A stretch of 64,000 nt of DNA, taken from Candidatus Hinthialibacter antarcticus (GTDB lineage: Bacteria > Hinthialibacterota > Hinthialibacteria > Hinthialibacterales > Hinthialibacteraceae). This document shows positions 1-64,000 of the stretch, piece after piece. The DNA is taken from contig JAVCCE010000074.1 of the NCBI GenBank assembly GCA_030765645.1, positions 41,551 to 105,550 on the forward strand, written 5' to 3'. How positions within the stretch are numbered: the first letter of the stretch is position 1; every line of letters begins with the position of its first letter. The position numbers and the translations under genes are program-made. The notes beneath the pieces were generated by a model that had not been told where the DNA came from, made no database searches, and saw nothing but the letters and a program-made list of their open reading frames with translations.

Positions 1-1484
1 TTCAACCCGGCGAAACCGTGCGCCTGCAATATGCAATGTATTTGACGGAATCCAACGACCCGATTGACGCAATCGACGCCTGGACGGCGCTCTATCAACG
101 CAGCGAGTTGCCGCAGCCCATGCAGCCGCCGCGTTCATACGAAGACGCCATCCGCGTCAGCCGCGAAGCCTACATGACCACCTGTTGGGACGAAACAAAA
201 ACCGGCTGGGGTCACTGCGCGGGCTGGGCGGCAAGCCCGTCTGGCGGCATGTTGGCGCTGCTTGATTTCGACCGCTTTCTCACTGGAGACAACGACGCAG
301 CGCTGTCGCAACGCATTGAGACAGTACGCAATCACATTCTAGAAACCCAGGGCGAAGCGGGGCTGGCGAGTCCTGCGGGCTGCCACGTCATGTTCGAGGA
401 GGCGGCGTTTTATTGGGGCGTGGTTGAGCAATCGCTGCCGGGTTGGAAACGCGCGGCGCAACGTCTCGCCAACGCGCAGGACCTCGACGGCAGTTGGGGC
501 TTTGGTCCCAACAAACCCGAACAAAAAGACCTGGGCGAAGCCGGCGAAGTGGTTTCGGGCACCATCGCGCCCAACGCCATGCGCCTGTTGCGCTACGCCC
601 GAATCAGCGGCGACGTAAACGCGGCGTGGACAGGCTTCAAAGCGCTCAAAGCCCTGAACGCCCTCCGCGTTCCTCGCGGGTCGCAAGGGTGGGAATGTCC
701 TCTCGCCGCCGCCGACGTTATGGTGTGCGGGTACGCCGCCCGCGCCAACCTCGACGCCTACCGCATCACCAACCAACGCGCTTATCTCGATGAAGCAGTC
801 TACTGGGCGCGCGCCGGGCTGGCGTTTCATTACCTGTGGGAACTCGACGACCGCCCCTTGCAGCGTTATGCCACCATCCCCATTTTTGGAACCACCTTCT
901 TCACGCATAGCTGGCGCGGCGTTCCGGTGCAATGGTGCGGGCTGGTCTATTCGTATGCGCTGCAAGAACTGGCGCCGTTTGACGACCGCTACGACTGGCG
1001 CATGATCGCCGAAGGCATCATCAACAGTGCGCTTTGGCAGCAACTCACCGACGGCCCCTACGCAGGGACGCTGCCCGACAGTTACGGCGACTATTGCCTC
1101 ACCGCGCGCGGGGCGTACATCAATCCCGAAAACATCATGACCAACCTACACGCGCTGCACGGCAACAGTTTGGATATCGAAACGGCATTCTTTGAAAAAG
1201 CCGCGCCCGACGCGCAACGCGTCAGCGCCAACGCCGCAATCAGCGACCCGAAGCGCGATGGCGGCAAGTTATCGTTTTCGCTTTCATCAACCCCAGGGCG
1301 CACGACGAGCATTCTCATAGCGCCATTGCCACAAAAGCCGGAGTCGATTTATCTCAATGGCGAAGCGCTGCAAATGAAATCGGATTCAGATCAAAGCGGT
1401 TGGTGGTTATACCAGGAAGACGGCAAGCATCTCATCATCACCATCAAACAACAAATGCAGACAGATGTGATTGTGGTTGAGTAA
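1..1484 (+). CDS. Hypothetical protein, 5'-partial. The reading frame is open to the window edge, in frame from position 3.
   Basis: Long ORF with no stop upstream of the listed GTG at 18. Single 'DGSWG' and 'WGFGPN' motifs hint at a repeat/toroid-type fold, but no firm family assignment. Followed by a hairpin terminator. Confidence 0.45.
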   Translation, partial: QPGETVRLQYAMYLTESNDPIDAIDAWTALYQRSELPQPMQPPRSYEDAIRVSREAYMTTCWDETKTGWGHCAGWAASPSGGMLALLDFDRFLTGDNDAALSQRIETVRNHILETQGEAGLASPAGCHVMFEEAAFYWGVVEQSLPGWKRAAQRLANAQDLDGSWGFGPNKPEQKDLGEAGEVVSGTIAPNAMRLLRYARISGDVNAAWTGFKALKALNALRVPRGSQGWECPLAAADVMVCGYAARANLDAYRITNQRAYLDEAVYWARAGLAFHYLWELDDRPLQRYATIPIFGTTFFTHSWRGVPVQWCGLVYSYALQELAPFDDRYDWRMIAEGIINSALWQQLTDGPYAGTLPDSYGDYCLTARGAYINPENIMTNLHALHGNSLDIETAFFEKAAPDAQRVSANAAISDPKRDGGKLSFSLSSTPGRTTSILIAPLPQKPESIYLNGEALQMKSDSDQSGWWLYQEDGKHLIITIKQQMQTDVIVVE

Positions 1485-1488
1485 CAAA

Positions 1489-1535
1489 AAAAATCGCGGC
1501 GAGCGCTCAAATCAGCTCGCCGCGATTGATTGTCT
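1489..1535. terminator. Bidirectional rho-independent terminator between the convergent gene 1 (+) and lptD (-).
   Basis: A-run 1484-1491, then a 13-bp stem AATCGCGGCGAGC (1492-1504) and GCTCGCCGCGATT (1515-1527) with a 10-nt loop, then T-rich 'gattgtctttctg'. Confidence 0.65.
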
Positions 1536-1543
1536 TTCTGCGC

Positions 1544-3889
1544 TTAATACGAAATGAAACTGGGAGCGCCCGGCTCAATGCTTTGCGGGCGGCCCTTTGG
1601 CCCCATCAGCTGAATGCCGATCTGGATGCCGAAGTCATCGCCAAGCGTCGGATGGTTCTCATGCTCCAACTCAATCGTACCGAAGAAGTCATACATATTG
1701 CGCATCAGCCCGATGGTATTGCGGCGGAAGCGCTCTTCATCGAGGTCGAATCGCATTTCATAAAACAGCGCCCATTTGTTGGAGACGTCCCAATTGAGGC
1801 GCACCGAAGCGTCTTGTTGCTCATTCAAATTCAAAAACGGATAGCGGAAGGTGTAGTAGCCAATCGACAACCGTGCACGATCCATGATGTTGAACTGCGA
1901 GAAATAATATTGCGACCGCATTTCTTCGTCGTCGATGTCATAGCGCAGGTTGCCGCCCAGCGTCCACCAGGCAAACGGCATGATGGCAAAGTCATGCAGC
2001 AGGTCAGAAAACCGCTGGTCGTTTTCTTCGGCGATGTCTTCATAGAATAAAAAATTGTCGAAGCGCAGGTTCTCATCGGGGAACACTTCATACGCAAACC
2101 CCACCGATGCGCGTAAGAAATCAGACGTCGCGCCATTGGCGTCTTTGCCCTGGACGCGGGCGCGCAACATCGTTCTCACGCTGTGCATCTCGGCGCGAAA
2201 ATCATCAAGCGGGTCTACATACGGAAAACGCCCGCCCGCCGGGGTGGTTAGTTCTTCCAGGTCGGTATCCGGCAGGTAGTAGCCATATTCAATCGCGGGT
2301 TCAAACAAGACGCGCATTTTTTGATAGCGGTCTAAGAACGGGTCAAATTCCATCGTGCGCCGCGTCGAGAGGTTCATGCCGGTCTGCGCCATCAAGCGCG
2401 ACTCGGAGCCAAAATCAAACCGCTGCAGCGACCCGGTCAGCGGATCGTTTGACAACCGGTGCGCGTCCTCATACATCGTTGCGCGGTAGCCGATCCACGG
2501 CTCCAGCGTGAAGCGTTCGGGCAGGTAGAAGGGATACGTTACTTTGCCGTCGGCGTCATAGCGGGTGAATTTATCGACGAACTCGGTCTGTTGATAGAGC
2601 GTGTATTTATCCAGCGGGAAGGTGATTCCCTGTTCGCGGTTGTAGCGGCCATAGTCAAGCGACATGCTGCCGTACAGCCCGGTGTTGAACAAGTTGGTTG
2701 GATATTGTTCAGCGTGGACTTGGGGCTTGCGTTCAATATACGGCAGCCCGTTTGAATAAAACTCATCCAATCGCAGGGCGCCGGTGATGCGCACGCTCTG
2801 GTCGTCGAAGCGCTTGGTCAGGTTGATGTTTGAGGTCAGGTCGCGTTCCGACTCGCGAACGTCCATCTGGCGCACCCGCTCAGGCGAGCGGTAATCGTCG
2901 CGATATTCAGAGTCGGAAAACTTGTGCCCCTTCACGGTAAGGCGCATGTCGTACGGCAGTTCCTGGGCGTATTCCACCGCCATGTGATAGCGGTCGTCGC
3001 CGTCAAAAATGCGGTCGTTGTCAGGAGCTTCTTGTTTGATGTGGTAGCCGTAGACCTGGCCTTCGGGGCCGTATTCACCGTCAATATCCCATTGGAATTT
3101 CGCGCCCTTACCAATGCCCGCCTCGGTGTGGTAGTCGCCGTAGAGGTCGATCATATATTCGTCGCTGGGGACAATGTTGACTTTGTTGAACGCCACAAAG
3201 CCCAAGCGCGAATAGTGCGCCGCCCAGATGTAATAAGCCACCTTGTTTTCACGCAGCGATTGCGAATAAAACGGCAGGTAGGCCATCGGCATAAACTGGG
3301 TGTAAAACACCATGTCATACAGCCAGTAGCGGGTATTGGGTACGACCACCAGACGGTCAAACTTAAAGTAGTAATAAGGATGGGGCAGATCGTTTCCGGT
3401 CACGCTGCCGTTGAACAGGGTATATTCGCGGATGGTCTCTTTGCCGTCGACGGTTTCGAGCGACCCCGCCTGACGCGGTTTGTATTCAAGCCGCTCGCCT
3501 TTGAAATAAAAACCTTCGTTCAGTTCGGCGTCGAGCACCGTCCACAAGGTGCCAGTATCGTTTCTCAGATCGGCCCACATGCGGTCGCCGCGTAGAATGC
3601 GTCCGTTTTCCCACAATTTCACATCGCCGGTGGCGCTGAGAATTTCGTCAGTGGACTGATATTCGATCACATCGGCGGTGATGGCGGTCTTGCCTTTGGA
3701 GAGCGTCGCTTGTTTGCCTGCGCTGCCCGTAATGATGAGCGAATCGCTGTTGACGACGTACTCGACCTCGCCCTTGATGATTTCAACTGGCGCGTCGGCG
3801 GCGGTCGAGAGAAAATCCTGTGCGGCGGCTGGCAGCGACAACGCAGCCAGACATATAAATAACGTAGAGAACCGAATAGACAAAATCAC
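1544..3889 (-). CDS. lptD: LPS-assembly outer-membrane protein LptD (OstA family).
   Basis: 781 aa. Signal peptide 'LAALSLPAAAQD'. The N-terminal OstA-like region reads 'ITADVIEYQSTDEILSATGDVKLWENGRILRGDRMWADL'. The C-terminus is large, aromatic-rich and beta-barrel-like. Confidence 0.7.
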   Translation of the reverse strand: MILSIRFSTLFICLAALSLPAAAQDFLSTAADAPVEIIKGEVEYVVNSDSLIITGSAGKQATLSKGKTAITADVIEYQSTDEILSATGDVKLWENGRILRGDRMWADLRNDTGTLWTVLDAELNEGFYFKGERLEYKPRQAGSLETVDGKETIREYTLFNGSVTGNDLPHPYYYFKFDRLVVVPNTRYWLYDMVFYTQFMPMAYLPFYSQSLRENKVAYYIWAAHYSRLGFVAFNKVNIVPSDEYMIDLYGDYHTEAGIGKGAKFQWDIDGEYGPEGQVYGYHIKQEAPDNDRIFDGDDRYHMAVEYAQELPYDMRLTVKGHKFSDSEYRDDYRSPERVRQMDVRESERDLTSNINLTKRFDDQSVRITGALRLDEFYSNGLPYIERKPQVHAEQYPTNLFNTGLYGSMSLDYGRYNREQGITFPLDKYTLYQQTEFVDKFTRYDADGKVTYPFYLPERFTLEPWIGYRATMYEDAHRLSNDPLTGSLQRFDFGSESRLMAQTGMNLSTRRTMEFDPFLDRYQKMRVLFEPAIEYGYYLPDTDLEELTTPAGGRFPYVDPLDDFRAEMHSVRTMLRARVQGKDANGATSDFLRASVGFAYEVFPDENLRFDNFLFYEDIAEENDQRFSDLLHDFAIMPFAWWTLGGNLRYDIDDEEMRSQYYFSQFNIMDRARLSIGYYTFRYPFLNLNEQQDASVRLNWDVSNKWALFYEMRFDLDEERFRRNTIGLMRNMYDFFGTIELEHENHPTLGDDFGIQIGIQLMGPKGRPQSIEPGAPSFISY

Positions 3890-4029
3890 TTTCCCTTCAA
3901 ACCCGTAACTCGCAAACGAAACGGGAGATAGGCTTTTCTACCATGCAAGCGCCATGCGGTCAATCGCCGGGCGAATTTTGATTTGATTTTTGGGGGCGTC
4001 TTCACTGGCGCCTGCGTCCACACAAGCGT

Positions 4030-4060
4030 AAAAAAAGCGCCCCTGTAGGCAGGGGCGCTC
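4030..4060 (-). terminator. Rho-independent terminator downstream of the 4098-5324 oxidoreductase gene.
   Basis: On the minus strand, stem GCGCCCCTG/CAGGGGCGC (4038-4059) is followed by a U-run (A-run 4031-4037 on the plus strand). Confidence 0.7.
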
Positions 4061-4097
4061 GCTGGTAATCACACTCAATACAGAATCGAATGGGCTG

Positions 4098-5324
4098 CTA
4101 ATACGTTCCGCTCAAATCGCTGCGCATGTAGGCGCGTTCTTTCTTGTGCCAGGCGACGTTCGCCATGTGCGGCCCGCAAACAGCCGAGTGGCCCACCTCA
4201 ACCGGCGCGTTCGGGTTTTTGCGCGACTTGATGCAATCCAGAAAATTCTGCGTATGCGGCGCGGTGGGGATACTGCCTTCGATTTTCATCGCGGGCTTGG
4301 TGTCGTATGTCATTTGGTAGGGGTTGTCCATGTTCCAAGGTTCTTCATAAACCTCGGCGCCCGAGTCGTTGATATTGATGGTGCCGTCCGTGCCTTGGAA
4401 CTGAATCGTCCAACCGCTTTGGTATTTGTTTGTGTAATTGAGAGTCCAAGACGCCTGGAACGAACCATAGTCATAAATGGCGGTAAAGATGTCGGGGGTC
4501 TCGGCGCCAGTCATGCGATACACGTCGCCGAAACATTCCGCTGACTTGGGCGGATCGCTGTCCATAAACCATTGCACGACGTCCATCAGGTGGGTGCCCT
4601 GGTCGGTGACGTTGCCGCCGGAAAACGGCCAGAAGTAGCGCCACTCGCGGTATTTCATCGGTTCAAACGGCACGTTCTTTTTTGGGTAGCAGAACGCGTC
4701 CCAATCGAGATCATGCGGCAGAGGCGAGTTATCAAGCGGATGCGAAAGCACCCAGTTCCACCAGGCTTTGACCATATATATCTTGCCGATTTTTCCGTCT
4801 GAAATCAGTTTTTTGGCTTTCATCACCGTTTCTGAACTACGGCGTTGCATGCCGATCTGAACAACTTGGTTGGTGGCGCGCACCGCCTGCACGGTGCGGT
4901 AGCCCTCTTCGATAGTGTTAGACATGGGCTTTTCGCAATAGGCGTCTTTGCCCGCTTGCACGGCGTTGATGAGTTGGGTGCAGTGTTGGTGTTCGGGCGT
5001 GGCGATCAAGACGGCGTCGATGTCTTTTCGCTCTAATAGTTTTCTGTAGTCGCGGTAATTTTTGACGCCGTCGTCAAGCATATTCATGGTTTCAGCGGCT
5101 TCGGCGTCATAGATTTCGCTCATGGCGATAAACTTGGCGTCCTGGCGCAGAAAATCGCGCATCACGCTGCGTCCGCGTCCGCCCGCGCCGATGATACCCA
5201 TACTGATTGAGTCATTGGCGCCGATGACGCTGCTGGCGGCGACCATTGGCGCGCACATCGCGGTAATGCTGGCGGCTGAGCCTTCTAAAAACGAACGGCG
5301 GTTTACTTCCGGCTTTTTGTTCAT
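4098..5324 (-). CDS. Gfo/Idh/MocA family NAD(P)-dependent oxidoreductase with twin-arginine (Tat) signal.
   Basis: 'MNKKPEVNRRSFLEGSAA' Tat motif. Rossmann segment 'ISMGIIGAGGRGRSVMRDF' and the family motif 'EKP'. Start moved to the internal Met at 5324 because the ORF-track ATG at 5375 has no RBS and precedes the Tat signal by 17 residues. Confidence 0.8.
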   Translation of the reverse strand: MNKKPEVNRRSFLEGSAASITAMCAPMVAASSVIGANDSISMGIIGAGGRGRSVMRDFLRQDAKFIAMSEIYDAEAAETMNMLDDGVKNYRDYRKLLERKDIDAVLIATPEHQHCTQLINAVQAGKDAYCEKPMSNTIEEGYRTVQAVRATNQVVQIGMQRRSSETVMKAKKLISDGKIGKIYMVKAWWNWVLSHPLDNSPLPHDLDWDAFCYPKKNVPFEPMKYREWRYFWPFSGGNVTDQGTHLMDVVQWFMDSDPPKSAECFGDVYRMTGAETPDIFTAIYDYGSFQASWTLNYTNKYQSGWTIQFQGTDGTININDSGAEVYEEPWNMDNPYQMTYDTKPAMKIEGSIPTAPHTQNFLDCIKSRKNPNAPVEVGHSAVCGPHMANVAWHKKERAYMRSDLSGTY

Positions 5325-5487
5325 CCTAATATTCCTTTCAAATGAATACCCCCGCCGCAAGCAGCGGGGTATCAAATCAAGTATTTATAGTGCTTGTCAG
5401 AATACTATGCGGATTGATCTTTCATAACTGTATCCATCGCTGAGCCCTACGGGCGCGCTTCAGGTACATACTATTTGACAAACGCTT

Positions 5488-5676
5488 TTGAAGCCATCTC
5501 AAAAATACTTGACCTTCGCTGCGTTTGGCATGTGTACAACTTTGCTCGCTTCAGTGCGGGCTTTCAGGCCCTTTTGCACAGGCGCTCCCAGAGTTGCACC
5601 CATGCCTGAGACGACTTGTCAATTTTTGATCGGTCGGAATCCCATTTCGTTATCAGTATTTTTGAGATGGCTTCAA
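5488..5676. mobile_element. MITE-like nonautonomous element bounded by perfect 22-bp terminal inverted repeats (TTGAAGCCATCTCAAAAATACT).
   Basis: 5488-5509 is the exact reverse complement of 5655-5676. The interior carries the 80-nt repeat unit also found at 35344-35423 and 60944-61023. No clean target-site duplication was seen. Confidence 0.45.
5527..5606. repeat. 80-nt structured repeat unit, copy 1 of 3, with imperfect terminal inverted repeats GGCATGTGTACAAC / GTTGCACCCATGCC.
   Basis: Its reverse complement aligns at about 85% identity with 60944-61023, and at lower identity with 35344-35423. The ORF-track 'proteins' 5488-5715 and 60877-61209 share a peptide only because they translate this repeat. 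Confidence 0.6.
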
Positions 5677-5800
5677 GTAATCTTTGCGCCCCAAGGGGCG
5701 AGGAATCAAACCTGATAACCATTCAAAGCAACACGCCTAAACAGAATATGCGTTTGAGTATGGCAAAAAATCAGCGAAGGATCAATGAATCAATGAAATT

Positions 5801-6229
5801 TTATGATTGCGACTGCATTTGCTCCAGCAGCCAGGCGGGCATACGCTGCGGGGCGAGTCGTCCGTTCTTGAGCGCGGTGCAGACCATCTTGGTATAGCCG
5901 CGCGCGATCTCTTCCCGTTCGCCGTCTTTGTTTATGCGCGTGATGGTATAGGTAAAATCCAGGAAGGCTTTTCCGCCCGCTTCGACGCGGGTTTCAATGT
6001 CCAGCGCGTCGCCCAGTTTGGCCGACAACAAATAATCGGCCTCGGCGCGGCGGCAGACAAACAGGCAGTTGCGCTCCTCAAGTTCAGGCAGAGTGAATCC
6101 CGCCGCCTCGACATACAGAGCGCGGGCGTATTCAAACAGGCGCAGGTAGTTGGCGTAATAAACCACTCCGCCCGCGTCGGTGTCGGCGTAAATGACTTTG
6201 TATGGAAAGGTACGCGTGGGAAATGACAT
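5801..6229 (-). CDS. Acyl-CoA thioesterase, hotdog fold (YbgC / 4-hydroxybenzoyl-CoA thioesterase family).
   Basis: 142 aa. 'YKVIYADTDAGGVVYYANYLRLFEYAR' is the characteristic 4HBT N-terminal catalytic motif. Confidence 0.75.
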   Translation of the reverse strand: MSFPTRTFPYKVIYADTDAGGVVYYANYLRLFEYARALYVEAAGFTLPELEERNCLFVCRRAEADYLLSAKLGDALDIETRVEAGGKAFLDFTYTITRINKDGEREEIARGYTKMVCTALKNGRLAPQRMPAWLLEQMQSQS

Positions 6230-6335
6230 AGCCTCGCTCTGACTGTTCGAGATATTGCACTGGCGGGTTAAGAACCCACCTTACGGTTATTGCACTGCTG
6301 CATGTTGCGAGTGTCGTTGCGAGCGAAGCGACGCA

Positions 6336-6356
6336 ACCTGCCTGCGGCAGGCAGGT
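6336..6356. repeat. Palindrome ACCTGCCTGCGGCAGGCAGGT, copy 1 of 3 (others at 35264-35288 and 60839-60857).
   Basis: Perfect hairpin. The same CCTGCCTGC-N-GCAGGCAGG core recurs twice elsewhere, each time embedded in repeat clusters. Confidence 0.6.
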
Positions 6357-6429
6357 CTCGTATTCGACAGAACAGATCGCATCGGTCGTTATACTCCATC
6401 GCGATGACGCGAATGATAGAGAGAGCGAC

Positions 6430-6545
6430 AATATTGTCCCTTCTCCCCCTGGGAGAAGGATAGGATGAGGGTTGAAAAATTTGTGAATCAGAAGCCCTCA
6501 CCCCAACCCTCTCCCAAAGGGAGAGGGAGTCTGGCAGCCCCCGCG
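6430..6545. repeat. Composite structured intergenic element: two similar 9-bp-stem hairpins (CCTTCTCCC-cctg-GGAGAAGG and CCCTCTCCC-aaa-GGGAGAGGG), joined by an inverted pair GAGGGTTG/CAACCCTC.
   Basis: Read directly between the lon stop and the thioesterase start. It could serve as the lon terminator or as a REP-type element. Confidence 0.4.
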
Positions 6546-6610
6546 CTCACGATGACGCGATCCTTAATTCACAAGACAATCGCTGCCATCAAAATCAATA
6601 CTGCAACGCG

Positions 6611-9043
<2,433 letters not shown>

Positions 9044-9099
9044 AGTGACTCATAGGTCGATTCTTTATTAGGATCATGGAATAGGAAATAAGCCGGACG

Positions 9100-10077
9100 T
9101 CAAGCCAATGTCGGCCCCGACAATTGCGCTTCATAAAACACGCCCATTTCACGAAAGCGCTGATAGCGGTGTTCCGCAACCGTTTCCGGGTCCATCGCCG
9201 CAAATTCTTCGAGACGCCGGGAGACCGCCTGCTCGACGTTTTCATAAGCCTCTTGGGGGTTCCGGTGGGCGCCGCCCATCGGTTCCGCAATGATTTCGTC
9301 GATCACGCCCAGGCGTTTTAGGTCATCGGCGACAATGCGCATCGTCCCTGATACTTGCGCCGCTTTGGTTCGGTCTTTGAGAATAATCGCCGCGCAGGCT
9401 TCGGGCGTACACACAGCGTAGTACGCGTTTTCCAACATCATCACGCAGTTGCCCACGCCAATCGCCAACGCCCCGCCGCTGCCTCCTTCGCCTAAAACGA
9501 CGCAAAGAACCGGTACGCGCAGCCCCGCCATCATTTCCAGGTTTTCCGCAATCGCCGAGTGTTGGCCGCGTTCTTCGGCGGCGATACCGGGATAGGCGCC
9601 GGGCGAGTCGATAAAGGTCACAATGGGCAAGCGAAAGCGGTCCGCCATTTCCATAATGCGGCGCGCTTTCTTGAAGCCTTCCGGGTGCGACATCCCAAAA
9701 TTGCGGCGAATATTTTCTTCGGTGTCGCGCCCTTTTTGATGACCAACCACCGCAACCGAACGCCCGCCGATAGAACCCAGCCCCGCGACAATCGCTTCAT
9801 CGTCGCGAAAGGCGCGGTCGCCGTGTAGTTCAACAAAATCGGTCACGAACGATTTGATATAATCCATGGTATAAGGGCGGTTCGGGTGGCGGGCTAATTG
9901 AACCCGCTGCCAGGGCGTCAACTGCGAGAAGATTTCATCAATCATCGTCGCCAATTTTTCGCGCAGCGGTTTAATTTCATGAGAGAGGTCCATATCGCGC
10001 GAAGACGCGTAGACTTCCATCTCTTCAATTTTGGTTTCGAGTTCCCGCAAGGGTTGTTCAAATTCTAAATAGCGCAT
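9100..10077 (-). CDS. accA: Acetyl-CoA carboxylase carboxyltransferase alpha subunit.
   Basis: 'MRYLEFEQPLRELETKIEEM' is the canonical AccA start. 'FIDSPGAYPGIAAEERGQ' is the carboxyltransferase motif. Start set at the internal Met, because the ORF-track start at 10131 adds 18 non-conserved residues. Confidence 0.9.
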   Translation of the reverse strand: MRYLEFEQPLRELETKIEEMEVYASSRDMDLSHEIKPLREKLATMIDEIFSQLTPWQRVQLARHPNRPYTMDYIKSFVTDFVELHGDRAFRDDEAIVAGLGSIGGRSVAVVGHQKGRDTEENIRRNFGMSHPEGFKKARRIMEMADRFRLPIVTFIDSPGAYPGIAAEERGQHSAIAENLEMMAGLRVPVLCVVLGEGGSGGALAIGVGNCVMMLENAYYAVCTPEACAAIILKDRTKAAQVSGTMRIVADDLKRLGVIDEIIAEPMGGAHRNPQEAYENVEQAVSRRLEEFAAMDPETVAEHRYQRFREMGVFYEAQLSGPTLA

Positions 10078-10203
10078 AATCCAATCCCAATGTTGTTCGT
10101 TAGAGCGTTTGACAAAACACCGTGCGATCAAATAGATCGTTTCAGTTTATCCTTAATAATAACGAACAACAATGCGGGTGTGGAACTGCGCGATGCCTCC
10201 CCC

Positions 10204-10382
10204 CTCAAAAAGCAATGTCATTGACTTAAGGGGTGGCAAGCCAAGGCGTCGCGAAGTGAGGGCAGACCTTGATGCAACGAAATCAAAAATATCAGCCCTG
10301 TAGGGGCGCAACGTGTTGCGCCCGAATCCCCCCTTATAAAAGAGGGGCTAAAAGTCTTAAGTCAATGACATTGCCTCAAAAA
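10204..10382. mobile_element. MITE: 163-bp element with perfect 19-bp TIRs (GCAATGTCATTGACTTAAG), flanked by an 8-bp direct target-site duplication CTCAAAAA.
   Basis: TIR-L 10212-10230 and TIR-R 10356-10374. TSD copies lie at 10204-10211 and 10375-10382. The interior holds a REP-like GGGTGGCAAGCCAAGGCGTCGCGAAG (10231-10256) and a GGGCGCAACgtgtTGCGCCC hairpin. It sits in the accA upstream intergenic region. Confidence 0.55.
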
Positions 10383-10449
10383 GGGCGACGCAACCAATAA
10401 GCGATTTTTAAAAATCGACTGTAATTGTGATGAGCGTTTTGAGAAATGT

Positions 10450-10872
10450 TTAAACCGAGCGGCGGCGGTTGCGGGGCGAGTCTTTATTGTTGCGGCCCTC
10501 TAAATAGGTCACCCGGTATTGTTGGCTTTTGGGTTTACGCTTTTCTTTAGGAGGCGGCGGCGGGGTCAGCGTCGTTCCACAATGTTTACAGGTAAACTGG
10601 TTTTCGAGCGGGCGAGAACACTCAGGACAGCGCGAGCGAAACAACACGCAGCGGATACGCCCGTCGCGAATCCACTCTTCAACACGCGAGAAGGGAATCG
10701 TTAGCGACTTTGAAAGCTCTTCGCCAGTCGCTTTCGGATGCAGCAGCAAAAAGTCGAGTGCGCGGTTCAGGTTTTCATATTCAGACTGGACGCAATCCAA
10801 GCAGCGCCCGCTTCCATCTACGGGCAGATATCGTTGGCAGTCCGTGCAATTACCGAATTTCATTTTCTTCAT
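10450..10872 (-). CDS. Zinc-ribbon protein with central wHTH-like segment (YvyF / TIGR03826 'flagellar operon protein'-like architecture).
   Basis: Two CxxC...CxxC pairs (C9/C12/C24/C27 and C83/C86/C96/C99) flank 'HPKATGEELSKSLTIPFSRVEEWIRDGRI'. Pro/Lys-rich tail. Function unknown. Confidence 0.45.
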   Translation of the reverse strand: MKKMKFGNCTDCQRYLPVDGSGRCLDCVQSEYENLNRALDFLLLHPKATGEELSKSLTIPFSRVEEWIRDGRIRCVLFRSRCPECSRPLENQFTCKHCGTTLTPPPPPKEKRKPKSQQYRVTYLEGRNNKDSPRNRRRSV

Positions 10873-11150
10873 CGTCTTTTCCTCTCATTGCCCGGCCCCT
10901 CAAAACTCTTTTCATTACTAATTATAGTAAGCATTCAAGGTAAAATCAACAATCTATTGCACCTACTGATAAAATATTTCACTCTAATCGCTAATTATGC
11001 AATTTATCTTTACACATAAGACGCTGCAAGCGTGACAAAAGCTTCAACCAGAAACAAGGCAAGCATAAACCATGACCCTCATCTCCCTAGAACAAAATTC
11101 TCCTTAACTGTTAAATCAACTCTCTATTTCACAACGACTAGGTTCCCAGA

Positions 11151-11879
11151 ATGACGCCGATCCGCGCTCTCCTTTTTGATCTTGATGAAACCCTCATCAA
11201 AGACCGCGCCAGCACCATCCACTCACTCAACGCGGTCGTCCCAAAGATGCTTGAGCATGTCCCAACGCTGACGCACGACCAAATCCGCGCGGTTTTCGTG
11301 AAAACCAATAACTGGCATTGGGAAAACTTCGACGAATCGCCCATTAGCAAAATGAATGACCCATTAGAAACCCGCTCTTTTTTATGGTCATTGGCGCTAA
11401 AAGAACTGGGCGTCGAAGCCAACGGGCTTGCCAATGAGTTAGGACAAATCTATCAAGACGCGCGCCATGATTCGTTTGAACCCTATGAAGACGTCGCTGA
11501 ATTTCTGCCCGTTTTGCGCGAGCGCTATGCCCTCTATCTCGTCACCAATGGCAACCGCCTGATGCAGCGCCGTAAGTTAGAAACCACCGGCCTCACCGGA
11601 GGCTGGGAGGGCATTTTCATCGCGCAAGAACAGGGCGTCTCAAAGCCCAAGCCGCAATATTTTCAGCGCGTATTAAAAGCGGCGAAGGCTTCGCCTGATG
11701 AATGCCTGATGATCGGCGATAATCTAAACGCCGACATCCAGGGCGGCATCAACGCCGGCATCAAAACCGTCTGGATGAAGCGCCGCGACGATATGCCCGA
11801 ACATCCAGAGGTAAAACCAGACCACACGGTACAAAATTTAAAAGAACTCGTAGAGTTACTCGACAACCAATATGTCTAA
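11151..11879 (+). CDS. HAD-superfamily hydrolase (subfamily IA).
   Basis: 'LLFDLDETLI' motif I (DxD). 'LVTNG' motif II. 'GDNLNADIQGG' motif IV. Confidence 0.75.
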   Translation: MTPIRALLFDLDETLIKDRASTIHSLNAVVPKMLEHVPTLTHDQIRAVFVKTNNWHWENFDESPISKMNDPLETRSFLWSLALKELGVEANGLANELGQIYQDARHDSFEPYEDVAEFLPVLRERYALYLVTNGNRLMQRRKLETTGLTGGWEGIFIAQEQGVSKPKPQYFQRVLKAAKASPDECLMIGDNLNADIQGGINAGIKTVWMKRRDDMPEHPEVKPDHTVQNLKELVELLDNQYV

Positions 11880-12813
11880 CCAGAACCGCTCGTGGGTATT
11901 GGGCATCATCTGCGTAATCGGCGCCCAGTTTCTGTTCGGCACCACCTTCGCATTCAACAAATGGGTGATGAACCACAACATCGACCCCATCGCGCTGGGC
12001 TTTGCCCGCGCGTCGCTGGCTTCGGTTTTCATGGCGCCCTTCTTCTGGAGCGCCCGCAACACCACCCGCTGGACGCCCAAAGACTGGCGCCGGGTGGTCT
12101 TCATCGGCCTCGGCTTAAACGCCGTCGCCATTATTTGTGAATATATGGGAACCAACTTCACCAGCGCCTCCAACGCGACCCTGATTATCGCGACCGAATC
12201 GGTCTTTTCGGTGTTTCTCGCCGTGATCATTCTCAAAGAGACGCTTCACAAACAGACGGTAGTCGGCGGCGTGATCGCTCTGGCAGGCGTTGCGCTGGTG
12301 ATGTTTCGCGACATTATGCACTTTGAAGTCCACGGCGGCGCGGGCCTCTTCGGCGACGCTCTGGTGGTCGCTTCCGTTGTTTGTTGGGGTTTATTCACCA
12401 TCCTCAGCAAGAAGTTACTCAACCACTCCAACCCGATTTACACGCTGTTTTTCATTAACATATTCGCTTCGATTTCTTTGGGGATTGTCAGTGGAACACA
12501 AGGCACGCTGGCCCCCATGCTTGAAATGGACGCTTACACTTGGGCGGCGGTATTATATTTGGGGTTAATTTGCTCCGGAGGCGGTTTCTTGCTCTATTTC
12601 ACCGCGCTTAAACTTTTGCCCGCCTCAATCGTTGTTCTTACTCTGACGCTGATTCCGGTTTTTGGCGTCGTGTTTTCTATTGGATTGCTTGGCGAAGTAT
12701 TGACCCTGCCGCAAATAATCGGCGGAACATCCATCATCTGCGGGGTGACCTATGCTATGTGGCCAAGGGAAGCGCAGAAAGTCGTTAGCGAAGACGCACT
12801 GATCGGGCCGTAA
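11872..12813 (+). CDS. DMT-superfamily (EamA-like) transporter with 10 predicted TM segments.
   Basis: Two EamA-like halves with hydrophobic helices throughout. Overlaps the HAD gene stop by 8 nt, so the two are likely an operon. Confidence 0.7.
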   Translation: MSNQNRSWVLGIICVIGAQFLFGTTFAFNKWVMNHNIDPIALGFARASLASVFMAPFFWSARNTTRWTPKDWRRVVFIGLGLNAVAIICEYMGTNFTSASNATLIIATESVFSVFLAVIILKETLHKQTVVGGVIALAGVALVMFRDIMHFEVHGGAGLFGDALVVASVVCWGLFTILSKKLLNHSNPIYTLFFINIFASISLGIVSGTQGTLAPMLEMDAYTWAAVLYLGLICSGGGFLLYFTALKLLPASIVVLTLTLIPVFGVVFSIGLLGEVLTLPQIIGGTSIICGVTYAMWPREAQKVVSEDALIGP

Positions 12814-12877
12814 CCGGCTATGCACCTAAGCCGTTGAAACCATTTGGTTTCCATAAAACCTAAAGGAGATGGTTCAA

Positions 12878-14032
12878 ATGAAATGTAAATCGTTAACTGG
12901 ATTGGCTTTCGCTGTTCTGTTTGCCTGCGCCGCAACCATTGCCGCGCCGCAAGAGATGTTCAATGGAAAAGATTTAACCGGCTGGACGCCCATCGGCGGC
13001 GGCAAATGGACAGCCGAAAAAGGCGAAATCGTCGGCAAAACCGGCGACGGCGCCTATGGCTGGCTGTTGAGCGATAAAGACTACGCCAATTTTATTCTTG
13101 AATTCGACGTCAAAACCGAGGCCAAAGGCAACTCCGGCCTGCAAATCCGCTCGCATGTCGTCGAAGGCCAAATGCACGGCTACCAGGTTGAAATTGACCC
13201 GACGGTCGGGATGCACAGCGGCGGCATCTATGACGAGCATGGACGCGGCTGGCTGGCGCAACCCACCGCCGATGGCGAAAAAGCCTGGAACCCGGACGGC
13301 TGGAACCATTATCGCGTCGAAGCCATCGACGAAACCATGAAGGTGTTTATCAACGGCAAACAGATCGTCGAAGTCAAAGACGACAACGCCCGCAGCGGCG
13401 TCATCGCCCTGCAAGTGCATAGCGGCGACAACCCGCCCGTGCATGTGCGTTTCAAGAACGTCAAAATCGACGACAAAGGCCTCGGCGAAGGCTGGACGCC
13501 GCTGTTTGACGGCAAAACTCTAAACGGTTGGGAAAACATCGGCATCGAAGAATGGTCCGTGGTTGACGGCGCCATCCTGGGCATGGCGGTCACCGACGCC
13601 TATGGATACCTCGCCACCGAGAAAACCTTCAAGGACGTTGAAGTGTCGGTCTACTACCTCGCCGAAAGCAGCGGCAACAGCGGGCTGTTTTATCACTCCA
13701 CCTTCAAGGGCGTTGACGTGTCCGGCGTTCAGGCGGAGATCGACCCCAACCCCGGCAATCACACCGGCGGCCTCTACGAAAGCGCGGGCCGCGGCTGGTT
13801 GGTGCAACCCAATGAACTCGCCGAAAAGGTCATCAAACCCATCGGAAAATGGAACCACCTGCTTCTCAAGGTCAAAGGCAAACACGTTCAAACCTGGACG
13901 AATGGCCTGAAATCCGTCGATTACATCAATGAGACGCCCAAGTATTTTGACGGCGTGGTTGCGTTGCAGCTGCACAGCGGCGGCGCGGCGGGCGTACGTT
14001 TCAAGGGATTGCAATACCGCATCCCAGAGTAA
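12878..14032 (+). CDS. Secreted protein with two tandem DUF1080 (3-keto-disaccharide-hydrolase-like jellyroll) domains.
   Basis: Signal peptide. Two internal repeats share 'FNGKDL(N)GW..G...W...GEI.G..........L.....Y.NF.L..........NSG(L)'. Start set at the second ATG, 9 nt after AAGGAG, because the first ATG at 12869 abuts the SD with no spacer. Confidence 0.65.
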   Translation: MKCKSLTGLAFAVLFACAATIAAPQEMFNGKDLTGWTPIGGGKWTAEKGEIVGKTGDGAYGWLLSDKDYANFILEFDVKTEAKGNSGLQIRSHVVEGQMHGYQVEIDPTVGMHSGGIYDEHGRGWLAQPTADGEKAWNPDGWNHYRVEAIDETMKVFINGKQIVEVKDDNARSGVIALQVHSGDNPPVHVRFKNVKIDDKGLGEGWTPLFDGKTLNGWENIGIEEWSVVDGAILGMAVTDAYGYLATEKTFKDVEVSVYYLAESSGNSGLFYHSTFKGVDVSGVQAEIDPNPGNHTGGLYESAGRGWLVQPNELAEKVIKPIGKWNHLLLKVKGKHVQTWTNGLKSVDYINETPKYFDGVVALQLHSGGAAGVRFKGLQYRIPE

Positions 14033-14083
14033 ACCCAAATGACGAAATTTTGGCTCCCTATACCTCGTAGGGAGCGGCGCTCG

Positions 14084-14120
14084 AAAAGCGGCAATCAGTC
14101 TGATTGCCGCTTTTTTTTGT
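14084..14120 (+). terminator. Rho-independent terminator after the DUF1080 gene.
   Basis: Stem AGCGGCAATCA-gtc-TGATTGCCGCT (14087-14111) followed by TTTTTTTT. Confidence 0.7.
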
Positions 14121-14331
14121 GGATGCGCTGTTGCGAAAAAAAGTAACCATCTCAAAAACAATGATGACGAAAAGGGCTACGACGAATTAGAGCGTTTGAC
14201 AAAAGACTGTGCGTTAAGCGCGCCCGTAGATCTCAGCGATAGATACAGTTATGAAAACTCAATCCTCACTTCCATTCGGTTATCAGATTTGGTAGGGTGA
14301 ATGGATACTGATTCAAGCCAAAGGACCAATT

Positions 14332-15672
14332 ATGAAACGTAGAACATTTATCCAATCCGCTTCCGCTTTTGCTGTGGCGCCGTTCGCCATCGGCCAGGCA
14401 GGGCAAGCAGCCAATAGTAAACTCAACGTCGCCTTCATCGGCTCGGGCGGTCGCGCGGGAACCCACGTCGGCTTCTGCGCCAACAACGAAAACATCGTCG
14501 CCTTCTGTGACGTAGACGACGACCGCGCCGGGGACAATTACCGCAAAGCGCCCGACGCCAAACGCTTCAAAGACTTTCGCGTGATGCTCGACAAGATGGC
14601 CAAAGAGATCGACGCGGTGGTGATCTCGACGCCCGATCATACTCACTTCGCCGCGACATATTCCGCCATGGCGAACGGCAAACACGTCATGACCGAGAAG
14701 CCGCTGACTCACGATATCTGGCAGGCGCGCACCCTGCAAAAAGCAGGACATTACTTTAAGGTCGTGACCCAGATGGGCAACCAGGGCCACGCCACCGACG
14801 GCATCCGCAAGATTAAAGAATGGTATGACGCGGGCGTGACCGGCAAGGTGCACACCGTGTTGTCATCATTCGGCGGCCCGTCATTCGGCCCTGATAAATA
14901 CTTTAATATTCCAGAACAATTCCCGCCCGCCAAACAGCCGATTCCAGACCATGTCGATTGGCAACTGTGGCGCGGCCCGGTAGCGGAAAATATTGAATAC
15001 AACAGCATATACGTTCCAAAGCAATGGCGCGGCTTCTTCCACTTCGGCAACGCCCAACTGGGCGACTGGGCGTGTCACACGCTCGACGCGCCCTTCTGGG
15101 CGCTCGACCTCGGCGCGCCAACCAGTGTTGAAGTTCTCAAACGGGAGATGATCGCGAAAGATTTTGTGCCGAGACAATCGTTGTTGAAATTCACCTTCCC
15201 GGCGAACAACAAACGCGGCCCGGTGGTTCTTTACTGGGGCGACGGCGGTCTCAAAGGCCCCGTCAAATCAGAGTGGAACCTCAAAGACAACATCGGCTCG
15301 ATGTGTATGGTCGGTGAGAAAAGCGCCATCACAACGGGCGGACGCCCCAATGACCCGCGACTGGTCAACGACGACCAGTGGGACGATTTCCAGAAGAACA
15401 TGCCGGCTGAAACCATCCGCCGGATCAAAGGCGGCCATGTCAAAGAATGGGTAGACGCCATCAAAGGCGACGGCCCCACCCCCGGCTCAAACTTTGATTA
15501 TGCGTCTGGTTTGACCGAGATGACGCTGTTGGGCGTACTGGCGCAGCGCTCTGGCAAAAACATTGAGTGGGACGCGAAGAACATGCGCGTCACCAACCAC
15601 CCCGAACTCAGTTCGTATGTCCGAGAACCGGTTCGCAAAGGCTGGGAATGCGGCGACGAAGTCTGGACGTAA
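14332..15672 (+). CDS. Gfo/Idh/MocA family oxidoreductase with Tat signal (paralog 2).
   Basis: 'MKRRTFIQSASAFAVAPFAIGQA' Tat signal. 'VAFIGSGGRAGTH' Rossmann motif. 'EKPLTH' family motif. Good SD: AAAGGA-6nt-ATG. Confidence 0.8.
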   Translation: MKRRTFIQSASAFAVAPFAIGQAGQAANSKLNVAFIGSGGRAGTHVGFCANNENIVAFCDVDDDRAGDNYRKAPDAKRFKDFRVMLDKMAKEIDAVVISTPDHTHFAATYSAMANGKHVMTEKPLTHDIWQARTLQKAGHYFKVVTQMGNQGHATDGIRKIKEWYDAGVTGKVHTVLSSFGGPSFGPDKYFNIPEQFPPAKQPIPDHVDWQLWRGPVAENIEYNSIYVPKQWRGFFHFGNAQLGDWACHTLDAPFWALDLGAPTSVEVLKREMIAKDFVPRQSLLKFTFPANNKRGPVVLYWGDGGLKGPVKSEWNLKDNIGSMCMVGEKSAITTGGRPNDPRLVNDDQWDDFQKNMPAETIRRIKGGHVKEWVDAIKGDGPTPGSNFDYASGLTEMTLLGVLAQRSGKNIEWDAKNMRVTNHPELSSYVREPVRKGWECGDEVWT

Positions 15673-15751
15673 TGTCAGCGCTGTATATCAAGAAAATTTT
15701 AATCCCTCTGGGTGAATTGCCCAGGGGGATTTTTCCAAACAGGAGGCCGTC

Positions 15752-16225
15752 ATGACGCAGCAGGACGCTACTGTTGAGATCGTTGAAAAATCCGTCGAAG
15801 AGCAGATTATCGCCGGGCTGCGCTACACCGGAAAATACGAAGATTGCGGACAGTATTTCGGGCAGCTGTTCCGCAAGGTCGGCTGGGGCGCGGCGGGCAA
15901 ACCGTTCTGTCTGTATTACGACTGCGAATATAAAGCAGACGGCGCCCAGGTCGAAGTCTGCGTCCCGCTCAAGCAAGAGAAGCCAATCGAAGGGCTGGAC
16001 GTTCGCGTGTTACCGGGAGGCCGCTGCGTGAGTTTGATGCACAAAGGGCCTTACTCGGAACTCAAGCGTTCGTATGAAAAAATCGTGGCGTATTTCAAAG
16101 AGAAAGAACTTACGGTATCTAAGCTATGCCCGTCGCGCGAAATTTACCACAAAGGCCCCGGCATGATCTTTCGCGGCAATCCAAAAAACTACCTCACCGA
16201 AATCCAATTTATGATTGAGGAATAA
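15752..16225 (+). CDS. GyrI-like / AraC-effector-binding-domain small-molecule-binding protein.
   Basis: 157 aa. 'GLRYTGKYEDCGQYFGQL' and 'LPGGRCVSLMHKGPYSEL' match the GyrI-like fold pattern. No DNA-binding domain. Confidence 0.5.
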   Translation: MTQQDATVEIVEKSVEEQIIAGLRYTGKYEDCGQYFGQLFRKVGWGAAGKPFCLYYDCEYKADGAQVEVCVPLKQEKPIEGLDVRVLPGGRCVSLMHKGPYSELKRSYEKIVAYFKEKELTVSKLCPSREIYHKGPGMIFRGNPKNYLTEIQFMIEE

Positions 16226-16233
16226 GACAAGAA

Positions 16234-16983
16234 ATGAAATTGAAAACAAACCAGGGGATTATAATTTCGATATTGGTCTTATTATTCAATTTGCCTTGTT
16301 GCAAAGATCTTTATGGCAGAGAACAACTCGCAATTGCCGACAAAGGCTCCTATCTTGCTGATATCATCAGCACCTTAAAAACAGAATGGCCTACGAACCG
16401 CACAGTGAATATCATCGCGCATGGACATAGCGTACCTGCGGGATATTTCAAAACGCCAATCGTGAATACTTTCAACGCTTATCCCCATCTGATTCACAAA
16501 GCGTTAAAAGCAGAATACCCCTACAGCGTCATCAATGTCATCGTATCCGCCATCGGCGGCGAGAATTCCCTGAGCGGAGCAAAACGATTTAAAGAAGATG
16601 TATTGTCGTTAAAACCTGATGTTATTTTGATCGACTACGCATTAAACGACCGGGGAATCGGCCTTGAAAGTGCAGAAATCGCTTGGCGGGAGATGATCGA
16701 AAAATCTTTATCGAGCGGAGCCAAAGTCATTTTACTCACACCAACGGGCGATACGTCTGCCGGGATGGATGATCCCGACGATCTATTAAACCAACATGCC
16801 AAGCAAATTCGAAACCTGGCGCACGAATATCAGGTTGGCCTAGTCGACAGCCTCCAGTTATTCAAACAATACATACAACAAGGCGGCAAACTGGAAGACC
16901 TGATGTCGCAAGTCAATCACCCAAACCTACAAGGCCATCAACTGGTCGCGAATGAATTAGCGAGTTGGTTTAAAGCAGAATAA
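16234..16983 (+). CDS. SGNH/GDSL-family hydrolase, secreted.
   Basis: N-terminal signal. 'IIAHGHSVPAG' block I (Ser replaced by the Gly-His-Ser context). 'DYALNDRG' block III. 'DHPN' near the C-terminus resembles block V. Confidence 0.6.
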   Translation: MKLKTNQGIIISILVLLFNLPCCKDLYGREQLAIADKGSYLADIISTLKTEWPTNRTVNIIAHGHSVPAGYFKTPIVNTFNAYPHLIHKALKAEYPYSVINVIVSAIGGENSLSGAKRFKEDVLSLKPDVILIDYALNDRGIGLESAEIAWREMIEKSLSSGAKVILLTPTGDTSAGMDDPDDLLNQHAKQIRNLAHEYQVGLVDSLQLFKQYIQQGGKLEDLMSQVNHPNLQGHQLVANELASWFKAE

Positions 16984-16987
16984 TTGA

Positions 16988-17050
16988 GGTCGGGCGGCAA
17001 GCCAAGACGGCGCGAAGTTCGCCTCGGCGAACAGCCCTTGCCACCCGACC
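16988..17050. repeat. REP-type long hairpin GGTCGGGCGGCAAG...CTTGCCACCCGACC between convergent genes.
   Basis: 14-bp arms with one mismatch. The interior 'CCAAGaCGGCGCGAAG' matches REP motif 1 (GGCAAGCCAAGGCGTCGCGAAG) seen at 10231, 18301 and 19226. It likely also acts as a terminator. Confidence 0.6.
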
Positions 17051-17056
17051 ACAAAA

Positions 17057-17722
17057 TTAATTGTTAAAACAAAATTGGCAGCGAATAAAAATGTCGCCCC
17101 GGCTGTTCAACCCATTGGTGGCGTCAAACGGCAGCCCGCGCGTCTGGTTGCCTTGCGACGAAACCGAGTCGCCTAATATCCCGTCGGGGCCGGCGCCAAC
17201 CACTGCGTATTCACCATCTTTCAGCGGAGTGATTGTTGAAGACGATTGCTCGCGGTGCTGTAAAGCGTAAAACATCATGTCGCCCCCAGGAATCTGCGGG
17301 TCTTCATCAACATACACATACGTATCGAGGATGCTCTCAAACCCGCGTTGGTCTAATTCGCCGCGCCGGTCTAAAAACGGGTCTAACGGCACCGTCGACA
17401 TATACGCAATCGGCGACGTCAACACCGCTAAAATGAGTTTTGCCGAACGCTGCCCCGCGACGGCGGCGCCCACGTTGTTGAATTGTTCTTCTAAGATTTG
17501 CTTGCCTTCTGCGGTCTCGTAATCCCACACGTCAATCGGTAAGTAGCCCGAGTCGAGTTCTAACATTTGGACTGAAGTATAGACGCTGCGCAGGTCAGAC
17601 ATATTACGCGATAGTTTTGCCTTTACTTGCGCATTCAAAAAATTGGGCACAGCAATCGCGGCGAGAATACCAATAATCGCGACAACAATTAATAATTCGA
17701 TCAGCGTGAATCCACGTTTCAT
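17057..17722 (-). CDS. Prepilin-type N-terminal cleavage/methylation domain protein (type II secretion pseudopilin / type IV pilin-like).
   Basis: 'MKRGFTLIELLIVVAIIGILAAIAVPNF' is a canonical class-III signal (G-F-T-L-I-E). The gene lies in an AT-rich islet. Confidence 0.7.
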   Translation of the reverse strand: MKRGFTLIELLIVVAIIGILAAIAVPNFLNAQVKAKLSRNMSDLRSVYTSVQMLELDSGYLPIDVWDYETAEGKQILEEQFNNVGAAVAGQRSAKLILAVLTSPIAYMSTVPLDPFLDRRGELDQRGFESILDTYVYVDEDPQIPGGDMMFYALQHREQSSSTITPLKDGEYAVVGAGPDGILGDSVSSQGNQTRGLPFDATNGLNSRGDIFIRCQFCFNN

Positions 17723-17781
17723 TTGATTTGTCCTGTCTGTTTTTTAGATTGGATAATGCGCGTTGATGAGCCAAGCGCAGA

Positions 17782-18213
17782 TCAAATCAATAGACAGGTT
17801 GTAGCAACACACGTTTGGAGGGTGGTATTTTGAAAATAGGATTGCGTATCGTTGAAACGAAATGATTGATAGCGAACAAGGATACGAAATTTGATTTGAG
17901 AATACGCATCCTTCGGATGGGGCTGTGCGTTAATACTTTGGTTCGAACTTGTTAAAACAATATCTGGAACCGGGCGGGCGTGAGCGATGTCAAATGAACA
18001 CTCACACAAACGATCGCTATCGCTTGTGTCTATGAATCTTCCCGCGTCGTTCAATTCAACCAGGGCTGACGCGTTGCCTCTTTCAACCTCACAACATGTT
18101 TCTTCATTAACATCACACAGACACAGATGTTCACTCGCTTCGCCAAGATGCCCAAAAACCAGCGAAAGTATACAGAGAGCGCAGGTCAGTGTGTTTAAAA
18201 ACCGTCGATTCAT
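17782..18213 (-). CDS. Hypothetical secreted Cys-rich protein.
   Basis: Signal-peptide-like N-terminus and 10 Cys. No recognisable RBS. AT-rich islet. Weak call. Confidence 0.3.
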   Translation of the reverse strand: MNRRFLNTLTCALCILSLVFGHLGEASEHLCLCDVNEETCCEVERGNASALVELNDAGRFIDTSDSDRLCECSFDIAHARPVPDIVLTSSNQSINAQPHPKDAYSQIKFRILVRYQSFRFNDTQSYFQNTTLQTCVATTCLLI

Positions 18214-18290
18214 ACTTGAAAGTATATTGTTTCCATCAACTTAAATCAACAGCTTTCGTTGCCGGGAGAGAGACGAGCGCGCAGATACGG

Positions 18291-18388
18291 CTGAACCTAG
18301 TGGCGAACCAAGGCGGCGCGCAACGGCGATAACTCTTGAGATAGGGTGGCAAGGGCAAGAACGAGCAGAGCGAGTTCAGCCCTTGAGG
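18291..18388. repeat. REP array immediately 3' of the RAYT gene.
   Basis: Contains motif 1 (TGGCGAACCAAGGCGGCGCGCAACGG) and motif 2 (GGGTGGCAAGGGCAAGAACGAGCAGAGCGAGTTCAGCCCTTGAGG). 18322-18386 is identical to 19250-19314. Confidence 0.7.
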
Positions 18389-18389
18389 G

Positions 18390-18947
18390 TTAGGCTTCCC
18401 AGTATTCCCACCAGCGATCAACTCGAAAGACTTTGTCATCATCTATTTCATAATTTCTAAAACTTGAATGAGGCCATTGACCGGGAGAATTGACAAGCCT
18501 TCGTACAACAGGGTTCTGATGGCAGTATGTAAGTTTCTCAATTAGTTTTTCTTGTGTGAATATATTAAAATCATAGAAACGCTCTTGCCACAATTTATTT
18601 TCTTCAACGCCCTTTTCTCGAAACGCTTTTAATACATTGATCGAAACATACCATTTTAACGCGCCTACAATTTTCGAAATTGGTTGCTCTTGTTTGGCAG
18701 CAAGTAAAAAATGCGCATGTTCAGGCATAATGACATACCCAAAAACAAAAAACTCTTTTTTATTGCGAATATGATCTATGGAATGAAGAACGATTTTGCG
18801 AATTTCAAATGAGTCAAAAAACGGTTTTCTTTGACAGCATGATGTAGTTACAAAATGAACGTGCCCTTTTTCGTTAATGCGAACAGGATGAACCTTGTTC
18901 TTGAAATCAGGATTCAGTAATGACGAATCGTGTTTTTTTAAATTCAT
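18390..18947 (-). CDS. REP-associated tyrosine transposase (RAYT, TnpA-REP; IS200/IS605 Y1 HuH family).
   Basis: 185 aa. 'GHVHFVTT' is the Y1 N-terminal motif. 'MPEHAHFLL' is the HuH motif. 'LTYCHQNPVVRRL' holds the catalytic Tyr upstream of NPV. Lower GC than surroundings, with REP arrays on both sides. Confidence 0.8.
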   Translation of the reverse strand: MNLKKHDSSLLNPDFKNKVHPVRINEKGHVHFVTTSCCQRKPFFDSFEIRKIVLHSIDHIRNKKEFFVFGYVIMPEHAHFLLAAKQEQPISKIVGALKWYVSINVLKAFREKGVEENKLWQERFYDFNIFTQEKLIEKLTYCHQNPVVRRLVNSPGQWPHSSFRNYEIDDDKVFRVDRWWEYWEA

Positions 18948-18975
18948 TTTAGACTTAAAATACGATGAAAGATTG

Positions 18976-19012
18976 CTTCAAGGGCTGGCCTTCGGCCTTG
19001 CCCTTGCCACCC
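18976..19012. repeat. REP (reverse orientation) immediately 5' of the RAYT gene: CTTCAAGGGCTGGCCTTCGGCCTTGCCCTTGCCACCC.
   Basis: Reverse complement of the motif-2 ends (GGGTGGCAAGGGCAAG...GCCCTTGAAG) with a different central loop. Confidence 0.65.
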
Positions 19013-19220
19013 AACATCCCTGAAAAAGAAAAACCCACCGAAGTAAGCGTGCAAAGCAGAGGCCCGGCGGGTGTACTAACTATAATATTACAAACATACA
19101 CGCAAATGTCCACGGTTATTACCATACACTTTAGGAAAACATATTTAAAACGTGCGAATTAAACACAGTGTAAACAAATATCAAGTATTTGAATAGCATA
19201 AAAATGCCAAAGAATAAGAT

Positions 19221-19316
19221 GAGCCGGGTGGCGAGCCAAGGCGTCGCGAAGCGGCGATAACTCTTGAGATAGGGTGGCAAGGGCAAGAACGAGCAGAGCG
19301 AGTTCAGCCCTTGAGG
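19221..19316. repeat. REP array (motif 1 plus motif 2), a near-duplicate of 18301-18388.
   Basis: GAGCCGGGTGGCGAGCCAAGGCGTCGCGAAGCGGCGATAACTCTTGAGATAGGGTGGCAAGGGCAAGAACGAGCAGAGCGAGTTCAGCCCTTGAGG. Confidence 0.7.
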
Positions 19317-19415
19317 TAATTTGCATTGAATTTGACATAGAGAAAACAAGTAAAAACAAAACCGGGGAAAAGCAATTCGCTCTCCCCCGGTTGGTTTTCG
19401 TATGCCTTTTTCCCG

Positions 19416-20678
19416 TTAGGGCATTGGGGTGGAAGGGATCGGCGCGGGCGGCATCTTGGCGTCGAAACCAATCGGGTTCGGGAAGATGTCGTGTTCCATA
19501 TTCCAGGCTTCTTCCCATTTCAGGTTCTTACCGGTATACGCTGCTTCGCGTCCCAGAATCGCGGTCATAGTGGTTTCGCAAATCTGCACCGCCTGGTTCC
19601 AGTAGGGGCCGTCTCCGCGAATGGAATCTTGCAGGTCTTTGTGCTCCTGCACATAGGCGTTCATGCCGCGTTCGCCCATATCCGCGCAATTGCTGATGCC
19701 GTTGCGGAACTTTTTGTTGGTTCCGAACACGCGCTCAGACACTTCGTTGGCCGATTTGTTCAAGTGACGGCAAAAGCTGAAAACGTGAACGCCATTGGGA
19801 TACTCAAAGTCACAGGAGAAGTTGTCCCAGATGTTGCCGTATTTTTCGATTTTGGGCTTCCAGCTGCGTCCACCGCTGGCGACGACGGAGATGGGATGCG
19901 AACCAAGCACCCAGTTCATTACGTCGAGATTGTGGATGTGTTGTTCGACGATGTTGTCGCCGCAGATCCAGCAGAAGTTATACCAGTTATACAGTTGGTA
20001 TTCGAGGTCGCCCTGGCCATCGCGGCGGTCGCGCGCGTGGGGCAGTCCGCCGTTCCAGTAGGCGCGTCCGGCGACGATTTCGCCCAAGGCGCCGTCTTGC
20101 AGCATCTTGACGGTTTCGACATATTCTTTTTGGTGACGGCGTTGGTTGCCGGTCACGATGTGTAATTTCAGACTTTCGGATTTTTTCGCGGCGGCGTGAA
20201 AGCGGCGAATGCCGTTGAAGTCGGTCGCGACCGGTTTTTCACAGAAGCAGTTAAGTTTGGCGTCAACAACGGCTTCGAAGTGTTCGGGACGGAACCCGGG
20301 AGGCGTCGCCAGAATCACATAGTCAGGCTTCATGGCGATGACTTTTTTGTAGGCGTCGAGGCCCCAGAAGGTGGTCTCGTCGTTGACTTTAATGCTTTCT
20401 TTGATATTTTCGTTGCTGCGCAAGCGTTGTACGCATCCCTTGGCGGTTTCTTCACGAAAATCAGCGACCGCTACCAGTTCGATGCTGTCGCCGCCCGCTT
20501 GGATGGCGTTTTCAGCCGCTTGGGTGCCGCGTCCGCCCGCGCCGATCACGGCGATGGTCAGTTTGTCTGCCGCCTGGGCTTTATTGGCAGCGGCAATTGT
20601 GCTGATCGCTGCGGCGCCCAAGGCTGATTTTCTGCCGAATTCACGGCGGGTCATGTCTGTTTTTTTTGATTCACTCAT
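19416..20678 (-). CDS. Gfo/Idh/MocA family oxidoreductase with Tat signal (paralog 3).
   Basis: 'MSESKKTDMTRREFGRKSALGAAAISTIAAANKAQA' Tat signal. 'IAVIGAGGRGTQ'. 'EKPVATD'. Start set at the ATG preceded by AAGGAG with a 7-nt spacer. The ORF-track start at 20783 lacks an RBS. Confidence 0.8.
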   Translation of the reverse strand: MSESKKTDMTRREFGRKSALGAAAISTIAAANKAQAADKLTIAVIGAGGRGTQAAENAIQAGGDSIELVAVADFREETAKGCVQRLRSNENIKESIKVNDETTFWGLDAYKKVIAMKPDYVILATPPGFRPEHFEAVVDAKLNCFCEKPVATDFNGIRRFHAAAKKSESLKLHIVTGNQRRHQKEYVETVKMLQDGALGEIVAGRAYWNGGLPHARDRRDGQGDLEYQLYNWYNFCWICGDNIVEQHIHNLDVMNWVLGSHPISVVASGGRSWKPKIEKYGNIWDNFSCDFEYPNGVHVFSFCRHLNKSANEVSERVFGTNKKFRNGISNCADMGERGMNAYVQEHKDLQDSIRGDGPYWNQAVQICETTMTAILGREAAYTGKNLKWEEAWNMEHDIFPNPIGFDAKMPPAPIPSTPMP

Positions 20679-21040
20679 GTCCAAACTCCTTCTTTGAGGC
20701 ATTCGCGTTGTAGTATTGGTTTCGGTCATTTTCCACCAACGGGCGACGCCCTTGGCCCCTTTGACCGAATGGATGGGCCGCAACGAGTTCGCGGTCTCCC
20801 CGATTCATTCAAACCGTTGCGCGCCAAATCAACGCGCATGGTCATTCAAATTATCACAGGGCGCGGACGAATTAAAGGCAATCAGCCCGGAGATAAACTC
20901 TTTTTTGTCGATCTGCTCTTCGACGCCAACACACGGAATTACCGCTTGACACAGTTAAAGGCGCGTCCATAGTATCCCAAAGCGTTTGATCTTACGCCGC
21001 GACCTGGAATCTACCTCTTTGACGAAGGCTGGAACACGCA

Positions 21041-21529
21041 TTGATGAGCGAGAGAATCATTCGGCGGGCGACGAAAGAAGACTTGCCTTTCGTGGTCGGT
21101 TTATGGAAAGAGATGATGAACCATCATCTCTCGGTCGACCCAAGGTTTGAGTTAGGGCCTGACAACGAAGGCGCCTATCTGGAATATTTATATTCCATCA
21201 TTGATAACTATGACTACGCGCTGTTCGTCGCCGAGCATGACGCCCGCATCGTCGGCTACACCATTGGGATGATTCTCGCCAACCCGCAAGTCTTTGCGTT
21301 GGGCCGATACGGTTTCATTGCCGAGATGAGTGTCAGCGCCGACTTACAGCGGCAAGGCGCCGGGCGCGAACTCTGGGAGCGGGTGCGGCATTGGTTTAAA
21401 CGGCGCGGCGTCAAAGTCATTCAACTCAACGTCTCGCCGCGCAACATAAAGGGATACGACTTTTGGAAACAGCTTGGATGCGATGAGTTTTTGCATATCC
21501 TATGGCACGACATCCCCAAAGACGCATAA
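21041..21529 (+). CDS. GNAT-family N-acetyltransferase.
   Basis: 'IAEMSVSADLQRQGAGRELWERV' is the acetyl-CoA-binding motif A (Q/RxxGxG/A). Confidence 0.7.
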   Translation: MMSERIIRRATKEDLPFVVGLWKEMMNHHLSVDPRFELGPDNEGAYLEYLYSIIDNYDYALFVAEHDARIVGYTIGMILANPQVFALGRYGFIAEMSVSADLQRQGAGRELWERVRHWFKRRGVKVIQLNVSPRNIKGYDFWKQLGCDEFLHILWHDIPKDA

Positions 21530-21598
21530 CGGAACCACAAAACATGCAACCTCGCGGCGCGTGATGCGCTGTGATGAATTCGGGAGTAATCAGTCCGT

Positions 21599-22495
21599 AT
21601 GACCTCGCCAACACAAACCGCCTTGGCCTTACTTGAAATTGCGCGCCCGAAGCAATGGGTAAAAAACGCCTTCGTCTTCGCGGCGTTAATTTTTTCGCAG
21701 AATATTTTTGATGCGGGCGCCGTGCTCAACGCGACCGCCGCGTTTGCGCTGTTTTGTCTTTACTCTTCGTGCGTCTATATGATGAACGACATCGCCGACA
21801 TTGAGCGAGACCGCCAGCATCCCAAAAAACGCAATCGCCCCCTGCCCTCAGGACGCCTACGCATCCCCACGGTCATCGTCGCCGCCGTGTCGCTCTTTTG
21901 CGCGGCGTCGGTTGGCTCGGCGCTTCTATCCTCCCATTTTCTCTATGTCGGGCTGGTGTATTTCGCCGCAAACATCGTCTATTCATTTATCTGCCGCTCT
22001 ATCGTCATTCTCGACGGCATGATTATCGCACTCGGTTTCTTGCTGCGGCTGTACGCGGGCGCCATCGTGATTGGCGCGGAGGTTTCAGATTGGTTGTATT
22101 TGTGCGGCCTGTTTGTTTCATTATTTCTGGCTTTCTGCAAGCGCCGCCAGGAACTTATTTTATTGGGCGAAGAAAGCGCCGGCGACCACCGCGCCATTCT
22201 CAAAGAATATTCCACCCAGTTTCTCGACCAGATCATCTCCATCGTCACCGCATCCACCGCCGTCACCTACTCGCTCTATTGTCTCGACAAGTCACAAACG
22301 GCCGACAACCATCACGACGGTTTAATGCTGACCATCCCCTTTGTTCTTTATGGCCTTTTGCGCTATCTATACTTGGTCTATCAGAAAGACGAGGGCGGAA
22401 ACCCCAGCGAATTATTGTTGTCGGACAAGCCAATTTTGATCAATGGCGTCCTATGGCTCGGCGTCGTTTATTGGGCTTTATATATCCGTGTTTAG
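21599..22495 (+). CDS. UbiA-family polyprenyl-phosphate phosphoribosyltransferase-like (decaprenyl-phosphate 5-phosphoribosyltransferase / DPPR-synthase-like).
   Basis: 'KQWVKNAFVFAALIFS' and 'NDIADIERDRQHPKKRNRPLPSG' resemble the DPPR-synthase (Rv3806c-type) variant of the UbiA Asp-rich motif, rather than UbiA or MenA proper. 8-9 TM helices. Confidence 0.65.
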   Translation: MTSPTQTALALLEIARPKQWVKNAFVFAALIFSQNIFDAGAVLNATAAFALFCLYSSCVYMMNDIADIERDRQHPKKRNRPLPSGRLRIPTVIVAAVSLFCAASVGSALLSSHFLYVGLVYFAANIVYSFICRSIVILDGMIIALGFLLRLYAGAIVIGAEVSDWLYLCGLFVSLFLAFCKRRQELILLGEESAGDHRAILKEYSTQFLDQIISIVTASTAVTYSLYCLDKSQTADNHHDGLMLTIPFVLYGLLRYLYLVYQKDEGGNPSELLLSDKPILINGVLWLGVVYWALYIRV

Positions 22496-22697
22496 CACCG
22501 CAAACAAAAATCTTGTGTTAGACAAAAAAACAGATAGCCTAAAAGTAGAAAATCAGCTATTGACTAGATTCAATCCGCGTGTAATTTACGCGCAAGAACA
22601 CTCGCCGAATGAAACGGCGGGAAGCACAGGAAATCATTAGATGATCTCACCCTACAGACGACCCTACCGTAGGCTGGGAGATCAGAGGAGAGCGGCC

Positions 22698-23129
22698 ATG
22701 CAGACAGTCCATCCGCGGTTGAGGAACGCAGTGGTTCCAGTTCAATTCTTCGTCGCAACAAAACTTACAGAAAGCGCAGTCGCCATTTGGTCGGTTGACC
22801 CAAGCGGTCAGGTACAGCCCGCCTTGCTGGCGATTAACTATGAAAGCGATGAATCGCTTTCCTCTCCTGACGACGTGATCTTCTCGGATTGGGACAATGA
22901 AGATGACGACTATGACTACGACGATGGTTTAGATGACGACCTCGATGACGATGACGACGATGATCTGGACGACGACGACGACGACGATGATGACGATGAT
23001 GATGATGATGACTTAGATGACGACCTCGATGATGATGACGACGACGAAGAGGACGAAGATGAAGAGGACGGCTTCGATGACGACATTGACGATATCGAGA
23101 TTGGCGCCGATGACGAAGATGAATTTTAG
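22698..23129 (+). CDS. Extremely acidic Asp-rich (poly-D) low-complexity protein, 143 aa.
   Basis: GAGGAG SD with a 7-nt spacer before the ATG at 22698. The C-terminal 95 aa is about 70% Asp/Glu ('DDDLDDDDDDDLDDDDDDDDDDDDDDD'). GAT/GAC codons alternate. A strong terminator follows directly. Confidence 0.5.
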   Translation: MQTVHPRLRNAVVPVQFFVATKLTESAVAIWSVDPSGQVQPALLAINYESDESLSSPDDVIFSDWDNEDDDYDYDDGLDDDLDDDDDDDLDDDDDDDDDDDDDDDLDDDLDDDDDDEEDEDEEDGFDDDIDDIEIGADDEDEF

Positions 23130-23137
23130 CGATTACG

Positions 23138-23183
23138 CGTAAGGGCATAGCGAGGCTGCGCCCTTACGTTATGTTTCGTTATT
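23138..23183. terminator. Bidirectional rho-independent terminator between the poly-D gene (+) and the FAD oxidoreductase (-).
   Basis: 9-bp stem CGTAAGGGC (23138-23146) / GCCCTTACG (23160-23168), then T-rich 'TTATGTTTCGTTATT'. Confidence 0.55.
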
Positions 23184-23204
23184 GGAATTGATGATTTGCC
23201 GTAC

Positions 23205-24533
23205 TTATGCGGTCAGCGCTTCGAGTTCCCCAAGATGCACCAGCAACTCTTCCGCCATTTTGATGCTGTAATTCATGCCGCGATCTTCGGGATAAATCTG
23301 CGCCATGGTGCAAAGATACAGGCCCTGCAAGGGCGTATCAAACGAGGGGCGCCGCTTCGAGTAATGCAGCCCAATCACCGGCTGAGTAAACTCGGCCTTT
23401 GAAATCGTCGCGCACTGGATCCACTCGCGCTGAAACGCCGGAAACATTTTCTCTAATCCCTGAATGAAGATTTCCTGCACGTCAGGCAGTTTCATGCTGA
23501 AGTAGGGGTGGTCGGCGTTCAAATAGCGCGATAAATAAATGGGGACCAGCCCGTCATATCCCGGGTCGTTAAACAAGCGCGTGTGTTCAATCACCGCGAC
23601 GAACGGCGCGTCAGGATGGGTCACGTTCAGCCAGTAATAGGGCGAGATCGAACGATCAAGCCCCATCGCCATGGTGACGTTGGCCTGATAGGGAACCTGG
23701 TCAACATCGCGGCGGTAATCGTCCGGCAGTTCCGGCGCCATTTCGAGAAAACTGGGGATGCTGGGCGTCACAATCACACGGTCAAAAGTTTCCTCGCCGG
23801 AACGAGTACGAACCACCAAGCCGTCCGGCGTTTTTTCGATGCGCTTGACGATCTCACGAAAGCGAAACTCGCCGCCCCAGCCTTCGATTTTTTTGCCCAT
23901 GCCTTCATAAATCTGCGCCCAGCCGTCTTTCATATAACCCAGGCTTTCGCCGCCGGTTTCTGAGCGGGTGCCGCCGCGCAATTTGATCTTGCCCCAAAAC
24001 CACACAGCAGACACTTCGCGATAGCGGTCGCCGAATTTTGAGCGCAACAGCGGTTCCCACAAAATGCGGTAGGCAGGCTCGCCCATTTCGCGAATGATAA
24101 AATCTTCCGCCGTGATCGACTCGAGTTCTTCAAACGACTCGCGGCGCCGCATCCGCAACACTGCGAGACCGACGCGGATACGCGACAAAAACGGCAGCGG
24201 CTTAAACAGCAAAAGGTCTTTGGGTTTGGTGAATGGATATAACTTGCCCGCGTGTTCAAAGCCGACCGACGAGTCGCACCAATGCAATTTGTCCGTCAGC
24301 CCTAAACGCCCGGCGTAAGCCTGCACGTGGGTATCGCTGGTGAAGATGTGGTGATAAAAACGGTCAAGCGAGGTCTTGCCAAACGGGATATCCGCCGCCA
24401 GCCCGCCCAGGCCGTTCCATTTTTCATACACAGCGACGGAATGACCGTTCTGGGCCAAATGCCAGGCGAGCGTACATCCAGCGGCGCCGCCGCCGACGAT
24501 GGCGTATTTAAGCGGCTTACTTGGCTTTGTCAT
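23205..24533 (-). CDS. NAD(P)/FAD-dependent oxidoreductase (amine-oxidase / protoporphyrinogen-oxidase-like Rossmann family).
   Basis: 'KYAIVGGGAAGCTLAWHLAQNGHSVAVYEK' is a GxGxxG dinucleotide-binding motif followed by an acidic residue. 442 aa. Overlaps the cimA stop by 17 nt, so they are likely co-transcribed. Confidence 0.6.
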   Translation of the reverse strand: MTKPSKPLKYAIVGGGAAGCTLAWHLAQNGHSVAVYEKWNGLGGLAADIPFGKTSLDRFYHHIFTSDTHVQAYAGRLGLTDKLHWCDSSVGFEHAGKLYPFTKPKDLLLFKPLPFLSRIRVGLAVLRMRRRESFEELESITAEDFIIREMGEPAYRILWEPLLRSKFGDRYREVSAVWFWGKIKLRGGTRSETGGESLGYMKDGWAQIYEGMGKKIEGWGGEFRFREIVKRIEKTPDGLVVRTRSGEETFDRVIVTPSIPSFLEMAPELPDDYRRDVDQVPYQANVTMAMGLDRSISPYYWLNVTHPDAPFVAVIEHTRLFNDPGYDGLVPIYLSRYLNADHPYFSMKLPDVQEIFIQGLEKMFPAFQREWIQCATISKAEFTQPVIGLHYSKRRPSFDTPLQGLYLCTMAQIYPEDRGMNYSIKMAEELLVHLGELEALTA

Positions 24534-26091
24534 CTAATAACAACTTATATTCAATGCTGTCGACCAGCGCTTCCCAGGAGGCTTCGATAATGTTCTCCGA
24601 CACGCCGATGGTGATCCAATCCGACACGCCGTCGGTTGATTCGATCATAACCCGCGTCTTGGCGGCGGTGCTGCGTCCCGTGTCGATGATGCGCACCTTA
24701 AAGTCGGTGAGGCGCACCTCGCTCAGCTGTGGGTATTTTTCTAACAGCGCCTTGCGCAGCGCATTGTCGAGCGCATTGACGGGGCCGTCGCCTTCGCCCG
24801 CCATAAAGAACGAATCGCCGTCGACCGTCAGCCGCACCGTCGCTTCCGACCATAAGTCGCCTGATGAATGTTGGTCGACCAGCACCCGGTACGCCACCAT
24901 ATCGAAGTGTGAGTTATACTCGCCCAGTTCTTTACGGATCAGCAACTCAAGCGAGGCTTCGGCGGCTTCAAAAAAGTAGCCTTCGTTTTCGAGCGATTTA
25001 ACTTTCGTCAGAACATTCTTGGCCACCGGCGACGATTTATCGACTTCGATGCCCATGTTTTTCAGCATGTGAAAAATATTCGACTGCCCCGAGAGTTCCG
25101 ACACCAAAATGCGCTGGCGGTTGCCGACCATGGCGGGGTCGATGTGTTCGTAGGTTTTCGAGTCGCGCTGCACCGCGCTGACGTGGATGCCGCCCTTGTG
25201 GGCGAAGGCGCTCATGCCAACGAAAGGCTGGTTGTGCTTGAGCGGTACGTTGGCCAGCTCACTGATGAACATCGACAGCCCGGCAATGGTTTGCATTTGT
25301 TCAGGCTCGATGACGTCATAGCCCATTTTATACATCAGGTTGGGCAACACGCTGGAGAGATCGGCGTTGCCGCAGCGCTCGCCGAAGCCGTTGAAGGTGC
25401 CCTGCACGTGCGTACAACCCGCTTTGATCGCCGCCAGTGAATTGGCGATCCCGCAGCCCGCGTCATTATGGGCGTGAATGCCCAACGCGCCGTCGAGTTC
25501 ATTGCGCATCTTTGTAACGATCTCAGTGATCTCATGCGGCATGGTCCCGCCGTTGGTGTCGCAAAACGCCAAGACGTCGGCGCCCGCTTCACACGCGGCC
25601 TTCACGGTCTGCAACGCATAGTCGGGATTGTTCTTATAGCCGTCAAAAAAATGTTCGGCGTCATAAATCACGATGCGCCCGTTCTCTTTGAGAAAACGGA
25701 CCGTGTCGCGAATCATGTCGAGATTGTCTTCCAATTTAATGCGCAGCGCATTGGTGACGTGTAGGTCCCAGGTTTTGCCGAAGATCGACACCGCTGCGGT
25801 TTCCGCTTCGATCAACGCGCAGACGTTGGGGTCTTCTTCGACCTTGTTGCGCGCATGGCGGGTGCTGCCGAAAGCGCATAACTTGGCGTGTTTGAATTGA
25901 ACGTCTTTGGCCCGTTGAAAAAACCCGATGTCTTTCGGGTTAGACCCCGGCCAACCGCCTTCGATAAAATCAATGCCAAAATCGTCCAGGCGCTGCGCGA
26001 TGCGCAGTTTGTCTTCTAAGGACAGATTTACGCCTTCGCCCTGCGTACCATCACGCAAGGTTGTATCAAACGTCTCAATTTTCCCCGCCAA
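24517..26091 (-). CDS. cimA: (R)-citramalate synthase / 2-isopropylmalate-synthase family (CimA-type, about 524 aa).
   Basis: 'ETFDTTLRDGTQGEGVNLSLEDKLRIAQRLDDFGIDFIEGGWPGSNP' and 'HAHNDAGCGIANSLAAI' are HMGL-like DRE-TIM barrel motifs. Length and the C-terminal LeuA-dimer region fit CimA. Confidence 0.75.
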   Translation of the reverse strand: MAGKIETFDTTLRDGTQGEGVNLSLEDKLRIAQRLDDFGIDFIEGGWPGSNPKDIGFFQRAKDVQFKHAKLCAFGSTRHARNKVEEDPNVCALIEAETAAVSIFGKTWDLHVTNALRIKLEDNLDMIRDTVRFLKENGRIVIYDAEHFFDGYKNNPDYALQTVKAACEAGADVLAFCDTNGGTMPHEITEIVTKMRNELDGALGIHAHNDAGCGIANSLAAIKAGCTHVQGTFNGFGERCGNADLSSVLPNLMYKMGYDVIEPEQMQTIAGLSMFISELANVPLKHNQPFVGMSAFAHKGGIHVSAVQRDSKTYEHIDPAMVGNRQRILVSELSGQSNIFHMLKNMGIEVDKSSPVAKNVLTKVKSLENEGYFFEAAEASLELLIRKELGEYNSHFDMVAYRVLVDQHSSGDLWSEATVRLTVDGDSFFMAGEGDGPVNALDNALRKALLEKYPQLSEVRLTDFKVRIIDTGRSTAAKTRVMIESTDGVSDWITIGVSENIIEASWEALVDSIEYKLLLDDKAK

Positions 26092-26175
26092 GATGACTCA
26101 CCTCATACTTACAAAATAGCCGTAGACACGGTGAGCCATTATTGTACCGCTGTCGCGCTGGAATCAAACCGCCGC

Positions 26176-29100
26176 TTAATGTAAGAACCAATCCGGCGTT
26201 TTGGCTTCGGCTTTGACAGTCAGCGCATTCTCCAGGCGCAGCGTTCGTCCGTTGCCCGCGCTGAGGGTCAATGTGTAGACGCCCGGCTGCAAGTCGGCAG
26301 GCAGTACGCCCTCGACCCGGTTGCAATCCAGTTGAAACACATCTTCCATCGGGACCGAATCAAACCAGGCGCGATAGCCGTCGCCGTAGGTAAAGCCCTC
26401 GCCGTCAATCGAGAGAAAGAACGGCCCGGTTTCGGTATCCAGGTCAATTTCATCTGGAACAATTGAAACCACCTGCGCGGGCGCAAACGAGGCCTCGTCC
26501 AGCCAGTCTAAACTGTTTCTCAATATTTGTTGGCCGGATTCGTCGGGCGCGGCCTCAAGCGGAAACGCCAGAAAGACGGCGCGGTAATTGCAGCCCTCAA
26601 TCGTCACGCCCACGCTGCGGCTGCTGGAACCGTTTGATGTGAAAGCCGTCTCAGCCGTCCCGCGACTGCCGATGGGGCGCACCATGTCAACGAAATCTTC
26701 GAGGCCGTTGGAATAGTTCATTGAGAACGACGCCACGCCTTCGCCGACGGGGTTGCCCGAGACGCCTGCAATGGTGCTGGCGCCCTGGTCATGCACCGCC
26801 ATGCGAACCCCGTAGGCTTCCGCCGCGAGAGTCGAATCGTCTTTCTGGTCGAAGTAATCCTGCCCCGAATGCAACAACGCCCCGCCCTCGCCGAGATAGC
26901 GCTGTAATTCGGTTTCAAATAAATGCTGCGGGTTCCAGGCGATGACAAACGCGTCAGAACTGGGGTCTCCGACGGCGTTGAAACTTTTGCCGGATTGCAC
27001 CCAAACCACGGCGTCAAACCCGTGCATATAATTCGCCGTTGGATAATCGTCTTTTCCATCGACGTCCCAATGCACATAGGTGCGCTCAATCGCGTCAAGC
27101 CAACCCATGTAGGTTTCTTCAAATGATTCACCGTTGTCGTCGTCCACCAACAACACGCTCTGCGGCCCCGGCGCCGGGACGGTGCGCATCCAGCAGGCGA
27201 TGCTGTAATTCAATCCGGTGGTGAGATTGCTGAGTTGCAGGCGCTGCTCGAGGTCCGTCAACCCACTGGGGCTAGACGCGCTCGCGGTCGCCTTGATTTC
27301 GATCTTTTCGCCAGGCGGCAACGTAAACGAATCGTCGGACAGTTCAACCGACAATGCATTATTAAACCGCACCGGGGTGATGACGTATTCACACTCTTGC
27401 GCAGAGGCATTCACGATGCGCAGATAACGCTCCACGCTGCCGCTATCGCTCAGGGTCAATCGTCCGAACCCTAATTTGGGCGGCAGCACGATGGTATCCA
27501 CTTCGCCAGCGGCGAACGCATCCACCCGGCCCGCGCCAGTTTCCATCGCGTTCGCTTCACGCGAGCCGTTGCTGTTTTTGGCGGTATTCGCCGTGGAGAT
27601 CACAATGGCCGACTTCACCCAATCGGGCGGCCAGTTGGGGTGTAACTGGCGCACCAACGCCGCCAACCCCGCCACGCGGGGCGACGCCTGGCTGGTACCG
27701 TCCACCCAACGAAATCCGCCCGCCGTAAATTGGCTTCCCGGGAAATCCTGGTCATTCTGAGTGGCGCCGAAACTGCCCGCGCCAATCGCGCTCACGTCCG
27801 GCTTGAAACTATATTCCGCCGACGGCCCCAATGATGAAAAAGTCGCCATGCGGTTCGAGGTGAACGGCTGGTCTGAAACCGGGCCGCCGATCACTTCAAT
27901 GGTCGCCTTGTCGCCGTTCGACAGCGCCTCTTTAATCGCCAGGCCAAAATCACGACCGACCAACACAACCGGAACCGATAAATTTTCGGAGTCGGGGATA
28001 ATCAATTCTGAATCCGGCCGGTCGTTTTGATAGAACAAAACCCCGCGCCCGCCGATGGCCTGCACCCGCGCCGCTTTGTCCACAAACTGACACTCGCCGC
28101 GCTGTACCAACACCCAGTCAGATGCGGACGCGCCTGCGGGAAAATCGTTGCACGCGCGACCGTCTAAGTCGCCGCCAAACGCGCCGCCGTCAAGCGTGTC
28201 GGCGTCAACCACAGAAAACGCGCCAATGATCGGCTCGGTATAAAAGCCCGACGATGCGCTCGCGTCAGACGGCGAACCGAAATTCGCCTGTTCTTCGGTG
28301 ATGACCGGTTCGCCGTTCACCCAAAGGCTGACCCGCAGCGCGTATTGATCAATGGTTCCATTGGCGCGGTGCGAATTGGTAATCGCGCCTACTGTGATGG
28401 CTTCCTCTACTTGCGCGGGCGCGCCGATGGTGAATGCGCGGCCTTCATTCTGCGCGGCAATCACAGCAACCGCGCCCGCCGCGACGGCATTGCGCACCGC
28501 GTCTAACTCAGCCGAATGATGAGGTTCATCAAACGCTGAAAAACCGAAACTCATGTTTAAAACGTCAGCCCCGTCGCTGACCGCCGCTTCGATGGCGGCG
28601 ATGATCTGCTCGCTGCTGGCGCCGTCGGTGGTGAAAATTTTGTAGTTGCCCAAGTAGGCGCGCGGCGCAACGCCGGAGAGAAACCCCAGCGGAGACTTTA
28701 CGTCCAGATTCGCAGCGGAGATCGAGGCCACGTTCGAGCCATGTCCATCGCGATCAAACAGGGTGGTGTCGCCTTGCTGACCAAAACCGGGCGGAAACAC
28801 CCGCGCGGCAATAATCTTTTTATTGGTGAAATCGGCATTGCCTTTCGGAAACCCCTCAGGATACTCATACCCATCGCCTTCAAACGCGGGGTGGGTTGCG
28901 TCAACGCCCGAATCAATAATGGCGATAAATACGCCTTCGCCTGCGTTGTCTCCAAATTCAAATTTTTCGTAGGCTTCGGGCAAACGCATCAACTGGCCGC
29001 TTTGGGTCAGGGTCGGTTTGTAGGTTTTGACGCGGGAGATGTACTTTACGTCGGGGTGTTCGCGCAATTCACCCAGCGCCTCGGCATTCATGCGAACGCT

Positions 29101-29400
29101 GAACGCGTTGATTAAGTCGGTAAATTGTGCGCCGAGCTCGGCCTGAGGATCAACCTGGCGGCATTGTTCAAACAGGCCCGATTGTTGAGCGAGCAGCTGT
29201 TGTTTGTAGGTCGTCGCCGGGACCGGCGTCCGGCTCTGTCGCGAACGGTTATTATTCTGTGAACCGCCCGCAAGCAAAGCCGGCGCTGACTTTAACACAA
29301 CAATGGAATGCAATGATTGACCGCCGGAGTAAGGCAGCGACCATACGCTGAGCGTCCCCAAAAAAAGACACAGGGACAGCCCCAATACAAAAACTTTCAT
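26176..29400 (-). CDS. Secreted subtilisin-family (S8) serine peptidase, multidomain, 1074 aa.
   Basis: Signal peptide. 'VFIAIIDSGVD' holds the Asp. 'HGSNVASI' holds the His. 'GTSQASPRVAGLAAL' holds the Ser. An inserted PA-like domain and long C-terminal beta-rich regions. SD GGAG with a 6-nt spacer before the ATG. Confidence 0.85.
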   Translation of the reverse strand: MKVFVLGLSLCLFLGTLSVWSLPYSGGQSLHSIVVLKSAPALLAGGSQNNNRSRQSRTPVPATTYKQQLLAQQSGLFEQCRQVDPQAELGAQFTDLINAFSVRMNAEALGELREHPDVKYISRVKTYKPTLTQSGQLMRLPEAYEKFEFGDNAGEGVFIAIIDSGVDATHPAFEGDGYEYPEGFPKGNADFTNKKIIAARVFPPGFGQQGDTTLFDRDGHGSNVASISAANLDVKSPLGFLSGVAPRAYLGNYKIFTTDGASSEQIIAAIEAAVSDGADVLNMSFGFSAFDEPHHSAELDAVRNAVAAGAVAVIAAQNEGRAFTIGAPAQVEEAITVGAITNSHRANGTIDQYALRVSLWVNGEPVITEEQANFGSPSDASASSGFYTEPIIGAFSVVDADTLDGGAFGGDLDGRACNDFPAGASASDWVLVQRGECQFVDKAARVQAIGGRGVLFYQNDRPDSELIIPDSENLSVPVVLVGRDFGLAIKEALSNGDKATIEVIGGPVSDQPFTSNRMATFSSLGPSAEYSFKPDVSAIGAGSFGATQNDQDFPGSQFTAGGFRWVDGTSQASPRVAGLAALVRQLHPNWPPDWVKSAIVISTANTAKNSNGSREANAMETGAGRVDAFAAGEVDTIVLPPKLGFGRLTLSDSGSVERYLRIVNASAQECEYVITPVRFNNALSVELSDDSFTLPPGEKIEIKATASASSPSGLTDLEQRLQLSNLTTGLNYSIACWMRTVPAPGPQSVLLVDDDNGESFEETYMGWLDAIERTYVHWDVDGKDDYPTANYMHGFDAVVWVQSGKSFNAVGDPSSDAFVIAWNPQHLFETELQRYLGEGGALLHSGQDYFDQKDDSTLAAEAYGVRMAVHDQGASTIAGVSGNPVGEGVASFSMNYSNGLEDFVDMVRPIGSRGTAETAFTSNGSSSRSVGVTIEGCNYRAVFLAFPLEAAPDESGQQILRNSLDWLDEASFAPAQVVSIVPDEIDLDTETGPFFLSIDGEGFTYGDGYRAWFDSVPMEDVFQLDCNRVEGVLPADLQPGVYTLTLSAGNGRTLRLENALTVKAEAKTPDWFLH

Positions 29401-29462
29401 TCACATCTCCAATCGTTCAAGGTTCTGTAGCGATTGTTAAACGATGTTCGGTCAGCGCGCCC

Positions 29463-29520
29463 GAAGGGCTTCGCGATAGATCAATTGACGAAAACTCAAT
29501 CCGAACACAAATCTGACAAC
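29463..29520. repeat. 58-bp dispersed repeat, copy 1 of 2 (the other at 60865-60920, about 80% identity).
   Basis: GCGATAGATcaattgacgAAAACTCAATCCGaACACaaaTCTGaCAACCACTATAAAA read against GCGATAGATaccgttacggAAACTCAATCCGcACAgtatTCTGgCAACCACTATAAAA. Confidence 0.55.
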
Positions 29521-29553
29521 CACTATAAAAAAGAACCCGACCGACGCGAGAGG

Positions 29554-30771
29554 TTAGTCATTCACCAAATCAAATTCTTCACATAAGGCGCGGACGGCAA
29601 GTTCGGTATAATTTTCGTCGATGACGCACGAGATTTTTATCTCCGACGTACTAATCATCAAAATATTGATGCCTTTCGCCGCCAGTATATTGAACATGCG
29701 CGACGCCACGCCAGCGTGAGCTTTCATGCCGACGCCGACGACCGAAATTTTTGCAATCTTATCGCCATAGGTGATTTCTTTGGCGTTAATGACCTCCCGC
29801 AACTCGGCTTCGTTCTTTTTAATATACGGCAAATCGGTACGCTCTACCGTAAAGGATATATCAGCGCGACCATTTTCGCCCACATTTTGAACGATCATAT
29901 CGACGTTTATATTGAGTTGGGTGAGGTGAGAGAACAATTTAGCCGCCATCCCCGGCTCATCGGCGATGCCCGAGAAGGTCACTTTGGCTTCTTTGGTGTT
30001 ATGTATAACTGCGCTAACGACGACATTTTCCATGGTATGAACCTCCTGGGTAATCATGGTTCCGGGCTTATCTTCAAAACTCGAAAGCACTTGAAGGGGG
30101 ACGTTATATTTCGCGGCGAACTGCACCGACCGCGTGTGAAGAACCTTGGCGCCGGTTGACGCCATTTCCAACATTTCTTCGTAGGACAATTCGTTAATTT
30201 TTTTCACATTTGGAACAATGCGCGGATCGGTGGCGTAGACGCCGTCTACGTCGGTGTAGATGTCGCAGCGTTCTGCATTAAGCACCGCCGCCAGCGCAAC
30301 CGCCGTAGTGTCAGACCCGCCGCGACCCAGCGTGGTGATTTCCCACTCGCCGGTCACGCCCTGAAACCCGGCGACGACTACGATCTTGCCCGCGTCGAGT
30401 TCCTTACGGATTTTGGCGTCGTCAATGCTTAAGAGTTTGGCTTTGCTGTGGATTTCGTCCGTGCGCATATTAATCTGCGGCGCCAGAAACGAAATCGCAG
30501 GCTTGCCCAATTTTTCGCAAGCCATCGCCATCAGCGCGATAGACGCCTGCTCGCCCGACGCCGCCAGCATATCGCGCTCGCGCGGCGACCCGGCGGGATC
30601 AATCTCATTGGCGAGGTTTAACAGACGGTCGGTCTCGCCCGCCATCGCGGAAACCGCCACAACCACCTGATGGCCCCGCTCCATTTCACGCACCGCCCGA
30701 CTGGCGGCGTTTAAGATTTTGGCGGTGTCGCCCACTGACGTCCCGCCAAACTTTTGCACGATGATCGACAT
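29554..30771 (-). CDS. lysC: Aspartate kinase.
   Basis: 'IVQKFGGTSVGD' kinase N-terminus. 'GRGGSDTTAVALAA'. Two C-terminal ACT domains. 405 aa. Confidence 0.9.
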   Translation of the reverse strand: MSIIVQKFGGTSVGDTAKILNAASRAVREMERGHQVVVAVSAMAGETDRLLNLANEIDPAGSPRERDMLAASGEQASIALMAMACEKLGKPAISFLAPQINMRTDEIHSKAKLLSIDDAKIRKELDAGKIVVVAGFQGVTGEWEITTLGRGGSDTTAVALAAVLNAERCDIYTDVDGVYATDPRIVPNVKKINELSYEEMLEMASTGAKVLHTRSVQFAAKYNVPLQVLSSFEDKPGTMITQEVHTMENVVVSAVIHNTKEAKVTFSGIADEPGMAAKLFSHLTQLNINVDMIVQNVGENGRADISFTVERTDLPYIKKNEAELREVINAKEITYGDKIAKISVVGVGMKAHAGVASRMFNILAAKGINILMISTSEIKISCVIDENYTELAVRALCEEFDLVND

Positions 30772-30821
30772 GCTGGGTTCCTCTATTCTATGAGATCGGT
30801 AAATAGTGAATTCCCATTCGA

Positions 30822-32054
30822 TTATGCCTGAATCGAATAGGTCTTAATGGTTTCATCTTCGATATTGATTTTTTCCGCCAGCGCATCCAGAAGCCGAAAT
30901 CCGCGCAGGACCTTCTGGCTGCGTTGATTGACCGCCCACTCCGAATATCCGCCTTCGCCCTTCACTTCAGGAGAGCGGCTGTCATACAGCAAAAACGGCA
31001 CGGGGTCGTCATTGTGAGTACGGATCGAGATCGGCGTGGGGTGGTCGGGCAACAACAGCACACGAAAATCTTCGCCGCGCCCGCGCAGTCCATCAATCAG
31101 AATGCGCAACATGCGCTGGTCAAAATCATGGACGCTTTGGGTTTTCATTTTCAAGTCGCCCGCATGGCCCATCTCGTCGGTGCTTTCAACATGGACGATC
31201 ACGAAATCGTCTTTCTGCAAGACTTCCAACGCGGCTTCGGCTTTGCCTTCATAATTGGTGTCGGGCAATCCAGTCGCGCCCTCGACGTATTTAATTTCCA
31301 GCCCGGCGAGAAAGCCGATGCCGCGAATCAAATCAACAGCGGTGATGACGCCGCCGCGTAAGCCGATGCGTTCTGAATACGGTTGCAGACTCGGCGCAGG
31401 GCCTTGGCCCCACAGCCAAATCTGGGTCGCAGCAGGCTTGCCCGCAGCCAGCCGCGCTTGATTGACGGGATGCCCATCAAACACCGCGATGGATTTCTCC
31501 ATCAAGCCGCGTACGAAATCCTGCGAGCCGCCCTGGGGAAGATAAAGCGCAATATCTTTATCGAGAATATCGTGCGGCGGGGTGCATTTGACCTCGCCGT
31601 TTGACGCCGCCGTCTGCATGATATGGCGATATTGAACGCCAGGATGAAACAGGACGCCATCAGCAGACAGCGCCTCGTTGAGGCTCTTGACTAACGCCTC
31701 CGCCTCTTCGGTGGAGATATGCCCGGCGGTGAATTCTTTCATCTTGCCGTCGGCAATGGTGACCAGGTTGCAGCGATAGGCGAAATCGTCGCCCAGTTCG
31801 ATGCCCAGGCTGGCAGCTTCGAGCGGCGCGCGTCCCGAATAGATTTCAGCGGGGTTGTAGCCGAAGATCGACAGACACGCCACGTCGCTGCCGGGGTGCA
31901 TCCCGTCCGGGGTGTTCTGCGCCCAGCCCACTTGTCCGCAGTTGGCGAGTTCGTCCATCAGCGGAGAGTCGGCGGCGGCCAGCGGCGTTTGCCGGTTGGG
32001 AAAATCGCTAACCGTATCTGACGCGCCGTCGGGAATCGCAATGATATATTTCAT
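30822..32054 (-). CDS. Cofactor-independent phosphoglycerate-mutase-like protein (ApgM / alkaline-phosphatase superfamily); probable non-canonical homoserine kinase given its hom-X-lysC operon context.
   Basis: 'MKYIIAIPDGASD' metal-binding N-terminus. 'HVESTDEMGHAGD' and 'LLPDHPTP' alkaline-phosphatase-core motifs. Sits between hom and lysC on one strand. Confidence 0.65.
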   Translation of the reverse strand: MKYIIAIPDGASDTVSDFPNRQTPLAAADSPLMDELANCGQVGWAQNTPDGMHPGSDVACLSIFGYNPAEIYSGRAPLEAASLGIELGDDFAYRCNLVTIADGKMKEFTAGHISTEEAEALVKSLNEALSADGVLFHPGVQYRHIMQTAASNGEVKCTPPHDILDKDIALYLPQGGSQDFVRGLMEKSIAVFDGHPVNQARLAAGKPAATQIWLWGQGPAPSLQPYSERIGLRGGVITAVDLIRGIGFLAGLEIKYVEGATGLPDTNYEGKAEAALEVLQKDDFVIVHVESTDEMGHAGDLKMKTQSVHDFDQRMLRILIDGLRGRGEDFRVLLLPDHPTPISIRTHNDDPVPFLLYDSRSPEVKGEGGYSEWAVNQRSQKVLRGFRLLDALAEKINIEDETIKTYSIQA

Positions 32055-32084
32055 TTGGATCCAATCTCCAAAATCGGGTTCGGT

Positions 32085-33386
32085 TTACGCCTTCACGTCG
32101 TTCAGGTCGGCGATGCGAATCACCGTCGGCGGTGCGAGCACCACATCAAGCGCGTCGATTTTTTTCAGCGCCTGCATGATGTCTCCTTCTTTGGCGTGGT
32201 GGGTCATGATGACCACCGGACATTGCTGCGCATTCGCAGACTCGAGTTGCAAGACCGACAGTATGCTGATGCCGCGCTCCGCCAGTTCATTGGCGATTTT
32301 TGCGAAGACGCCGGGTTTTTCTTTCACCAGAAAGCGCAGGTAATATTCTGACGCCACTTCGCTCATGGCGCGTAACGGCTTGGCGGGCGTATAAAAGTTT
32401 GAGTAATCCACCGGACGCCGCGCCTGCGCATCCAGCGCGCATTGAATCACGTCGCTGATGACGGCGTGCCCAGTCGGCTTGTCGCCCGCGCCGCGCCCAT
32501 ATTCGACGGTCATGCCAAGCCCGTCTGCGTACGTACAAACCGCGTTGAACACGCCTTTGACCGACGCCAAGAGATGCGACTCAGGGATAAACGTCGGGTG
32601 CACCCGCACATCGACCTCGCCGCCCAAGTCTTTGGCGACCGCCAGCAGTTTCAGGCAATAGCCCAACTTGCGGCCATACTCGATATCTTCAACGGTGATG
32701 TTGCCGATGCCCTGCGTGTAAACATCGCTCAGTTTGACTTCGGTGCCAAAACAGATCGACGCCAGCAGCGTGATTTTATGCGCCGCGTCATTGCCTTCCA
32801 CGTCGTAGGTAGGGTCGAGTTCGGCGTAACCGAGTTCTTGCGCTTCTTTGAGCACCACATCGAAAGGCCGGTTGGCTTCTTCCATAGTGGTGAGAATGTA
32901 ATTACTGGTTCCATTGATAATGGCGTAGATTTCATCAATCTTGGCCGACGCCAGGCCGCCGTACAGCGACTGAATAATGGGAATGCCGCCGCCCACCGCG
33001 CCTTCGAAATAGATTTTGCGCTGATTGTCTTCGGCGAGTTTAAACAGTTCGGCGCCGTGCGTCGCCAGCAGCGCCTTGTTGGCGGTGACCACGTCTTTCT
33101 TATTGTTTAACGCGCCGATGACGAATTCTTTGGCAATGGTATCGCCGCCGATGAGTTCGACGACGCAGTCAACCTCGGGGTCGTTGATAATTTCCCAGCC
33201 ATCGGTGGTGGTTTTGACCTTTGACAAATCAACGCCGCGGTCGGTGGTCAGATCGAGGTCTGCCGCCGCATATAACACAACATCCGTCCCTGCGCGTTTT
33301 GTGATTTGATCGGCGTTTTGCAGCAACGTCTTGGCCGAACCCGCACCGACGGTTCCAAGTCCAATCAATCCAACCCGATATGCCAT
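32085..33386 (-). CDS. hom: Homoserine dehydrogenase with C-terminal ACT domain.
   Basis: 'YRVGLIGLGTVGAG' Rossmann motif. 'ANKALLA' catalytic region. C-terminal ACT ('QCPVVIMTHHAKEGDIMQALKKIDAL'). Confidence 0.9.
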   Translation of the reverse strand: MAYRVGLIGLGTVGAGSAKTLLQNADQITKRAGTDVVLYAAADLDLTTDRGVDLSKVKTTTDGWEIINDPEVDCVVELIGGDTIAKEFVIGALNNKKDVVTANKALLATHGAELFKLAEDNQRKIYFEGAVGGGIPIIQSLYGGLASAKIDEIYAIINGTSNYILTTMEEANRPFDVVLKEAQELGYAELDPTYDVEGNDAAHKITLLASICFGTEVKLSDVYTQGIGNITVEDIEYGRKLGYCLKLLAVAKDLGGEVDVRVHPTFIPESHLLASVKGVFNAVCTYADGLGMTVEYGRGAGDKPTGHAVISDVIQCALDAQARRPVDYSNFYTPAKPLRAMSEVASEYYLRFLVKEKPGVFAKIANELAERGISILSVLQLESANAQQCPVVIMTHHAKEGDIMQALKKIDALDVVLAPPTVIRIADLNDVKA

Positions 33387-33590
33387 AATTCACCTTTTGA
33401 TTTCGAGAGAGTGACAGCTAGTTTATCTTGGGGGGGCTAATCATTGAAGGAGAAGCGAATTACATAAAAAAATCTAAAGATATTCTGTTTGAACCGAAGC
33501 AAGTAGAGTTGCGCCCATGCCAAGAGCGACAACATGCTAGCCTTATTGAGATTCTTTCCAGGAGAAATAGCGGTAAAACCGCGCCGTCGG

Positions 33591-33619
33591 TTGACAGCGC
33601 CACGGCTGGATTTATGATA
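33591..33619 (+). promoter_or_regulatory. Sigma70-like promoter for tRNA-Cys.
   Basis: TTGACA (33591-33596), then 16 nt, then TATGAT (33613-33618). The tRNA starts about 25 nt downstream. Confidence 0.4.
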
Positions 33620-33643
33620 ATTGGCTCATCTGTTTGACATATC

Positions 33644-33714
33644 GGCGGCTTAGCCAAGTGGTAAGGCAGAGGACTGCAAATTCTCTATCCCCGGTTCGAA
33701 TCCGGGAGCCGCCT
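33644..33714 (+). tRNA. tRNA-Cys (anticodon GCA).
   Basis: Acceptor stem GGCGGCT/AGCCGCC, D-arm 'TAGCCAAGTGGTAAGGC', anticodon stem GAGGA/TTCTC with loop CTGCAAA, T-arm CCGGGTTCGAATCCCGG, discriminator T. CCA is not encoded. Confidence 0.85.
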
Positions 33715-33763
33715 TTTCTCCTATCTGCACCAGATAGAGCCTACAACGATAGCGCGTATTCGA

Positions 33764-35080
33764 CTATGTGATATCCTCTTCCTCATCACCTTCCTCCACG
33801 TCATCTAGTGCGGTAGGAAAATTAATCAATTTTGATGCTTCTGAATTTGGTAATTGCTCAACCGTGCGCAAAGCTCTCTCCATTGCCCGTCTCCTCACAT
33901 CAGTCCTTTCAACAGTTTTGGTTGCAGTATTTAACTGTTTTTTTATCTTTTCCAATACATCGCCAAACTTACCAAATTCTGTCTTAACCGCACCCAATAC
34001 CCTCCAAACCTCTACCGCCTGTTGTTCAATGGCTAACGTCTGAAATCCCATGCGAAGGCTGCTCAGGAGCGCCGCCAAAGTAGTGGGGCCTGCAATGACA
34101 ACCCGGTATCGATTCTGAAGATCTGCAACAACGTCTGGCTGCCGAAGAATCTCTGCGTATAAACCCTCCGTCGCTAGAAACATAATTCCAAAGTCAGTTG
34201 TGTAAGGCGGATTAACATACTTATCATGGATGTCTTTTGCGGCGACTCGAACTGCCTTCGCCAAGCCGTCTACCGCCGACTGGACAGAATCTAGATCGGC
34301 TGTGTCTGCTGCTTCTTGGAGACGATTATAGTCTTCCTGTGGAAATTTCGAATCAATCGGAAGCCAAATACAAGCCTCGGGATCATCTTTAGGCCCTGGC
34401 AATCGAACGGCAAACTCAACCCGCTCTTGTGAATTCTCCTTAACCTGGACATTCTTTGCGAATTGTTCTGGATTAAGAATCTGCTCTAAGATCGCTCCAA
34501 GTTGGACCTCGGCCCACGTTCCGCGCGCTTTCACATTGGTCAGAACCCTCTTTAAGTCTCCAACGCCCGTGGCTAATTTTTGCATCTCCCCTAAACCAGT
34601 ATGCACAGCCTCAAGTCTTTCACTCACCTGTTTGAATGACTCACCAAGCCGTTTTTCTAAAGTTGCGTGTAACTTCTCATCCACGGTCTTGCGCATCTGT
34701 TCGAGTTTTTTTTCATTATTTTCCTGAAGCTCTTTGACTCGGGAATCAAATGTCGTCCGAATCCGTTCCAATGTTGCATGATTGGATTCGGTTAATTCCT
34801 TCAGCTGTTTCGTCATCGAATCAAGTCGCTCTTTTTGGACTTTTCCTAGACTGTCCAATGTTCTTGATAGCATATCGTTCGTTGACTTAAGCCCAGCCGA
34901 TACTTCTTCTCGTAATTCTTTACCCGAGTTTCTTGATTCTTCTCGCCCGAGTCGAAGTTCTTCGCGCACTTCTTTCCCAACTTCTTTCAGACCTTTTGGC
35001 CCTCTAGCGATCAATACAATTACAGCGATCAAAGTTAACGCGGCGATGATTAGGGTCAGCAGCAGCAGGTCTTCATTCAT
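33764..35080 (-). CDS. rmuC: DNA recombination protein RmuC.
   Basis: N-terminal TM helix, a long coiled-coil with many 'EL..E' heptads, and a C-terminal RmuC nuclease-like region ('GIMFLATEGLYAEILRQPDV', 'RVVIAGPTTLAALLSSL'). Confidence 0.8.
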   Translation of the reverse strand: MNEDLLLLTLIIAALTLIAVIVLIARGPKGLKEVGKEVREELRLGREESRNSGKELREEVSAGLKSTNDMLSRTLDSLGKVQKERLDSMTKQLKELTESNHATLERIRTTFDSRVKELQENNEKKLEQMRKTVDEKLHATLEKRLGESFKQVSERLEAVHTGLGEMQKLATGVGDLKRVLTNVKARGTWAEVQLGAILEQILNPEQFAKNVQVKENSQERVEFAVRLPGPKDDPEACIWLPIDSKFPQEDYNRLQEAADTADLDSVQSAVDGLAKAVRVAAKDIHDKYVNPPYTTDFGIMFLATEGLYAEILRQPDVVADLQNRYRVVIAGPTTLAALLSSLRMGFQTLAIEQQAVEVWRVLGAVKTEFGKFGDVLEKIKKQLNTATKTVERTDVRRRAMERALRTVEQLPNSEASKLINFPTALDDVEEGDEEEDIT

Positions 35081-35252
35081 TGTTTTTCACCGATTTAGTC
35101 GTTGGGGAATTTCGTATTAATGAAGAAAACAGGAATAAAAAACAGTATTTCACCAAATATTTTTCAAACTTCAGTCCCCCATTTTAAACCCCACCCATAG
35201 ATGTCTCATATCGTAAAAATAAAGTCAAGCACTTTTTTTGAAAAACAGATTT

Positions 35253-35316
35253 CTTCAAGGGCTGAACCTGCCTGCGGCAAGCAGGTTCGCTACGCTCATT
35301 CTTGCCCTTACCACCC
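35253..35316. repeat. REP (motif-2 ends, reverse orientation) with the CCTGCCTGCGGCAAGCAGG palindrome inserted in its loop.
   Basis: CTTCAAGGGCTGAACctgcctgcggcaagcaggttcgctacgctcATTCTTGCCCTTACCACCC. Its ends match 18976-19012 and the reverse complement of 18345-18388. Confidence 0.6.
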
Positions 35317-35343
35317 CGCCATTGATACGAGTTTACAGTCCTG

Positions 35344-35423
35344 GCGTGGGGGCGCCTCTGTGAGCGCCTGTGCAGAAGGGCATGAAAACCCGCACCGAAG
35401 CGAAAAGAGACGTACCCACGCCA
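35344..35423. repeat. 80-nt structured repeat unit, copy 2 of 3 (terminal IR GGCGTGGG / CCCACGCC).
   Basis: The core 'GGGGCGCCTCTGTGAGCGCCTGTGCAGAAGGGCATGAAAACCCGCACCGAAGCGA' aligns with 60957-61005 and the reverse complement of 5545-5593. Confidence 0.55.
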
Positions 35424-35452
35424 GTGCCGATTGTTTGCCCTTATACATCACA

Positions 35453-35497
35453 CAATCAACCGCCGTCTTGTTTCCAAGGCGGCGGTTGATTGTTTTA
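35453..35497. terminator. 13-bp-stem hairpin (CAATCAACCGCCG / CGGCGGTTGATTG) downstream of argF. The T-run is on the plus-strand side only.
   Basis: Read directly. It may terminate the arg operon (minus strand) as a U-tract-less hairpin, or act bidirectionally. Confidence 0.35.
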
Positions 35498-35511
35498 TAT
35501 GAATTGGATTT

Positions 35512-36447
35512 TTACGCTGATTGATCGAAGAGGTATTTCATCAACGCTTTTTGGGTGTGCAGGCGGTTTTCAGCTTGCTCAAAGACGACTGAGCGGTCGG
35601 ATTCTAACACACCGTCGGTAATCTCTTCGCCGCGATGCGCGGGCAGGCAGTGCATCACCACCGCATGATTCGGCGCCTGGCTCAGCAAGCCCTCGTTCAC
35701 CTGATAACCCTGAAACACGCGCTTGCGCTCGTCGGTTTCTTTTTCCTGCCCCATGCTAGTCCACACGTCGGTGTAAATCGCGTCAGCGCTCTTCACTGCC
35801 TTGACCGGGTCGAGTTCAAAGGTGATCGCCCCGCCCCAATCGTGCGACATTTCGCGCCCCTGCCAGGTCATCGACGGGTCTGGCTCATAACCGCTGGGCG
35901 TACACACCGTCAAATGGAAGCCGAGCAGCCCGGCGATGAGAATCAGCGAATTGCATACGTTGTTGCCATCGCCGATGAAGGTCAGGTTGAAACCTTCCAG
36001 ATCGCCGCGCTCGCGCAGGCAGTCCCAAACGGTAAACAGGTCGGCAATCGCCTGACACGGGTGGCCTTCGTCTGACAGCGCGTTAATGACTGGAATGTCC
36101 GCATACTTGGCAAGGTCCATAATCGACTGCTGCGAAAACACGCGCGCGACCACCAAATCGACCCAGCGCGCCAGGTTGCGGGCCACATCTTTGACCGGCT
36201 CGCGCTTGCCCAGGTTGATATCCTGGTTGGTCAAATACACGGAATAGCCGCCCAACTGTTGAATGCCTGCCTCGAAAGTGACCTTGGTGCGCAACGATTG
36301 CTTTTCGTTAATCATCGCCATGGTCTTGCCTTCGAGCGCTTTAGAAAATGCGCGCGGATCGGCTTTCATTTCAGCGGACAGTTGAAAGATCGCGAGTAAA
36401 TCTTCGCGGTTTAGGTCGGTAATGAGTCTCAGGTCGCGTTTTTTCAT
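35512..36447 (-). CDS. argF: Ornithine carbamoyltransferase.
   Basis: 'STRTR'-equivalent 'SLRTKVTFE' carbamoyl-phosphate site. 'HCLPAHRGEE' ornithine-binding HCLP motif. Start at 'MKKRDL', adjacent to the argD stop. Confidence 0.9.
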   Translation of the reverse strand: MKKRDLRLITDLNREDLLAIFQLSAEMKADPRAFSKALEGKTMAMINEKQSLRTKVTFEAGIQQLGGYSVYLTNQDINLGKREPVKDVARNLARWVDLVVARVFSQQSIMDLAKYADIPVINALSDEGHPCQAIADLFTVWDCLRERGDLEGFNLTFIGDGNNVCNSLILIAGLLGFHLTVCTPSGYEPDPSMTWQGREMSHDWGGAITFELDPVKAVKSADAIYTDVWTSMGQEKETDERKRVFQGYQVNEGLLSQAPNHAVVMHCLPAHRGEEITDGVLESDRSVVFEQAENRLHTQKALMKYLFDQSA

Positions 36448-37655
36448 GAGTGGTTCTCCAAAGATACAGTCAGGCAATCATCCAGCGCAGGCAATACGCC
36501 GAGTAACAAATCTTCATTCACAATTAACGGCGGCAGAAAACGCAGCACGTTCGGTCCCGCCGAACCAGCCAGGTAGCCCCGCTCACGCAGTTTTGACAGC
36601 AAGCCAGCAACGGGGCCGGTCATTTCAACGCCGATCATCAGCCCGCGCCCTCGCACCTCTTTGATGCAAGCATGTTTTGTCTTCATCAAGTTCAATTGGG
36701 CGCGAAACATCTCGCCCAGCCGTTTGCTGCGTTCAGCGAGATTGTCGTCGATGATGGTCAAAAACGCCGCCACCCCCGCCGCAGCCGCCAAGGGATTGCC
36801 GCCGAAGGTCGAAGCATGGGTCCCCGGCGTAAGCAATTCCGCCGCGTGGTCTTTCATCAACAACGCGCCCATCGGGACGCCGCCCGCCAGGCTCTTCGCC
36901 AATGCGATCAGGTCCGGCTCGACGCCGAATTCTTCGCTGGCGAACAAATGGCCCGCGCGCCCCAGGCCGCACTGCACTTCATCAAAGATCAACAACGCGC
37001 CAGTTTTGTCGCATAAGCGACGCGCCTCTTGCGCAAACTCAACGCTGACCGGATGGATGCCGCCCTCGCCCTGCACGGGTTCAAACAACACCGCGCAGGT
37101 GGAAGCGTCCACCGCGTTCGTTAACGCCTCGACGTCGTTGATGGGAACATGAACGAAGCCTTCCAACAAAGGCTCGAAGCCCTGGTGATATTTTTCTTGT
37201 CCGGTCGCGGCCAACGCGCCCATCGTGCGACCATGAAACGAATTTTGCAGCGCAACGATTTTGTGTTTGCCTTCGCCATGTTTTTCTTTTGAATATCGGC
37301 GGGAAAGTTTAATGCCCGCTTCGACGGCTTCGGCGCCGCTGTTGCAGAAAAACGCCTTGTCCGCGCCGCTGTGTTCAACCAGCAAACGCGCCAATTCGAT
37401 TTGTGGTTCGATTAGATAGAGATTGGAAACGTGCAGCAAGGTTTCAGCCTGCTTTTGAATCGCAGCAACCACCCTCGGGTGGCAATGGCCCAGGTTGTTC
37501 ACGCCCAAACCCGAAAGCAAGTCTGTATATCGCCGCCCCGTGTTGTCCCACACTTGTGCGCCTTCGCCGCGCACCAGACACAAATCACGGTGACCATAAT
37601 TGTTGCTCAATACAGCCGCAGCGGCATCCGCCGCCGATAGAGACGCCGTCGTCAT
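36444..37655 (-). CDS. argD: Acetylornithine aminotransferase (class-III PLP aminotransferase).
   Basis: 'LSGLGVNNLGHCHPRVV' and 'FDEVQCGLGRAGHLFA' contain the PLP-Lys region. Sits within the arg operon. Confidence 0.85.
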   Translation of the reverse strand: MTTASLSAADAAAAVLSNNYGHRDLCLVRGEGAQVWDNTGRRYTDLLSGLGVNNLGHCHPRVVAAIQKQAETLLHVSNLYLIEPQIELARLLVEHSGADKAFFCNSGAEAVEAGIKLSRRYSKEKHGEGKHKIVALQNSFHGRTMGALAATGQEKYHQGFEPLLEGFVHVPINDVEALTNAVDASTCAVLFEPVQGEGGIHPVSVEFAQEARRLCDKTGALLIFDEVQCGLGRAGHLFASEEFGVEPDLIALAKSLAGGVPMGALLMKDHAAELLTPGTHASTFGGNPLAAAAGVAAFLTIIDDNLAERSKRLGEMFRAQLNLMKTKHACIKEVRGRGLMIGVEMTGPVAGLLSKLRERGYLAGSAGPNVLRFLPPLIVNEDLLLGVLPALDDCLTVSLENHS

Positions 37656-37676
37656 GGCGTCGCCCTCCCTTCGGTT

Positions 37677-38570
37677 CTAAGCAGGATCGGGATACACCTG
37701 CGTTCCTACGCCGGTGTCGGTAAACAATTCAACCAGGACGGAGTGTGGGACCCGCCCGTCGATAATGTGCGTTTTCTTCACGCCGCCGCCGATAGCCGTC
37801 AAACAAGCCGTCAACTTGGGAATCATCCCGCCCTGGGCGTTTCCTTCGGCGATCATTTGTTGCGCTTCGGTCGCAGACAACGACGAAACAAAACTGGCGG
37901 GGTCGTCTTTATCTTTGAGGACTCCGCGCATGTCTGTCAACATGACGAGGCGTTCGGCCTTTAACGCGCGGGCAATTTCTCCCGCCGCAATGTCGGCGTT
38001 AATGTTGTACGCATGGCCGTCGTCGCCCATCCCTACGGACGAAATAACGGGAATGAACCCGTCGGTCTCAAGCGTATTGAGAATGCGCGGATCGACGTTG
38101 GCCACATCGCCGACATAACCGATGTCGAGTTCTTGCGACGGGTCTTCGCTATTGCGGTGCATTTTTTTCTTGGCGCGAATCAAGCGGCCGTCTTTGCCCG
38201 ACAAGCCGACGGCGCGCCCGCCTTCGAGATTGATACGCGCGACAATGTCTTTGCCGACCGCGCCAGTCAACACCATTTCGGCGATATCAACGGTTTCTTT
38301 ATCGGTGATGCGCAGCCCGTCGATGAACTCCGTCTCTTTTCCGAGACGCTTCATCAATGCGGTCACTTGCGGGCCGCCGCCGTGCACGACGATGGGGCGC
38401 ATCCCCACGTAGTCGAGCAACACCACGTCGCGGCAAAACTCCTGCTTGAGCGTTTCGTTGGTCATGGCCGCGCCGCCATACTTAATCACCACGGTCTTGG
38501 CGTAGAACTTCCTGATGTATGGAAGCGCTTCAATCAGATGCTGGGAAAAAAGTTCACGGTTGTCAGTCAC
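37677..38570 (-). CDS. argB: Acetylglutamate kinase.
   Basis: 'VIKYGGAAM' and 'VVHGGGPQV' amino-acid-kinase motifs. 297 aa. Confidence 0.9.
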   Translation of the reverse strand: MTDNRELFSQHLIEALPYIRKFYAKTVVIKYGGAAMTNETLKQEFCRDVVLLDYVGMRPIVVHGGGPQVTALMKRLGKETEFIDGLRITDKETVDIAEMVLTGAVGKDIVARINLEGGRAVGLSGKDGRLIRAKKKMHRNSEDPSQELDIGYVGDVANVDPRILNTLETDGFIPVISSVGMGDDGHAYNINADIAAGEIARALKAERLVMLTDMRGVLKDKDDPASFVSSLSATEAQQMIAEGNAQGGMIPKLTACLTAIGGGVKKTHIIDGRVPHSVLVELFTDTGVGTQVYPDPA

Positions 38571-38583
38571 GATTGTCGTCCCG

Positions 38584-39465
38584 CTAGTAGATCAATTTAT
38601 TTAATGGATATTCGATGATACCAACCGCCCCGGCGTGTTTGAGACATGGGATAATCTCGCGCACGGTTCGCTCGTCCGCAATAATCTCAATCGCGCTCCA
38701 GCCTTTTTCATACAAATTTGAAACGGTCGGATTGGTGATGCCTTTCGGCAAGGCCTTCATCACGGCTTCCAAATCAGCTTCTTTGACATTCATTTTGATG
38801 CCGACCTTGTCGTTGGCGTTGATGGCGCCTTCAAGCATCATCGCCATGCGGTCAAGTTTGTCGCGCTTCCACTTATCTTTGAACGCGGTTTTATTGGCAA
38901 TCAAGTTGGTCTGCGACTCAAACAGCGTGTCAACAATGCGCAGATTATTGGCGCGCAATGACGAGCCGGTTTCGGTCACGTCAACAATGGCGTCGACCAG
39001 ATCAGGACACTTCACCTCAGTGGCGCCCCATGAAAACTCGACGGTCGCATTCACGCCGTTCTCGGCGAGATAGCGCTTGGTGGCGTTGACCAGTTCGGTG
39101 GCGATGCGTTTGCCTTCGAGGTCTTTCACGCTATGAATGTCAGACTTCTCCGGCGCCGCCAACACCCAGCGCACCGGACGCGGCGTCGATTTGGAATAAC
39201 AAAGCGTGATAACCGATTCTACCTCCGAGTCGTTTTCGCGCACCCAGTCCTGCCCGGTGATGCCCGCGTCGAGCACGCCGTCTTCAACATAGCGCGACAT
39301 CTCTTGCGCGCGCAGCAGCACAATCGAAAGTTCCTGGTCGTCGCAGCTGGGGTAATACGAACGGTCGCGCACTTTGATTTTGTAGCCAGCGCGTCCAAAC
39401 AGGTCAAAGGTCGATTCTTGCAGGCTGCCCTTGGGCAAGCCCAGTTTCAATACATTTTCGCTCAT
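38584..39465 (-). CDS. hisG: ATP phosphoribosyltransferase, long form.
   Basis: 'KLGLPKGSL' N-terminus. '[18 protein letters not shown]' PRPP-binding signature. C-terminal regulatory domain. 293 aa. Confidence 0.9.
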
Positions 39466-39486
39466 GGTGTTTTCCTAAATTTATCT

Positions 39487-40611
39487 CTATTCAACAATCG
39501 TCAACGAGGAGCCCAAGCGGACGATTTTATACAGTTCTTCCACGTCTTCGTTATACATGCGAATGCAGCCGGCGCTTTTACGAAAACCGATGGTGTCAGG
39601 CTCGTTGGTGCCATGGACGCCCAGGCTGCTGCCGATGCCCATCCAGCGCGTACCCAGCGCATTATCAGGATCGCCCGGGTCTACGATGCCGCCGGTCGGT
39701 TTATACCAGCGCGGGTTTTCCTGTTTGGTCTCAATGGTGTACTTGCCCGCAGGCGTTTTATAACTCTGTTCGCCAATACCCACTGGATACCATTTGATGA
39801 ACTTCCCGCTTTCGGTCAACAGGTTCAAGCGGCATGATTCTTTTTCGACCACAATGCGAAACGGTTCTTTGGGAACCTTCAATCGCTTGCCGATGCGCAG
39901 CGAACCGCGCAGGCGGTTGGCTTCGTTCACATACCAGGCGGTGGTTCCGTACAGGCTGCCGATTTTAATGGGCGAGTCGCCCTTCTCGACCGTGTACAGC
40001 TGCGAAAATTCATCTAACGTCGGCGACCACAGCGTGGCCGAATTCATTTCGGTCAAACGGTCTTTCGCAGCGGCGATGACGCTTTGCGGCGCGTCCATCT
40101 CTAATAGTTCATAGAGATATTCGCGCTCTTTATCAACATTGCCTTCTTTGGCGTATGACGTAGCGATTCCAACCAGCGCTTCGCCGCGCAAGACCGGGTC
40201 GGTCGCGGACGCCACTTCACTAAAGATCGCCCGCGCCTCGGCGGGTTTTTCTTCCAGCAACGCGCTTGCCTGACGCTGTCGCGCCGTGAGGAAGTATTCG
40301 CTTTCGGAATACTCCGAGACAAGACGGTTCCAAATTTCGAGCGCTTCTTTGTGTCCGCCTTTTTCGTAGGCGAGCGCCAATTGATAGAGTGCGCGGGCCG
40401 CGCCGGGAAAGCGGTCTCCCGCCTGCACGACCGGCAGCAACGCCGGGATCGCCGTCTTCACGTCGCCCGACTCGATCAGCGATTCCGCCAGGTGCAACTG
40501 GTTCCAGCGGCCTTCTTCGACCCGCTTGTTATAGAGCAAAAAGCCCGCCGTACCGAGCGAACCCAAAAATACGAGAACCAATAAATAAATGAAAAATGTC
40601 CGGTTCAACAT
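39487..40611 (-). CDS. L,D-transpeptidase (YkuD domain) with N-terminal TM, TPR repeats and a LysM domain.
   Basis: C-terminal 'GTRWMGIGSSLGVHGTNEPDTIGFRKSAGCIRM' is the YkuD catalytic His...Cys motif. 'YTVEKGDSPIKIGSLYG' is LysM. TPR-like 'ALYQLALAYEKGG'. Confidence 0.7.
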   Translation of the reverse strand: MLNRTFFIYLLVLVFLGSLGTAGFLLYNKRVEEGRWNQLHLAESLIESGDVKTAIPALLPVVQAGDRFPGAARALYQLALAYEKGGHKEALEIWNRLVSEYSESEYFLTARQRQASALLEEKPAEARAIFSEVASATDPVLRGEALVGIATSYAKEGNVDKEREYLYELLEMDAPQSVIAAAKDRLTEMNSATLWSPTLDEFSQLYTVEKGDSPIKIGSLYGTTAWYVNEANRLRGSLRIGKRLKVPKEPFRIVVEKESCRLNLLTESGKFIKWYPVGIGEQSYKTPAGKYTIETKQENPRWYKPTGGIVDPGDPDNALGTRWMGIGSSLGVHGTNEPDTIGFRKSAGCIRMYNEDVEELYKIVRLGSSLTIVE

Positions 40612-40714
40612 GTCTCAACCTCCAAGTCCACAAACAAAACGACCAAACCGCCAACCTCATTGGCGCGTAAGACGACCTCATACGAAAACACGTATTGTAA
40701 CCCGCTTTTTCCAA

Positions 40715-40760
40715 AACCCCTGAAAAAAAGCGAAACCCGCCTCTCCACAACAAGGCGGGC
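40715..40760 (-). terminator. Rho-independent terminator after secDF.
   Basis: Minus-strand hairpin CCCGCC-ttgttgtggaga-GGCGGG (40736-40759), followed by a U-rich tract (plus-strand A-run 40717-40735). Confidence 0.5.
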
Positions 40761-40794
40761 GTTCGCCGAACATTCAAGCGGATGAGCCGTTGTC

Positions 40795-43422
40795 TTACGC
40801 AGCAGAACCCAAACGGTTGGGGTCAATCGCCTCGCCGTCGTCTTTGACTTTCTTCGGTTCATGCTTGCCCATCATCAACAGGATGGGGCTGGCAACAAAG
40901 ATTGACGAGTATGTACCCACCACAACGCCGATCAATAGCGTAAAGGCGAAGTCGTGAATGACCGGCCCGCCGACAATGTGCAGCGTTCCGATGACCAATA
41001 ATGTGGTGACCGACGTCAACACCGTACGCGACAAGGTCTGGTTGATGCTGTGATTGACGACGTCAGAGAAACTCTGTAAACCCGATGTGTAATTTTCGCG
41101 AATGCGGTCAAACACAACGATGGTATCGTTCAATGAATACCCAAGCACCGTCAGCAGCGCGGCAATGATGGGCAAGTTAAACTCCGTACCGGTTAACGCC
41201 AACATGGATAGCGTAAACAAAATATCGTGGAACAACGCCGCCACCGCCGCCACCGCAAACCGGAACTCAAACCGGGCGGTGATATACAGCAGGATGCCTA
41301 CGCTGGCGAACAGGATGCAATACAAACCTTTGAGCAACAGCTCGCCGCCGACCTTGGCGCCGACCGTGTCTGCTTGCAGGGTTTCAAACCCCCGGCCCGG
41401 GAACACCTCGCGAATCTTGGCGTCGAGTTCGTCTGAACTTTGCACCACGGCGTTTTCGCCGCCGCGAACCCGGATCAGCATTTGTTTGCCTTCGCCGCCT
41501 AGAACTTCCTGAATGACCGCGTCCGCAACGCCGATTTGCGCCATGCCGCCGCGCACTTCGTCCGCCGTGATGACGTCGTCAAACGCCAAAATTACTTCGC
41601 TGCCGCCGGCAAAATCGATGCCCTGGTAATTCTGCCAATTGGCGGCGAGAAAAATAAATCCAGCAAGGCCAATTGCCAAAGACGTCATCATAAAGACTTT
41701 GCCTTGCTTGAGGAGATTGTAGTTGGCGTTTTCAAAGAACCGGATATTGCCGATCGACAACGTCTCGGCGCCGCGCCCGGCGATAATATCAAACACCAGA
41801 CGGGTCACGAAAACGGCGGTAAACATCGAAATGATGATACCCAGCGACAATGTCACTGCGAAACCTTTAATGGGGCCGGTTCCAAATTGGAACAGAACCA
41901 ACGCCGTAATCAACGTCGTTAAGTTGGCGTCGAAAATGGTCATAAACGCGCGACCGTAGGCTTTGTCTAAGACAAGAGGCAGGTTTTTGGCGCGCTTGCT
42001 TTTCATTTCTTCGCGCATACGTTCAAAGATAAGAACGTTGGCGTCGACCGCCATACCGATAAGCAATACCAGACCGGCGATACCGGGCAGGGTCAGCGTC
42101 GCGTTAAAGAACGCCATGCCCGCCATCAGAAGTATCAGGTTCATTACGACCGCCAAGTTGGCGACCATACCGACAAACAGGTAGTACGCCGCCATAAAGA
42201 CCAACACAATGGAGCCGCCGATCATGCCCGCATAGATGCCTTTTTCAATCGAGTCTTGACCCAGTGACGGGCCAACCACGCGGCTTTGTTCAACGTGCAT
42301 CGGGGCTGGCAAGGCGCCTGCGCGAAGCACAACCGCGATGTGGCGCGCTTCCATGATATCGCCGATGCCTTCGATGACGGCGCTGCCGCCGCGAATTTCG
42401 CTGCGAATCACCGGCGCAGTAAACACGCGGTCATTCAACACAACCGCGAGGTATTTGCCTTTGTTGTCGCGGGTGGTGCGGTGAAACATCTTGCCGCCGT
42501 CGCTGTTAAAATTCAGAGACACGCGCGGTTGATTGGTGGTCGGATCCATCGTCGGGAACGCGTCATCCAATTCCGAGCCGGACACTTCAACCTTTTTCTT
42601 TACCAGATAGAGATAGCGGTGAGCGAAATCAAAATAGGGAGGGTAAGGCTCTTCTTCATTGCCCCACACAAACATCAGGTCGCGGTCGATCATGGCGTTG
42701 ACCGTCGAGCGCTGTAAAATCGTATTCACCAACTCGAAATTTTCCGGCGTCTGTACTGCAACCGCCGCTACCGAGCGCATCGGCATTTGCGCAGCCAACA
42801 GGCTCTGGAAATCTTCCGGCGCAGCAGCGTCAATATCGGAAATAATGCGTACCAGGTCCGGTTGCTCCGCGACGATATGGAAACTTAATTTTGAATCAGC
42901 GCTTACCAGCTTTTTCACGGCGTCGGGATCGCTAAAACCAGGCATTTCCAACACGATGCGGTTCGGCGCTTGTTTGATGATGGCCGCTTCGGCGACGCCG
43001 AAGGCGTCAACGCGGCTTTCAATCGCGGCGGCGGCGCTGTCAAGCACAATTTCTTTCGCATACGCGATATCCGAATCGCTTTTGCCCTGGGCGCGCAATT
43101 CCGCTTCGTATTCTTCGATATCCACTTCGATAACCAAGTGAACGCCGCCCTGCAAATCAAGACCGAGTTGCAGGCTGTTATCTTTCATCTCACGCAACGC
43201 GCGCTTCTTCGCCATGAGTTCATTTTGCAGCTCAACAGCATTTCCCTGGCCGGATTCAATCTTCTTTTCGATCTCTATGATTTCTGCCGAGCTGCCGGAG
43301 GTGCGCAGCAAGGGGTCAATCGAATAGAATTCGTAGGTAGGCAATAGCAGCCAGAGGGAAATCAATAAAACAAAAACAGTGATGGCGATTCGCCAGACGG
43401 GGACCCTCTGCATTTTACTCAA
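40795..43422 (-). CDS. secDF: Fused protein-export membrane protein SecD/SecF.
   Basis: 875 aa. SecD periplasmic domain 'LGLDLQGGVHLVIEVD'. Two sets of 6 TM helices. C-terminal SecF-type 'ILFASVGILLYITARFEFRFAVAAVAALFHDILFTL'. Confidence 0.9.
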   Translation of the reverse strand: MSKMQRVPVWRIAITVFVLLISLWLLLPTYEFYSIDPLLRTSGSSAEIIEIEKKIESGQGNAVELQNELMAKKRALREMKDNSLQLGLDLQGGVHLVIEVDIEEYEAELRAQGKSDSDIAYAKEIVLDSAAAAIESRVDAFGVAEAAIIKQAPNRIVLEMPGFSDPDAVKKLVSADSKLSFHIVAEQPDLVRIISDIDAAAPEDFQSLLAAQMPMRSVAAVAVQTPENFELVNTILQRSTVNAMIDRDLMFVWGNEEEPYPPYFDFAHRYLYLVKKKVEVSGSELDDAFPTMDPTTNQPRVSLNFNSDGGKMFHRTTRDNKGKYLAVVLNDRVFTAPVIRSEIRGGSAVIEGIGDIMEARHIAVVLRAGALPAPMHVEQSRVVGPSLGQDSIEKGIYAGMIGGSIVLVFMAAYYLFVGMVANLAVVMNLILLMAGMAFFNATLTLPGIAGLVLLIGMAVDANVLIFERMREEMKSKRAKNLPLVLDKAYGRAFMTIFDANLTTLITALVLFQFGTGPIKGFAVTLSLGIIISMFTAVFVTRLVFDIIAGRGAETLSIGNIRFFENANYNLLKQGKVFMMTSLAIGLAGFIFLAANWQNYQGIDFAGGSEVILAFDDVITADEVRGGMAQIGVADAVIQEVLGGEGKQMLIRVRGGENAVVQSSDELDAKIREVFPGRGFETLQADTVGAKVGGELLLKGLYCILFASVGILLYITARFEFRFAVAAVAALFHDILFTLSMLALTGTEFNLPIIAALLTVLGYSLNDTIVVFDRIRENYTSGLQSFSDVVNHSINQTLSRTVLTSVTTLLVIGTLHIVGGPVIHDFAFTLLIGVVVGTYSSIFVASPILLMMGKHEPKKVKDDGEAIDPNRLGSAA

Positions 43423-43560
43423 ACTCCTTTAGGACGTTAGGAACGAAAAATAGGGCGTTCAAGACCGTTTCCAGGGAACGCACGAAAGTGTACCTTACCC
43501 TTAGCCAGATACACAGTCAACGCTCGTAAATCAGTACCAAGTTGTGATTAGGATTTCCCG

Positions 43561-45528
43561 GTGAACGAATACAAACGTCGTCATTTCAACGATTTCCCAA
43601 CGCGTTTGGTCACGCGCTTTTGGCTGCCAGCGGCGCTTTTTCTCTTCGTGTTCGCTGCGGCGCGAATCACCCCGCCCGACCTCGCGTTTTATTACGCCTA
43701 TGGGCATTCCATGCTATATGACATCGATTTTTACTTCGCGCCCCAATTCGCCGCCTTTCCCTTCGCCAACCACGAACTCTACCTGTCGGCCCACGGCCTG
43801 CCCGCCAACGACTGGCCGATGGGCGCTGGCGTCCTCTGGGCGCCCTTCATGTTGTTCGCATCCATTTTGCGGATCGGACTCAACCTTTTCGGCTTTTCAA
43901 TCGAACCCGGCGGATATGCGTGGTTCGATCAATGGGTCATTACGTTTAGCGCCTCTTGGCTTTTTGGCGCAGGAACCCTATACGCCTCTTATCGCTTGGC
44001 GCGTTCCCACAAAATCAGCCATGCGAATGCGGTCTGGGCTTGCGCGCTGATGGCGGCGGGCAGTTCGCTCACCTATCATCTGTACGTCAATTCCGCCGAC
44101 TCACACCCGCCCTCAGCGTTCTTCATCGTCCTGAGTTTGTTGGCGTGGCAGTCATACAAACAGACCCCGCGCCTCGCCTTCGCCCTGTTTGCCGGGGCCG
44201 CGTTGGGAATCGCCGGGCTGGTGCGCCCCCACAATCTGTTATGGGGACTCACGCCGCTTCTCGATTGGGCCATCAACCCCGGCGATCAAAAACGCGTTAC
44301 CGTCCGGCCCGCTCATATCGCCGTCTTCATCCTAGCGACGCTTGCCGCGTTTCTGCCCCAACTGATGGCTTGGAAGGCGCTCTACGGCTCCTGGTTCGCC
44401 CTGCCGCGTTCTGGCGACGTGCTCTGGCTTCACCCGCACCTCTATGAGATGTTGTTTTCTGACTTCCACGGCATGATCTCCTGGTCGCCGCTGTTCGGCT
44501 TGGGCATCGCGGGCTTGCTCACTCAACGCCGCGCCCTGCCTTATTTGCTGCCGATGCTGCTGACCATCTACATTTATTCCTGCAACATCGCCTGGTGGGC
44601 GGGCGGCTCGTTCGGCAACCGCCGCATGGTGAGTTGTGCGCCGATCTTCATTTTAGGATTAGCCTGGCTCTTACAAGCAACGCCCAAAGCGTGGTTCAAA
44701 GGCTTCGCCATTCTCTGCGCCGTCTGGACGTGGCTGTTGTTGGTTGCAGAAATGGGCGGCGCGATTCAGCTCGACCACTATCAATCGTGGAGGGAGATAC
44801 TGGCCGTTATCCCGCAGGGAGTTCCGCCCGGTCTCAGCGCCCATTTCACCCGTATTGATTGGGGCGAACACGCCCTGTTGAGATTCATCGGCGCAGTCAG
44901 CGTCTGCGCGGCGATGCTTGTTCTCCTATGGCTGCATTGCCGGTTTGCGACGATCAAACGGACCGCTTACGTTTTCACGGCGGGACTCCTGCTTCTCTGC
45001 GCCTGGTCTGGCGCCGCCCTGCTGCGAACCCCGAACGCAATCAACCCAAACGAACTCACGGATTACATCCCCCGCGACCGCTTCACCTGGGTGGTGTATT
45101 TTGAAAAAGGCTTTTATGAAATGCAAACCCGCCAATACACCGACGGCCTCGAAAGCATGTTGGCGGCGGCCATCACCGAACCCAGCCACCCGCAACCCTG
45201 GATGTACATCGGCGCCAATCTGGAGTTCCACCAGATGCATGAGTTGGCCTATCTTTATTTTAAACAAGCGATGAGTTACGGCTCGCGCACATCGACGTTT
45301 TTCACCTTTTATCTCAACTCAATCAACCGTCAGTTGCGAACAGCGCCCACCGCTTTGCTATACAATGAACGCGGCGTAGTCTTGACCTTGATGAAACAAT
45401 ATGACCAGGCCGTCGCTGACTTTGAACGCGCACTTAAAATGGACCCGGACTATAATCCTGCCATAGAGAATCTAGACACCGTCAACAAACGCGCCGCCGG
45501 ACAATCGGCCCCGATGCGCTGGGAATAA
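43561..45528 (+). CDS. Polytopic membrane protein, GT-C-fold glycosyltransferase-like, with C-terminal TPR repeats.
   Basis: More than 10 predicted TM helices. 'AYGHSMLYDIDFYF' extracytoplasmic loop near the first TM. C-terminal 'YDQAVADFERALKMDPDY' TPR. GTG start with an AGGAT RBS. Immediately upstream of lpxB. Confidence 0.45.
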   Translation: MNEYKRRHFNDFPTRLVTRFWLPAALFLFVFAAARITPPDLAFYYAYGHSMLYDIDFYFAPQFAAFPFANHELYLSAHGLPANDWPMGAGVLWAPFMLFASILRIGLNLFGFSIEPGGYAWFDQWVITFSASWLFGAGTLYASYRLARSHKISHANAVWACALMAAGSSLTYHLYVNSADSHPPSAFFIVLSLLAWQSYKQTPRLAFALFAGAALGIAGLVRPHNLLWGLTPLLDWAINPGDQKRVTVRPAHIAVFILATLAAFLPQLMAWKALYGSWFALPRSGDVLWLHPHLYEMLFSDFHGMISWSPLFGLGIAGLLTQRRALPYLLPMLLTIYIYSCNIAWWAGGSFGNRRMVSCAPIFILGLAWLLQATPKAWFKGFAILCAVWTWLLLVAEMGGAIQLDHYQSWREILAVIPQGVPPGLSAHFTRIDWGEHALLRFIGAVSVCAAMLVLLWLHCRFATIKRTAYVFTAGLLLLCAWSGAALLRTPNAINPNELTDYIPRDRFTWVVYFEKGFYEMQTRQYTDGLESMLAAAITEPSHPQPWMYIGANLEFHQMHELAYLYFKQAMSYGSRTSTFFTFYLNSINRQLRTAPTALLYNERGVVLTLMKQYDQAVADFERALKMDPDYNPAIENLDTVNKRAAGQSAPMRWE

Positions 45529-45535
45529 AAACAAT

Positions 45536-46663
45536 ATGGACCAACGGCCTTTAAACCTGTTCATCTCCGTCGGCGAAGAGTCTGCTGACCATCACGGGGC
45601 GCATGTCGTTGAAGCGCTTCGTCAAATGCAGCCTGACATCAAGTGGTTCGGCTTTGGCGGCAAAGCGCTTAAGCAACAAGGCGTCGACATCCTCTACCCG
45701 TTGCCCGACTTGGCGTTGATTGGTTTTGTTGAGGTCATCAAACGCCTGCCGACCCTGTTTCATGTACGCGCCATTGCAGAAAAATCCTGGGACGAGCGCA
45801 AACCCGACGCCGTCATTCTGATCGACTACCCCGGCTTTCACCTGCACCTCGCCAAGCGGGCGCAGGAACGCGGCATTCCCGTGTTTTATTACATCGCCCC
45901 CCAGGCCTGGGCCTGGCGCGAGAAGCGGGTCGAAACCATGCGCGAAACCATCAAGCGCCTGTTTGTGATTTTTCCTTTTGAGGAACACTTTTTTCAATCG
46001 CGCGGCGTCGATGCGCAGTTTGTCGGTCACCCGTTGCTTGACCGCATCCCGCCGACCCCGGCGCAAGATCGGGCGCCGCTCGAACGCCCCGTGGTCGGGC
46101 TTCTGCCCGGCAGCCGCAAGAACGAACTCAAGCGCTTGCTGCCGACCTTACTCAGCGCGGCGAAACGGTTGCGAAAACAAAAACCCGAGACGCAGTTTTT
46201 CTTACCGCTCGCTGAAACGCTACCGGAATCTTTTTTGCAGAATTTTGATCTTCCCGATTGGTTAGAGGTAGGACGCGACCCCGATTATGCGCGGCGCAAA
46301 CAACTGACCTTCGCCTGGACGGCGTCGGGCACGGCAACCATGGAAAACGCGCTGCTGGGCCTGCCGATGGCGGTGGTCTACCGCAGCGGCGCCGTCAACG
46401 CATTTCTGGCGAGGCGGCTCATCCGCGTGCCGTATATTGGTATGGTGAATTTGATTGCGCAAAAAGGCATCTGCCCGGAGTTCATCCAGGAACAATGCCA
46501 CCCCGAACAACTCGCCCGCCATGCAGAAGAGTTTCTCAGCGACGCGCAACGCTATCAGGAAATGATTGACGACCTCAACGCCCTGCGCCAAAAACTCGGC
46601 GGCGAAAACGCAGCGCAACGCGCGGCGCAAGCCATTCACGCCGCCATTCTTGAGACGCTCTAG
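45536..46663 (+). CDS. lpxB: Lipid-A-disaccharide synthase.
   Basis: 'LFISVGEESADHHGA' N-terminus. 'LLPGSRKNE' conserved GT19 motif. 375 aa. Confidence 0.9.
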   Translation: MDQRPLNLFISVGEESADHHGAHVVEALRQMQPDIKWFGFGGKALKQQGVDILYPLPDLALIGFVEVIKRLPTLFHVRAIAEKSWDERKPDAVILIDYPGFHLHLAKRAQERGIPVFYYIAPQAWAWREKRVETMRETIKRLFVIFPFEEHFFQSRGVDAQFVGHPLLDRIPPTPAQDRAPLERPVVGLLPGSRKNELKRLLPTLLSAAKRLRKQKPETQFFLPLAETLPESFLQNFDLPDWLEVGRDPDYARRKQLTFAWTASGTATMENALLGLPMAVVYRSGAVNAFLARRLIRVPYIGMVNLIAQKGICPEFIQEQCHPEQLARHAEEFLSDAQRYQEMIDDLNALRQKLGGENAAQRAAQAIHAAILETL

Positions 46664-47925
46664 ACCGAAGCAGAAGGACGCTCAGTCGCGACCAAGCCGT
46701 ACAAATCCTTGAGCAAGTAGTACACAAACATCAACAGAAACGAAATCATACCCGTCGCGAGAACAATCAAACTGCGGCGCGGATACACCTTTTTGGGGTC
46801 AGGAATCGCATAATACGCGACTTTCAAATCTTGACGCTCTGAGGCGACGGTGGTTCCCGCCCAGTCAAAATTTTTCTCGATGCCAGCCACCACTTCAAGC
46901 GCCTGGCTCCAGTAGCGCTTTGATTCGGTCTCTTCGACATCAAGCCGAAAGAACTGCTCTTGTTGTTCGATGACCAACGCTTCCAGCCGCGCGATTTCTT
47001 TTTTCATTGATTCAAACTTGGCTTTCATCGCGGGCAGGTCAATCGTGAGTTTTATATATTCCGACCGTAATTGATAATAAATACCATTGATCGTTTCTTC
47101 AATGTAGCCCATGCCGGTCAGATCTTCGATTGACTGATTTGGCTTGGCCTCTTCAAGTTGATTTAATACCGTATTGTTACTGAAAATGCTGCGTTTCACT
47201 TGCAAGATTTTCTCAGGCGCATCGGTGGCGGAAAAGACTTTTTCAAAATATTCCTGCCGCGTCTCGAGTTCGCGGATGGAGTGGACCAGCGTGTCATGTT
47301 GTTGCCGAAGCGTGGCCAGAATAGTGTTATTGGTATCCAACTCGTTTTGTAGCAACGGCAGTTTATTTTTAACCAGCAAGTCGCGATAGTCGATTTGGTA
47401 ACGCATCGTCTGCTCTTGAATGGGAGTGAGTTCTTGTTGAATAAAACGGCGGCTGTTGTCTTTTTCTTCCATAATAATCTCATTGTTCAGTTGCAGTGCG
47501 CGGTTGGCGAGTTGGTTGGCGACGAGTGCGGCGAATTCGGGGTCTTCAAGTTCAACGCTTAGTTGAATCCGGGAAGACTTCTCGTTACTTCGAATTGCCA
47601 CGCGCCCAGCCAGCGCATTGATATGTTTAAGCCCAAACGGCTCTTCGCTCAAGCGGAATTCATCTATCACGTCCTGCAAAACCGTATCCGCCAGAAAGAG
47701 TTCCGAGTAAGTGTCCATCGTCATGCCCGGAAACATCATCGCCCGCTCGCCGATCTTCGAGTTCATCACCACCAGATCAACTTCGGCGCGGTAGCGGTTA
47801 TGGATCGTGTAAGAAAACGCGGCGGCCAATACCATGCACACCAGCGAAATAATCGCCATCATTCGGCCCCGGCGCCAGATCACCTCAAGGATCGATGCGA
47901 GTTGAATTTCGTGCTCCACGCTCAT
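46660..47925 (-). CDS. Polysaccharide co-polymerase / chain-length-determinant-like protein (Wzz/GumC/ExoP N-terminal type).
   Basis: N-terminal TM, then a long periplasmic coiled coil, then a C-terminal TM ('IVLATGMISFLLMFVYYLL'). Topology and length fit PCP family 1. The call rests on architecture only. Confidence 0.5.
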   Translation of the reverse strand: MSVEHEIQLASILEVIWRRGRMMAIISLVCMVLAAAFSYTIHNRYRAEVDLVVMNSKIGERAMMFPGMTMDTYSELFLADTVLQDVIDEFRLSEEPFGLKHINALAGRVAIRSNEKSSRIQLSVELEDPEFAALVANQLANRALQLNNEIIMEEKDNSRRFIQQELTPIQEQTMRYQIDYRDLLVKNKLPLLQNELDTNNTILATLRQQHDTLVHSIRELETRQEYFEKVFSATDAPEKILQVKRSIFSNNTVLNQLEEAKPNQSIEDLTGMGYIEETINGIYYQLRSEYIKLTIDLPAMKAKFESMKKEIARLEALVIEQQEQFFRLDVEETESKRYWSQALEVVAGIEKNFDWAGTTVASERQDLKVAYYAIPDPKKVYPRRSLIVLATGMISFLLMFVYYLLKDLYGLVATERPSASV

Positions 47926-47954
47926 TTCGGTTCCTTTCTGAAAAACGCCGACGA

Positions 47955-49121
47955 CTACTGCGGACGTGAACTGCTAAATGAAGGCGGAGACGGAATCGCC
48001 AACACCGGAGCAGGCGTAACGCTCGCGGGGTTAGGCAATTGTTGGCGAAGCGCTTCTTGATGAATTTTAACCTGATAGGTGTCGCGCAATGATTCGCGCC
48101 AGGCTTCGAGCCGCTCCTGCATCATCATTTGCGGAAGCAGGGCTTGCACCGGCGGCGCTTCAAACGGTTGGACGCCGACCGACTGTTTCTCTTTCACCAA
48201 AAAGAAACCATAGCCATTCACGCAAGCGACCACGGGCGACAGTTCGCCTTCAGGCGTCTTGAGAACCTCCGCCACAAATTCCGCGCCGTAGGCGTTATCA
48301 ATTCCTTCTGCGTGATACAGGATGCAGTAGCCGTAGTTATACGAGCCGTCAGGCGTGTCAGAATATTGATACGCATATTGCTGCATCACTTTTCGCTTGC
48401 CAGTAAAATCGGTCGCTGACGCAATCAACGCCTGCACTTGGGCGTGAAGGTCTAAGGTTTTTTCTTTGGCTTCTTCAAGCGTCTGGTCGTCTTTGGCTTC
48501 AATCACCACGCGGTTAATCATTGACCGCGCGGGCGGCGTAAACTTGTCGATCTGCGATTCATAATACGCTTTCAATACGTCCGGCGTGAGCGAATCGCGG
48601 ATGCGTTGTTTTTGATCTTCCATACAAACGCGCCCCAGCTGAATGTTGCCTAAAATGCCAACCAGTTGGTCTTCGGTCTGGTTGGCTTCCTGGATGTGTT
48701 TTTGATATTCTTCTTCGGTCTCAAATTGCCCTTTGAATTCACGCAGCAACACTTCTTTTTCCGCGTCGGTCAAACCAAGGTCGCGCACGCGCGCTTCTTC
48801 GATCAACAAATAATTATCGAGAAGCATGTTCACCATCGACTCGCGCTTTTGCGCAATCACGTCTTCCCACTCGATATTTTCTTGCAGCCGATAGGTCGCC
48901 ATCATTTGTTCGGGGTGAACAATATTGTCGATGTCAGACAAATAAATCGTCCCGCCGCTCCACTCAGCGACCGCGAGATCATTGGCCCGGGTTCCGTTTT
49001 TCTGGGGCGAATCCGGCGCGGCGGCCGCGGGAGATTTCTCATTGGTTGGGGAGCCGGGACCGCACGATATCAATCCGATTGAAATGAATAAGGATAAAAC
49101 CGCAACACAAAATGCTCTCAT
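47955..49121 (-). CDS. Lipoprotein peptidyl-prolyl cis-trans isomerase (SurA-like N-region plus PpiC/parvulin domain).
   Basis: Lipobox 'LISC'. Parvulin-type C-terminal region 'SPVVACVNGYGFFLVKEK'. SurA-like chaperone helical N-region. Confidence 0.55.
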   Translation of the reverse strand: MRAFCVAVLSLFISIGLISCGPGSPTNEKSPAAAAPDSPQKNGTRANDLAVAEWSGGTIYLSDIDNIVHPEQMMATYRLQENIEWEDVIAQKRESMVNMLLDNYLLIEEARVRDLGLTDAEKEVLLREFKGQFETEEEYQKHIQEANQTEDQLVGILGNIQLGRVCMEDQKQRIRDSLTPDVLKAYYESQIDKFTPPARSMINRVVIEAKDDQTLEEAKEKTLDLHAQVQALIASATDFTGKRKVMQQYAYQYSDTPDGSYNYGYCILYHAEGIDNAYGAEFVAEVLKTPEGELSPVVACVNGYGFFLVKEKQSVGVQPFEAPPVQALLPQMMMQERLEAWRESLRDTYQVKIHQEALRQQLPNPASVTPAPVLAIPSPPSFSSSRPQ

Positions 49122-49161
49122 ACTGATGACGCACCTGCCCTTACAATCAAAGTGTCAAAAC

Positions 49162-50079
49162 TCAATTTGAATCCTCATCACTGAGGATGCGCTTCGCAGG
49201 CCCCACGTCGTTCGCCTGTAGATAGGTTTCGTAGTCGGGCATGGGTTCTGATGGATGAAACTGTTGCCAGTATTTTCTAAAATTGACTTTTTGCTCGTCC
49301 AAAGTGCTATTGGTCGCCGTTTTTCCATACATCATTTGTTCGCGCTGAAAAACGCGCCCATGTTTTTCCTGATAGTCTTGCATGGCTTTTTGTTGTTGCT
49401 GCGCCGTAATTTTCGTCGGCATCTGATAGCCGGGCAGCGGCTCATAATTCTGGCTGAGCGCTTTAAATTTATCGCCAAACCGTTTGAGGTAATATTCGTA
49501 AGCCTCGACTTGTTCGTCACGGGTCAAGGCGCGGGGATTCTTCCTCACGTCATCGAAAAATTCGGGCTTCTTCGCCAAACGCAGCGCAAAAGCGGCCTCG
49601 CCCATGTGCAGCGTCACTTGGTCTTCCGACACTTGATGGACAGTGATTCCCGTTTCTAACGTCTGGCCTTCAAAGACGATAAAATATTCGCTGGTGCGCG
49701 TCTTTTGAATGGTGCCGTTTTTCTTTTGGCCCAACTGTGAAAAGTTGACGTAGATCCAATCATTCACCAGCGACAACAAGCGCGCTTTATCATTGATTTC
49801 GTCTGACGGTGGAACATAAGGCTCAGCCGCCATCGTCGTCGGCGGCGTGAAGAGATCATCCTGAAGGATAACCGCCGCGTCCTTCAATTCGGGAAACAAC
49901 TCAAGGATGGAGTCGCTGCCTCGCCCGCCGGGCGCGAGCGGACGCGGTTGTTCAGCCAAGGCAATCCGCGGCGCCTCCACCGTGGACGTCACTGGCGCCG
50001 TAGGTTTAAAAACGGTAATCGCCACGACCGCAGCGACTAAAACACAAGAAAAAACAACCAGAACGATGCGCATTGGCAC
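49162..50079 (-). CDS. Hypothetical membrane-anchored/secreted protein.
   Basis: N-terminal hydrophobic anchor 'IVLVVFSCVLVAAVVAITVF'. Gln-rich C-terminal half. Same strand as the giant protein and the PPIase. Confidence 0.4.
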   Translation of the reverse strand: MPMRIVLVVFSCVLVAAVVAITVFKPTAPVTSTVEAPRIALAEQPRPLAPGGRGSDSILELFPELKDAAVILQDDLFTPPTTMAAEPYVPPSDEINDKARLLSLVNDWIYVNFSQLGQKKNGTIQKTRTSEYFIVFEGQTLETGITVHQVSEDQVTLHMGEAAFALRLAKKPEFFDDVRKNPRALTRDEQVEAYEYYLKRFGDKFKALSQNYEPLPGYQMPTKITAQQQQKAMQDYQEKHGRVFQREQMMYGKTATNSTLDEQKVNFRKYWQQFHPSEPMPDYETYLQANDVGPAKRILSDEDSN

Positions 50080-50293
50080 TCTCCATCTGAACTTAAATAT
50101 TGTTCAGTTACGCGAAAGGTAGTGTATCACGGGCGCCGCTGCAAACAACAGATTCAGCGTACATCCCCCAGATTGGCCTCCGCATTTTTATTCGCGCGGC
50201 CTCAACTCACCATACAATCACGATTTCAGCCAAAAAAAGTAACGGCGCCTCGAAACCGAGGCGCCGTGAAAATGCGTCATCAAACGGAGCGGC

Positions 50294-53200
50294 TTAGAAA
50301 TTACCCGGCAAGATGAAGTCGTCCTGATAACGATATTCAAACAACCCAAGCGCAAAGTCTAACGCTTCCGTGTCAAACTGGACATCATCAGGAATCTGAA
50401 TAAAGCCGTAGTGTTTTCCGTCACGGGTAATGACAAAGTATGACCGCCCCGGAATATAAGTCGCCTCGTGGCCGATGAAATCAACTTCGCCTGTATCAAA
50501 CGGATTGGCCAGCACCATTGAATGCGTCAGAGAATTCACGATCGTTTCAGGATCCAGCGAATAAATATCGATTCCCTCGGGAAGCATCATAATTGCGCTG
50601 CGCGGATCAGGCGTAATAAACGTACCATCACCCATAACGAGGTCCGCATCCGCAGAGAAGACGGCGAATACAGGGCCGCGCTGATCAAACGAGAAGCCCC
50701 ACGGTTGTTCGACTTCAAGATCGGTAATTTCTGAAAGCACGGTTTCATCGAGTCCGTCGAAGAAGTCAAAATCACCGTCATTTTCAGCGAGAACAATTCT
50801 CGAACTCATGCTGCTCATACGAAACTGACCGTCAGCCGATTTCTTATAAATGATCTCAACGCGGTTTAAGCCGAGAGTGCTCAAAAACGTACCAGGATAC
50901 CAGGCGATTTCGAGAACGGGCTGCGTACGCGAACGGCGCAAGAACTGCTCACGGTGAATGAACAACAATGCGTATTGTTCAAACTGGTTCAGTTCAGGCA
51001 CTTCAATAAACATCGGCTTATCAACACCAGCGTTCTTAGGCGCATAGGTCGCAATCAATTTGTTCCCTGAGAGCCGCGTCAGTTCATTGTAGATTGAAAA
51101 TTCGGGATCTTCGCTGCCTGAAGTTTCTTCAAACATACGACCGAAGTTTTTGATTAAATAGACGTCAATCAACCAGGCGCGCCCATCAAGAACTTCACGA
51201 ATCCGCAACGTCTGGCCTTCCGCCGGGCGGTTGTCGACAAAGAACATTCTCGCGACGGTTTCGCCAGCAACGGCGCTATCTGTAATATCTACCGCCTGAT
51301 ACTCACAAATTGGCAGGTAGTATGACATATCGAGTAGCAGGTTGGCGCGAATCGTATCGCCTTCGTTCAACAGCGTGAAAGAGTTTTCGATCCCTTTCGA
51401 TTGCGTAATCGAAATTACTTCGGTGAGATCGAAAAACGAGTTGAGCGATTTTTTTAATCCATTAACATCGGCGCCCTGCTTATCTAAATAGCCCGGGGCC
51501 GCATGAGAAACGATCCGCTTGGCGTCTTCAGAATTAAGCGCGTCGATGATGTCATACGTGGTTGCAATAACCGATTGGAGATTGACGTTTCCGGTTTCGA
51601 CATCAACCACGGCGTCGTCATCCAGGCCCGGTGTATCCGCAAAGACAAACGCGTCGGAGGGAATCTCTGACCTTGGAATTTCATTTACGCCAAAGTAGTG
51701 AATTTCACCGCTGCCTTCAACCAGAATGTAACGGTCAGTAACGCCGGGGAAGACTTTGACCTGGCGGACTGTGCCCGGGTCAATCACTTCGCTTGGCAAT
51801 TGCGGTTGGAAAACGGCTGAGCGCAAGTTCGTTCCCGAACCGGCCCCAGTCACGCGGATGCCGCCGTCTTTGTTTACAATCACAACATTGGTTGCGGTGT
51901 TTTCTTTGACAACCAATTCGATGTCGGTGTAGAAGTTAACGTCTTCCTTCAAGTCGCTCCACACAATGTTGTTGACATTGTTGGCAAGCGTCAGAACGCC
52001 GTTGCCGGTCAGGAAGTACATATCATCGGCGCGCGGCGTGAGTTCCATGTCGCGATAGATATCCAACCCGACTGCGGGCGGACGCAACGCCGTGTTGGCC
52101 TTGCTGCCTAAGAAGAGCATATCGCCATCGCCGTCGAGAACGTAAATTGCGCCATTGGCGTAATCGACCTCAACGTCGCGGACGTTTTCAAGCGCGATCT
52201 GGGCCGCTGTCGGCGCAACAATCAACTGAGCGCCTTCAACCGAATTTTTGAGGAACGCCGTGTTTTCGCTCTTGAACGCCAACGTGCCATTGGCCTGCAG
52301 CAGCGGCAAAAATACGCCCACATCGCCAGCAGCCAAAACCCCACCGCTGCGTTGTACGCCTATCATGCCGGTAAAGGATGAATTGGGTTCAATGTCGACA
52401 ACGATGTCGGTTGTGGTCAAATCACCTAACGATGGTAAATCGCCAAGGCTGAAGGTGCGGCCATCGCTTAGTGCTTTGACCATATCAATCTTGTTCGGCA
52501 ATTCGCCATCAACAGAAATCAAGCCCGTCGATGGATCGTTGCCGCCAGAATCAACCGTGCGCGCCAGTGTGATAATGGGGCCGTCAGCGTAGGTATAAAC
52601 CAGCGGGTTTACGCCATCGTCTACGCGGGCGTAGATGTAATACTCTTGGGTCGGGTCAAAGTCAGGAATTTGGTCTAGCAGTCTCAAAGTAAACGAATTG
52701 GCCAACCCGACTTGCGGACGGACTAACGAACCGCCGATAAATGTTCCATCAAACCCGATGCCGTTATCATCGACAAACAAAGCGACTTGCGGCGAATCGT
52801 CAGGGTCTTGAACAACATACGAAATCTGATAGGTAAAGTCTGAGGTCGCGATGTTCGCCCCTGATGTTGGCGACTGGAACGTGATGCGAGGAGAAACATT
52901 TTGGCTTTGAACAACAATTTCCCCTGTCGTTAATTGTGACTTACTGATTCCACGGAACGGTTCCGTTTCAATATAGTCCGTGTTTAAGAACGAGTGATAC
53001 GCAATTCCGCCTTCAGGCGAATCAACATTAATGAAAGAACCATCATCGGTATCGAAGAACGAATACTGGGCGCCCAATTCACCTGAACGCATACGGACGC
53101 GGAACGAGTCGCCGACTTTAGCGAGCTGCGACATGCGCAACGTCACAAAGAAGTCGTTGCCAGCGAGAGGCCCGAAGTTTTCATCAGGAATCTGAATCTG

Positions 53201-56200
53201 ATACATATAGGATGTATCGTAATCGCCGGTCTCATGCCAGTTTGAAATTCCAATCGCGCTATAGGGGTGTTGGAAGGCCACTTCAACCGGATCGGGAACA
53301 TCGGGATATTCCGCTGCTTCGCCCGAGTCAGCCGCTTCGGCGTCAGCGTCAGCCACTTCCTGGTTGTAGTTATCAATGTTTTCAAGCGCACTTTCAACAG
53401 CGTCGCCAAAGGTATCGAAGAAGTCGTCTAAATAGTCGCCTATCGTATTGTTGTCGCCCAAGAATGTGTAATGACCAAACTGGGTATAAATTGGCACGTC
53501 CGGCTGGTCTGGACCGATTGGGTCGTTCGCATTTTCAGCAAACTCGGCCTCAACGCCAACCACCATCGGAACCTGGCCCACTTTTACGAAGCCGTATTGA
53601 CTTGGGAACCGCAAGGCGGATGCGAGTGAAAGCAAGAACGACCGGCGAATATCGCCGTCAGGATCGCGTACCCACGGGATATTGTCTTCATCAAGATCGC
53701 CAAACGTCAGCATCCAAAATTCTTCGCCGTCGGGGGTGACCACTTTCAGGTCTTCGGAATATAACCCTTCTGCGTTGATGGAAGGATACAAATCAATCAA
53801 GCCCATACGCGGATCAAGCGTCGGGAACATGCCCTGGTTATAGCGCGGCGAGCCAAAGTCCGGCGCCGGATCGCCTCTAAACGGACGCGAACCACGGAAC
53901 GGGTAGATTAAACTGCGGATGGTTTGGTAGAGCGAGAAGTTCAAAACGCGGAAGTCTAACTCTGCAAACCATGAGCCTTCGCCAACGCGCAACGGTAAAA
54001 TCTGGCCGTCAACTCTATCAAAAGGCGTATCCGCCGGCTCGATGGAAGTGATATATTCTTCAAATTTGGCCAGGTTATTGGGCGGAAATACATACGCCGC
54101 TTGCGCAAACCCTCCGGTTGAGCCGAACTGGTCTCGAGTAAAGGGCATGTAACGGTCATTGGCGTCAAACACGCCGTTCTCGCCTGCCGGAGTTAAATCA
54201 CCTAAATCTTCATCGATCAGACCATCGCCGTCGTCGTCCTGCAAGTTGTAAAGTTCTTCGTCAAACAGGCCGTCGCCGTCGTTATCCCGGTTATCGCCTG
54301 TCGGTGTATCGTCATCCTGATAAATAGCAATTGAGTGAGACGTTGCAATAAACGGCCCGGTTTGCGTGACGCCCAATTCAAGAGGAATCACAGAGAACAA
54401 CGCGGCAAGCGCAGTGAGCGTGGTGCCCGGCAAGAAGTCAACTTGCATTTCTCCAAGAACAGTGCTCTCAGTAAAGAACGCATCCAGCAGATCAAAACTG
54501 ACGCCTTCGCCGTTCAGCAACAAGGTCGGGTTCTGACCAAAGTCAATCGCGTCGATGCCGACAACGGCTTTGGGCGGCGACGACAAGGTGCGATCAAAAA
54601 TAACATTGTTATTGCTTGCATTTACGCCTTCGCCCGGCTGGGTGAGGTCTTGAAACGAAAAACGGGGACGTGGACGCCCAATCAGCGGGGTGGTTGAACT
54701 CGTGTTGGGACGCCCCATACCCACGCTGGATACCGACTCAAATTCGCTTTCATCTGTCGCGCCCGCAGCATATGACGCAAGGCCCGAACCGACGATGACA
54801 TCTGTCGGCTGAATGAATGGAATAATTGAATCGAGGCTGCGGACTTTATCGCTCGTTTTAACGGCCAAGTACATTTCAGGGCCGCCGTTGGCGCCAGCGC
54901 GCGTGTTCGGAGAGCGCAAGTCGCCGACCGCATTGTTACGCGAAACAGGCATTGTGATGGTAAAGCCTTGGAGCAATGGGAAATTATAAAGATCAAGCAA
55001 ATTGGATTTTTCGTTGCCCGACAACGAGGTCAAATAACGCACTTGACCTTCGGTCAGCCCTAAAAACGGGCGGGAGATGTTAATCAACTGGTCAAACATC
55101 ATGCAATCGGGGTCTTGGAAGCACTCTAACGAACCCAATGGCGGGCGAATGATCCCGTCCGCGATTGATTCGTCGCTAATGCTCGAAATCAGATCGGCAG
55201 GTAATCCAGCCAATGCGCTAGACAAATCGGAGTCGCTAAACAACCAGGGAATGACGCGTTTCGCTGCCGTGCCGCCCACGCTGCCTGGAATCATACGCTC
55301 AAGCACTTTTTGAAGCGCCGGATTGGCCGCAACGTCATCAGCGGTGATATCAAACGGGCTAATTTCTAATTGTGACGGATCAAGCGCAATGACGCGATCA
55401 ACGCCATTATCAAATTTGCCCGCCTGACCGCCGATTTCACGATACAAGAAGATGCCGCCGGCTGCGCGTTCAAGCGGTTTCAAGAAAATATCCTGGTTGG
55501 TGGTGTGAGTCGGTTCGAGGCCTGATGAACCAAACGGACGCGGGCCGTAAGGAACATAGCTCAATACATGCGAATTTAAATTGTCATTTCCCGTAAAGAA
55601 CGCCTCGCGCGGGATGCCCGCAAAATTCAGCGGCATGGTCTTGGGATACGAAATGGGCTCTTCGCCCCCGACGTTGCGCTCTTCCATCCAAATCATGCCC
55701 GGGTTTTCAGGGTCTTCCGGGAAATTATAGAAGAACGGGTTATAGAAGTACGTCGGACGAAGAACGCTCGCAAATGATTGACCGCCAAAGTTTATGCCGG
55801 TTCCAATCGCGCTAATTAAGTGGGCGACGGACGCAAGGTTTAAACCGACGAAATTCACTTTCACTTCTTTAATGAAATAATCTTCATCCGGCCGACCGAC
55901 AAAATCAAAGCCAAGCAAAGTACGCGCTTCTGACTTCGCGTCGATACGGAACGAGTTGTCGGTGTCTTTAATTAAGTTGACGATTTGAACGATGTCGCCC
56001 TGGAATATCTGGCGCTCTGCAAAGAGCGGGTTCAAGCCGACAAACGCGTCGTCAGGAAACGGCGTTTCATAGAGCGTATTTTTGGGCAGCGGGTTCCTGC
56101 GGTCGCGAATCTTGATACTGTTCGCTGGAATCATTGCCTCGAAGCGGTCGCCCTGGCGCCAGTTTAATGTCGTTTGTACGACAATATGGAAATCGGGGTG

Positions 56201-56737
56201 ACTGTCTTGGATCAGGGGAACCCGCGAAGATGACGACCCCGACACGGGTTTAAATGTTATGAAAAACCGACGCGAATTGGTCGGGTCTACCTGCACTGTC
56301 GGTATATCAATCAAGTTGACGGGAATATCGCTGCTCGGATCATTCGCAAAATAACTAAAACTATCGGGCTGGGCCGAACTCTCTTGATAAAGCGCAACGC
56401 CGCTTGAGAGCGCCGAAGCCGACAATGGCAAGAAGTCTTCTGCGATATCGAGACCCGCATTGCCATCGGTTAAATCCTCAATGACAATGGTCAGTTCTTC
56501 GATCTCTTGCAATCTTGGAATAGGAATCTGGCTTCCTTCGTTCCCAATTGCGGATAACGGAAAACTGAGAACCGCTGTTCGCACAGAAAGCGGCGAGATG
56601 CCCAACGGAATGATCACGTCCTCATCGTCTTGAGCGAATGAAGGCAACGCAAACGACGCTGCCACAACGATAAGCGCGAGTCCCCAAACAAGTCCGGCGG
56701 GGAAAATACGGGAGTTTTTCTTCATCTGGCTGCTCAT
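50294..56737 (-). CDS. Giant secreted protein (2147 aa) with thrombospondin-type-3-like Ca-binding Asp repeats. Function unknown.
   Basis: SD AAAGAGG with a 7-nt spacer before ATG (MSSQMKKNSRIF...), then the signal peptide 'LVWGLALIVVAASFALPSFA'. 'DDDTPTGDNRDNDGDGLFDEE...DDDGDGLIDEDLGD' follows the DxDxDGxxDxxD pattern. Long beta-rich regions. Confidence 0.7.
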   Translation of the reverse strand: MSSQMKKNSRIFPAGLVWGLALIVVAASFALPSFAQDDEDVIIPLGISPLSVRTAVLSFPLSAIGNEGSQIPIPRLQEIEELTIVIEDLTDGNAGLDIAEDFLPLSASALSSGVALYQESSAQPDSFSYFANDPSSDIPVNLIDIPTVQVDPTNSRRFFITFKPVSGSSSSRVPLIQDSHPDFHIVVQTTLNWRQGDRFEAMIPANSIKIRDRRNPLPKNTLYETPFPDDAFVGLNPLFAERQIFQGDIVQIVNLIKDTDNSFRIDAKSEARTLLGFDFVGRPDEDYFIKEVKVNFVGLNLASVAHLISAIGTGINFGGQSFASVLRPTYFYNPFFYNFPEDPENPGMIWMEERNVGGEEPISYPKTMPLNFAGIPREAFFTGNDNLNSHVLSYVPYGPRPFGSSGLEPTHTTNQDIFLKPLERAAGGIFLYREIGGQAGKFDNGVDRVIALDPSQLEISPFDITADDVAANPALQKVLERMIPGSVGGTAAKRVIPWLFSDSDLSSALAGLPADLISSISDESIADGIIRPPLGSLECFQDPDCMMFDQLINISRPFLGLTEGQVRYLTSLSGNEKSNLLDLYNFPLLQGFTITMPVSRNNAVGDLRSPNTRAGANGGPEMYLAVKTSDKVRSLDSIIPFIQPTDVIVGSGLASYAAGATDESEFESVSSVGMGRPNTSSTTPLIGRPRPRFSFQDLTQPGEGVNASNNNVIFDRTLSSPPKAVVGIDAIDFGQNPTLLLNGEGVSFDLLDAFFTESTVLGEMQVDFLPGTTLTALAALFSVIPLELGVTQTGPFIATSHSIAIYQDDDTPTGDNRDNDGDGLFDEELYNLQDDDGDGLIDEDLGDLTPAGENGVFDANDRYMPFTRDQFGSTGGFAQAAYVFPPNNLAKFEEYITSIEPADTPFDRVDGQILPLRVGEGSWFAELDFRVLNFSLYQTIRSLIYPFRGSRPFRGDPAPDFGSPRYNQGMFPTLDPRMGLIDLYPSINAEGLYSEDLKVVTPDGEEFWMLTFGDLDEDNIPWVRDPDGDIRRSFLLSLASALRFPSQYGFVKVGQVPMVVGVEAEFAENANDPIGPDQPDVPIYTQFGHYTFLGDNNTIGDYLDDFFDTFGDAVESALENIDNYNQEVADADAEAADSGEAAEYPDVPDPVEVAFQHPYSAIGISNWHETGDYDTSYMYQIQIPDENFGPLAGNDFFVTLRMSQLAKVGDSFRVRMRSGELGAQYSFFDTDDGSFINVDSPEGGIAYHSFLNTDYIETEPFRGISKSQLTTGEIVVQSQNVSPRITFQSPTSGANIATSDFTYQISYVVQDPDDSPQVALFVDDNGIGFDGTFIGGSLVRPQVGLANSFTLRLLDQIPDFDPTQEYYIYARVDDGVNPLVYTYADGPIITLARTVDSGGNDPSTGLISVDGELPNKIDMVKALSDGRTFSLGDLPSLGDLTTTDIVVDIEPNSSFTGMIGVQRSGGVLAAGDVGVFLPLLQANGTLAFKSENTAFLKNSVEGAQLIVAPTAAQIALENVRDVEVDYANGAIYVLDGDGDMLFLGSKANTALRPPAVGLDIYRDMELTPRADDMYFLTGNGVLTLANNVNNIVWSDLKEDVNFYTDIELVVKENTATNVVIVNKDGGIRVTGAGSGTNLRSAVFQPQLPSEVIDPGTVRQVKVFPGVTDRYILVEGSGEIHYFGVNEIPRSEIPSDAFVFADTPGLDDDAVVDVETGNVNLQSVIATTYDIIDALNSEDAKRIVSHAAPGYLDKQGADVNGLKKSLNSFFDLTEVISITQSKGIENSFTLLNEGDTIRANLLLDMSYYLPICEYQAVDITDSAVAGETVARMFFVDNRPAEGQTLRIREVLDGRAWLIDVYLIKNFGRMFEETSGSEDPEFSIYNELTRLSGNKLIATYAPKNAGVDKPMFIEVPELNQFEQYALLFIHREQFLRRSRTQPVLEIAWYPGTFLSTLGLNRVEIIYKKSADGQFRMSSMSSRIVLAENDGDFDFFDGLDETVLSEITDLEVEQPWGFSFDQRGPVFAVFSADADLVMGDGTFITPDPRSAIMMLPEGIDIYSLDPETIVNSLTHSMVLANPFDTGEVDFIGHEATYIPGRSYFVITRDGKHYGFIQIPDDVQFDTEALDFALGLFEYRYQDDFILPGNF

Positions 56738-57316
56738 GGAAAAACCTCTTTGTAGTTGGATCACTGACTCTTCTACCCTTTGATCGCCCTGGGAAAACTT
56801 GCGCGGAGTCTCGTCGCAAATTGCCCATAAAAAGCGCCCTATATACAGACACCTAACGGCCCACAGGGCGCAAACCGTCCCTCAGGCTCCAGCCCGATCT
56901 TTCTAACTATCCAAGATACAGACAGTTATTCATACCGGTTCAATTGTATATGCTGCCGTAACTATATAATGCGGCTATAAATAGTGTCAAGTTGAGCGGA
57001 TTCATCTCCACCACTTCCAACGGTGCAAAATCGTCAAATTCATAACAGCCAAAAATCACAAAAATCCATCAAAATTCTCGTTATAGCCGCATCAGGATGA
57101 TACCCGACGTTTTAAGTCAACTCTATTCGAGTCACCTTGCGATAGTAACACATTTTTTTTTCTCTGCCCAAAACCCCTATTTTTCGGGAAAAAACAAGTT
57201 TTTTTTGACTTTCTCACGAAAACGAATTGACGAAACCATAACAGGCTTTAAGATTATACCAACGATAATTTTTGATTCGGTCAAACTGGCCTTGTTTTAT
57301 GCCAACGGAGGGTAAC

Positions 57317-58951
57317 GTGGACGAAATTCGTCCCCCAAAATCCACACGATTTATTTTTGTTACAGGGGGCGTCTGCTCTTCGCTCGGCAAGGGCGTGGCG
57401 TGCGCCTCGATGGGCTGCTTGCTTGAAGCGCGCGGTCACACCGTCGCGCTGCAGAAGTATGACCCATATATTAATGTTGATCCGGGCACCATGAGCCCCT
57501 ACCAACACGGCGAGGTCTATGTCACCGACGACGGCGCCGAAACCGACCTCGACCTCGGTTATTACGAACGCTTCACCTCATGCACCATCACCCGTAAGTC
57601 AAGCATTTCTACTGGACAGATCTATGACGCCGTCATCAAACGCGAACGCCGCGGCGGCTATCTAGGCAAAACCGTCCAGCTAATTCCACACATTACCGAT
57701 GAGATCAAACGCCGCATCTATGATGTAGCCGACCAACAAAAGCCCGACTTCCAAATCTGTGAAATCGGCGGCACCGTCGGCGACATCGAAGGCTACCCGT
57801 TTCTCGAAGCCATTCGACAGGTCGAGTGGGAACTCGGGCGCGAACGCGTCTTATTTGTCCACTTGACTCTCGTACCAGTCATTTCTGTGGCGGGCGAAGT
57901 CAAAACCAAGCCCACTCAACACAGCGTCAACAAGCTTCGCGAAATCGGCATCCAGCCCGCGATTTTGCTATGTCGTACGTCGGTTGCGCTCAACCGCGAG
58001 ATGAAAGACAAGATCGCGCTGTTCTGCAATATCCCGTCTCATGCGGTGGTCAGCGCCCGCGATATCCAATCAACCATTTATGAAATCCCCATTGCTTACC
58101 GCGACGAGGGGCTTGATAAATTGGTCGTCGATTACTTTAAAGTCGGCAATGGGCCGCCCGAACTGCGCGAATGGAAGCGCATTGTTTCCTGCATCAAAAA
58201 CCCGCGCAAAGGCCCGGTGACAATCGCCGTCGTTGGAAAATACATCCGGCTGCAAGACGCTTACCGCTCCATCTATGACGCACTCATCCACGGCGGCGTC
58301 GCCAATAACGCCCGGGTCAACATCCTGCCGGTTCATGCGGAAGAGATCGAGAAAAAAGGCGCGCATGAGCTCCTCAAGGACGCCGATGCGATTTTAGTCC
58401 CATGGGGATTCGGAAAACGCGGTACGCTGGGCAAAGTGCAAACCATTGAATACGCCCGCAAGAACAACGTCCCCTTCTTTGGCATCTGCCTGGGGATGCA
58501 ATGCAGCGTGGTGGAGTTTGGCCGCAACCAACTGAAAATGGACAACGCTTCCAGCACGGAATTTGAACCGGACACCGATTTCCCTGTCATCAGTTTGATG
58601 GATGAACAACGCCGCGTTGTCGACAAAGGCGGCACCATGCGGCTGGGCGCTTACCCCTGCGTCCTGAAAAAAGGCACCAAAGCCCGCGCGGCCTATGGCG
58701 AAGATGAAATTTCAGAACGCCATCGCCACCGCTGGGAATTCAACAATGATTTCCGCGAAGCCTACGAAAAAGCGGGCTTCATCATTAGCGGTTCGTCGCC
58801 GGACGGACACCTGGTTGAAATCGTGGAGTTGAAAGACCACCCCTGGTTTGTCGGTTGCCAGTTCCACCCCGAGCTGAAATCACGTCCGCGAACGCCTCAC
58901 CCATTATTTAAGGCGTTTATCAAAGCCGCGCTCAAAAAACAAGAAGCCTAA
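57317..58951 (+). CDS. pyrG: CTP synthase.
   Basis: GTG start 4 nt after GGAGGG gives 'VDEIRPPKSTRFIFVTGGVCSSLGKG' (compare E. coli 'MTTNYIFVTGGVVSSLGKG'). The C-terminal GATase domain reads 'GICLGMQ'. Confidence 0.9.
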   Translation: MDEIRPPKSTRFIFVTGGVCSSLGKGVACASMGCLLEARGHTVALQKYDPYINVDPGTMSPYQHGEVYVTDDGAETDLDLGYYERFTSCTITRKSSISTGQIYDAVIKRERRGGYLGKTVQLIPHITDEIKRRIYDVADQQKPDFQICEIGGTVGDIEGYPFLEAIRQVEWELGRERVLFVHLTLVPVISVAGEVKTKPTQHSVNKLREIGIQPAILLCRTSVALNREMKDKIALFCNIPSHAVVSARDIQSTIYEIPIAYRDEGLDKLVVDYFKVGNGPPELREWKRIVSCIKNPRKGPVTIAVVGKYIRLQDAYRSIYDALIHGGVANNARVNILPVHAEEIEKKGAHELLKDADAILVPWGFGKRGTLGKVQTIEYARKNNVPFFGICLGMQCSVVEFGRNQLKMDNASSTEFEPDTDFPVISLMDEQRRVVDKGGTMRLGAYPCVLKKGTKARAAYGEDEISERHRHRWEFNNDFREAYEKAGFIISGSSPDGHLVEIVELKDHPWFVGCQFHPELKSRPRTPHPLFKAFIKAALKKQEA

Positions 58952-58974
58952 CCCGACCTCGGATGAATGATGCG

Positions 58975-59330
58975 TTTCAAGTAGGGTGGCGTTGAGCGCA
59001 GCGAAACCCACCAATAGAAGCGTATCGAAAAAGCGCATCGAAAACCAAAGGTGGGATTCATTGCATTCATCCCACCCTACGGGGGCTGCTTAGATTGATC
59101 CCCCCAGGTGATTATGAAACCAATCCCGTCGCGGTGAATGCCCCCCTTGAAAAAAGGGGGGTGGCGCTGAAAGCGCCGGGGGGATTCGGGCGCAACACGT
59201 TTTCTTTTCATGCGGCTCACCAGGAGGTTCGCCCTCCCCAGATCATTCAATATATTGGTGGGTTATTATCTACCGCTAATGATGATTGAAACATTGCATG
59301 GTGGGCTGTTCGCGCGAGCCCACCCTACCA
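58975..59330. repeat. Cluster of GGTGGG...CCCACCCTAC hairpins downstream of pyrG (58975-59005, 59071-59102, 59299-59330).
   Basis: GGTGGGATtcattgcattcATCCCACCCTAC and GGTGGGCTgttcgcgcgAGCCCACCCTACC are paralogous hairpins. The first, 'GGGTGGCgttgagcgcaGCGAA', resembles REP motif 1. Confidence 0.45.
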
Positions 59331-59341
59331 GGCTCATTCAA

Positions 59342-59452
59342 TTCAACCAAACAAATAACCGTTCAATTCTTCCCAAATGGTAAGTTTGGGAGGGCGAGGC
59401 TCCCGCCGAGCCGCGAACAACCAAACAAATAACCGTTCAATTTTTCCCAATT
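59342..59452 (+). promoter_or_regulatory. Two 37-bp direct repeats (CAACCAAACAAATAACCGTTCAATT(c/t)TTCCCAA) about 74 bp apart, upstream of speH-speE. The second overlaps a candidate promoter (TTCAAT-16nt-CATAAT).
   Basis: 59342-59378 and 59416-59452 are 35/37 identical. Whether they are operator sites is unknown. Confidence 0.35.
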
Positions 59453-59502
59453 TGAGTCATAATGAGCGTTTGCTACACGACTCGTTGAAGGAAACAGACC
59501 GA

Positions 59503-60741
59503 ATGACCGAACCCACTGCCTATCCCTCAGGCACAGACCTGCGTCTTCTTCTACAAAATTGCCAATGCGGCGACGATTTAATGCGAAAACCGGGCGCCGC
59601 ATCGCCGCTGGTGCGAAAGGCCATTCAGTCGGTCGGCTTTCAGGATTTAACCGAAGCCAATTACGCCTTTGACGAAGGCGGCTATACCCTGGCGATTGTT
59701 CTCGCCGAGTCGCATCTCGTGATTCACACCTGGCCTGAATTTGACAATTTAGTTTTGGTCGATATCAGCGTTTGCAACTACCTGCGGCCCAACCGCGAAC
59801 GCACGCTGCAATTGGGTGAAGAGGTCTGTCGGGTGTTTCAGCCCAAACAACATCTCGTCGAAGAAAGCAGCATGGCGCCGCGCCTGCAAGACAAACTCAT
59901 CGCCGGCCACGGCTACTATGTCGAGATCGACAAACTGGTCGACTCGCGCAAGAGCGAATTTCAATCTATCACGGTGGCGGACACCCCGGTGTTTGGACGT
60001 TCTTTGGTGATCGACGGCGTGTTGCAGGTCAGCGAAGCCGACAGCGCGTTTTATCATGAGCCGCTAGTGCATGTACCGCTGCTGGCGCACCCCAACCCGC
60101 AATCCGTCATGATCTGCGGCGGGGGCGACGGCGTCGCCGCCAAAGATGCGCTGCTGCATCCTTCGGTCGAGCGCTGCGTGATTGTGGATATCGACCCCGA
60201 AGTGGTTGAGGTCTCGCGCCAGACGCTGCAAACGCTTCACCAGGGCGCGCTCGACGACCCGCGCGTGGAAATTCGCATTCAGAACGCCAAAGAACACCTC
60301 GCCCATCTTGATAGAAAATACGACGTGATCTTAATTGACAGCACTGATCCGGTCGGCTGCGGCGAGGCGTTATTTACCCAAGACTTTTACCAGAACCTGT
60401 CGCGCTGTCTGGCGGACGACGGCTGGCTGAGCCTGCATGTAGGTTCGCCTTATATTATAGAAGCAGAGTCGGCCCGCGCGGCGGCCAAAGTCTATCAGGC
60501 CTTCCATCGCGCCGACCCGTATTTGCAATACGTCCCCAGTTACGCATCGGTGATGGGTTTTATGCTGTGCCAGAACCGCGACGAGCGGCTGCCCGGCCCC
60601 GGCGCCATTCAAGAACGCATCGAAGAACGCGGCCTCGACAAACTCGAGCTGCTTACGCCGGAAACCTACGCCGCGATGTTTGCCATCCCGCCCAAATTGC
60701 GCCATGTGTTCCCTCATGTCGCGTCGCGGGTTTTCGCGTAA
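59503..60741 (+). CDS. Fused S-adenosylmethionine decarboxylase (SpeH-type proenzyme) and spermidine synthase (aminopropyltransferase).
   Basis: N-terminal 'LAIVLAESHLVIHTWPE' is the SpeH self-cleavage ES/HTWPE motif. C-terminal 'VMICGGGDGVAAKDAL', 'VIVDIDPEVVEV' and 'ILIDSTDP' are spermidine-synthase motifs. SD AAGGAA with a 9-nt spacer before the ATG at 59503. Confidence 0.8.
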   Translation: MTEPTAYPSGTDLRLLLQNCQCGDDLMRKPGAASPLVRKAIQSVGFQDLTEANYAFDEGGYTLAIVLAESHLVIHTWPEFDNLVLVDISVCNYLRPNRERTLQLGEEVCRVFQPKQHLVEESSMAPRLQDKLIAGHGYYVEIDKLVDSRKSEFQSITVADTPVFGRSLVIDGVLQVSEADSAFYHEPLVHVPLLAHPNPQSVMICGGGDGVAAKDALLHPSVERCVIVDIDPEVVEVSRQTLQTLHQGALDDPRVEIRIQNAKEHLAHLDRKYDVILIDSTDPVGCGEALFTQDFYQNLSRCLADDGWLSLHVGSPYIIEAESARAAAKVYQAFHRADPYLQYVPSYASVMGFMLCQNRDERLPGPGAIQERIEERGLDKLELLTPETYAAMFAIPPKLRHVFPHVASRVFA

Positions 60742-60838
60742 TTTCAACGCCTACTTACCAGTGACGAAACGCAACCAGCGGGCTATTGTATGCGACTAGA
60801 ACGTTTGTCAAAAATATGTGCATAAAGCGCGCCCGCAG

Positions 60839-61023
60839 CCTGCCTGCTGCAGGCAGGGGCTCAGCGATAGATACCGTTACGGAAACTCAATCCGCACAGT
60901 ATTCTGGCAACCACTATAAAATAACCATCTCGAAACCAATTTCGGCATGAGTGCAACTGTGGGAGCGCCTGTGTAACAGGGCCTGGAAGCCCGCACCGAA
61001 GCGAGCAGATTTGTACACATGCC
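60839..61023. repeat. Composite repeat cluster: palindrome CCTGCCTGCTGCAGGCAGG (60839-60857), the 58-bp repeat (60865-60920) and the 80-nt unit copy 3 (60944-61023, inverted relative to copy 1).
   Basis: Each sub-element has paralogs elsewhere in the window, at 6336/35264, 29463, and 5527/35344. Confidence 0.55.
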
Positions 61024-61268
61024 TTTCGCAGCGAATGAGCAAGTAGCATTTAGCATTGAGATGGCGTCTTGGGTTCGCGTAATACAGTCTGCCTGCGCAT
61101 TCAGTCGCAGGGGATTGGGTGGAGCAGCTTTCGGAGTCAGCGGCAATAAGCCGCGACGGAGACAAGCGGAATCCAACCCCGAGATTGAATGCGTCGCACA
61201 AGAACGCACGATTCTATAAAATTACTTTTTTACGGCATTTTCTGAAGGAGCGGGGAGTTATGCCAGAC

Positions 61269-64000
61269 ATTCATGAAGAGCGCATTGCGCCAATCTCGAT
61301 GCGCGTAGCCTTGATCGTCGCGGCGATTGCTTTGTTCGGCGCATTTTTACGCCTCTATCAACTCGATTACATGGCGTTTCACCATGACGAGTCGATCCAC
61401 GCCTATTACGCCCATCAGCTCTATCAGGGCAACATGACCGCCTACAAATACGACCCCACCTATCACGGGCCGTTTTTATATCACTACGGCGCCCTGTTTT
61501 TCATGTTGTTCGGCGACAGCGACATCGCCGCCCGGCTGCCCTTTGTTTCGTTCGGCCTGCTGATGATGTACTTCGTCTGGCGGCTGCGGCCCTGGACCGG
61601 GACCTACGGCGCCTTGTTCTCGATGGCGCTGGTGGCAATCTCGCCGACCATGTCGTATTTCTCCCGCTTCGCCCGCAACGATATATATATAGCGACCGCC
61701 GCGCTGGGGGTATTGCTGTTCGCGTTGGAATTTCTACGCGACCGTAAACATTCACAGCTGGTTTGGATGACCTTCTGGCTGGCTTTAATGTATTGCATCA
61801 AAGAAAACTCGTACATGACGGGCTTCATTCTGGGCTCGTTTGTCACCTTTTACGCAGTCTATTACGTCCTCAGCGCGGGCAGTCTCTTACGAAAAGACGC
61901 GCTGGCCTCGATTTTTGTCGAGCGCTCTCCCTTTGTGAAAATTACCGCGCTGTATGCGCTATTCTCATGCGGCGCATTTAGTTTGGTCTATTTCGTCACC
62001 CGCGCGTTTGGCGCCGGGGCCTATCCCAAAAACCCCAACCGCTCGCTCGACTTGTCGCACATGTACAACCTGCGCACCGCCTGGAGCGAATATATCTCCG
62101 AACACGCTTGGGTGCAGCCGTTTTGGCTCTTCCTGTTCGGCGGATTGACGATCACGCTGCTATTGGCGTTGGCTTGGACGCGCAGCCGTTTCGAGACGGT
62201 GGATTCCTCAGAGCCTCTGCTTTCGCGCATCGCCAAAAACAACCTCGGCGTCTTGACGGCGGTGTTGGTTGCGCTGGCGACCTATGCGTTTCTGTTCACC
62301 ACCATGGGGTATAACTCCAACGGGATGAAAGCCGGCGTGATTGACTACCTGCTCTACTGGATGGGGCAGCAGGACAACCCGCGCATCGCCGGAGCGCCGA
62401 CCTATTTTCTGCCGCGCCTGTTTATTTATGAAATCTCCGCTCTCTTGATTGGAACCATCGCCTATTTGACCTACACCCTGCGCGGCTTCGGCCTGTTGGG
62501 TTGCGTGAGTTTTCAATTTGCGATGGCCGCCGTGGTGTATACCTACAGCCGCGTCATTCTCTATCACGGTTCCAGTTTAATCACCACGCTCCTGGTCGCG
62601 GCCATTTTGTTGATTCTGGCAGGCTTGGCGTTTGTCGGCTCGTTCTTCTTTAATCCATTCAAATCCAACGACCAAAGTTCGGGTACGCAAGACGCCCCCG
62701 CGCTCGCGCCGGACGGCGTACGTACCCTGTTTATCTATTGGACGCTGACCTCGGTGATGATCTACGCCATGCTGCACGAAAAGGTGCCTTGGCTGCTCAC
62801 CCACCAGGCGTTTCCGTTGTTGCTGCTGGCGGGCGTCTTTTTGGGCGACGTGTTTTCGCGGCTGAAACCGGGCGTGTGGCGCCATGCGTTTCTTATCGTC
62901 GTGGTGGTGTTGTTCGCCTATCAAGCCCGAACCTCGATCCTGCTGAACTTTTATAACCCCGACAGCCCGCGCGAACTGATGGTCTATACCCAAAGCGACC
63001 ATAACGTAAAACAACTGGTCGACGAAATGGCGCACGCCGCGTTCCTGCTGGGGCCTGACTACCGCCCGACCAATACCAAAGCGCGTCCCAAGAAACCCAT
63101 TGCAGTGATTCACGACGACCCGGCATCGTGGCCCTATAGCTGGTACTTGCGCAACTACAATTTTCTCACCATCAGCGCACAACAGATGCCGCCCTCAAAC
63201 GCTGAGGACGTTCCCTTCGCCATTCTAAACCCCGGCATCCAAGACCGCATGGCGGCTTGGACCAAAGGCAAATACATCAAACAACAAATGCCGCACCGCG
63301 TCTGGTGGCCGATGGGACAAAAGGAACTGCCCTTCGAATATTACCGCAACCGCAACCGTCCCTTAGACGAAGCCTTTGACGCGCTATGGCGCTATATGTT
63401 GCGCCGCGAAATGTGGAACGAAAACGACCCGTTGCTAAAGCCCGGTTCGTCGGACGTCGTCGTCTACCGCCGCCATCCATTGAAAGACCCCGAGGTCCCG
63501 CCCGAGCTGCCCAAGGGATACGACAAACAACCGCGTCCGCTCGAAGTGACCGCGCAGGTCGGCCGCTTTGGCGCAGGCCCCGGCGAGTTTAACGAACCGC
63601 GCGGCGTCGCTTTGTCTCCTGATGAGAAAACACTTTACGTTGTTGATGCGCGCAACGGGCGGGTGCAGGTGTTCAACGCCGAAAATGATTTGACCTATGT
63701 CGCGACCTATGGCGAGCCGGGAACCGGCGATGGACAGTTCAGCACACAGGGATTCTCTCAATATGACCACGGCCCCAGCGGCGGTATTGCCGTCGCCCCC
63801 GATGGAACCATCTACATCACCGACACCTGGCGATTCGAAGACAAAACAGAACAGATTTTCGGACGCATCGTGCGCTTTACCAAAGACGGCGATCCGCTCC
63901 CCAGCCTGACGCCGCCCGACGGGCCCTTCTTCTTCCCGCGTGGTTTGGCGGTCGATTCGCTGGGCGTACTCTATGTCGCCGACACTGGGGCGAACCGCAT
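61269..64000 (+). CDS. Polytopic membrane GT-C-fold glycosyltransferase-like protein (ArnT/PMT-like) fused to C-terminal NHL repeats; 3'-partial, running off the window.
   Basis: AAGGAG with a 9-nt spacer before ATG. 'FHHDESIHAYYAHQLYQG' is the extracytoplasmic DE motif typical of GT39/GT83 right after TM1. About 12 TM helices. C-terminal 'GEFNEPRGVALSPDEKTLYVVDARNGRVQVF' and 'GDGQF' are NHL repeats. Absent from the ORF track only because no stop lies inside the window. Confidence 0.7.
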   Translation, partial: MHEERIAPISMRVALIVAAIALFGAFLRLYQLDYMAFHHDESIHAYYAHQLYQGNMTAYKYDPTYHGPFLYHYGALFFMLFGDSDIAARLPFVSFGLLMMYFVWRLRPWTGTYGALFSMALVAISPTMSYFSRFARNDIYIATAALGVLLFALEFLRDRKHSQLVWMTFWLALMYCIKENSYMTGFILGSFVTFYAVYYVLSAGSLLRKDALASIFVERSPFVKITALYALFSCGAFSLVYFVTRAFGAGAYPKNPNRSLDLSHMYNLRTAWSEYISEHAWVQPFWLFLFGGLTITLLLALAWTRSRFETVDSSEPLLSRIAKNNLGVLTAVLVALATYAFLFTTMGYNSNGMKAGVIDYLLYWMGQQDNPRIAGAPTYFLPRLFIYEISALLIGTIAYLTYTLRGFGLLGCVSFQFAMAAVVYTYSRVILYHGSSLITTLLVAAILLILAGLAFVGSFFFNPFKSNDQSSGTQDAPALAPDGVRTLFIYWTLTSVMIYAMLHEKVPWLLTHQAFPLLLLAGVFLGDVFSRLKPGVWRHAFLIVVVVLFAYQARTSILLNFYNPDSPRELMVYTQSDHNVKQLVDEMAHAAFLLGPDYRPTNTKARPKKPIAVIHDDPASWPYSWYLRNYNFLTISAQQMPPSNAEDVPFAILNPGIQDRMAAWTKGKYIKQQMPHRVWWPMGQKELPFEYYRNRNRPLDEAFDALWRYMLRREMWNENDPLLKPGSSDVVVYRRHPLKDPEVPPELPKGYDKQPRPLEVTAQVGRFGAGPGEFNEPRGVALSPDEKTLYVVDARNGRVQVFNAENDLTYVATYGEPGTGDGQFSTQGFSQYDHGPSGGIAVAPDGTIYITDTWRFEDKTEQIFGRIVRFTKDGDPLPSLTPPDGPFFFPRGLAVDSLGVLYVADTGANR

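Follow-up and report, generated by a model that had tools for sequence, protein, structure and literature searches.

The window, i.e., the whole 64,000-nt stretch of DNA analysed here, stems from Candidatus Hinthialibacter antarcticus, an Ace Lake lineage within the candidate phylum Hinthialibacterota (PMC9324843). Positions 5488-5676 of its minus strand are occupied by a full-length, 189-nt element (copy 1), which consists, in 5' to 3' direction, of the first arm of an outer helix P0 (TTGAAGCCATCTCAAAAATACT, 5655-5676), a 5' linker (5607-5654), an 80-nt hairpin unit (5527-5606), a 3' linker (5510-5526) and the second arm of P0 (AGTATTTTTGAGATGGCTTCAA, 5488-5509). The two arms form the 22-bp inverted repeat described in the initial annotation: all 22 positions are complementary, a situation that, by our own estimate, is expected by chance about 1e-8 times per 600-nt region. 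The second arm is assigned by this complementarity as well as by the covariation count given below. The 5' linker carries a sequence kept throughout the family (…GAAAYGGGMTYCCG…ATCAAAAATTGACAA…TCA), and the 3' linker reads AAACGCAGCGAAGGTCA and runs on into …AAG, the family consensus being NNAYRCAGCGAAAGRTCAAG. The hairpin unit comprises an 18-bp basal stem, internal loops and an apical hairpin; the terminal inverted repeats that had been noticed within it (GGCATGTGTACAAC / GTTGCACCCATGCC) are the arms of the basal stem. The sense strand was set by covariance model scores, with 98 bits on the minus strand versus 20.8 bits on the plus strand. For the complete element, a three-way structure of -80.7 kcal/mol (z = -8.0) is predicted.

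A pattern derived from the core of the 80-nt unit matches the window three times, versus no match in 100 shuffles, and with filters off the covariance model likewise detects precisely three full copies within the 64 kb. This is in agreement with the number of copies given in the initial annotation, which placed copy 2 at 35344-35423; its hairpin unit is in fact found at 35343-35422. Copy 2 lies on the plus strand, lacks P0 arms and is antisense to its flanking genes OTC and RmuC. Copy 3 (60924-61068, plus strand) has its hairpin unit at 60944-61023 and a shortened 5' side, with an arm-like ACCATCTCGA at 60924-60933 and, after the 3' linker, the arm TTGAGATGGC at 61056-61065. It had been described as the only inverted copy. 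The inversion of copy 3 relative to copy 1 holds, but it applies to copy 2 as well: copies 2 and 3 share one orientation (35343-35422 matches 60944-61023) and both are reverse-complemented with respect to copy 1 (5526-5606 corresponds to 35423-35343, and 5490-5606 to 61068-60944). The homology between copies 1 and 3 thus exceeds the 80-nt unit and takes in positions 5490-5526. A fourth, 5'-truncated copy is located at 33494-33559 on the plus strand, where it retains the 3' half of the hairpin (CCGAAGCAAGTAGAGTTGCGCCCATGCC), the linker and an arm-like TTGAGATTCT. It sits approximately 85 nt upstream of a tRNA-Cys at 33644, the sole tRNA or tmRNA found by a search for these genes. According to a rough ORF map, every copy of the family is intergenic, and this includes all three full copies of the window, as had been stated before. 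The repeat gives rise to spurious ORFs at 5488-5715, 35201-35524 and 60877-61209; the peptide common to the first and the last of these had rightly been attributed to the repeat alone.

The window also harbours a REP-associated tyrosine transposase (RAYT) gene at 18390-18947 on the minus strand. It was first found with an E. coli RAYT query, and its product matches Pfam Y1_Tnp (1.7e-13) and NCBIfam REP_Tyr_transpos (110.6 bits at a cut-off of 80). We therefore had to weigh whether the unit is a REPIN mobilised by this enzyme. Besides the presence of a genuine RAYT, the unit itself speaks for this, being an extragenic imperfect palindrome with compensatory changes and in this respect REPIN-like (PMC3116915). 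The repeats on either side of the RAYT gene, however, belong to a different family (CAAGGGC…GCCCTTGCCACCC), in which a hairpin CAAGGGC…GCCCTTG precedes CCACCC; they are found at 18292-18388, at 18975-19010 in inverted orientation and at 19220-19316. A 56%-identical RAYT in another organism is flanked by an analogous GGGTRCCCAGGGCAAGG… REP rather than by the unit, and neither gene has a unit nearby according to the covariance model. In addition, the unit lacks the symmetry of a REP doublet, its scores on the two strands being 98 and 21 bits. The RAYT-type REP does have a copy at 35255-35320, only 22 nt upstream of the hairpin unit of copy 2, and the same adjacency recurs at another locus (L094); this fits a mosaic clustering of repeats. 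The genome runs a REP-RAYT system of which the unit is not the cognate repeat, and mobilisation by the RAYT at 18390-18947 is largely refuted and highly improbable.

The covariance model, named R1, gathers approximately 58 copies of the family, 55 of them distinct. From the outside to the apex, the predicted order of the 80-nt unit is an 18-bp basal stem, a loop GGAG/AG, a helix CGC/GCG, a loop CU/UGAA, a helix GUGC/GCAC, a 4-nt AAAN bulge and the apex. The apical stem-loop is variable and occurs as GGGC-CUGAAA-GCCC, in a form with a GGAA tetraloop, and in a second subtype with another apex. The internal-loop core, GAGCGCCUGUGC / GCACYGAAGCGA, is conserved. By inspection, none of the K-turn, loop E and tetraloop-receptor identities fits the internal loops. 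Single copies of the hairpin are predicted to fold with z = -3 to -4 each. Scores of model R1 range from 40 to 108 bits on the sense strand versus 16 to 36 bits on the reverse strand at the same sites, and the unit therefore has a defined polarity, which is minus for copy 1 and plus for copies 2 and 3. Where the strands were compared with regard to a REP doublet, the sense scores were 74-108 bits, and the core GAGCGCCUGUGC / GCACUGAAGCGA shows no self-complementarity.

Across the 55 distinct copies, 93% of the cells in hairpin pairs are paired, and 11 of the 18 pairs of the basal stem show changes on both sides. Pair 9-95, for instance, is found as A-U, G-C, U-A and C-G. Altogether, 62 hairpin cells are changed on both sides, versus 14.3±3.2 in shuffled data (a value reached in none of 500 shuffles) and 9-22 in controls with slid pairing. 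The collected copies thus show compensatory changes in the hairpin, and the same is seen for P0 below. The inner helices are invariant among the collected copies; since most of these were retrieved by an exact pattern on that core, the invariance of the apical and inner core is partly built in. About eight copies that were found by the model only, independently of the pattern, still retain GAGCGCCUGUGC and GCRC-YRAA-SCGA.

Conservation extends beyond the 80 nt: an alignment of the flanks defines a core of approximately 150 nt, made up of the hairpin and both linkers. The 5' linker of about 48 nt contains AAATTGACAA (…GAAACRGGCTCCGGCATWTCAAAAATTGACAAACCAATCA), the 3' linker of about 20 nt reads RCAGCGAAAGRTCAAG, and both are conserved across the window, a related metagenome-assembled genome (MAG) and a metagenomic population, Ga0222672, which are introduced below. 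RNAalifold predicts no consensus pairing in the 5' or the 3' linker, and a pairing of the linkers that we proposed by hand (UUGAC/GUCAA) was rejected for too little support. The hairpin is thus bordered by conserved single-stranded flanks, TTGACAA… on one side and …CAGCGAAAGRTCAAG on the other.

Outside the linkers, approximately 12 copies from the window and the related MAG carry an outer helix of 12-22 bp with the arm core GCCATCTCAA / TTGAGATGGC, the upstream arm being 50-55 nt and the downstream arm 23-26 nt away from the hairpin. The 22-bp inverted repeat of copy 1 is its best-preserved instance. In a set of 12 copies picked for carrying both arm cores, 31 cells of the outer helix are changed on both sides, versus 17.9±3.2 in shuffled data (0 of 500) and 9-21 in slid controls. 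Compensatory changes are seen in arm pairs such as CATTTCAA/TTGAAATG, CATCTTAA/TTAGATG and GCGTTCTC/GAGAAGGC, and the outer extensions of the arms vary between copies with complementarity kept (CACA/TGTG, TTGAA/TTCAA, CTAGAA/TTCTAG). Most copies, about 45 out of 58, have the hairpin without P0 arms, and in the Ga0222672 population the same core is found inside a different, longer inverted-repeat frame that extends from GGTTCATCCGGTAAGTGAGTAC… to …AAGTATCCAAATACCGGAAGAACC. With some copies carrying P0, others another frame and most no P0 arms, the family is best described as modular. The description of an outer element that encapsulates the 80-nt unit is accordingly fair for copy 1 and does not extend to those roughly 45 copies.

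These observations bear on a classical reading, in which the element is a MITE bounded by 22-bp terminal inverted repeats (TIRs) to which a DDE transposase would bind, with the 80-nt hairpin as internal cargo. Such an element would show inverted repeats at a constant distance, as about 12 copies do, and the longer TIR pair of the Ga0222672 copies can be read in the same way. Three arm-bearing copies are bounded by a palindromic CTAG…CTAG, which is compatible with a duplication of TA or CTAG and could hide a TA duplication. No direct repeat was found around the arm-bearing copies w5527, L006, L011, L029b, L044 and L016, however, so that a consistent target-site duplication is missing from this set. 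The outermost bases of the arms vary and yet remain complementary, which is the behaviour of a helix and not that of a transposase-binding end, and the majority of copies has hairpin and linkers but no arms. Moreover, the arm motif never occurs apart from a unit, neither in the window nor in approximately 0.7 Mb of loci, and no insertion sequence with these ends was found in the same sequences. A TIR-bounded element moved by a DDE transposase is therefore quite unlikely.

The approximately 58 copies come from three sources only: the window, one related MAG and one JGI metagenome. In a scan for the exact pattern over one genome per species (185,579 species), the unit was found in one other assembly, MAG CAZKYC01 (GCA_964556895.1), with about 21 pattern matches; the loci of this MAG hold at least 28 copies. 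A looser pattern was scanned against 241 million metagenome records and yielded 29 true copies, all of them on JGI Ga0222672/Ga0222663 contigs, while the other matches failed the model. Pattern matches in Streptomyces, Oscillospiraceae, Phycisphaerae and other unrelated genomes, several of them high in GC, obtained no covariance model score and were rejected as chance. No match to the unit was found in the viral contigs, plasmids and phages searched. Rfam 15 holds no family for the unit: at the gathering threshold tRNA-Cys is the only match in the window, and at E<=10 the region 5350-5800 gives two chance-level matches, both outside the unit. Based on these genome, metagenome and Rfam searches, we consider the family previously undescribed and restricted to a narrow lineage. 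No genes common to the Ga0222672 contigs and the window were found, these contigs being too short for orthology.

Compensatory changes demonstrate that pairing matters, be it in RNA or in single-stranded DNA. They are hence equally compatible with a host-level function as RNA, and the copies might represent functional structured RNAs, either multi-copy small RNAs, as the initial annotation had suggested, or cis-acting stabiliser or processing hairpins of read-through transcripts, and their conserved internal loops would form a protein-binding site; a mobile origin would still be compatible with this. Several observations point in this direction. The predicted folds are stable, both for single hairpins and for the 189-nt element (z = -8), two helices show significant covariation, and the non-palindromic core is strongly conserved also in the pattern-independent copies. 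A single column of the sense strand is fixed as G-U (38 G-U, 0 A-C). Furthermore, copies are scarce between divergent genes: relative to their neighbours, 10 copies are co-directional and sense, 7 co-directional and antisense, 6 lie between convergent and 2 (out of 25) between divergent genes.

The same counts show a mixed orientation to the flanking genes, however, with 10 sense versus 7 antisense copies, and the further tests speak against a transcribed function. No promoter-like or terminator-like site was found within copy 1, neither a sigma-70-like promoter nor an intrinsic terminator, and the sole terminator-like site lies outside the element. A conserved TTGACA is present 11-13 nt upstream of the hairpin, by inspection without an acceptable -10 box at the right spacing. 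G-U pairs outnumber A-C mismatches overall (85 versus 45), but without the single fixed column the counts are 47 versus 45, and the ratio is 8:9 in both classes of gene orientation. Within this small sample, the balance gives no sign of selection on a given transcribed strand. Together with the negative Rfam search, also at E<=10, and the occurrence of truncated, tandem and non-syntenic copies described below, this leaves the small-RNA suggestion of the initial annotation without positive support, and a functional structured RNA appears unlikely.

Two further explanations, attC-like integron sites and a short conserved peptide gene, hardly deserve credence. The former had been suggested before, and the unit is indeed an imperfect hairpin with conserved mismatches. 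The R''-L''…L'-R' boxes with GTTRRRY are absent, however, including the R'' and R' boxes at the ends, which read GGCATGG…CCATGCC; sequence conservation is highest in the interior, the opposite of attC. The copies, at 5.5, 33.5, 35.3 and 60.9 kb, are scattered over both strands instead of being arrayed with cassettes, and the window ORFs that were examined include no integrase. A peptide gene could be read from an antisense frame that is open in 51 of 53 copies. We reject it, as a second antisense frame is open in 49 of 53, neither has the context of a start codon or a ribosome-binding site, and the variation tracks base pairing and not codons.

Comparison of related loci reveals how the copies are placed in the genome. 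The window shares an ACCA-Lon-thioesterase neighbourhood with two relatives. Its thioesterase shows 84% and 80% identity to theirs, and 100% identity to a protein that NCBI lists under a 'Candidatus Hinthialibacter antarcticus' MAG. In the related MAG CAZKYC01, a full element is located between Lon and the thioesterase (L114, 3796-3881). The window has no copy at this place and instead carries one downstream of the thioesterase. The third relative (L111) has neither copy; only a different repeat, termed module A, follows directly after the stop codon. L111 lacks the element past the thioesterase but differs by a further 124 nt, so that it does not form a clean pair of empty and filled sites, of which none was found, and the exact ends of the element cannot be read from it. 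Elsewhere, module A, which represents a second repeat family, interrupts a copy precisely at the junction of 5' linker and hairpin (L051). Copies occur in tandem (L008, L023 and L072) and are interleaved with other repeat families, and short-read contigs stop inside or beside the unit (L001-L003, L115 and L116). Differing positions, nesting and contig ends within the unit suggest interspersed repeats that are turning over rather than conserved RNA genes. Among the neighbouring proteins, only the abundant prepilin-type and GFO/IDH/MocA paralogs recur; no transposase does, and no other candidate enzyme linked to the family was found beside the copies.

Considering all these observations, we regard it as probable, at roughly 0.62, that the copies, about 80-190 bases in length, are non-autonomous, non-coding structured repeats of the MITE/REPIN kind, which form a family restricted to one lineage and would spread as a single strand with the help of an enzyme acting in trans. 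Among the earlier suggestions, the nested MITE comes closest, in that the repeat is multi-copy, non-coding and intergenic, differs in position between relatives and has a recurrent outer layer; it departs from the evidence where it would call for a target-site duplication and a parent insertion sequence, neither of which was found in the copies and loci examined. The functional module of such a repeat would be the asymmetric hairpin of about 80 nt, flanked by the linkers, which are unpaired and conserved in sequence. The element presumably spreads, or did spread, via a folded single-stranded intermediate, and the trans-acting enzyme would read the conserved loops and mismatches of the hairpin as well as the linkers. 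Propagation would then be limited to copies with stems that still pair, and this would give rise to the compensatory changes. HUH/Y1 enzymes, i.e., the TnpA proteins of IS200/IS605 and the RAYTs, provide a precedent for this, because they read imperfect hairpins with short flanks and leave no duplication; mobility of the element, the single strand as substrate and the class of the enzyme are what we infer here.

Although the family itself is new, it most likely belongs to a familiar kind of object, miniature mobile DNA, and on present evidence represents no new class of system or type of gene; none of the observations calls for a new mechanism. A more far-reaching idea, which we put forward only tentatively and judge rather improbable, is that the hairpin core is a new structure-specific module. 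It could serve as substrate for a hitherto unrecognised enzyme of single-strand transposition or recombination in Candidatus Hinthialibacterota, distinct from the RAYT of the window, or represent a multi-copy functional RNA recruited by the host. Such a recognition module would be based on the GAGCGCCUGUGC / GCACYGAAGCGA internal loops, the fixed G·U/T pair and the conserved single-stranded flanks.

From a practical point of view, the family represents an unannotated repeat of a candidate phylum for which metagenomes are the sole source of knowledge, and a working covariance model of it is now at hand. Along with three or more other repeat families, it marks highly plastic intergenic spacers, and knowledge of these repeats helps in the assembly, annotation and strain typing of the MAGs concerned. 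With its two covarying helices and its asymmetric core, the family is also a reasonable test case for structured miniature elements that spread without an obvious linked transposase.

Several known systems resemble the family in part. In attC sites, structure is conserved and sequence is not, and core sites are located at the ends. The unit shares with them an imperfect hairpin with conserved unpaired bases that would be read as a folded single strand; it differs in that it has no R''/L''/L'/R' layout, no cassette arrays and no integrase, and its sequence conservation is reversed. IS200/IS605 elements and their ORF-less derivatives (PATEs) carry a subterminal hairpin at each end, the left one differing from the right one. 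The family is similar to these in its asymmetric imperfect hairpin with conserved mismatches, in its conserved flanks, and in the lack of a TIR in the core and of a target duplication. Unlike them, it has a single hairpin, and the analysis revealed neither a TnpA/TnpB partner nor a conserved target tetranucleotide; the RAYT, which goes with another REP, is the one Y1 enzyme that was detected.

Correia elements (CREE) of Neisseria as well as ERIC, RUP and BOX-type MITEs are non-coding intergenic repeats of 100-200 bp with terminal inverted repeats. The hairpin fold of the whole element, the mosaic modular build and the occurrence in either orientation are common to these repeats and our family. 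In contrast to them, no duplication of TA or another target was found in the family, its ends are complementary and not conserved, most copies have no terminal repeats, and there is an internal 80-nt hairpin with a conserved core of its own. In the BIMEs of E. coli, different short palindromic motifs are clustered per spacer in variable order and orientation. The mixing of several palindromic motifs in the same intergenic spacers is likewise found here, with unrelated motif sequences.

In comparison with a REPIN, the unit does not consist of two REPs in inverted arrangement, is strongly asymmetric with respect to the strand, and has its conserved part in the apical and internal-loop region plus the unpaired flanks. 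On the other hand, REPs and REPINs with their RAYTs, as known from Pseudomonas and Enterobacteria (PMC3116915, PMC3337134), are, like the members of this family, short, extragenic, multi-copy imperfect palindromes with long hairpins. Compensatory stem changes, which have been reported for REPIN hairpins as well (PMC3116915), and the restriction to a lineage are likewise common to both, and a RAYT is present in this genome. To these likenesses the family adds the traits of the MITE type, as it is small, non-coding and multi-copy, and differs in presence and absence between relatives.

The unit repeats, i.e., copies of the 80-nt asymmetric hairpin, break up assemblies of the Hinthialibacter lineage. 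Independent short-read metagenome contigs that bear the thioesterase gene (L001-L003, L115 and L116) terminate within or beside the unit, with L001, L002 and L003 covering window spans 5552-7017, 5624-6726 and 5769-6617, respectively.

Module A, a separate repeat about 105 nt long with terminal inverted repeats (TIR, roughly AGYGYTTGTCARAATASTATG) and a GC-rich, variable central hairpin, often adjoins the unit. Copies are located in the window at 5384-5486, 14191-14269, 29429-29530 and 60802-60921, and in other loci at L111 4428-4545 (a third relative), L051 about 1008-1093 and L021 1244-1363; in L051, an inserted module A separates the unit's 5' linker from its hairpin. A further, small hairpin repeat (CGCCCCAAGGGGCG, then AGGAATYAAACC) also adjoins unit elements in the window (5683-5711) and in the related MAG (L023, about 3990-4020), its orientation relative to the adjoining element being opposite in the two. 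The Lon-thioesterase spacer (6230-6610) is entirely different among the three related genomes. Upstream of the thioesterase start we find the recurrent hairpin GGTGGGTTCTTAACCCRCC (about 6262-6282), which is also present in L111 (3949-3968) and in the flanks of L091 and L056, and the spacer also contains other palindromes (GGGAGAGGGTTGGGGTGAGGG, CTGCCTGCCGCAGGCAGG).

Unit copies adjoin several members of a multi-copy protein family of about 200-250 aa, whose prepilin-type N-terminus, GFTLIELLIVVAIIGILAAIAVPNFLNAQ, is near-identical among members. The window carries one member (17057-17722, minus strand; DNA-level repeat 17607-17732), and ten paralogs occur in MAG loci L004, L011, L025, L031 and L032. 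This adjacency probably results merely from the abundance of both.

Downstream of the OTC gene, 19 nt 3' of its stop codon, a near-perfect palindrome (caatcaaccgccg…cggcggttgattg, 35452-35493) followed by TTTT looks like a bidirectional intrinsic terminator. Four short segments (10247-10375, 59139-59341, 61106-61183 and 6436-6529) share 77-98% identity with metagenome Ga0222672 contigs (L075, L090, L094, L041 and L091) and probably represent additional intergenic repeat families. The ORF at 22641-23129, which has no Pfam match, overlaps an imperfect tandem repeat (22892-23122) whose period is about 70-85 nt.

The REP-associated tyrosine transposase (RAYT) gene (18390-18947, minus strand), by eye more AT-rich than its surroundings, is bordered by a REP family of its own, a CAAGGGC…GCCCTTG hairpin followed by CCACCC. 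Copies are found around the gene at 18292-18388, 18975-19010 and 19220-19316, and a further one at 35255-35320. A RAYT of another organism (L117 3001-3564), 56% identical to that of the window, has analogous REPs on its flanks.

Follow-up and report, generated by a model that had tools for sequence, protein, structure and literature searches.

The accA locus and its insertion

The window, by which we mean the whole 64-kb stretch of DNA analysed here, carries on its minus strand accA and, upstream of it, a Cys-rich ORF encoding a putative zinc-ribbon protein. The 372-nt spacer between these two genes holds a 161-bp segment (10213-10373) with no gene inside; the accA ATG follows 136 nt downstream of this segment, the stop codon of the putative zinc-ribbon gene precedes it by 77 nt, and inverted and direct repeats bound it on both sides (Table 1).

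Table 1. Features of the accA locus, and a related fragment elsewhere in the window (TIR, terminal inverted repeat; TSD, target-site duplication)
Feature	Position	Strand	Basis
accA, carboxyltransferase alpha of acetyl-CoA carboxylase, 325 aa	9100..10077	-	PF03255 (ACCA) and PF01039; start codon backed by the L122 alignment
Left TSD copy CCTCAAAAAG	10203..10212	.	exact 10-nt direct repeat; length set by clade pairs, L126 and ISPa1635
Left TIR CAATGTCATTGACTTAAG, 18 bp	10213..10230	+	identical to the ends of autonomous L064 and L087; fits the IS4-subgroup consensus
REP-like module GGGTGGCAAGCCAAGGCGTCGCGAAG..., adjoining the left TIR	10231..10275	+	related TIR-less copies; also beside the left TIR in L126
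Perfect 9-bp-stem hairpin GGGCGCAAC-GT-GTTGCGCCC	10304..10323	.	inverted-repeat finder; stem kept in the centroid fold; present in L128
Subterminal C6/G4 hairpin CCCCCCTTATAAAAGAGGGG, 8 nt inward of the right TIR	10328..10347	.	kept in all four lineage copies
Right TIR, exact reverse complement of the left TIR	10356..10373	-	sequence reading and mismatch search
Right TSD copy CCTCAAAAAG	10374..10383	.	exact direct repeat
Putative zinc-ribbon ORF, 140 aa, Cys-rich (four CxxC)	10450..10872	-	zinc-ribbon Pfam matches, sub-threshold only
Decayed TIR-less fragment of the MITE lineage	59140..59201	+	L128-like variant with the extra GGCGCTGAAAGCGCC hairpin

Read directly, the 19-mer GCAATGTCATTGACTTAAG at 10212-10230 returns as its exact reverse complement at 10356-10374, and the octamer CTCAAAAA adjoins the outer ends of both (10204-10211 and 10375-10382), a pattern that the initial annotation took for 19-bp TIRs with an 8-bp TSD. 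The repeats and their coordinates stand, but the lengths do not. A repeat finder extends the flanking direct repeat to an exact 10 of 10 nt, CCTCAAAAAG, which takes in the outermost G/C earlier assigned to the TIR and thus leaves a TIR of 18 bp rather than 19; comparison with other copies fixes the element boundaries at CAATG...CATTG, that is, 18-bp TIRs with a 10-bp TSD. The two window TIRs are identical at 18 of 18 positions. With up to three mismatches allowed, the 19-mer matches the 64-kb window at these two sites only, without a second intact copy of the element; its chance expectation there is 0.03, and two or more matches arose in none of 100 shuffles. The paired repeat architecture at 10204-10382 is far beyond chance.

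The ORFs that cross the element are spurious only (up to 52 aa), in agreement with the earlier description of a unit lacking coding capacity, and the interior hairpin that had been described with it is indeed a perfect 9-bp stem (Table 1). Since an independently assembled ENA metagenome contig is 100% identical to the window over 3335 bp, element included, the insertion is not an assembly artefact; exact-protein look-ups with the zinc-ribbon protein and AccA likewise returned a sole match, a 3.3-kb ENA contig identical to the window. No IS4-like transposase gene emerged when the 64-kb window was searched by tblastn with two clade transposases (best E = 1.3), and blastn of the whole element against a plasmid collection gave no match.

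A terminus shared with transposase-encoding elements

An exact scan of a species-representative genome collection places the 19-mer terminus in at least 120 contigs. Among the matches listed there are about 46 assemblies (counted by accession prefix) and about eight phyla (judged from record titles): Bacteroidota (Saprospiraceae, Chitinophagales, Lewinellaceae), Desulfobacterota, Planctomycetota (Anammoxibacter), Lentisphaerota (Victivallales), Nitrospinota, Gammaproteobacteria, Patescibacteria and Fibrobacterota (Chitinispirillaceae). Many of the matches fall less than 100 nt from a contig end, a clustering that is the signature of a multicopy insertion sequence (IS).

At L064 (4-1481), identical perfect 18-bp ends bracket an IS of ~1476 bp (1.47-1.48 kb) with one ORF of 457 aa, which matches NCBIfam NF033592 "IS4 family transposase" at 149 bits (cut-off 115) as well as Pfam DDE_Tnp_1 (PF01609), and in which YGKRWPIEDSYKTFK constitutes the Y-2-R-3-E-6-K motif. 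L087 holds an 88%-identical copy of this element with the same perfect ends, and in L056, a Patescibacteria MAG, the same ends surround a transposase that is only 35% identical to that of L064. The terminus also bounds about 50 short elements in other genomes, nearly always with 10-bp duplications. The initial annotation had seen in the insertion a cut-and-paste DDE MITE, a reading that is supported by ends common to it and transposase-encoding ISs and by short copies elsewhere with TSDs of their own; its guess at IS5-, IS1595- or Tn3-like relatives fails, as the TSD is 10 bp instead of 8 and the partner transposase belongs to the IS4 family.

Affiliation with the IS4 family

The parent of the window MITE is an IS4-family element (IS4 subgroup / ISPa1635-like clade). 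For the IS4 subgroup, Table 1 of De Palmenaer et al. (2008; PMC2266710) gives ends of the form -AATR--------WTW----, direct repeats of 10-13 bp and a length of 1400-1650 bp. CAATGTCATTGACTTAAG conforms to this end consensus, with AATG at positions 2-5 and TTA at 14-16, and the 10-bp direct repeat of the window falls in the range for the subgroup; the YREK motif is found on the autonomous partner L064, not on the window DNA.

Named relatives emerged when the L064 transposase was compared by tblastn with the plasmid collection, which yielded IS4-family elements 28-32% identical to the query, including an "IS4-like element ISPa1635 family transposase". ISPa1635, found on Pseudomonas plasmids and chromosomes, is the closest named relative: its ends open with CAATGTCAT, as does the window TIR, and continue, like those of its relatives, as ...AAC(T/C)T(T/A)(G/A)G. 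The ISPa1635 ends CAATGTCATCAACTTTGG / CAATGTCATCAACCTAAG match the window TIR at 14-15 of 18 positions, and those of an IS on a Desulfosarcina sp. BuS5 plasmid, CAATATCATTAACTTAAG / CAATGTCATTAACTTTAG, at 16 of 18; the ends of a Skermanella plasmid IS are CAATGTTATCAAGTTAGA / CAATGTCATCAAGTTAGC. The ISPa1635-type DDE transposase shares its NCBIfam and PGAP family with the autonomous partners of the MITE, yet such transposases are only 28-32% identical to that of L064, which carries the exact window TIR. Moreover, ISPa1635 and its relatives are autonomous and 1.48-1.64 kb long, whereas the window MITE is geneless and has an unrelated interior. Exact 10-bp TSDs flank ISPa1635 in four of four independent insertions (GATTCCACCT, GATCAGCCGC, GCGGTCCAGT and AGGGAATTTC); this measurement conflicts with the 8-bp direct repeat given for ISPa1635 in PMC6713103.

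More distant is the type element of the subgroup, E. coli IS4 (insG), whose ends TAATGCCGATCAGTTAAGG / TAATGCCAGTCAGTTAAGC match the window terminus at 12 of 19 positions and have the architecture N-AATG...(A/C)(G/T)TTAAGG. It too encodes a YREK-type DDE transposase, and a target preference is documented within its subgroup; InsG is, however, only 20% identical to the L064 transposase (E 4e-14), and the E. coli element has a 12-bp TSD at its K-12 copy and TSDs of 11-13 bp, against 10 bp for the window MITE. A functional parallel is offered by the MIC231 cassettes of IS231 (IS4 family, Bacillus cereus group), which, like the window MITE, are non-autonomous units with IS4-family ends that depend on a cognate transposase in trans, their mobilisation in trans being well established. 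The likeness also rests on references B2 and B3 of PMC2266710. MIC231 and IS231 belong to another subgroup, with ends CAT-------AA--TAA and TSDs of 10-12 bp, and MICs often hold passenger genes, whereas the window element is 161 bp of hairpin modules. Those GC-rich hairpin modules, which are also dispersed without TIRs in the window, resemble REP/BIME units, but REPs, thought to be moved by RAYT (Y1) transposases, lack a TIR/TSD architecture, while IS4 ends and a 10-bp TSD delimit the mobile unit in the window.

Length of the duplication and target preference

The TSD length was measured on every left/right terminus pair in the fetched loci, with the element set as CAATG...CATTG and the exact flanking repeat recorded. 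Exact repeats flank 18 pairs, 17 of them with exactly 10 bp and the remaining one with 11 bp. The decisive cases are L066 (CCATCCGGGT), L102 (AGGTGCAGGG), L032 (GGGGTAAGGG), L030 (GGTCAATAGG), L091 (AGTTTACAAG), L042 (ATGTGTTAGA) and L055 (ATCTACGGGG), where the outer bases are not complementary G/C and yet are directly repeated, which excludes a 19-bp TIR combined with an 8-bp TSD. For the window element itself, that combination was dropped on the combined strength of the clade pairs, of a sister copy in L126 described below and of the ISPa1635 insertions.

Over 157 distinct flanks, the 10-bp target has the palindromic consensus CCC-T-N-N-A-GGG, whose last position is biased by the search pattern while the others are not. 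CCCNNNNGGG makes up 67 of these flanks, and the palindromic CCCTNNAGGG is the preferred target of the clade. The window target CCTCAAAAAG, set in a C-run/G-run context (ccccCCTCAAAAAGgg), is a poor match to this preference, a point that counts against the explanation that we favour below.

In some copies of MITEs of the same TIR clade in other genomes (L052, L068, L113, L085), the 14 nt outside the TIRs are mutually reverse-complementary and not direct repeats, for example CCTACCCCAAAGGG ... CCCTTTGGGGTAGG in L068, where the palindrome runs past the IS ends. A simple insertion with a 10-bp TSD does not explain extended palindromes of this type.

Interior modules and sister copies

The interior of the MITE has no similarity to the IS body. 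The claim that it contains a REP is fair if worded as REP-like: the MITE lineage consistently carries this module beside its left TIR, and the module also occurs free of TIRs in the window, where 10231-10256 has three relatives (16992, 18298 and 19226(-19310); 73-96% identity), all TIR-less. It is a dispersed, GC-rich imperfect palindrome found independently of the MITE. The C-run/G-run hairpin inside the right TIR, for its part, is also present in MITEs of unrelated Desulfobacterota MAGs (L015, L102).

In the metagenome collection, the left TIR-interior junction GACTTAAGGGGTGGCAAGCC had 0 matches, and a scan for AAAAGT together with the TIR returned three contigs (L126, L127 and L128), all from the JGI metagenome Ga0222672. 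L126 holds at 2937-3110 a complete 174-bp copy with perfect TIRs, 92% identical to the window MITE in both end regions and laid out in the same way, with the REP-like module at the left TIR and a C6/G6 hairpin plus AAAAGT at the right TIR; its TSD is 10 bp, GCTTCAGTGC. This copy splits an ~80-nt hairpin repeat that is intact at 5529-5606 of the window. When the element and one TSD copy are removed from L126, the remaining sequence is colinear with the uninterrupted 5529-5606 and with the copy in L127, so that the restored repeat amounts to the equivalent of an empty site for L126. L128 has the same MITE, with the GGGCGCAAC hairpin and the unique sequence at its centre preserved; it carries an extra 24-nt hairpin and reaches the contig end.

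The decayed fragment in the window (Table 1) belongs to the same lineage. Its plus strand reads as the minus strand of the 10213-10373 copy, it is identical to 10310-10333 at 24 of 24 positions and 92% identical to L128 over 51 nt, and half of the GGGCGCAAC hairpin is retained at 59178-59201.

The L127 copy of the MITE (1806-2012) has a recognisable right end only. In place of a 10-bp TSD it has a 45-nt direct repeat, CCCTCTAACTCCCCCCGAACTTAGGGGGGAGAACCTGTGAAACTT, on its flanks, which a one-ended event or a local duplication could have produced.

The locus in syntenic relatives

A database of 5.8 billion proteins contains only two homologues of the zinc-ribbon protein, 85% and 76% identical to it, and they lead to the contigs L122 and L124. 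L122 (GCA_964556895.1) has the gene order of the window (HAD hydrolase and EamA, zinc-ribbon, accA, lon) at ~83% nucleotide identity. Its spacer between the zinc-ribbon gene and accA measures 124 nt as against 372 nt in the window, contains no trace of the MITE and has diverged, with only CGCATTGTTGTTCG in common. L124, a 1-kb contig, shares with the window a palindrome upstream of the insertion point and then diverges. The comparison with related accA upstream regions that the initial annotation had proposed therefore gives a divided answer: the element is absent from L122, but a clean single CCTCAAAAAG site was not found in the L122 and L124 spacers, which are too diverged to provide a base-precise empty site at accA.

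Some further features of the locus may be recorded here. Directly upstream of the accA start codon, 10088-10102 and 10160-10174 form a 15-bp stem (93% complementary, 57-nt loop), the minus-strand 5′ arm of which, CGCATTGTTGTTCG, is the sole spacer segment conserved in L122. The Lon protease (6611-9043, minus strand) has a Lys/Ala/Pro-rich N-terminal extension of ~50 aa, which is unusual for Lon. As to gene content, the window is rich in Gfo/Idh/MocA oxidoreductases, and L122 encodes DUF1080 and FG-GAP proteins, a combination that gives no more than a hint of a PVC-type bacterium.

Other repeats of the window

Short dispersed palindromes are unusually plentiful in this genome, and one of them, CTGCCTGCGGCAGGCAG, is also found in the relative's contig L124. 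A GC-rich repeat of ~80-92 nt is present in three copies in 64 kb (5515-5606, minus strand; 35343-35423 and 60944-61035, plus strand), and at 75-89% identity in the related metagenome, in L126 (~2905-3175, interrupted) and in L127 (2312-2408). Its consensus, GGCRTGxGTGC...CCGCACYGAAGCGA...CAYGCC, forms a long hairpin of 28 pairs, two of them with compensatory changes, and has no match in Rfam at a threshold as lax as E<=1; it may represent a further mobile palindrome or a small RNA not described before. One copy is bracketed by a perfect 22-nt inverted repeat (TTGAAGCCATCTCAAAAATACT / AGTATTTTTGAGATGGCTTCAA), and the resulting 189-bp unit (5488-5676) looks like a second MITE-like element. A related pair, CCATCTCGAAA / TTGAGATGG, flanks the copy at ~60925-61052, and CCATCTCAAAAA recurs at 14147. 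The presence of CCATCTCAAAA at the ends of the inverted repeat at 5488/5676, and again at 14147, prompted the idea that the octamer CTCAAAAA is the end of another repeat family. This idea was dropped: the octamer is only mildly enriched in the window (nine observed, 3.8 expected) and the longer motif is not enriched.

An intergenic repeat of ~130 nt, TTAGAGCGTTTGACAAAA...GCGATAGATAC...GAAAACTCAATCC...CACTATAAAA, has four or five copies (5384-5475, minus strand; 14187-14268; 29445-29530; 60796-60921), and its first 27 nt (TTAGAGCGTTTGACAAAACACCGTGCG) are found at 10100-10126, 23-49 nt upstream of the accA ATG. As it includes a TTGACA hexamer, it may be a shared promoter/operator or another repeat family. 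Several further REP-like hairpin families, at 6335-6356, 35265-35286 and 60837-60858; 59050-59080 and 59299-59328; and 18292-18388 / 19220-19316, comprise AACCTGCCTGCGGCAGGCAGGT, GGTGGG...CCCACCCTAC and a repeated unit of 97 nt (93% identity). Finally, a long run of GAC/GAT codons at 22893-23108 yields an Asp-rich, acidic low-complexity tract within a coding region.

Origin of the element

The segment at 10213-10373 is a real but ordinary mobile-element insertion, an IS4-family MITE upstream of accA. In its full form, we consider it very probable that this is a 161-bp, geneless, non-autonomous MITE of the IS4 subgroup / ISPa1635-like clade. Its 18-bp ends, CAATGTCATTGACTTAAG, would have been kept as recognition sites for an IS4-type DDE transposase that acts as a dimer and that a full-length copy provides in trans. 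If this transposase works like the Tn5/Tn10-type enzymes of the IS4 family, it would have cut the MITE out and, with a cut staggered by 10 bp at CCTCAAAAAG, placed it in the spacer that separates the zinc-ribbon gene from accA; these 10 bp would have been duplicated when the staggered cut was repaired. The interior consists of lineage-specific hairpin and REP-like modules rather than of coding sequence derived from an IS. Family membership suggests the cut-and-paste chemistry, and the perfect TIRs and the perfect TSD point both to a recent insertion and to a source of transposase in this genome, present or past.

Could the 161-bp unit never have transposed as such? A full-length IS4-family element might have inserted at accA and had its interior deleted or replaced afterwards, an origin that TIRs and a TSD alone do not separate from transposition of a MITE and that agrees with the lack of another intact copy in the window. 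Yet short elements built of the same modules (the left REP-like unit, the C6/G6 hairpin and the right AAAAGT) stand at unrelated loci, in L126 with its own 10-bp TSD and in L128 in a different flank; these copies show that the short form itself moves as a unit and thus argue against a deletion remnant at accA, as does the lack of similarity between the interior and the IS body. We therefore regard an origin by deletion in situ as very unlikely. A still more radical proposal would deny transposition altogether and see a native REP/BIME-like palindrome or a structured RNA whose arms resemble an IS end by coincidence. The window is full of hairpin repeats, and the interior modules are common to TIR-less repeats at 16992, 18298, 19226 and 59140-59201, as this proposal would have it; against it, transposase-encoding ISs from many phyla end in the very sequence of the 18-bp arms, the flanking duplication is exact and, at 10 bp, as long as the TSDs of the clade, and no Rfam family matches. 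The distribution of the terminus, the L064 ends and the clade TSDs effectively refute it, and the probability that we leave to it is close to nil. Transposition of a short IS4-type MITE thus remains our preferred account.

Possible effect on accA

The initial annotation placed the element in the accA leader and suggested that it could alter accA expression; both the label and the effect are assumptions, and the effect, while conceivable, is improbable. A consensus scan called no terminator-like or promoter site inside the MITE, and near accA it found one promoter-like site only, at 10184-10156 (9 of 12 matches), which falls between the MITE and the gene. In an Rfam search of the whole window at gathering scores, only a tRNA passed; a relaxed Rfam search of 10050-10480 brought up SprD at 26 bits, against a gathering score of 100, and this was taken as chance.

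An exapted insertion that now contributes to accA expression could act in several ways: through an 18-bp-stem hairpin in a read-through or leader RNA, as a barrier between the genes, or through the inward TTGACT of each TIR, a 5/6 match to the -35 hexamer. The position of the MITE 136 nt from the accA ATG, with an orientation like that of both flanking genes, would suit such a role, and as RNA the spacer in its entirety has a very stable fold (-142 kcal/mol, z = -8.1). These fold statistics are, however, a trivial outcome of the TIRs; the only promoter-like site is downstream of the MITE, which therefore does not part it from accA, and no terminator-like site was called within the element. The syntenic relative L122, moreover, manages without the MITE, and other copies stand in unrelated contexts. 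On balance, we think it unlikely that the insertion has been exapted. We give similarly little credence to a broader scenario in which the element is a chimera of IS4-type ends and host REP-like modules that gave rise to the TIR-less repeats or serves to spread them, and in which the accA copy has been co-opted for transcript structure or regulation. Most likely, the MITE has no present-day role and is a neutral intergenic passenger.

Implications

The main value of these observations lies in annotation. The MITE marks a recent transposition event in the neighbourhood of accA, a key gene of fatty-acid synthesis, with a small chance that it affects that gene, and general understanding of how such elements work is unchanged. 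For IS curators, the clade of the window MITE duplicates 10 bp, not 8, and favours the palindromic CCCTNNAGGG target, while its terminus CAATGTCATTGACTTAAG is conserved letter for letter over about eight phyla among the matches listed, even where the transposases are only ~35% identical. For the organism, the MITE implies that an IS4-type transposase is, or was until recently, active in this uncultured lineage, and the lineage of short elements to which it belongs accounts for part of the repeat load of the genome.

Follow-up and report, generated by a model that had tools for sequence, protein, structure and literature searches.

In the MAG of Candidatus Hinthialibacter antarcticus, a 64,000-nt stretch of DNA, referred to here as the window, very probably carries a REPtron, that is, a RAYT gene, present once in the window, lying between its cognate REPs. 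RAYT, also known as TnpA-REP and placed in class 2 of TnpA-Y1, is a HuH/Y1 single-strand DNA nuclease-ligase, and REPs are short palindromic repeats that are thought to be spread by RAYT. Systems of this kind are well documented from Proteobacteria, Cyanobacteria and a number of other phyla, and the present locus is an ordinary instance of this known system, found in an uncultured Antarctic-lake bacterium of a little-studied phylum. A first-pass annotation of the window had proposed a RAYT with bracketing REPs, a reading that is borne out by the family cut-off, the flanking hairpins and the dispersed copies described below. The locus was found to be identical across three independent assemblies.

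The RAYT gene occupies 18390-18947 on the minus strand, encodes 185 aa and is identified by family profile, structure and fold matches. In the profile search that had been proposed as a check, the ORF scored 110.6 bits against NCBIfam NF047646 (REP_Tyr_transpos), above the curated cut-off of 80, and 51 bits against Pfam Y1_Tnp, while its 34.2 bits against the transpos_IS200 equivalog remained under the cut-off of 55. The best sequence match in the PDB is E. coli TnpA-REP (4er8), for which residue roles were taken from PMC3479197; in this alignment H77 and H79 correspond to H59 and H61, Y141 to Y115, and N145 to N119. The HuH motif is H77-A78-H79 and the catalytic Y141 is paired with N145 (Y-x3-N-P), with W120-Q121 and D126 also present; H77, H79, Y141 and N145 are invariant in an alignment of 13 relatives, and two guide- or metal-binding residues of the E. 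coli enzyme are not conserved (H123 is R149 here, and R104 is F130). The Y1 HuH architecture claimed earlier thus stands with respect to the Y1 fold, the HuH motif and Y-x3-N-P, but the segment 'HVHFVT' that had been cited for it is strand beta1 and not the HuH motif. An AlphaFold model of the protein (pLDDT 87) has 4er8_A as its top fold match (E = 7e-10, TM 0.66/0.73, 162 aligned columns), and this chain outranks all IS200/IS605 transposases in the fold search, most of which align over 113-135 columns. As modelled, the protein has the TnpA-REP fold, including the C-terminal extension. The nearest relatives of its clade are 52-57% identical to it, and the protein database contains a single 100%-identical cluster for it, under a record that names the gene simply 'transposase'.

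Two REPs in inverted orientation abut the gene on either side, with their tails directed toward it. The downstream REP (18344-18388, plus strand), a B-type copy recognized by its hairpin and by the covariance model, runs antisense to the gene, with a tail that stops 1 nt from the stop codon; the upstream REP (18976-19012, minus strand), also of the B type and with the inner hairpin GGCC-GAA-GGCC, lies in sense orientation with its tail ending 28 nt ahead of the ATG, and its earlier assignment as an inverted copy was exact. The anatomy of these repeats is readily described: a 5' GTGG stands directly before a 7-bp stem (CAAGGGC/GCCCTTG), which is followed by a 2-nt AA bulge and a variable inner hairpin, so that the downstream copy is laid out as GG-GTGG-CAAGGGC-AA-[inner hairpin]-CA-GCCCTTG-AGG. 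In canonical REPs, by definition, a 5' GT[AG]G precedes a stem of 7 bp or more at a distance of 0-2 nt, a bulge and a second stem being optional (PMC3686654, PMC6006769), and the copies found here are REPs under this definition.

At a larger scale, the locus is bracketed by a 97-nt direct repeat (18292-18388 and 19220-19316, 90/97 identical), which confirms the earlier proposal of two arrays of about 96 bp. On either side of the gene, the repeat joins two REP subtypes head to tail. The left array begins with an A-type unit that has a decayed head, TAGTGGCGAACCAAGGCGGCGCGCAA, and a linker (18292-18343, plus strand), and ends in the downstream flanking REP; the right array begins with an A-type unit, GGGTGGCGAGCCAAGGCGTCGCGAAG (from 19226), and its linker (19220-19271, plus strand), and ends in a second B-type REP (19272-19316, plus strand) that is identical to 18344-18388. 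The longest perfectly identical stretch of the two arrays is 65 nt (18324-18388 = 19252-19316); an identity of this length had been noted before, although at 18322-18386 and 19250-19314, a range that contains a mismatch (18323/19251). Perfect identity over the last 65 nt of the array speaks for a recent event, either copying or gene conversion. The upstream REP is separated from the right array by an AT-rich spacer (19013-19219, GC 0.357).

Repeats of this kind occur in the window above the level expected by chance: the motif GGGTGGCAAGGGCAAG, when up to three mismatches are allowed, has 5 matches versus 0.59 expected, and the 26-nt second head, GGGTGGCAAGCCAAGGCGTCGCGAAG, has 3 matches versus 0.00 expected. 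A search of the repeats against Rfam returned no family. With a covariance model trained on 60 copies (reporting threshold E <= 10), together with head and hairpin comparisons, three loci in the window besides the RAYT locus were found to carry a REP, and all supported copies in the window are intergenic. The strongest of these matches (43 bits) is a B-type REP with the head GGGTGGTAAGGGCAAG at 35253-35316 on the minus strand, in the loop of which a 19-nt palindrome is nested; it lies downstream of a carbamoyltransferase gene and upstream of rmuC, instead of after rmuC as previously stated. At 16988-17050, between the convergent SGNH and prepilin-type genes, a compact inverted doublet of the 'double-foot' form joins an A-type head on the plus strand to a B-type head on the minus strand in a 63-nt hairpin (z = -4.1), and this doublet falls under the reporting threshold of the covariance model (E <= 10). 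The third copy, a degenerate A-type REP at 10229-10286 on the plus strand, about 100 nt upstream of accA, combines an exact 26-nt A-type head with a weak hairpin and is a weak match to the model (16.7 bits, E = 0.03).

Three of the four recurrences listed in the first-pass annotation are therefore recovered (35253, 16988 and, weakly, 10229, given there as 10231), but the fourth, at 58975, is unsupported: its match falls short of significance at about 9 bits (E about 4), only a GGGTGG head is shared, and 58972-59080 is a separate inverted pair of hairpins of about 30 nt. The hairpin family had also been characterized as GGGTGGCAAG...CTTGCCACCC; this full palindrome exists in a single copy (16992-17046), whereas the other copies pair CAAGGGC with GCCCTTG and leave the head unpaired. 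An additional covariance-model match at 224-280 (E = 0.075) was discarded because it lies inside a 488-aa ORF.

The same repeats were identified well outside the window. A scan of genome contigs revealed at least 50 exact REP copies on five contigs of a related MAG of about 7 Mb, and about 30 degenerate copies were present in the 441 kb of related-MAG loci that were sampled. When open stretches are defined as at least 150 codons, they cover 81% of the related-MAG bases examined, and 55 of 61 exact copies in related MAGs fall outside them; the REPs are thus almost exclusively extragenic. Doublets were also seen at loci L071 and L053, and an unrelated contig of the same lake metagenome contains a doublet, the remaining copies being mostly singlets or head-to-tail pairs. 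Four Streptomyces matches from the genome-contig scan lie inside long ORFs and were set aside as 31-nt coding coincidences or homologues, not REPs. In a scan of JGI metagenomes, the pattern of the source subfamily was found on four contigs only, two of which look like chance matches (about 60% GC and no hairpin tail).

These distributions bear on whether the repeats are simply the product of a local duplication around the gene and not a dispersed family, a reading that could draw on the clustering of copies near the gene: of four strong B-type copies, three fall inside 1.1 kb of it, as do two of four A-type heads. This is most improbable and is already contradicted by the dispersed copies, since intergenic regions of the window that are unrelated to the RAYT locus contain REPs at distances of 16 kb, 1.3 kb and 8 kb from it, in addition to those in the related MAG and on the unrelated lake contig. 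Confinement of the repeats to this locus, which the first-pass annotation had named as grounds for abandoning the RAYT/REP reading, was accordingly not what was observed.

Seven related RAYT genes in other assemblies (L065, L066, L067 and L072-L075) have the same inverted REP-gene-REP layout, and across the resulting eight loci the REP stem co-varies with the RAYT lineage. Compensatory changes convert CAAGGGC/GCCCTTG to CCAGGGC/GCCCTGG, CAAGGGG/CCCCTTG or CAAGGGT/ACCCTTG, and the inner stem covaries among the related-MAG copies as well (15 doubly changed cells versus 2.7 in shuffles). In the related MAG, a full-length 186-aa orthologue of the RAYT is annotated as a 116-aa fragment. At the level of sequence, the eight loci keep the GTG[G/C] head and differ by compensatory changes at two positions of the stem, a pattern that fits a system in which the enzyme may recognize the guide from its sequence and the stem from its shape.

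If it works as E. coli TnpA-REP does (PMC3479197), the RAYT would bind REP hairpins in single-stranded DNA, recognizing the GTG[G/C] head together with the shape of the stem. Cutting would take place near the REP, with Y141 forming a 5'-phosphotyrosine and H77, H79 and N145 presumably holding a metal, and the enzyme would then rejoin the strands. The expected outcome would be the copying or rearrangement of REP singlets and doublets in extragenic DNA, with the RAYT gene itself remaining immobile.

The terminator or mRNA-stability role that the first-pass annotation had proposed for REP copies at operon ends is not supported as stated. The intergenic positions of the copies, one of them between convergent genes, and the conservation of head and stem in several MAG species could also be accounted for if the hairpins were host RNA or DNA signals (terminators, mRNA stabilizers or protein-binding sites) whose adjacency to a transposase is incidental, and E. 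coli REPs do affect termination and mRNA decay (summarized in PMC6006769). Nevertheless, we regard this explanation as very unlikely. Each of the eight independent RAYT loci has its own matching REP variant on each side of the gene and in fixed orientation, which is not expected of generic terminators; moreover, no T-tract follows the hairpins, and copies are found in both orientations relative to the adjoining genes. The array at 19220-19316 also comes after a separate, strong hairpin resembling an intrinsic terminator (19360-19392), which belongs to the gene upstream. Apart from that hairpin, scans for promoter and terminator consensus sequences around the RAYT gene gave matches at chance level, including one sigma-70-like match in the spacer 19013-19219 (19112 to 19085, minus strand), no more than chance would provide.

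The AT bias of the RAYT gene is the sole feature of the locus that a specialist might find unexpected. GC content is 0.357 in both the ORF and the spacer, compared with 0.59-0.62 in the arrays, 0.55 in the neighbouring gene and 0.534 in the window, and the GC3 of the RAYT gene is 0.31 versus 0.62-0.68 for accA, pyrG and the Gfo/Idh/MocA gene; GC3 values of 0.40-0.48 are seen for the SGNH, rmuC and hypothetical genes nearby. Low GC had been taken as a mark of domestication, an interpretation that is not supported: an ORF at 0.36 against 0.53 hints, if anything, at foreign origin, and the atypical composition sits uneasily with long vertical residence.

Conceivably, then, the low-GC segment of roughly 0.9 kb, comprising the RAYT gene, its leader and one 97-nt array, arrived recently as a cassette or can still move as one, although we consider this unlikely; its behaviour as an IS-like unit, or as one that integrates via recombination at the REP array in place of a fixed domesticated gene, is similarly doubtful. 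Besides the composition of the ORF and spacer relative to the arrays and neighbour, such a reading draws on the direct repeats bracketing the segment, which match perfectly over 65 nt, on the genes adjoining RAYT, which vary between the loci of relatives, and on the RAYT genes of those relatives, which have a GC content of 0.37-0.40 regardless of the flanking GC. A Logan contig of 958 nt corresponds to a 928-nt period plus 30 nt and forms a closed cycle in the k=31 assembly graph, but a cycle of this kind is expected from the 65-nt exact repeat alone. The ORF, furthermore, reaches the RAYT cut-off but not that of IS200, only one copy of the gene was found in the 64-kb window, with one 100%-identical protein cluster, and the two flanks are inverted copies of one REP instead of a left and a right end that differ and share a strand. 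Searches of viral contigs yielded neither RAYT nor REP, and searches of plasmids yielded only RAYT relatives, all below 30% identity; the diverged cognate REPs elsewhere in the window also argue for long residence. It is improbable that the 928-bp unit is a compositionally foreign cassette that came into the chromosome, or may yet leave it, through recombination or RAYT-mediated strand transfer at a REP array. If it were, a RAYT would carry itself between genomes along with its REPs and would not be strictly immobile or vertically inherited.

Read as a REPtron, the locus extends RAYT/REP systems to Candidatus Hinthialibacterota, a phylum described in a paper that says nothing of transposases or repeats (PMC9324843). 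From a practical perspective, short-read contigs break or cycle at these REPs, and the results can be used for naming the RAYT gene, mending the gene call and explaining contig breaks, while the eight RAYT loci offer a small, clean data set on how the enzyme may read guide and stem.

Among known systems, IS200/IS605 elements (IS608, ISDra2) share the HuH/Y1 fold and subterminal hairpins with guide tetranucleotides. The present locus differs from them in that the RAYT scores below the IS200 equivalog cut-off, is present once in the window and has no accompanying tnpB gene, and in that its flanks are one element inverted, with hairpins also dispersed without the gene; an IS200/IS605 insertion sequence was rejected on IS200 score, copy number in the window and end structure. 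The 'double-foot' long REPs of TnpA-Y1 subclass 2.4, in which a 5' GT[AG]G is matched by a complementary 3' foot (PMC6006769), are resembled by the doublet at 16988-17050 and by an abundant subfamily in the related MAG (GGGTGGC...GCCACCC), whereas the REPs flanking the RAYT of the window have no 3' foot and the HuH-to-Tyr spacing is 62 aa, compared with roughly 88 aa typical of that subclass.

E. coli TnpA-REP (YafM) with its REP/BIME elements likewise combines a HuH motif, a catalytic Tyr, an Asn at Y+4 and a C-terminal extension with inverted flanking REPs that form imperfect hairpins and have a guide tetranucleotide at the 5' foot, and with more than one REP subtype at the locus. The two proteins are only about 20% identical, and the guide is GTGG here (GTGC in some relatives) but GTAG in E. 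coli; E. coli E100 is replaced by D126, a substitution reported for TnpA-Y1 subclasses 2.5 and 2.7 (PMC6006769), and the arrays are head-to-tail pairs of two subtypes, in contrast to the Y/Z inverted pairs of E. coli BIMEs. Compared with the RAYT-REPIN systems of Pseudomonas fluorescens (PMC3116915, PMC3686654, PMC5581495), the present one belongs to another phylum and a separate RAYT clade, with longer hairpins that contain a bulge and a variable inner stem, with window copies that are mostly singlets, and with a RAYT gene that is strongly AT-biased relative to its host. In both systems, however, the REPs are GTGG-headed (e.g., GTGGCGAGGGGGCTTGCCCCCG in P. fluorescens), a RAYT, found once in the window here, is flanked by its own REP class, which co-varies with the RAYT lineage, and the repeats are dispersed in extragenic DNA and form inverted doublets, as at 16988-17050 and L071.

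The ORF at 18390-18947(-), which opens with ATG and encodes 185 aa, is a REP-associated tyrosine transposase (RAYT), in agreement with the Y1/REP-type assignment of the first-pass annotation. It scored 51 bits against Pfam Y1_Tnp, 110.6 bits against the NCBIfam equivalog 'REP-associated tyrosine transposase' (curated cut-off, 80 bits), and 34.2 bits against the IS200 equivalog, under the curated cut-off of 55 bits. Among solved structures, E. coli TnpA-REP (4er8) is the closest in sequence (E = 5e-5), and 4er8_A also led the fold matches (E = 7e-10 over 162 aligned columns) of an AlphaFold model of the protein (pLDDT 87, pTM 0.81), with the ISDra2, IS608, and IS200 transposases ranking behind it. 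In the 4er8 alignment, H77-A78-H79 ('PEHAHFLL') corresponds to the HUH motif H59-M60-H61, Y141 ('LTYCHQNPV') to Y115, and N145 to N119, residues whose functional roles in the E. coli enzyme have been described (PMC3479197); 'HVHFVT' (residues 29-34), previously read as the HuH motif, is instead the first beta strand. H77-A78-H79, Y141, N145, and D126 are unchanged across 13 relatives, of which only the closest keep W120-Q121. The protein differs from E. coli TnpA-REP in carrying R149 and F130 in place of H123 and R104, and D126 in place of E100, the last being a substitution reported in TnpA-Y1 subclasses 2.5 and 2.7 (PMC6006769).

The gene is flanked by two 97-nt direct repeats, a left array (18292-18388) and a right array (19220-19316), that are identical at 90 of 97 positions. 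All seven mismatches are confined to the first 32 nt, and the final 65 nt are the same (18324-18388 and 19252-19316); the perfect identity reported earlier is real, although its placement at 18322-18386 was 2 nt off and took in one mismatch. Each array consists of an A-type and a B-type unit, head-to-tail. The A-type head reads GGGTGGC(A/G)AGCCAAGGCGTCGCGAAG, decayed in the left array to TAGTGGCGAACC..., and the B-type unit reads GGGTGGCAAGGGCAAG-(variable)-CAGCCCTTGA(A/G)G; a third, inverted B-type unit lies at 18976-19012(-). Both types occur in the window far above chance (five matches to the B head with up to three mismatches versus 0.59 expected, and three to the 26-nt A head versus 0.00 expected). 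The two gene-adjoining B-type REPs are inverted to each other with their tails towards RAYT: the tail of 18344-18388(+) lies 1 nt from the stop codon, that of 18976-19012(-) 28 nt before the ATG.

Published work (PMC3686654, PMC6006769) defines REPs by a 5' GT[AG]G tag that stands 0-2 nt away from the base of a hairpin whose basal stem spans 7 bp or more; a bulge and a second stem may come next. In the window, the B-type layout, GG-GTGG-CAAGGGC-AA-(inner stem-loop)-CA-GCCCTTG-A, adopts the GTGG-headed stem/bulge/inner-hairpin form in single-stranded DNA folding, and the window repeats are canonical REPs by these published definitions. The terminator or mRNA-stability role first proposed for the REPs is putative: no T-tracts follow the REP hairpins. 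A strong intrinsic-terminator-like hairpin (15 pairs, then a T-run) at 19360-19392(-), just after the Gfo/Idh/MocA gene, is separate from the right array, which it directly precedes, and belongs to the upstream gene.

A covariance model built from 60 REP copies was run on the window and supported the three RAYT-locus copies (42-54 bits) and the copy at 35253 (match 35241-35318(-), 43 bits), with a weak candidate at 10229-10286 (16.7 bits). A 'GGGTGGCAAG...CTTGCCACCC' hairpin family had been said to recur across the window; the complete palindrome is present in one window copy only, 16988-17050, which has its A head and its B head on opposite strands and folds into a 63-nt hairpin (z = -4.1); in the terminology of PMC6006769 it would be called a 'double-foot' REP or a compact doublet. 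Of the copies proposed beyond RAYT, the one at 35253 is supported by the model and the one at 16988 by its two heads and its fold, the one at 10231 is weak, and the one at 58975 (about 9 bits) is not significant; a match at 224-280 (E = 0.075, inside a 488-aa ORF) was rejected. The 58972-59080 region, after the CTP synthase gene, holds an inverted, tail-to-tail pair of ~30-nt hairpins about 45 nt apart, of form TAGGGTGG-N16/17-CCCACC; nothing but the GGGTGG head links this pair to the REP family, so that it represents either a highly diverged REPIN-like doublet or something unrelated. All supported window copies are intergenic. The REP at 10229 lies upstream of accA, as originally described, that at 16988 between convergent SGNH and prepilin-type genes, and that at 35253 between a carbamoyltransferase gene and rmuC, that is, upstream of rmuC and not after it. 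Just downstream of rmuC is a tRNA gene (33644-33714(+); Rfam tRNA, 66 bits), the sole Rfam match in the window.

The exact RAYT protein is on record from the Candidatus Hinthialibacter antarcticus MAG (phylum Hinthialibacterota; Ace Lake, Antarctica; PMC9324843), and the locus is the same base for base in the JGI, ENA, and Logan assemblies. Seven related RAYT loci (L065, L066, L067, and L072-L075; 52-68% identity) were compared, and the order REP(->)-RAYT(->)-REP(<-) was found at every one whose flank is on the contig. Their REPs have a GTG[G/C] head and a basal stem of 7-9 bp that varies on both arms together: CAAGGGC/GCCCTTG in the window, L065, L072, and L074; CCAGGGC/GCCCTGG in L066 and L075; CAAGGGG/CCCCTTG and CAAGGGA/TCCCTT in L067; and CAAGGGT/ACCCTTG in L073. 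The pattern is consistent with sequence-specific recognition of the head and shape-based recognition of the stem, the mode demonstrated for E. coli TnpA-REP (PMC3479197). The orthologue in the long-read MAG CAXXMV01 (L065) is annotated as 116 aa from an internal TTG; its ORF is intact (186 aa, 2791-3351), opening with an ATG that lies 210 nt further upstream, and it covers the conserved beta1 strand.

A B-type pattern scan of a genome collection exclusive of the source genome returned 57 loci in four related MAGs, and five CAXXMV01 contigs (7.08 Mb in total) hold 50 exact matches. The usual form there, GGGTGGCAAGGGCAAGACCGCAWTGCGGTCAGCCCTTGATCAAGCCACC, is a double-foot hairpin (z = -7.7), and the subtype flanking the CAXXMV01 RAYT (GGGTGCCAAGGGCAGTGTCCTTTCTGCCCTTGA) is also dispersed. 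The inner stem of the related-MAG copies covaries (e.g., ACCGC/GCGGT versus AGCGC/GCGCT), with 15 doubly changed cells versus 2.7 in shuffles. The covariance model found 93 copies in 441 kb sampled, ~30 of them beyond the exact seeds, and 55 of 61 exact copies are not within the stop-free stretches of 150 or more codons that span 81% of bases. Four Streptomyces species (L011, L018, L033, L035) keep a 31-nt GGTGGTAAGGGCAAGGCCG.TCAGCCCTTGA matching the search pattern; these matches were rejected as REPs, being coding sequence within a long ORF.

The RAYT ORF has a GC content of 0.357 and GC3 of 0.31, compared with GC3 of 0.62-0.68 for accA, pyrG, and the Gfo/Idh/MocA gene and 0.40-0.48 for the nearby SGNH, rmuC, and 143-aa hypothetical genes. 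Low GC had been taken as a mark of domestication, a reading that does not survive, since relatives' RAYT genes are 0.37-0.40 GC irrespective of their flanks; the 207-nt spacer is as AT-rich as the ORF. The composition suggests transfer or a family-wide AT bias. A minority reading treats the 928-bp unit (RAYT, AT-rich leader with one REP, and one array) as a present or past mobile cassette, in keeping with bracketing arrays that match perfectly over 65 nt and with neighbour genes that differ at each relative's locus; however, no viral relatives were found, and all those on plasmids share less than 30% identity. A 958-nt Logan contig (SRR7528863; window 18324-19281) could also speak for a cassette. 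The contig begins and ends with one and the same 30 nt, and its length equals the 928-nt period plus 30, so it forms a closed cycle in the k=31 graph through the 65-nt identical stretch; yet an exact 65-nt repeat alone gives such a cycle in a de Bruijn graph. The cycle is probably an assembly effect, although a circular or tandem form would give the same.

Other repeats accompany the REPs in the window. Module Y, a ~80-nt intergenic hairpin (5515-5606(-), 35343-35423(+), 60944-61035(+); also L071 444-524 and L019 7461-7538 on two related contigs), has the consensus GGCRTG.G.GC...GAGCGCCTGTG.A..AGGGC.TG.AA.CCCGCAC.GAAGCGA...GTAC.CA.GCC, which folds with 23 pairs, three showing compensatory changes, and has no match in Rfam; two copies lie less than 40 nt from a REP. 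Module X, an intergenic repeat of about 105-125 nt (5384-5488(-), 14188-14269(+), 29426-29529(+), 60797-60920(+); weaker matches on contigs L019 and L020), has the consensus TAGARCGTTTGWCAAA...AAGCGCGCCCG..CTCAGCGATAGATAC.GTTA.GAAAACTCAATCC...CACTATAAAA, lies directly upstream of module Y in two cases, and may act as a promoter or leader or represent a MITE. The 19-nt palindrome CCTGCCTGCNGCAGGCAGG (6337-6355, 35267-35285, 60839-60857), with one copy nested in the loop of REP 35253-35316 and one within module X, seems to be a small hairpin that became inserted in other repeats. A 24-nt perfect inverted pair, AACGTGTTGCGCCCGAATCCCCCC and its complement (10310-10333 and 59178-59201, 49 kb apart), is another small repeat family; both intergenic regions also contain other hairpins. 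Lastly, GAC/GAT-rich repeats with a 12-nt period at 22893-23108, inside the ORF 22641-23129(+), encode a long acidic stretch rich in aspartate.

For the RAYT/REP locus, the analysis establishes the protein's family, fold, and catalytic residues, together with the anatomy, layout, dispersal, and co-variation of the REPs, and the initial overall reading of a RAYT with its cognate REPs is supported. On the model of E. coli TnpA-REP, the enzyme would bind REP hairpins on single-stranded DNA, cut them via a Y141 phosphotyrosine intermediate, and rejoin the strands, which may spread or rearrange REPs while the RAYT gene remains single-copy. The locus is a REPtron with GTGG-tagged REPs, of a kind already well known and newly described here for the phylum Hinthialibacterota.

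What the first reader, a model, noticed from the sequence alone, without database searches (positions are those of the whole stretch)
21599..24533. DPPR-synthase-like UbiA enzyme plus FAD oxidoreductase outside an actinobacterial context, in a genome window with two GT-C-like membrane proteins
The UbiA-family protein carries the 'NDIADIERDRQHPKKRNRPLPSG' variant, typical of decaprenyl-phosphate phosphoribosyltransferases rather than UbiA or MenA. In mycobacteria this step feeds the lipid-linked arabinose donor made with an FAD oxidase (DprE1). Here an FAD-dependent oxidoreductase is convergent, with the poly-D protein in between. The window also encodes two large GT-C-fold-like polytopic proteins (43561-45528 with TPR; 61269->64000 with NHL repeats), a class that uses polyprenyl-phosphate sugar donors. 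Together these suggest an uncharacterised lipid-linked pentose/sugar glycosylation route in a non-actinobacterial lineage.
Basis: inference. Interest (0 to 1): 0.5.

Follow-up and report, generated by a model that had tools for sequence, protein, structure and literature searches.

The report
Phosphoribosyl-lipid synthase beside orphan flavoenzyme
A Candidatus Hinthialibacter genome carries a membrane enzyme that very probably makes a lipid-linked ribose donor. That kind of enzyme is already known outside mycobacteria. The flavoenzyme next to it is not a DprE1 relative but belongs to an unstudied family that, in many other phyla, sits inside lipid-linked glycosylation gene clusters.

Summary
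21599-22495(+) encodes a 298-aa UbiA-superfamily protein. It passes two NCBIfam equivalog cut-offs for decaprenyl-phosphate phosphoribosyltransferase. Its only PDB match is Rv3806c. It keeps 8 of 11 Rv3806c Mg/PRPP-contact residues identically and 3 conservatively. 23205-24533(-) encodes a convergent FAD enzyme, with a conserved poly-Asp/Glu ORF between the two genes. The organism is Candidatus Hinthialibacter antarcticus (Hinthialibacterota; relatives are often labelled Omnitrophota).

- The FAD enzyme is not DprE1-like. It has a PPOX/phytoene-desaturase/MAO fold (TM 0.8, 14-18% identity) and belongs to the uncharacterised family NF005560/PRK07233.
- UbiA/FAD adjacency occurs only in this lineage, inside a wider syntenic block. 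There the FAD gene overlaps cimA.
- No UbiA lies near 78 FAD homologs from other phyla. No FAD lies near 80 UbiA homologs.
- In 52 of those 78 loci, however, the FAD family sits with GT2 polyprenyl-phosphate sugar synthases, LPG_synthase_TM flippase-like proteins, GtrA, or GT-C-like proteins. These include the TIGR03663/Agl23-like+NHL type found at 61269 onwards in this window.

Lipid-linked pentofuranose routes outside Actinobacteria are already established (Citrobacter, Pseudomonas). The UbiA gene is therefore a new member of a known kind. The flavoenzyme family is the real lead.

The parts
21599..22495 (+). Polyprenyl-phosphate 5-phosphoribosyltransferase (PPPRS/DPPRS-type UbiA-superfamily enzyme), 298 aa
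   Evidence: PF01040. NF008977 and NF008978 score above their cut-offs. The only PDB matches are the Rv3806c entries 8j8j/8j8k, best E 8.7e-32. Catalytic and PRPP residues are conserved: R16, K22, Y60, N63, D67, K77, R80, N125, Y128, R133, F147.
22698..23129 (+). Conserved small acidic protein. It has an N-terminal domain of about 70 aa, then a poly-Asp/Glu tail ending in Phe. The longest ORF starts at 22641. Function unknown.
   Evidence: Present between the UbiA and FAD genes in every lineage relative examined. The domain-plus-tail layout and the C-terminal F are the same throughout. No Pfam or NCBIfam hit.
23205..24533 (-). FAD-dependent oxidoreductase of the uncharacterised family NF005560/PRK07233. 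PPOX/PDS/MAO fold, cytoplasmic, with no TM segment or signal peptide.
   Evidence: AlphaFold model with pLDDT 92. Foldseek top hits are PPOX 2ivd, PDS 5mog and MAO at TM about 0.8 and 14-18% identity. The family's neighbourhoods in other phyla are described.
21041..21529 (+). GNAT acetyltransferase, 70 nt upstream of UbiA on the same strand. Conserved partner in the syntenic block; role unknown.
   Evidence: Synteny.
19416..20783 (-). GFO/IDH/MocA oxidoreductase with a Tat-like N-terminus, divergent from GNAT-UbiA. It is part of the conserved block, but it is one of three such genes in the window.
   Evidence: Synteny.
24517..26091 (-). Citramalate synthase (context only). It overlaps the FAD gene start by 17 nt, so the FAD gene is the last gene of a housekeeping transcription unit.
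   Evidence: TIGR00977, 782.8 bits. The overlap or close spacing is conserved in relatives.
61269..64000 (+). TIGR03663 (Agl23-like) / PMT_2 polytopic membrane protein with a C-terminal NHL beta-propeller. It runs off the window end. It is the same family as the GT-C-like partner of the FAD family in other phyla.
   Evidence: blastp E 1e-19 to 1e-29 against FAD-adjacent proteins in 14 loci; in several (e.g. L041, L066, L070, L090) the match also covers the C-terminal NHL-containing part.
43561..45528 (+). GT-C-like polytopic protein with a C-terminal TPR, 7 nt upstream of lpxB (45536-46663). Candidate lipid A/LPS-directed transferase that uses a polyprenyl-phosphate sugar donor.
   Evidence: The pairing with lpxB is conserved in relatives of 42-47% identity.
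11151..12813 (+). HAD phosphatase (11151-11879) overlapping an EamA/DMT transporter (11872-12813). These are only candidates for the missing 5'-phosphatase and flippase.
   Evidence: In relative L007 this pair abuts the MocA-GNAT-UbiA block. EamA or SMR genes lie directly upstream of UbiA homologs in 7 metagenome loci, but they are only 23-26% identical to this one.

Best explanation
Shown by sequence comparison: the gene at 21599-22495 encodes a genuine polyprenyl-phosphate 5-phosphoribosyltransferase (Rv3806c / PPPRS type).

Inferred from family knowledge:
- At the cytoplasmic face of the inner membrane it transfers ribofuranose-5-phosphate from PRPP to the cell's polyprenyl phosphate.
- The 5'-phosphate is then removed and the lipid is flipped. 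The enzymes for these two steps were not identified here.
- The resulting polyprenyl-phospho-pentofuranose serves as donor for periplasmic, GT-C-type glycosylation of an envelope glycan, lipid A/LPS or a protein.

The convergent neighbour at 23205-24533 is not a DprE1 homolog. It is a cytoplasmic PPOX/phytoene-desaturase-fold flavoenzyme of the uncharacterised family PRK07233. In at least eight other phyla this family is operonic with GT2 polyprenyl-phosphate sugar synthases, LPG_synthase_TM flippase-like proteins, and TIGR03663/DUF2298/PMT_2 membrane proteins. I therefore read it as an accessory enzyme that acts on a polyprenyl-phosphate-linked substrate before the substrate is flipped.

In Hinthialibacterota and the 'Omnitrophota'-labelled relatives, the only lipid-sugar synthase next to it is the UbiA-type enzyme. 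Coupling of the two enzymes is plausible. However, it rests on lineage-restricted synteny plus the family's associations elsewhere, not on an operon. I put direct coupling at about one in three.
For: UbiA assignment:
- NF008977 scores 266.7 bits (cut-off 234) and NF008978 scores 230.1 (cut-off 207). All other UbiA-family models score 42 bits or less.
- The only PDB matches are Rv3806c entries, best E 8.7e-32.
- The Rv3806c residues shown by structure and mutagenesis to bind Mg2+, pyrophosphate, ribose and 5'-phosphate are R22, K28, Y70, N73, D77, K87, R90, Q135, Y138, K143 and Y157 (PMC10994848). They align to R16, K22, Y60, N63, D67, K77, R80, N125, Y128, R133 and F147.
- Ten of the positions checked (the eight identical contacts plus the two further motif aspartates, D74 and D81) are invariant across 21 diverse family members.

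Precedent: PPPRS-based pentofuranose glycosylation works in Gram-negative bacteria (PMC11127046).

FAD enzyme:
- Family membership. Model pLDDT 92. Fold hits. No TM segment.
- In 52 of 78 non-lineage genome loci (33 of 46 with full flanks), a GT2 (28), LPG_synthase_TM (22, one of them fused to the FAD protein), GtrA (4) or GT-C-like homolog (25) lies within 4 kb. At least one is always on the same strand.
- The GT2 representative resembles PgfS and ArnC.
- The window's TIGR03663+NHL protein is homologous to the FAD-adjacent GT-C-like proteins of 14 loci.

Adjacency: UbiA-acidic ORF-FAD was found in every lineage relative inspected, down to 55% UbiA identity.
Against: - The FAD gene is convergent to UbiA, not co-transcribed with it. 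It overlaps cimA, so it appears to be expressed with an isoleucine-pathway gene.
- The conserved block also holds unrelated genes (GNAT, MocA, cimA, S8 peptidase). The adjacency may therefore be inherited gene order only.
- None of the 78 FAD loci outside the lineage has a UbiA homolog. None of 80 UbiA loci from metagenomes has a FAD homolog.
- The nearest outgroup FAD genes have no glycan context.
- No phosphatase of the Rv3807c (PAP2) type, GtrA, MATE, GT2 or LPG_synthase_TM gene was found in the window ORFs scanned.
- The GT-C-like genes are 21 and 37 kb away.
- In the wider UbiA family the recurrent neighbours are DUF362, STAS, a coiled-coil protein, GT4s and EamA, not GT-C.
- No biochemical data exist for any member outside Actinobacteria and Proteobacteria.
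Confidence: 0.5

Rival explanations
1. Coincidental synteny. The UbiA enzyme and the flavoenzyme work in unrelated pathways, and they are neighbours only because gene order is conserved in this lineage. The FAD enzyme serves either a GT2/TIGR03663 pathway encoded elsewhere in the genome or something unrelated to glycosylation. The UbiA product is used independently.
For: The two genes are convergent. The FAD gene overlaps cimA. The whole six-gene block is syntenic, including the housekeeping genes. There is no cross-association in 78 + 80 loci from other lineages. The nearest FAD outgroups stand alone. The genome seems to have little operon structure: the GT-C-like genes sit among amino-acid, polyamine and CTP genes.
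Against: The two families share one theme independently of each other, namely polyprenyl-phosphate-linked sugars. The pair stays together while the genes upstream of MocA and, in L005, downstream of cimA change.
Confidence: 0.3
2. The flavoenzyme is a functional analog of DprE1. It oxidises C2' of polyprenyl-phospho-ribose, and a reductase then completes epimerisation to a lipid-linked arabinofuranose (or another pentofuranose) donor.
For: It lies next to a PPPRS throughout the lineage. Elsewhere its family associates with lipid-linked sugar synthases. In known systems, epimerases diversify the pentose after it is attached to the lipid (PMC11127046). The family has an invariant basic motif, W-x-K-x-K-L-R-G-G-x-R, and many invariant Tyr, Trp, His, Asp and Arg residues. 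That would suit a sugar-phosphate substrate; this last point is inference only.
Against: The fold is different from DprE1. No DprE2-like reductase is adjacent. In other phyla the family partners with GT2 enzymes, which make hexose-type donors, so a ribose-specific role cannot be the family's general function. The lineage includes anaerobes, in which an oxidase would need a different electron acceptor (established knowledge, not tested here).
Confidence: 0.12
3. The flavoenzyme modifies the lipid rather than the sugar. It saturates, desaturates or isomerises a double bond of the polyprenyl phosphate carrier, for example giving a dolichol-like alpha-saturated carrier. The carrier is the only feature common to its GT2 partners and its UbiA-type partner.
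For: Its closest structural relatives include phytoene desaturase. By sequence, its second-best NCBIfam model is HpnE, at 86 bits. Both enzymes act on isoprenoid chains. It partners with chemically different sugar-attaching enzymes. One member is fused to a lipid-flippase-like LPG_synthase_TM domain.
Against: Identity to any isoprenoid enzyme is only 14-18%, and PPOX and MAO match equally well. The many conserved polar and aromatic residues are unusual for a pure hydrocarbon-binding site (inference). No paper on the family was found.
Confidence: 0.15
4. The UbiA homolog is an ordinary aromatic or lipid prenyltransferase (UbiA, MenA, heme O synthase or DGGGP synthase type) that automatic annotation has mislabelled.
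For: The Pfam assignment is only to the general UbiA family. No activity has been measured in this phylum.
Against: Scores against the heme O, UbiA, DGGGPS, EboC and ChlG models are 16-42 bits, against 230-267 for the DPPRS models. The phosphoribose-binding residues, which the Rv3806c structure paper says are not conserved in the rest of the UbiA superfamily, are present.
Confidence: 0.03

Closest known systems
Mycobacterial DPA pathway: Rv3806c (DPPRS), Rv3807c, DprE1/DprE2, Rv3789, Emb/Aft GT-C enzymes
   Same: The UbiA-type phosphoribosyltransferase has the same length as Rv3806c (298 vs 302 aa), the same NDxxDxxxD motif and the same PRPP-binding residues. GT-C-like membrane proteins are encoded in the genome.
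   Different: No DprE1 (VAO-fold), DprE2 (SDR), PAP2 phosphatase or GtrA-type gene was found in the window ORFs scanned. The neighbouring flavoenzyme has an unrelated fold. The genes are not clustered. The host is a diderm-type bacterium that carries lpxB.
Three-component pentofuranose glycosylation systems of Gram-negative bacteria (Citrobacter youngae O1/O2 ORF15-ORF14-ORF12, with or without the SDR epimerase ORF13; Pseudomonas aeruginosa pilin D-Araf system), PMC11127046
   Same: A non-actinobacterial PPPRS uses PRPP. The expected downstream logic is the same: dephosphorylation, optional epimerisation on the lipid, flipping, then GT-C transfer.
   Different: There is no fused HAD phosphoribose-phosphatase domain, no MATE flippase, and no GT136-type GT-C or SDR epimerase in the locus. 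The locus is not a glycan gene cluster. The accessory redox enzyme candidate is a PPOX/PDS-fold flavoprotein, which that work does not describe.
Gtr-type / CsbB-YfhO-type / archaeal Agl22-Agl23 hexose systems (GT2 polyprenyl-phosphate sugar synthase + small flippase + GT-C-like protein)
   Same: In other phyla the FAD family sits in exactly this kind of cassette: a GT2 resembling PgfS/ArnC, GtrA or LPG_synthase_TM, and TIGR03663 (Agl23 family), DUF2298 or PMT_2 proteins. The window encodes a TIGR03663 member.
   Different: In the window no GT2, GtrA or LPG_synthase_TM gene is present. A flavoenzyme component is not part of the described systems (literature searches).
Protoporphyrinogen oxidase / phytoene desaturase / CrtI / HpnE / monoamine oxidase flavoenzymes
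   Same: The overall fold is shared, including the N-terminal FAD-binding Rossmann motif.
   Different: Identity is only 14-18%. It is a separate NCBIfam family with its own invariant motifs (W-x-K-x-K-L-R-G-G, Y-P-E-D-R-G-x-N). No tetrapyrrole, carotenoid or hopanoid genes were noted beside it.

Membership tests
Polyprenyl-phosphate 5-phosphoribosyltransferase (DPPRS/PPPRS, Rv3806c family) | Scores above the curated equivalog cut-off of a DPPRS model and far above other UbiA-superfamily models | tested here: met
   NF008977 scores 266.7 (cut-off 234) and NF008978 scores 230.1 (cut-off 207). The next unrelated UbiA model scores 42 bits. The actinobacterial model NF008976 scores 146, below its cut-off of 474.
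Polyprenyl-phosphate 5-phosphoribosyltransferase (DPPRS/PPPRS, Rv3806c family) | Mg2+-binding N-D-x-x-D-x-x-x-D motif at the end of TM2 / cytoplasmic loop 1 (Rv3806c N73, D77) | tested here: met
   N63-D64-I-A-D67-I-E-R-D71. Invariant in 21 family members.
Polyprenyl-phosphate 5-phosphoribosyltransferase (DPPRS/PPPRS, Rv3806c family) | Basic cluster binding the PRPP pyrophosphate (Rv3806c R22, K87, R90, K143, plus Y138) | tested here: met
   R16, K77, R80, R133 (K to R) and Y128.
Polyprenyl-phosphate 5-phosphoribosyltransferase (DPPRS/PPPRS, Rv3806c family) | Phosphoribose-binding residues that are absent from prenyl-transferring UbiA enzymes (Rv3806c K28, Y70, Q135, Y157) | tested here: met
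   K22, Y60, N125 (Q to N, conservative) and F147. Y157 is Phe in some mycobacteria, according to PMC10994848.
Polyprenyl-phosphate 5-phosphoribosyltransferase (DPPRS/PPPRS, Rv3806c family) | PRPP-dependent transfer of ribose-5-phosphate to a polyprenyl phosphate | not testable with these tools
   Needs a membrane assay like the one in PMC11127046.
DprE1 (decaprenylphosphoryl-beta-D-ribose 2'-oxidase) | VAO/PCMH-type FAD_binding_4 domain with a DprE1-type substrate domain | tested here: not met
   The FAD protein matches Amino_oxidase, NAD_binding_8 and DAO only. The fold search returns PPOX, PDS and MAO. No FAD_binding_4 protein was found among the window ORFs scanned.
DprE1 (decaprenylphosphoryl-beta-D-ribose 2'-oxidase) | Paired DprE2 short-chain reductase | tested here: not met
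   No adh_short/SDR gene was found among the window ORFs scanned. The rest of the genome was not available.
Three-component pentofuranose glycosylation system (PMC11127046) | PPPRS gene present | tested here: met
   See the rows above.
Three-component pentofuranose glycosylation system (PMC11127046) | Phosphoribose 5'-phosphatase, either a fused HAD PRP domain or a separate enzyme | tested here: inconclusive
   The UbiA protein has no extra domain (298 aa). There is no PAP2 gene in the window. A HAD hydrolase at 11151-11879 resembles pyrimidine 5'-nucleotidases, scores below cut-off, and lies 9.7 kb away.
Three-component pentofuranose glycosylation system (PMC11127046) | Dedicated flippase (MATE, or SMR/GtrA type) encoded with the synthase | tested here: not met
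   None is adjacent. The only candidate is the EamA gene at 11872-12813.
Three-component pentofuranose glycosylation system (PMC11127046) | GT-C glycosyltransferase encoded in the same locus | tested here: not met
   The GT-C-like genes lie 21 and 37 kb away among housekeeping genes. In one relative (L008) a weak PMT_2 protein, a GT4 and a LegB-like dehydratase lie just upstream of the block.
NF005560 / PRK07233 FAD oxidoreductase family | Scores above the family cut-off over its full length | tested here: met
   450.6 bits against a cut-off of 252, covering residues 9-432 of 442.
NF005560 / PRK07233 FAD oxidoreductase family | Usual genomic context found here: GT2 polyprenyl-phosphate sugar synthase, LPG_synthase_TM or GtrA, and a GT-C-like protein within 4 kb | tested here: not met
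   This context is present in 52 of 78 loci from other phyla but absent from the window and from relatives' loci. A homolog of the usual TIGR03663 partner lies 37 kb away.
GT-C-like membrane proteins (PMT_2 / TIGR03663) | Polytopic N-terminal module matching a GT-C family model, with conserved acidic residues in the first extracytoplasmic loop | tested here: met
   Met for 61269 onwards: PMT_2 E 2.5e-12 and TIGR03663 258.5 bits. Weaker for 43561-45528: remote PMT_2-bearing homologs, weak Foldseek hits to GT-C enzymes only, invariant D40 and near-invariant D56. Agl23 itself is reported to be a flippase rather than a transferase (PMC11182771).

The most novel reading that the evidence does not exclude
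PRK07233-type flavoenzymes are an unrecognised fourth component of polyprenyl-phosphate-sugar glycosylation systems. They would chemically remodel the lipid-linked donor on the cytoplasmic face before it is flipped. In Hinthialibacterota the enzyme has switched partner from a GT2 hexose-lipid synthase to the UbiA-type phosphoribosyl-lipid synthase. There it would act as a non-homologous analog of DprE1 and create a new lipid-linked pentofuranose donor for GT-C enzymes such as the lpxB-linked one.
Probability: 0.15. Interest if true: 0.7.

Novelty: new member of a known kind. Interest (0 to 1): 0.4.

Why it matters
If the UbiA enzyme works as predicted, Hinthialibacterota and the 'Omnitrophota'-type bacteria decorate their envelope with pentofuranose from a lipid-linked donor. 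These bacteria are uncultured, and nothing is known of their surface chemistry. That result would extend an already known mechanism to a new phylum.

The more useful outcome is the flavoenzyme family. It is annotated only as 'hypothetical' or 'NAD(P)/FAD-dependent oxidoreductase'. In Bacillota, Chloroflexota, Cyanobacteria, Pseudomonadota, Bdellovibrionota, Gemmatimonadota, Acidobacteriota and Bacteroidota it recurs inside GT2 / flippase-like / GT-C cassettes. A redox or isomerase step on lipid-linked sugars, or on their carrier, is known only for DprE1/E2 and a few SDR epimerases. A second, unrelated enzyme class doing this would interest glycobiologists. It can be tested in cultured carriers such as Paenibacillus selenitireducens, Novosphingobium aquimarinum, Tropicimonas species and Cyanothece sp. 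BG0011.

Tried and rejected
1. DprE1 homology of the FAD enzyme: rejected on domains and fold.
2. A pan-phylum UbiA-FAD gene pair: rejected. tblastn with the window UbiA against 80 FAD loci found hits only in the 2 Omnitrophota-labelled loci. tblastn with the FAD protein against 80 UbiA loci from metagenomes found none.
3. DprE1/DprE2, Amino_oxidase or GT-C as common neighbours of non-actinobacterial UbiA homologs: not seen among 147 nearest neighbour ORFs. The commonest families there are DUF362, radical SAM, EamA, GT4 and SDR.
4. The closest outgroup FAD genes (P0157, P0159, P0160): no informative context.
5. GT2, LPG_synthase_TM, GtrA, DUF2298 (by tblastn) and PAP2 (by Pfam) in the window, and the first four in relatives' loci: absent.
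6. Literature on DUF2298, PRK07233, TIGR03663, and on FAD oxidoreductases together with GtrB or GT-C: nothing relevant to the FAD family. The Antarctic Omnitrophota paper does not mention Hinthialibacter.
7. Promoter and terminator scan of 20700-24700: not above the shuffled expectation, uninformative.
8. phmmer of GT-C-like protein 1 against PDB: only its TPR part matches.

Caveats:
- Neighbour ORFs in fetched loci were called crudely (first start codon, greedy longest ORF).
- TM counts come from a Kyte-Doolittle window.
- Each scan kept only the 80 best-matching loci, and many contigs are short. Frequencies are therefore approximate.

Full report
**What is there**

The three ORFs of the finding are present as described.
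- UbiA-superfamily protein: 21599-22495(+), 298 aa.
- Poly-Asp/Glu ORF: 22641-23129(+).
- FAD oxidoreductase: 23205-24533(-), 442 aa, convergent with UbiA.

The immediate surroundings:
- A GNAT gene (21041-21529) lies 70 nt upstream of UbiA on the same strand.
- A MocA oxidoreductase with a Tat-like N-terminus (19416-20783) is divergent from GNAT-UbiA.
- On the other side, the FAD gene is the last gene of a minus-strand run: aspartate kinase, S8 peptidase, citramalate synthase, FAD.
- The citramalate synthase gene overlaps the FAD start codon by 17 nt.

The rest of the window is ordinary chromosomal sequence. It holds Lon, AccA, SecDF, lpxB, arginine, histidine and threonine biosynthesis genes, CTP synthase and a SpeD-SpeE fusion. 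The product of 43561-45528 is 100% identical to a protein of a Candidatus Hinthialibacter antarcticus MAG. NCBI places that genus in the phylum Ca. Hinthialibacterota. Close relatives in the databases are mostly labelled Omnitrophota or Omnitrophica.

**The UbiA homolog**

It scores above the curated cut-offs of two NCBIfam equivalog models named decaprenyl-phosphate phosphoribosyltransferase. NF008977 gives 266.7 bits (cut-off 234) and NF008978 gives 230.1 (cut-off 207). Models for heme O synthase, 4-hydroxybenzoate prenyltransferase, DGGGP synthase, EboC and chlorophyll synthase give 16-42 bits.

Its only matches among solved structures are the two M. tuberculosis Rv3806c entries, best E 8.7e-32.

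The Rv3806c cryo-EM study (PMC10994848) identifies these ligands:
- Mg2+: N73 and D77.
- PRPP pyrophosphate: R22, K87, R90, K143 and Y138.
- Ribose and 5'-phosphate: K28, Y70, Q135 and Y157.

The study notes that the phosphoribose site is not conserved in the rest of the UbiA superfamily. In the HMMER alignment these residues map to R16, K22, Y60, N63, D67, K77, R80, N125, Y128, R133 and F147. Eight are identical and three are conservative. One of the conservative changes is the Tyr-to-Phe variant already seen in some mycobacteria. Ten of the positions checked (the eight identical contacts plus the two further motif aspartates, D74 and D81) are invariant in an alignment of 21 diverse relatives.

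I assign the protein as a polyprenyl-phosphate 5-phosphoribosyltransferase with about 0.8 confidence.

The family is very large outside Actinobacteria. There were 7570 hits at E<=1e-10 among the 8000 candidates scored, and the few that carry a source name are labelled either with the DPPRS name or (by JGI) as 4-hydroxybenzoate polyprenyltransferase.

**The flavoenzyme**

Pfam assigns Amino_oxidase, NAD_binding_8 and DAO. NCBIfam assigns NF005560/PRK07233, which is named only 'hypothetical protein', at 450.6 bits against a cut-off of 252. The next model is HpnE at 86 bits.

An AlphaFold model built on a 20-sequence alignment is confident (pLDDT 92, pTM 0.91). Foldseek against the PDB returns protoporphyrinogen oxidases, rice phytoene desaturase and monoamine oxidases, at TM about 0.8 but only 14-18% identity.

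DprE1 is a VAO-type (FAD_binding_4) enzyme, so the two are not homologous. No FAD_binding_4 or SDR gene was found among the window ORFs scanned. The protein has no signal peptide or hydrophobic segment, so it should act in the cytoplasm or at the inner face of the membrane.

**Is the UbiA-FAD pair meaningful?**

Within the lineage the order MocA | GNAT-UbiA-acidic ORF | FAD-cimA was found in every relative inspected. UbiA identity in these ranges from 92% down to 55%. Sixteen pairs of contig lengths are shared between the UbiA and FAD homolog lists, including contigs of only 5-6 kb. Genes outside this six-gene core differ between relatives.

Outside the lineage the association disappears.
- A scan of species-representative genomes with a FAD-family alignment gave 80 loci. 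Only the two Omnitrophota-labelled loci had a UbiA homolog within 10 kb.
- A metagenome scan seeded with a distant UbiA family member gave 80 loci, and none had a FAD homolog.
- UbiA homologs from KSB3 and another lineage also lack the FAD gene.
- The nearest FAD outgroups, at 45-50% identity, stand alone.

The pair is thus a lineage-restricted piece of conserved gene order. The two genes are convergent, and the FAD gene appears to be co-transcribed with cimA.

**What the FAD family does elsewhere**

I clustered the ORFs within 6 kb of the 80 FAD loci and annotated cluster representatives. The results:
- The most frequent neighbour is a GT2 with two C-terminal TM helices. It is present in 28 loci, at a median of 102 nt upstream on the same strand. 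It resembles PgfS and the ArnC undecaprenyl-phosphate sugar transferase.
- Next come LPG_synthase_TM (MprF-flippase-like) proteins, in 22 loci. One of them is fused to the N-terminus of the FAD protein (L028).
- Then come large polytopic proteins of the DUF2298, PMT_2/TIGR03663 and PTPS_related families, in 25 loci.
- GtrA is present in 4 loci.

Counted conservatively, 52 of 78 loci outside the lineage have at least one of these within 4 kb, always with at least one on the FAD strand. For loci with full 4-kb flanks the figure is 33 of 46. Typical operons read GT2-LPG_synthase_TM-FAD-GT-C.

The carriers span Bacillota, Chloroflexota, Cyanobacteria (including the reduced spheroid-body genomes of Rhopalodia), Pseudomonadota, Bdellovibrionota, Gemmatimonadota, Acidobacteriota and Bacteroidota. 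A genome has only a handful of such genes, so this is a strong association. I found no paper on the family.

So the flavoenzyme is tied to lipid-linked glycosylation.

**The GT-C-like proteins**

The protein starting at 61269 carries PMT_2, an NHL propeller and TIGR03663 ('flippase activity-associated protein Agl23') at 258.5 bits. It is homologous to the polytopic proteins that sit next to the FAD gene in 14 loci of other phyla, at E 1e-19 to 1e-29. In several of these loci the match also covers the C-terminal NHL-containing region. Haloarcula Agl23 is reported as a lipid-linked sugar flippase (PMC11182771), so the family may flip rather than transfer.

The protein at 43561-45528 is less clear. 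Pfam sees only TPR. However:
- Its remote homologs carry PMT_2.
- D40 is invariant and D56 nearly invariant in the first loop.
- The membrane part of a confident model (pLDDT 89) hits only GT-C enzymes, though weakly.
- It is followed after 7 nt by lpxB, and this pair is conserved in relatives of 42-47% identity that have different upstream genes. That makes it a candidate lipid A/LPS-directed transferase.

Both genes are far from the UbiA/FAD pair, at 21 and 37 kb, so they give no linkage evidence.

**Most likely mechanism**

Shown by sequence comparison:
- The UbiA gene has every sequence hallmark of a PRPP-dependent polyprenyl-phosphate phosphoribosyltransferase.
- The FAD gene belongs to a PPOX/PDS-fold family that is genomically tied to polyprenyl-phosphate sugar cassettes.

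Inferred:
- The UbiA enzyme makes polyprenyl-P-ribofuranose-5-P.
- An unidentified phosphatase and flippase process it. The HAD-EamA pair at 11151-12813 is the only candidate. It abuts the block in relative L007, and EamA or SMR genes precede UbiA homologs in seven metagenome loci. The similarity to the window's EamA is weak, however.
- A GT-C-type enzyme then transfers the pentofuranose to an envelope acceptor.

The flavoenzyme probably acts on a polyprenyl-phosphate-linked substrate before flipping. It may act on the sugar (oxidation, epimerisation or ring change) or on the polyprenyl chain. I cannot decide between these.
- The isoprenoid-acting structural relatives, and the fact that the family's partners attach different sugars, favour the lipid.
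- The invariant basic loop and the many invariant aromatic and polar residues favour a sugar-phosphate.

I put direct coupling to the UbiA product at about one in three. The specific DprE1-analog reading is at about 0.12-0.15.

**Comparison with what is known, and novelty**

PPPRS-dependent pentofuranose glycosylation outside Actinobacteria has been demonstrated in Citrobacter youngae. That system uses a PPPRS-HAD fusion, a MATE flippase and a GT136 GT-C, with an SDR epimerase for xylofuranose. It has also been proposed for P. aeruginosa pilin arabinosylation, and further examples were predicted bioinformatically (PMC11127046).

The window's gene is a new member of that known enzyme kind, in a new phylum. 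It lacks the clustered partners that define a three-component system: the flippase and GT-C criteria are not met in the locus, and the phosphatase criterion is inconclusive.

In the wider non-actinobacterial family, the common neighbours are DUF362, STAS, a coiled-coil protein, GT4s, EamA, radical SAM and SDR genes. DprE1 and GT-C genes are not among them. The biology of most of this family is therefore still open.

The flavoenzyme family's association with GT2 / flippase-like / GT-C cassettes is, as far as the searchable literature shows, undescribed. It is the most interesting lead to come out of this finding.

**Verdict**

- Observation: confirmed.
- Interpretation: partly supported.
- Novelty: new member of a known kind.
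- Interest: 0.4, carried mainly by the flavoenzyme-family lead rather than by the window's own locus.

Noticed in passing
window 22641/22698-23129 (+): A small acidic protein is conserved between UbiA and the FAD gene in all lineage relatives. It has a non-repetitive N-domain of about 70 aa and a 'WDDEDD' motif. These are followed by 60-90 residues of almost pure Asp/Glu, always ending in Phe (DDF, DEF, EDF or EVF). It has no family match. The layout recalls acidic-tail proteins with an aromatic C-terminal tip, but its function is unknown.
   Followed up: partly
window 43561-45528 (+) and 45536-46663 (+); L174 6001-9104; L175 6001-9086: The GT-C-like TPR protein is followed within 7 nt by lpxB. 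The pair is conserved in relatives of 42-47% identity even though their upstream genes differ. This suggests a lipid A/LPS-directed, ArnT-like transferase.
   Followed up: partly
L013-L090 (e.g. L020 7939-11275; L033; L063; L075; L076; L028 8852-11308; L029 and L038): A recurrent cassette, GT2 - LPG_synthase_TM - PRK07233 flavoenzyme - TIGR03663/DUF2298/PMT_2 membrane protein, occurs across at least 8 phyla. Examples include one LPG_synthase_TM-FAD fusion and the reduced genomes of the Rhopalodia cyanobacterial endosymbionts. No literature on it was found.
   Followed up: yes
L094-L173 (e.g. L124 1271-2581; L138 6608-6946; L160 1771-2841; L123 2221-3168; L111 248-616) and L009 9137-9628: Non-actinobacterial DPPRS-like UbiA genes from soil and sediment metagenomes repeatedly sit with a DUF362 protein directly downstream and a STAS anti-sigma-antagonist-like gene upstream. 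They also sit with an unannotated coiled-coil protein, GT4 glycosyltransferases, and EamA or SMR-type transporters. This context differs from both the mycobacterial and the Citrobacter systems.
   Followed up: partly
window 12869-19350: This stretch is absent in relative L007, where HAD-EamA abut MocA-GNAT-UbiA, so it is a stretch of variable gene content. It holds a 3-keto-disaccharide hydrolase, a MocA oxidoreductase, GyrI-like and GDSL genes, a pseudopilin with an N-terminal methylation motif, and an IS200-like Y1 transposase (18390-18947).
   Followed up: no
window 50294-56764 (-): A 2156-aa ORF has no Pfam match. An ORF of similar size (2184 aa) occupies the same position in relative L174.
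   Followed up: no
window 59377-60741 (+): A single ORF fuses an S-adenosylmethionine decarboxylase domain to spermidine synthase (a SpeD-SpeE fusion).
   Followed up: no
window 18-1484 (+) and 1544-3889 (-): Two large ORFs (488 and 781 aa) have no Pfam match at E<=0.001.
   Followed up: no
L008 120-5011: In one Omnitrophota-labelled relative, four glycan-related genes lie immediately upstream of the MocA-GNAT-UbiA block: a weak PMT_2 protein, a methyltransferase, a GT4 and a LegB-like NAD-dependent 4,6-dehydratase. This is the only glycan-type context seen next to the block in the lineage.
   Followed up: partly
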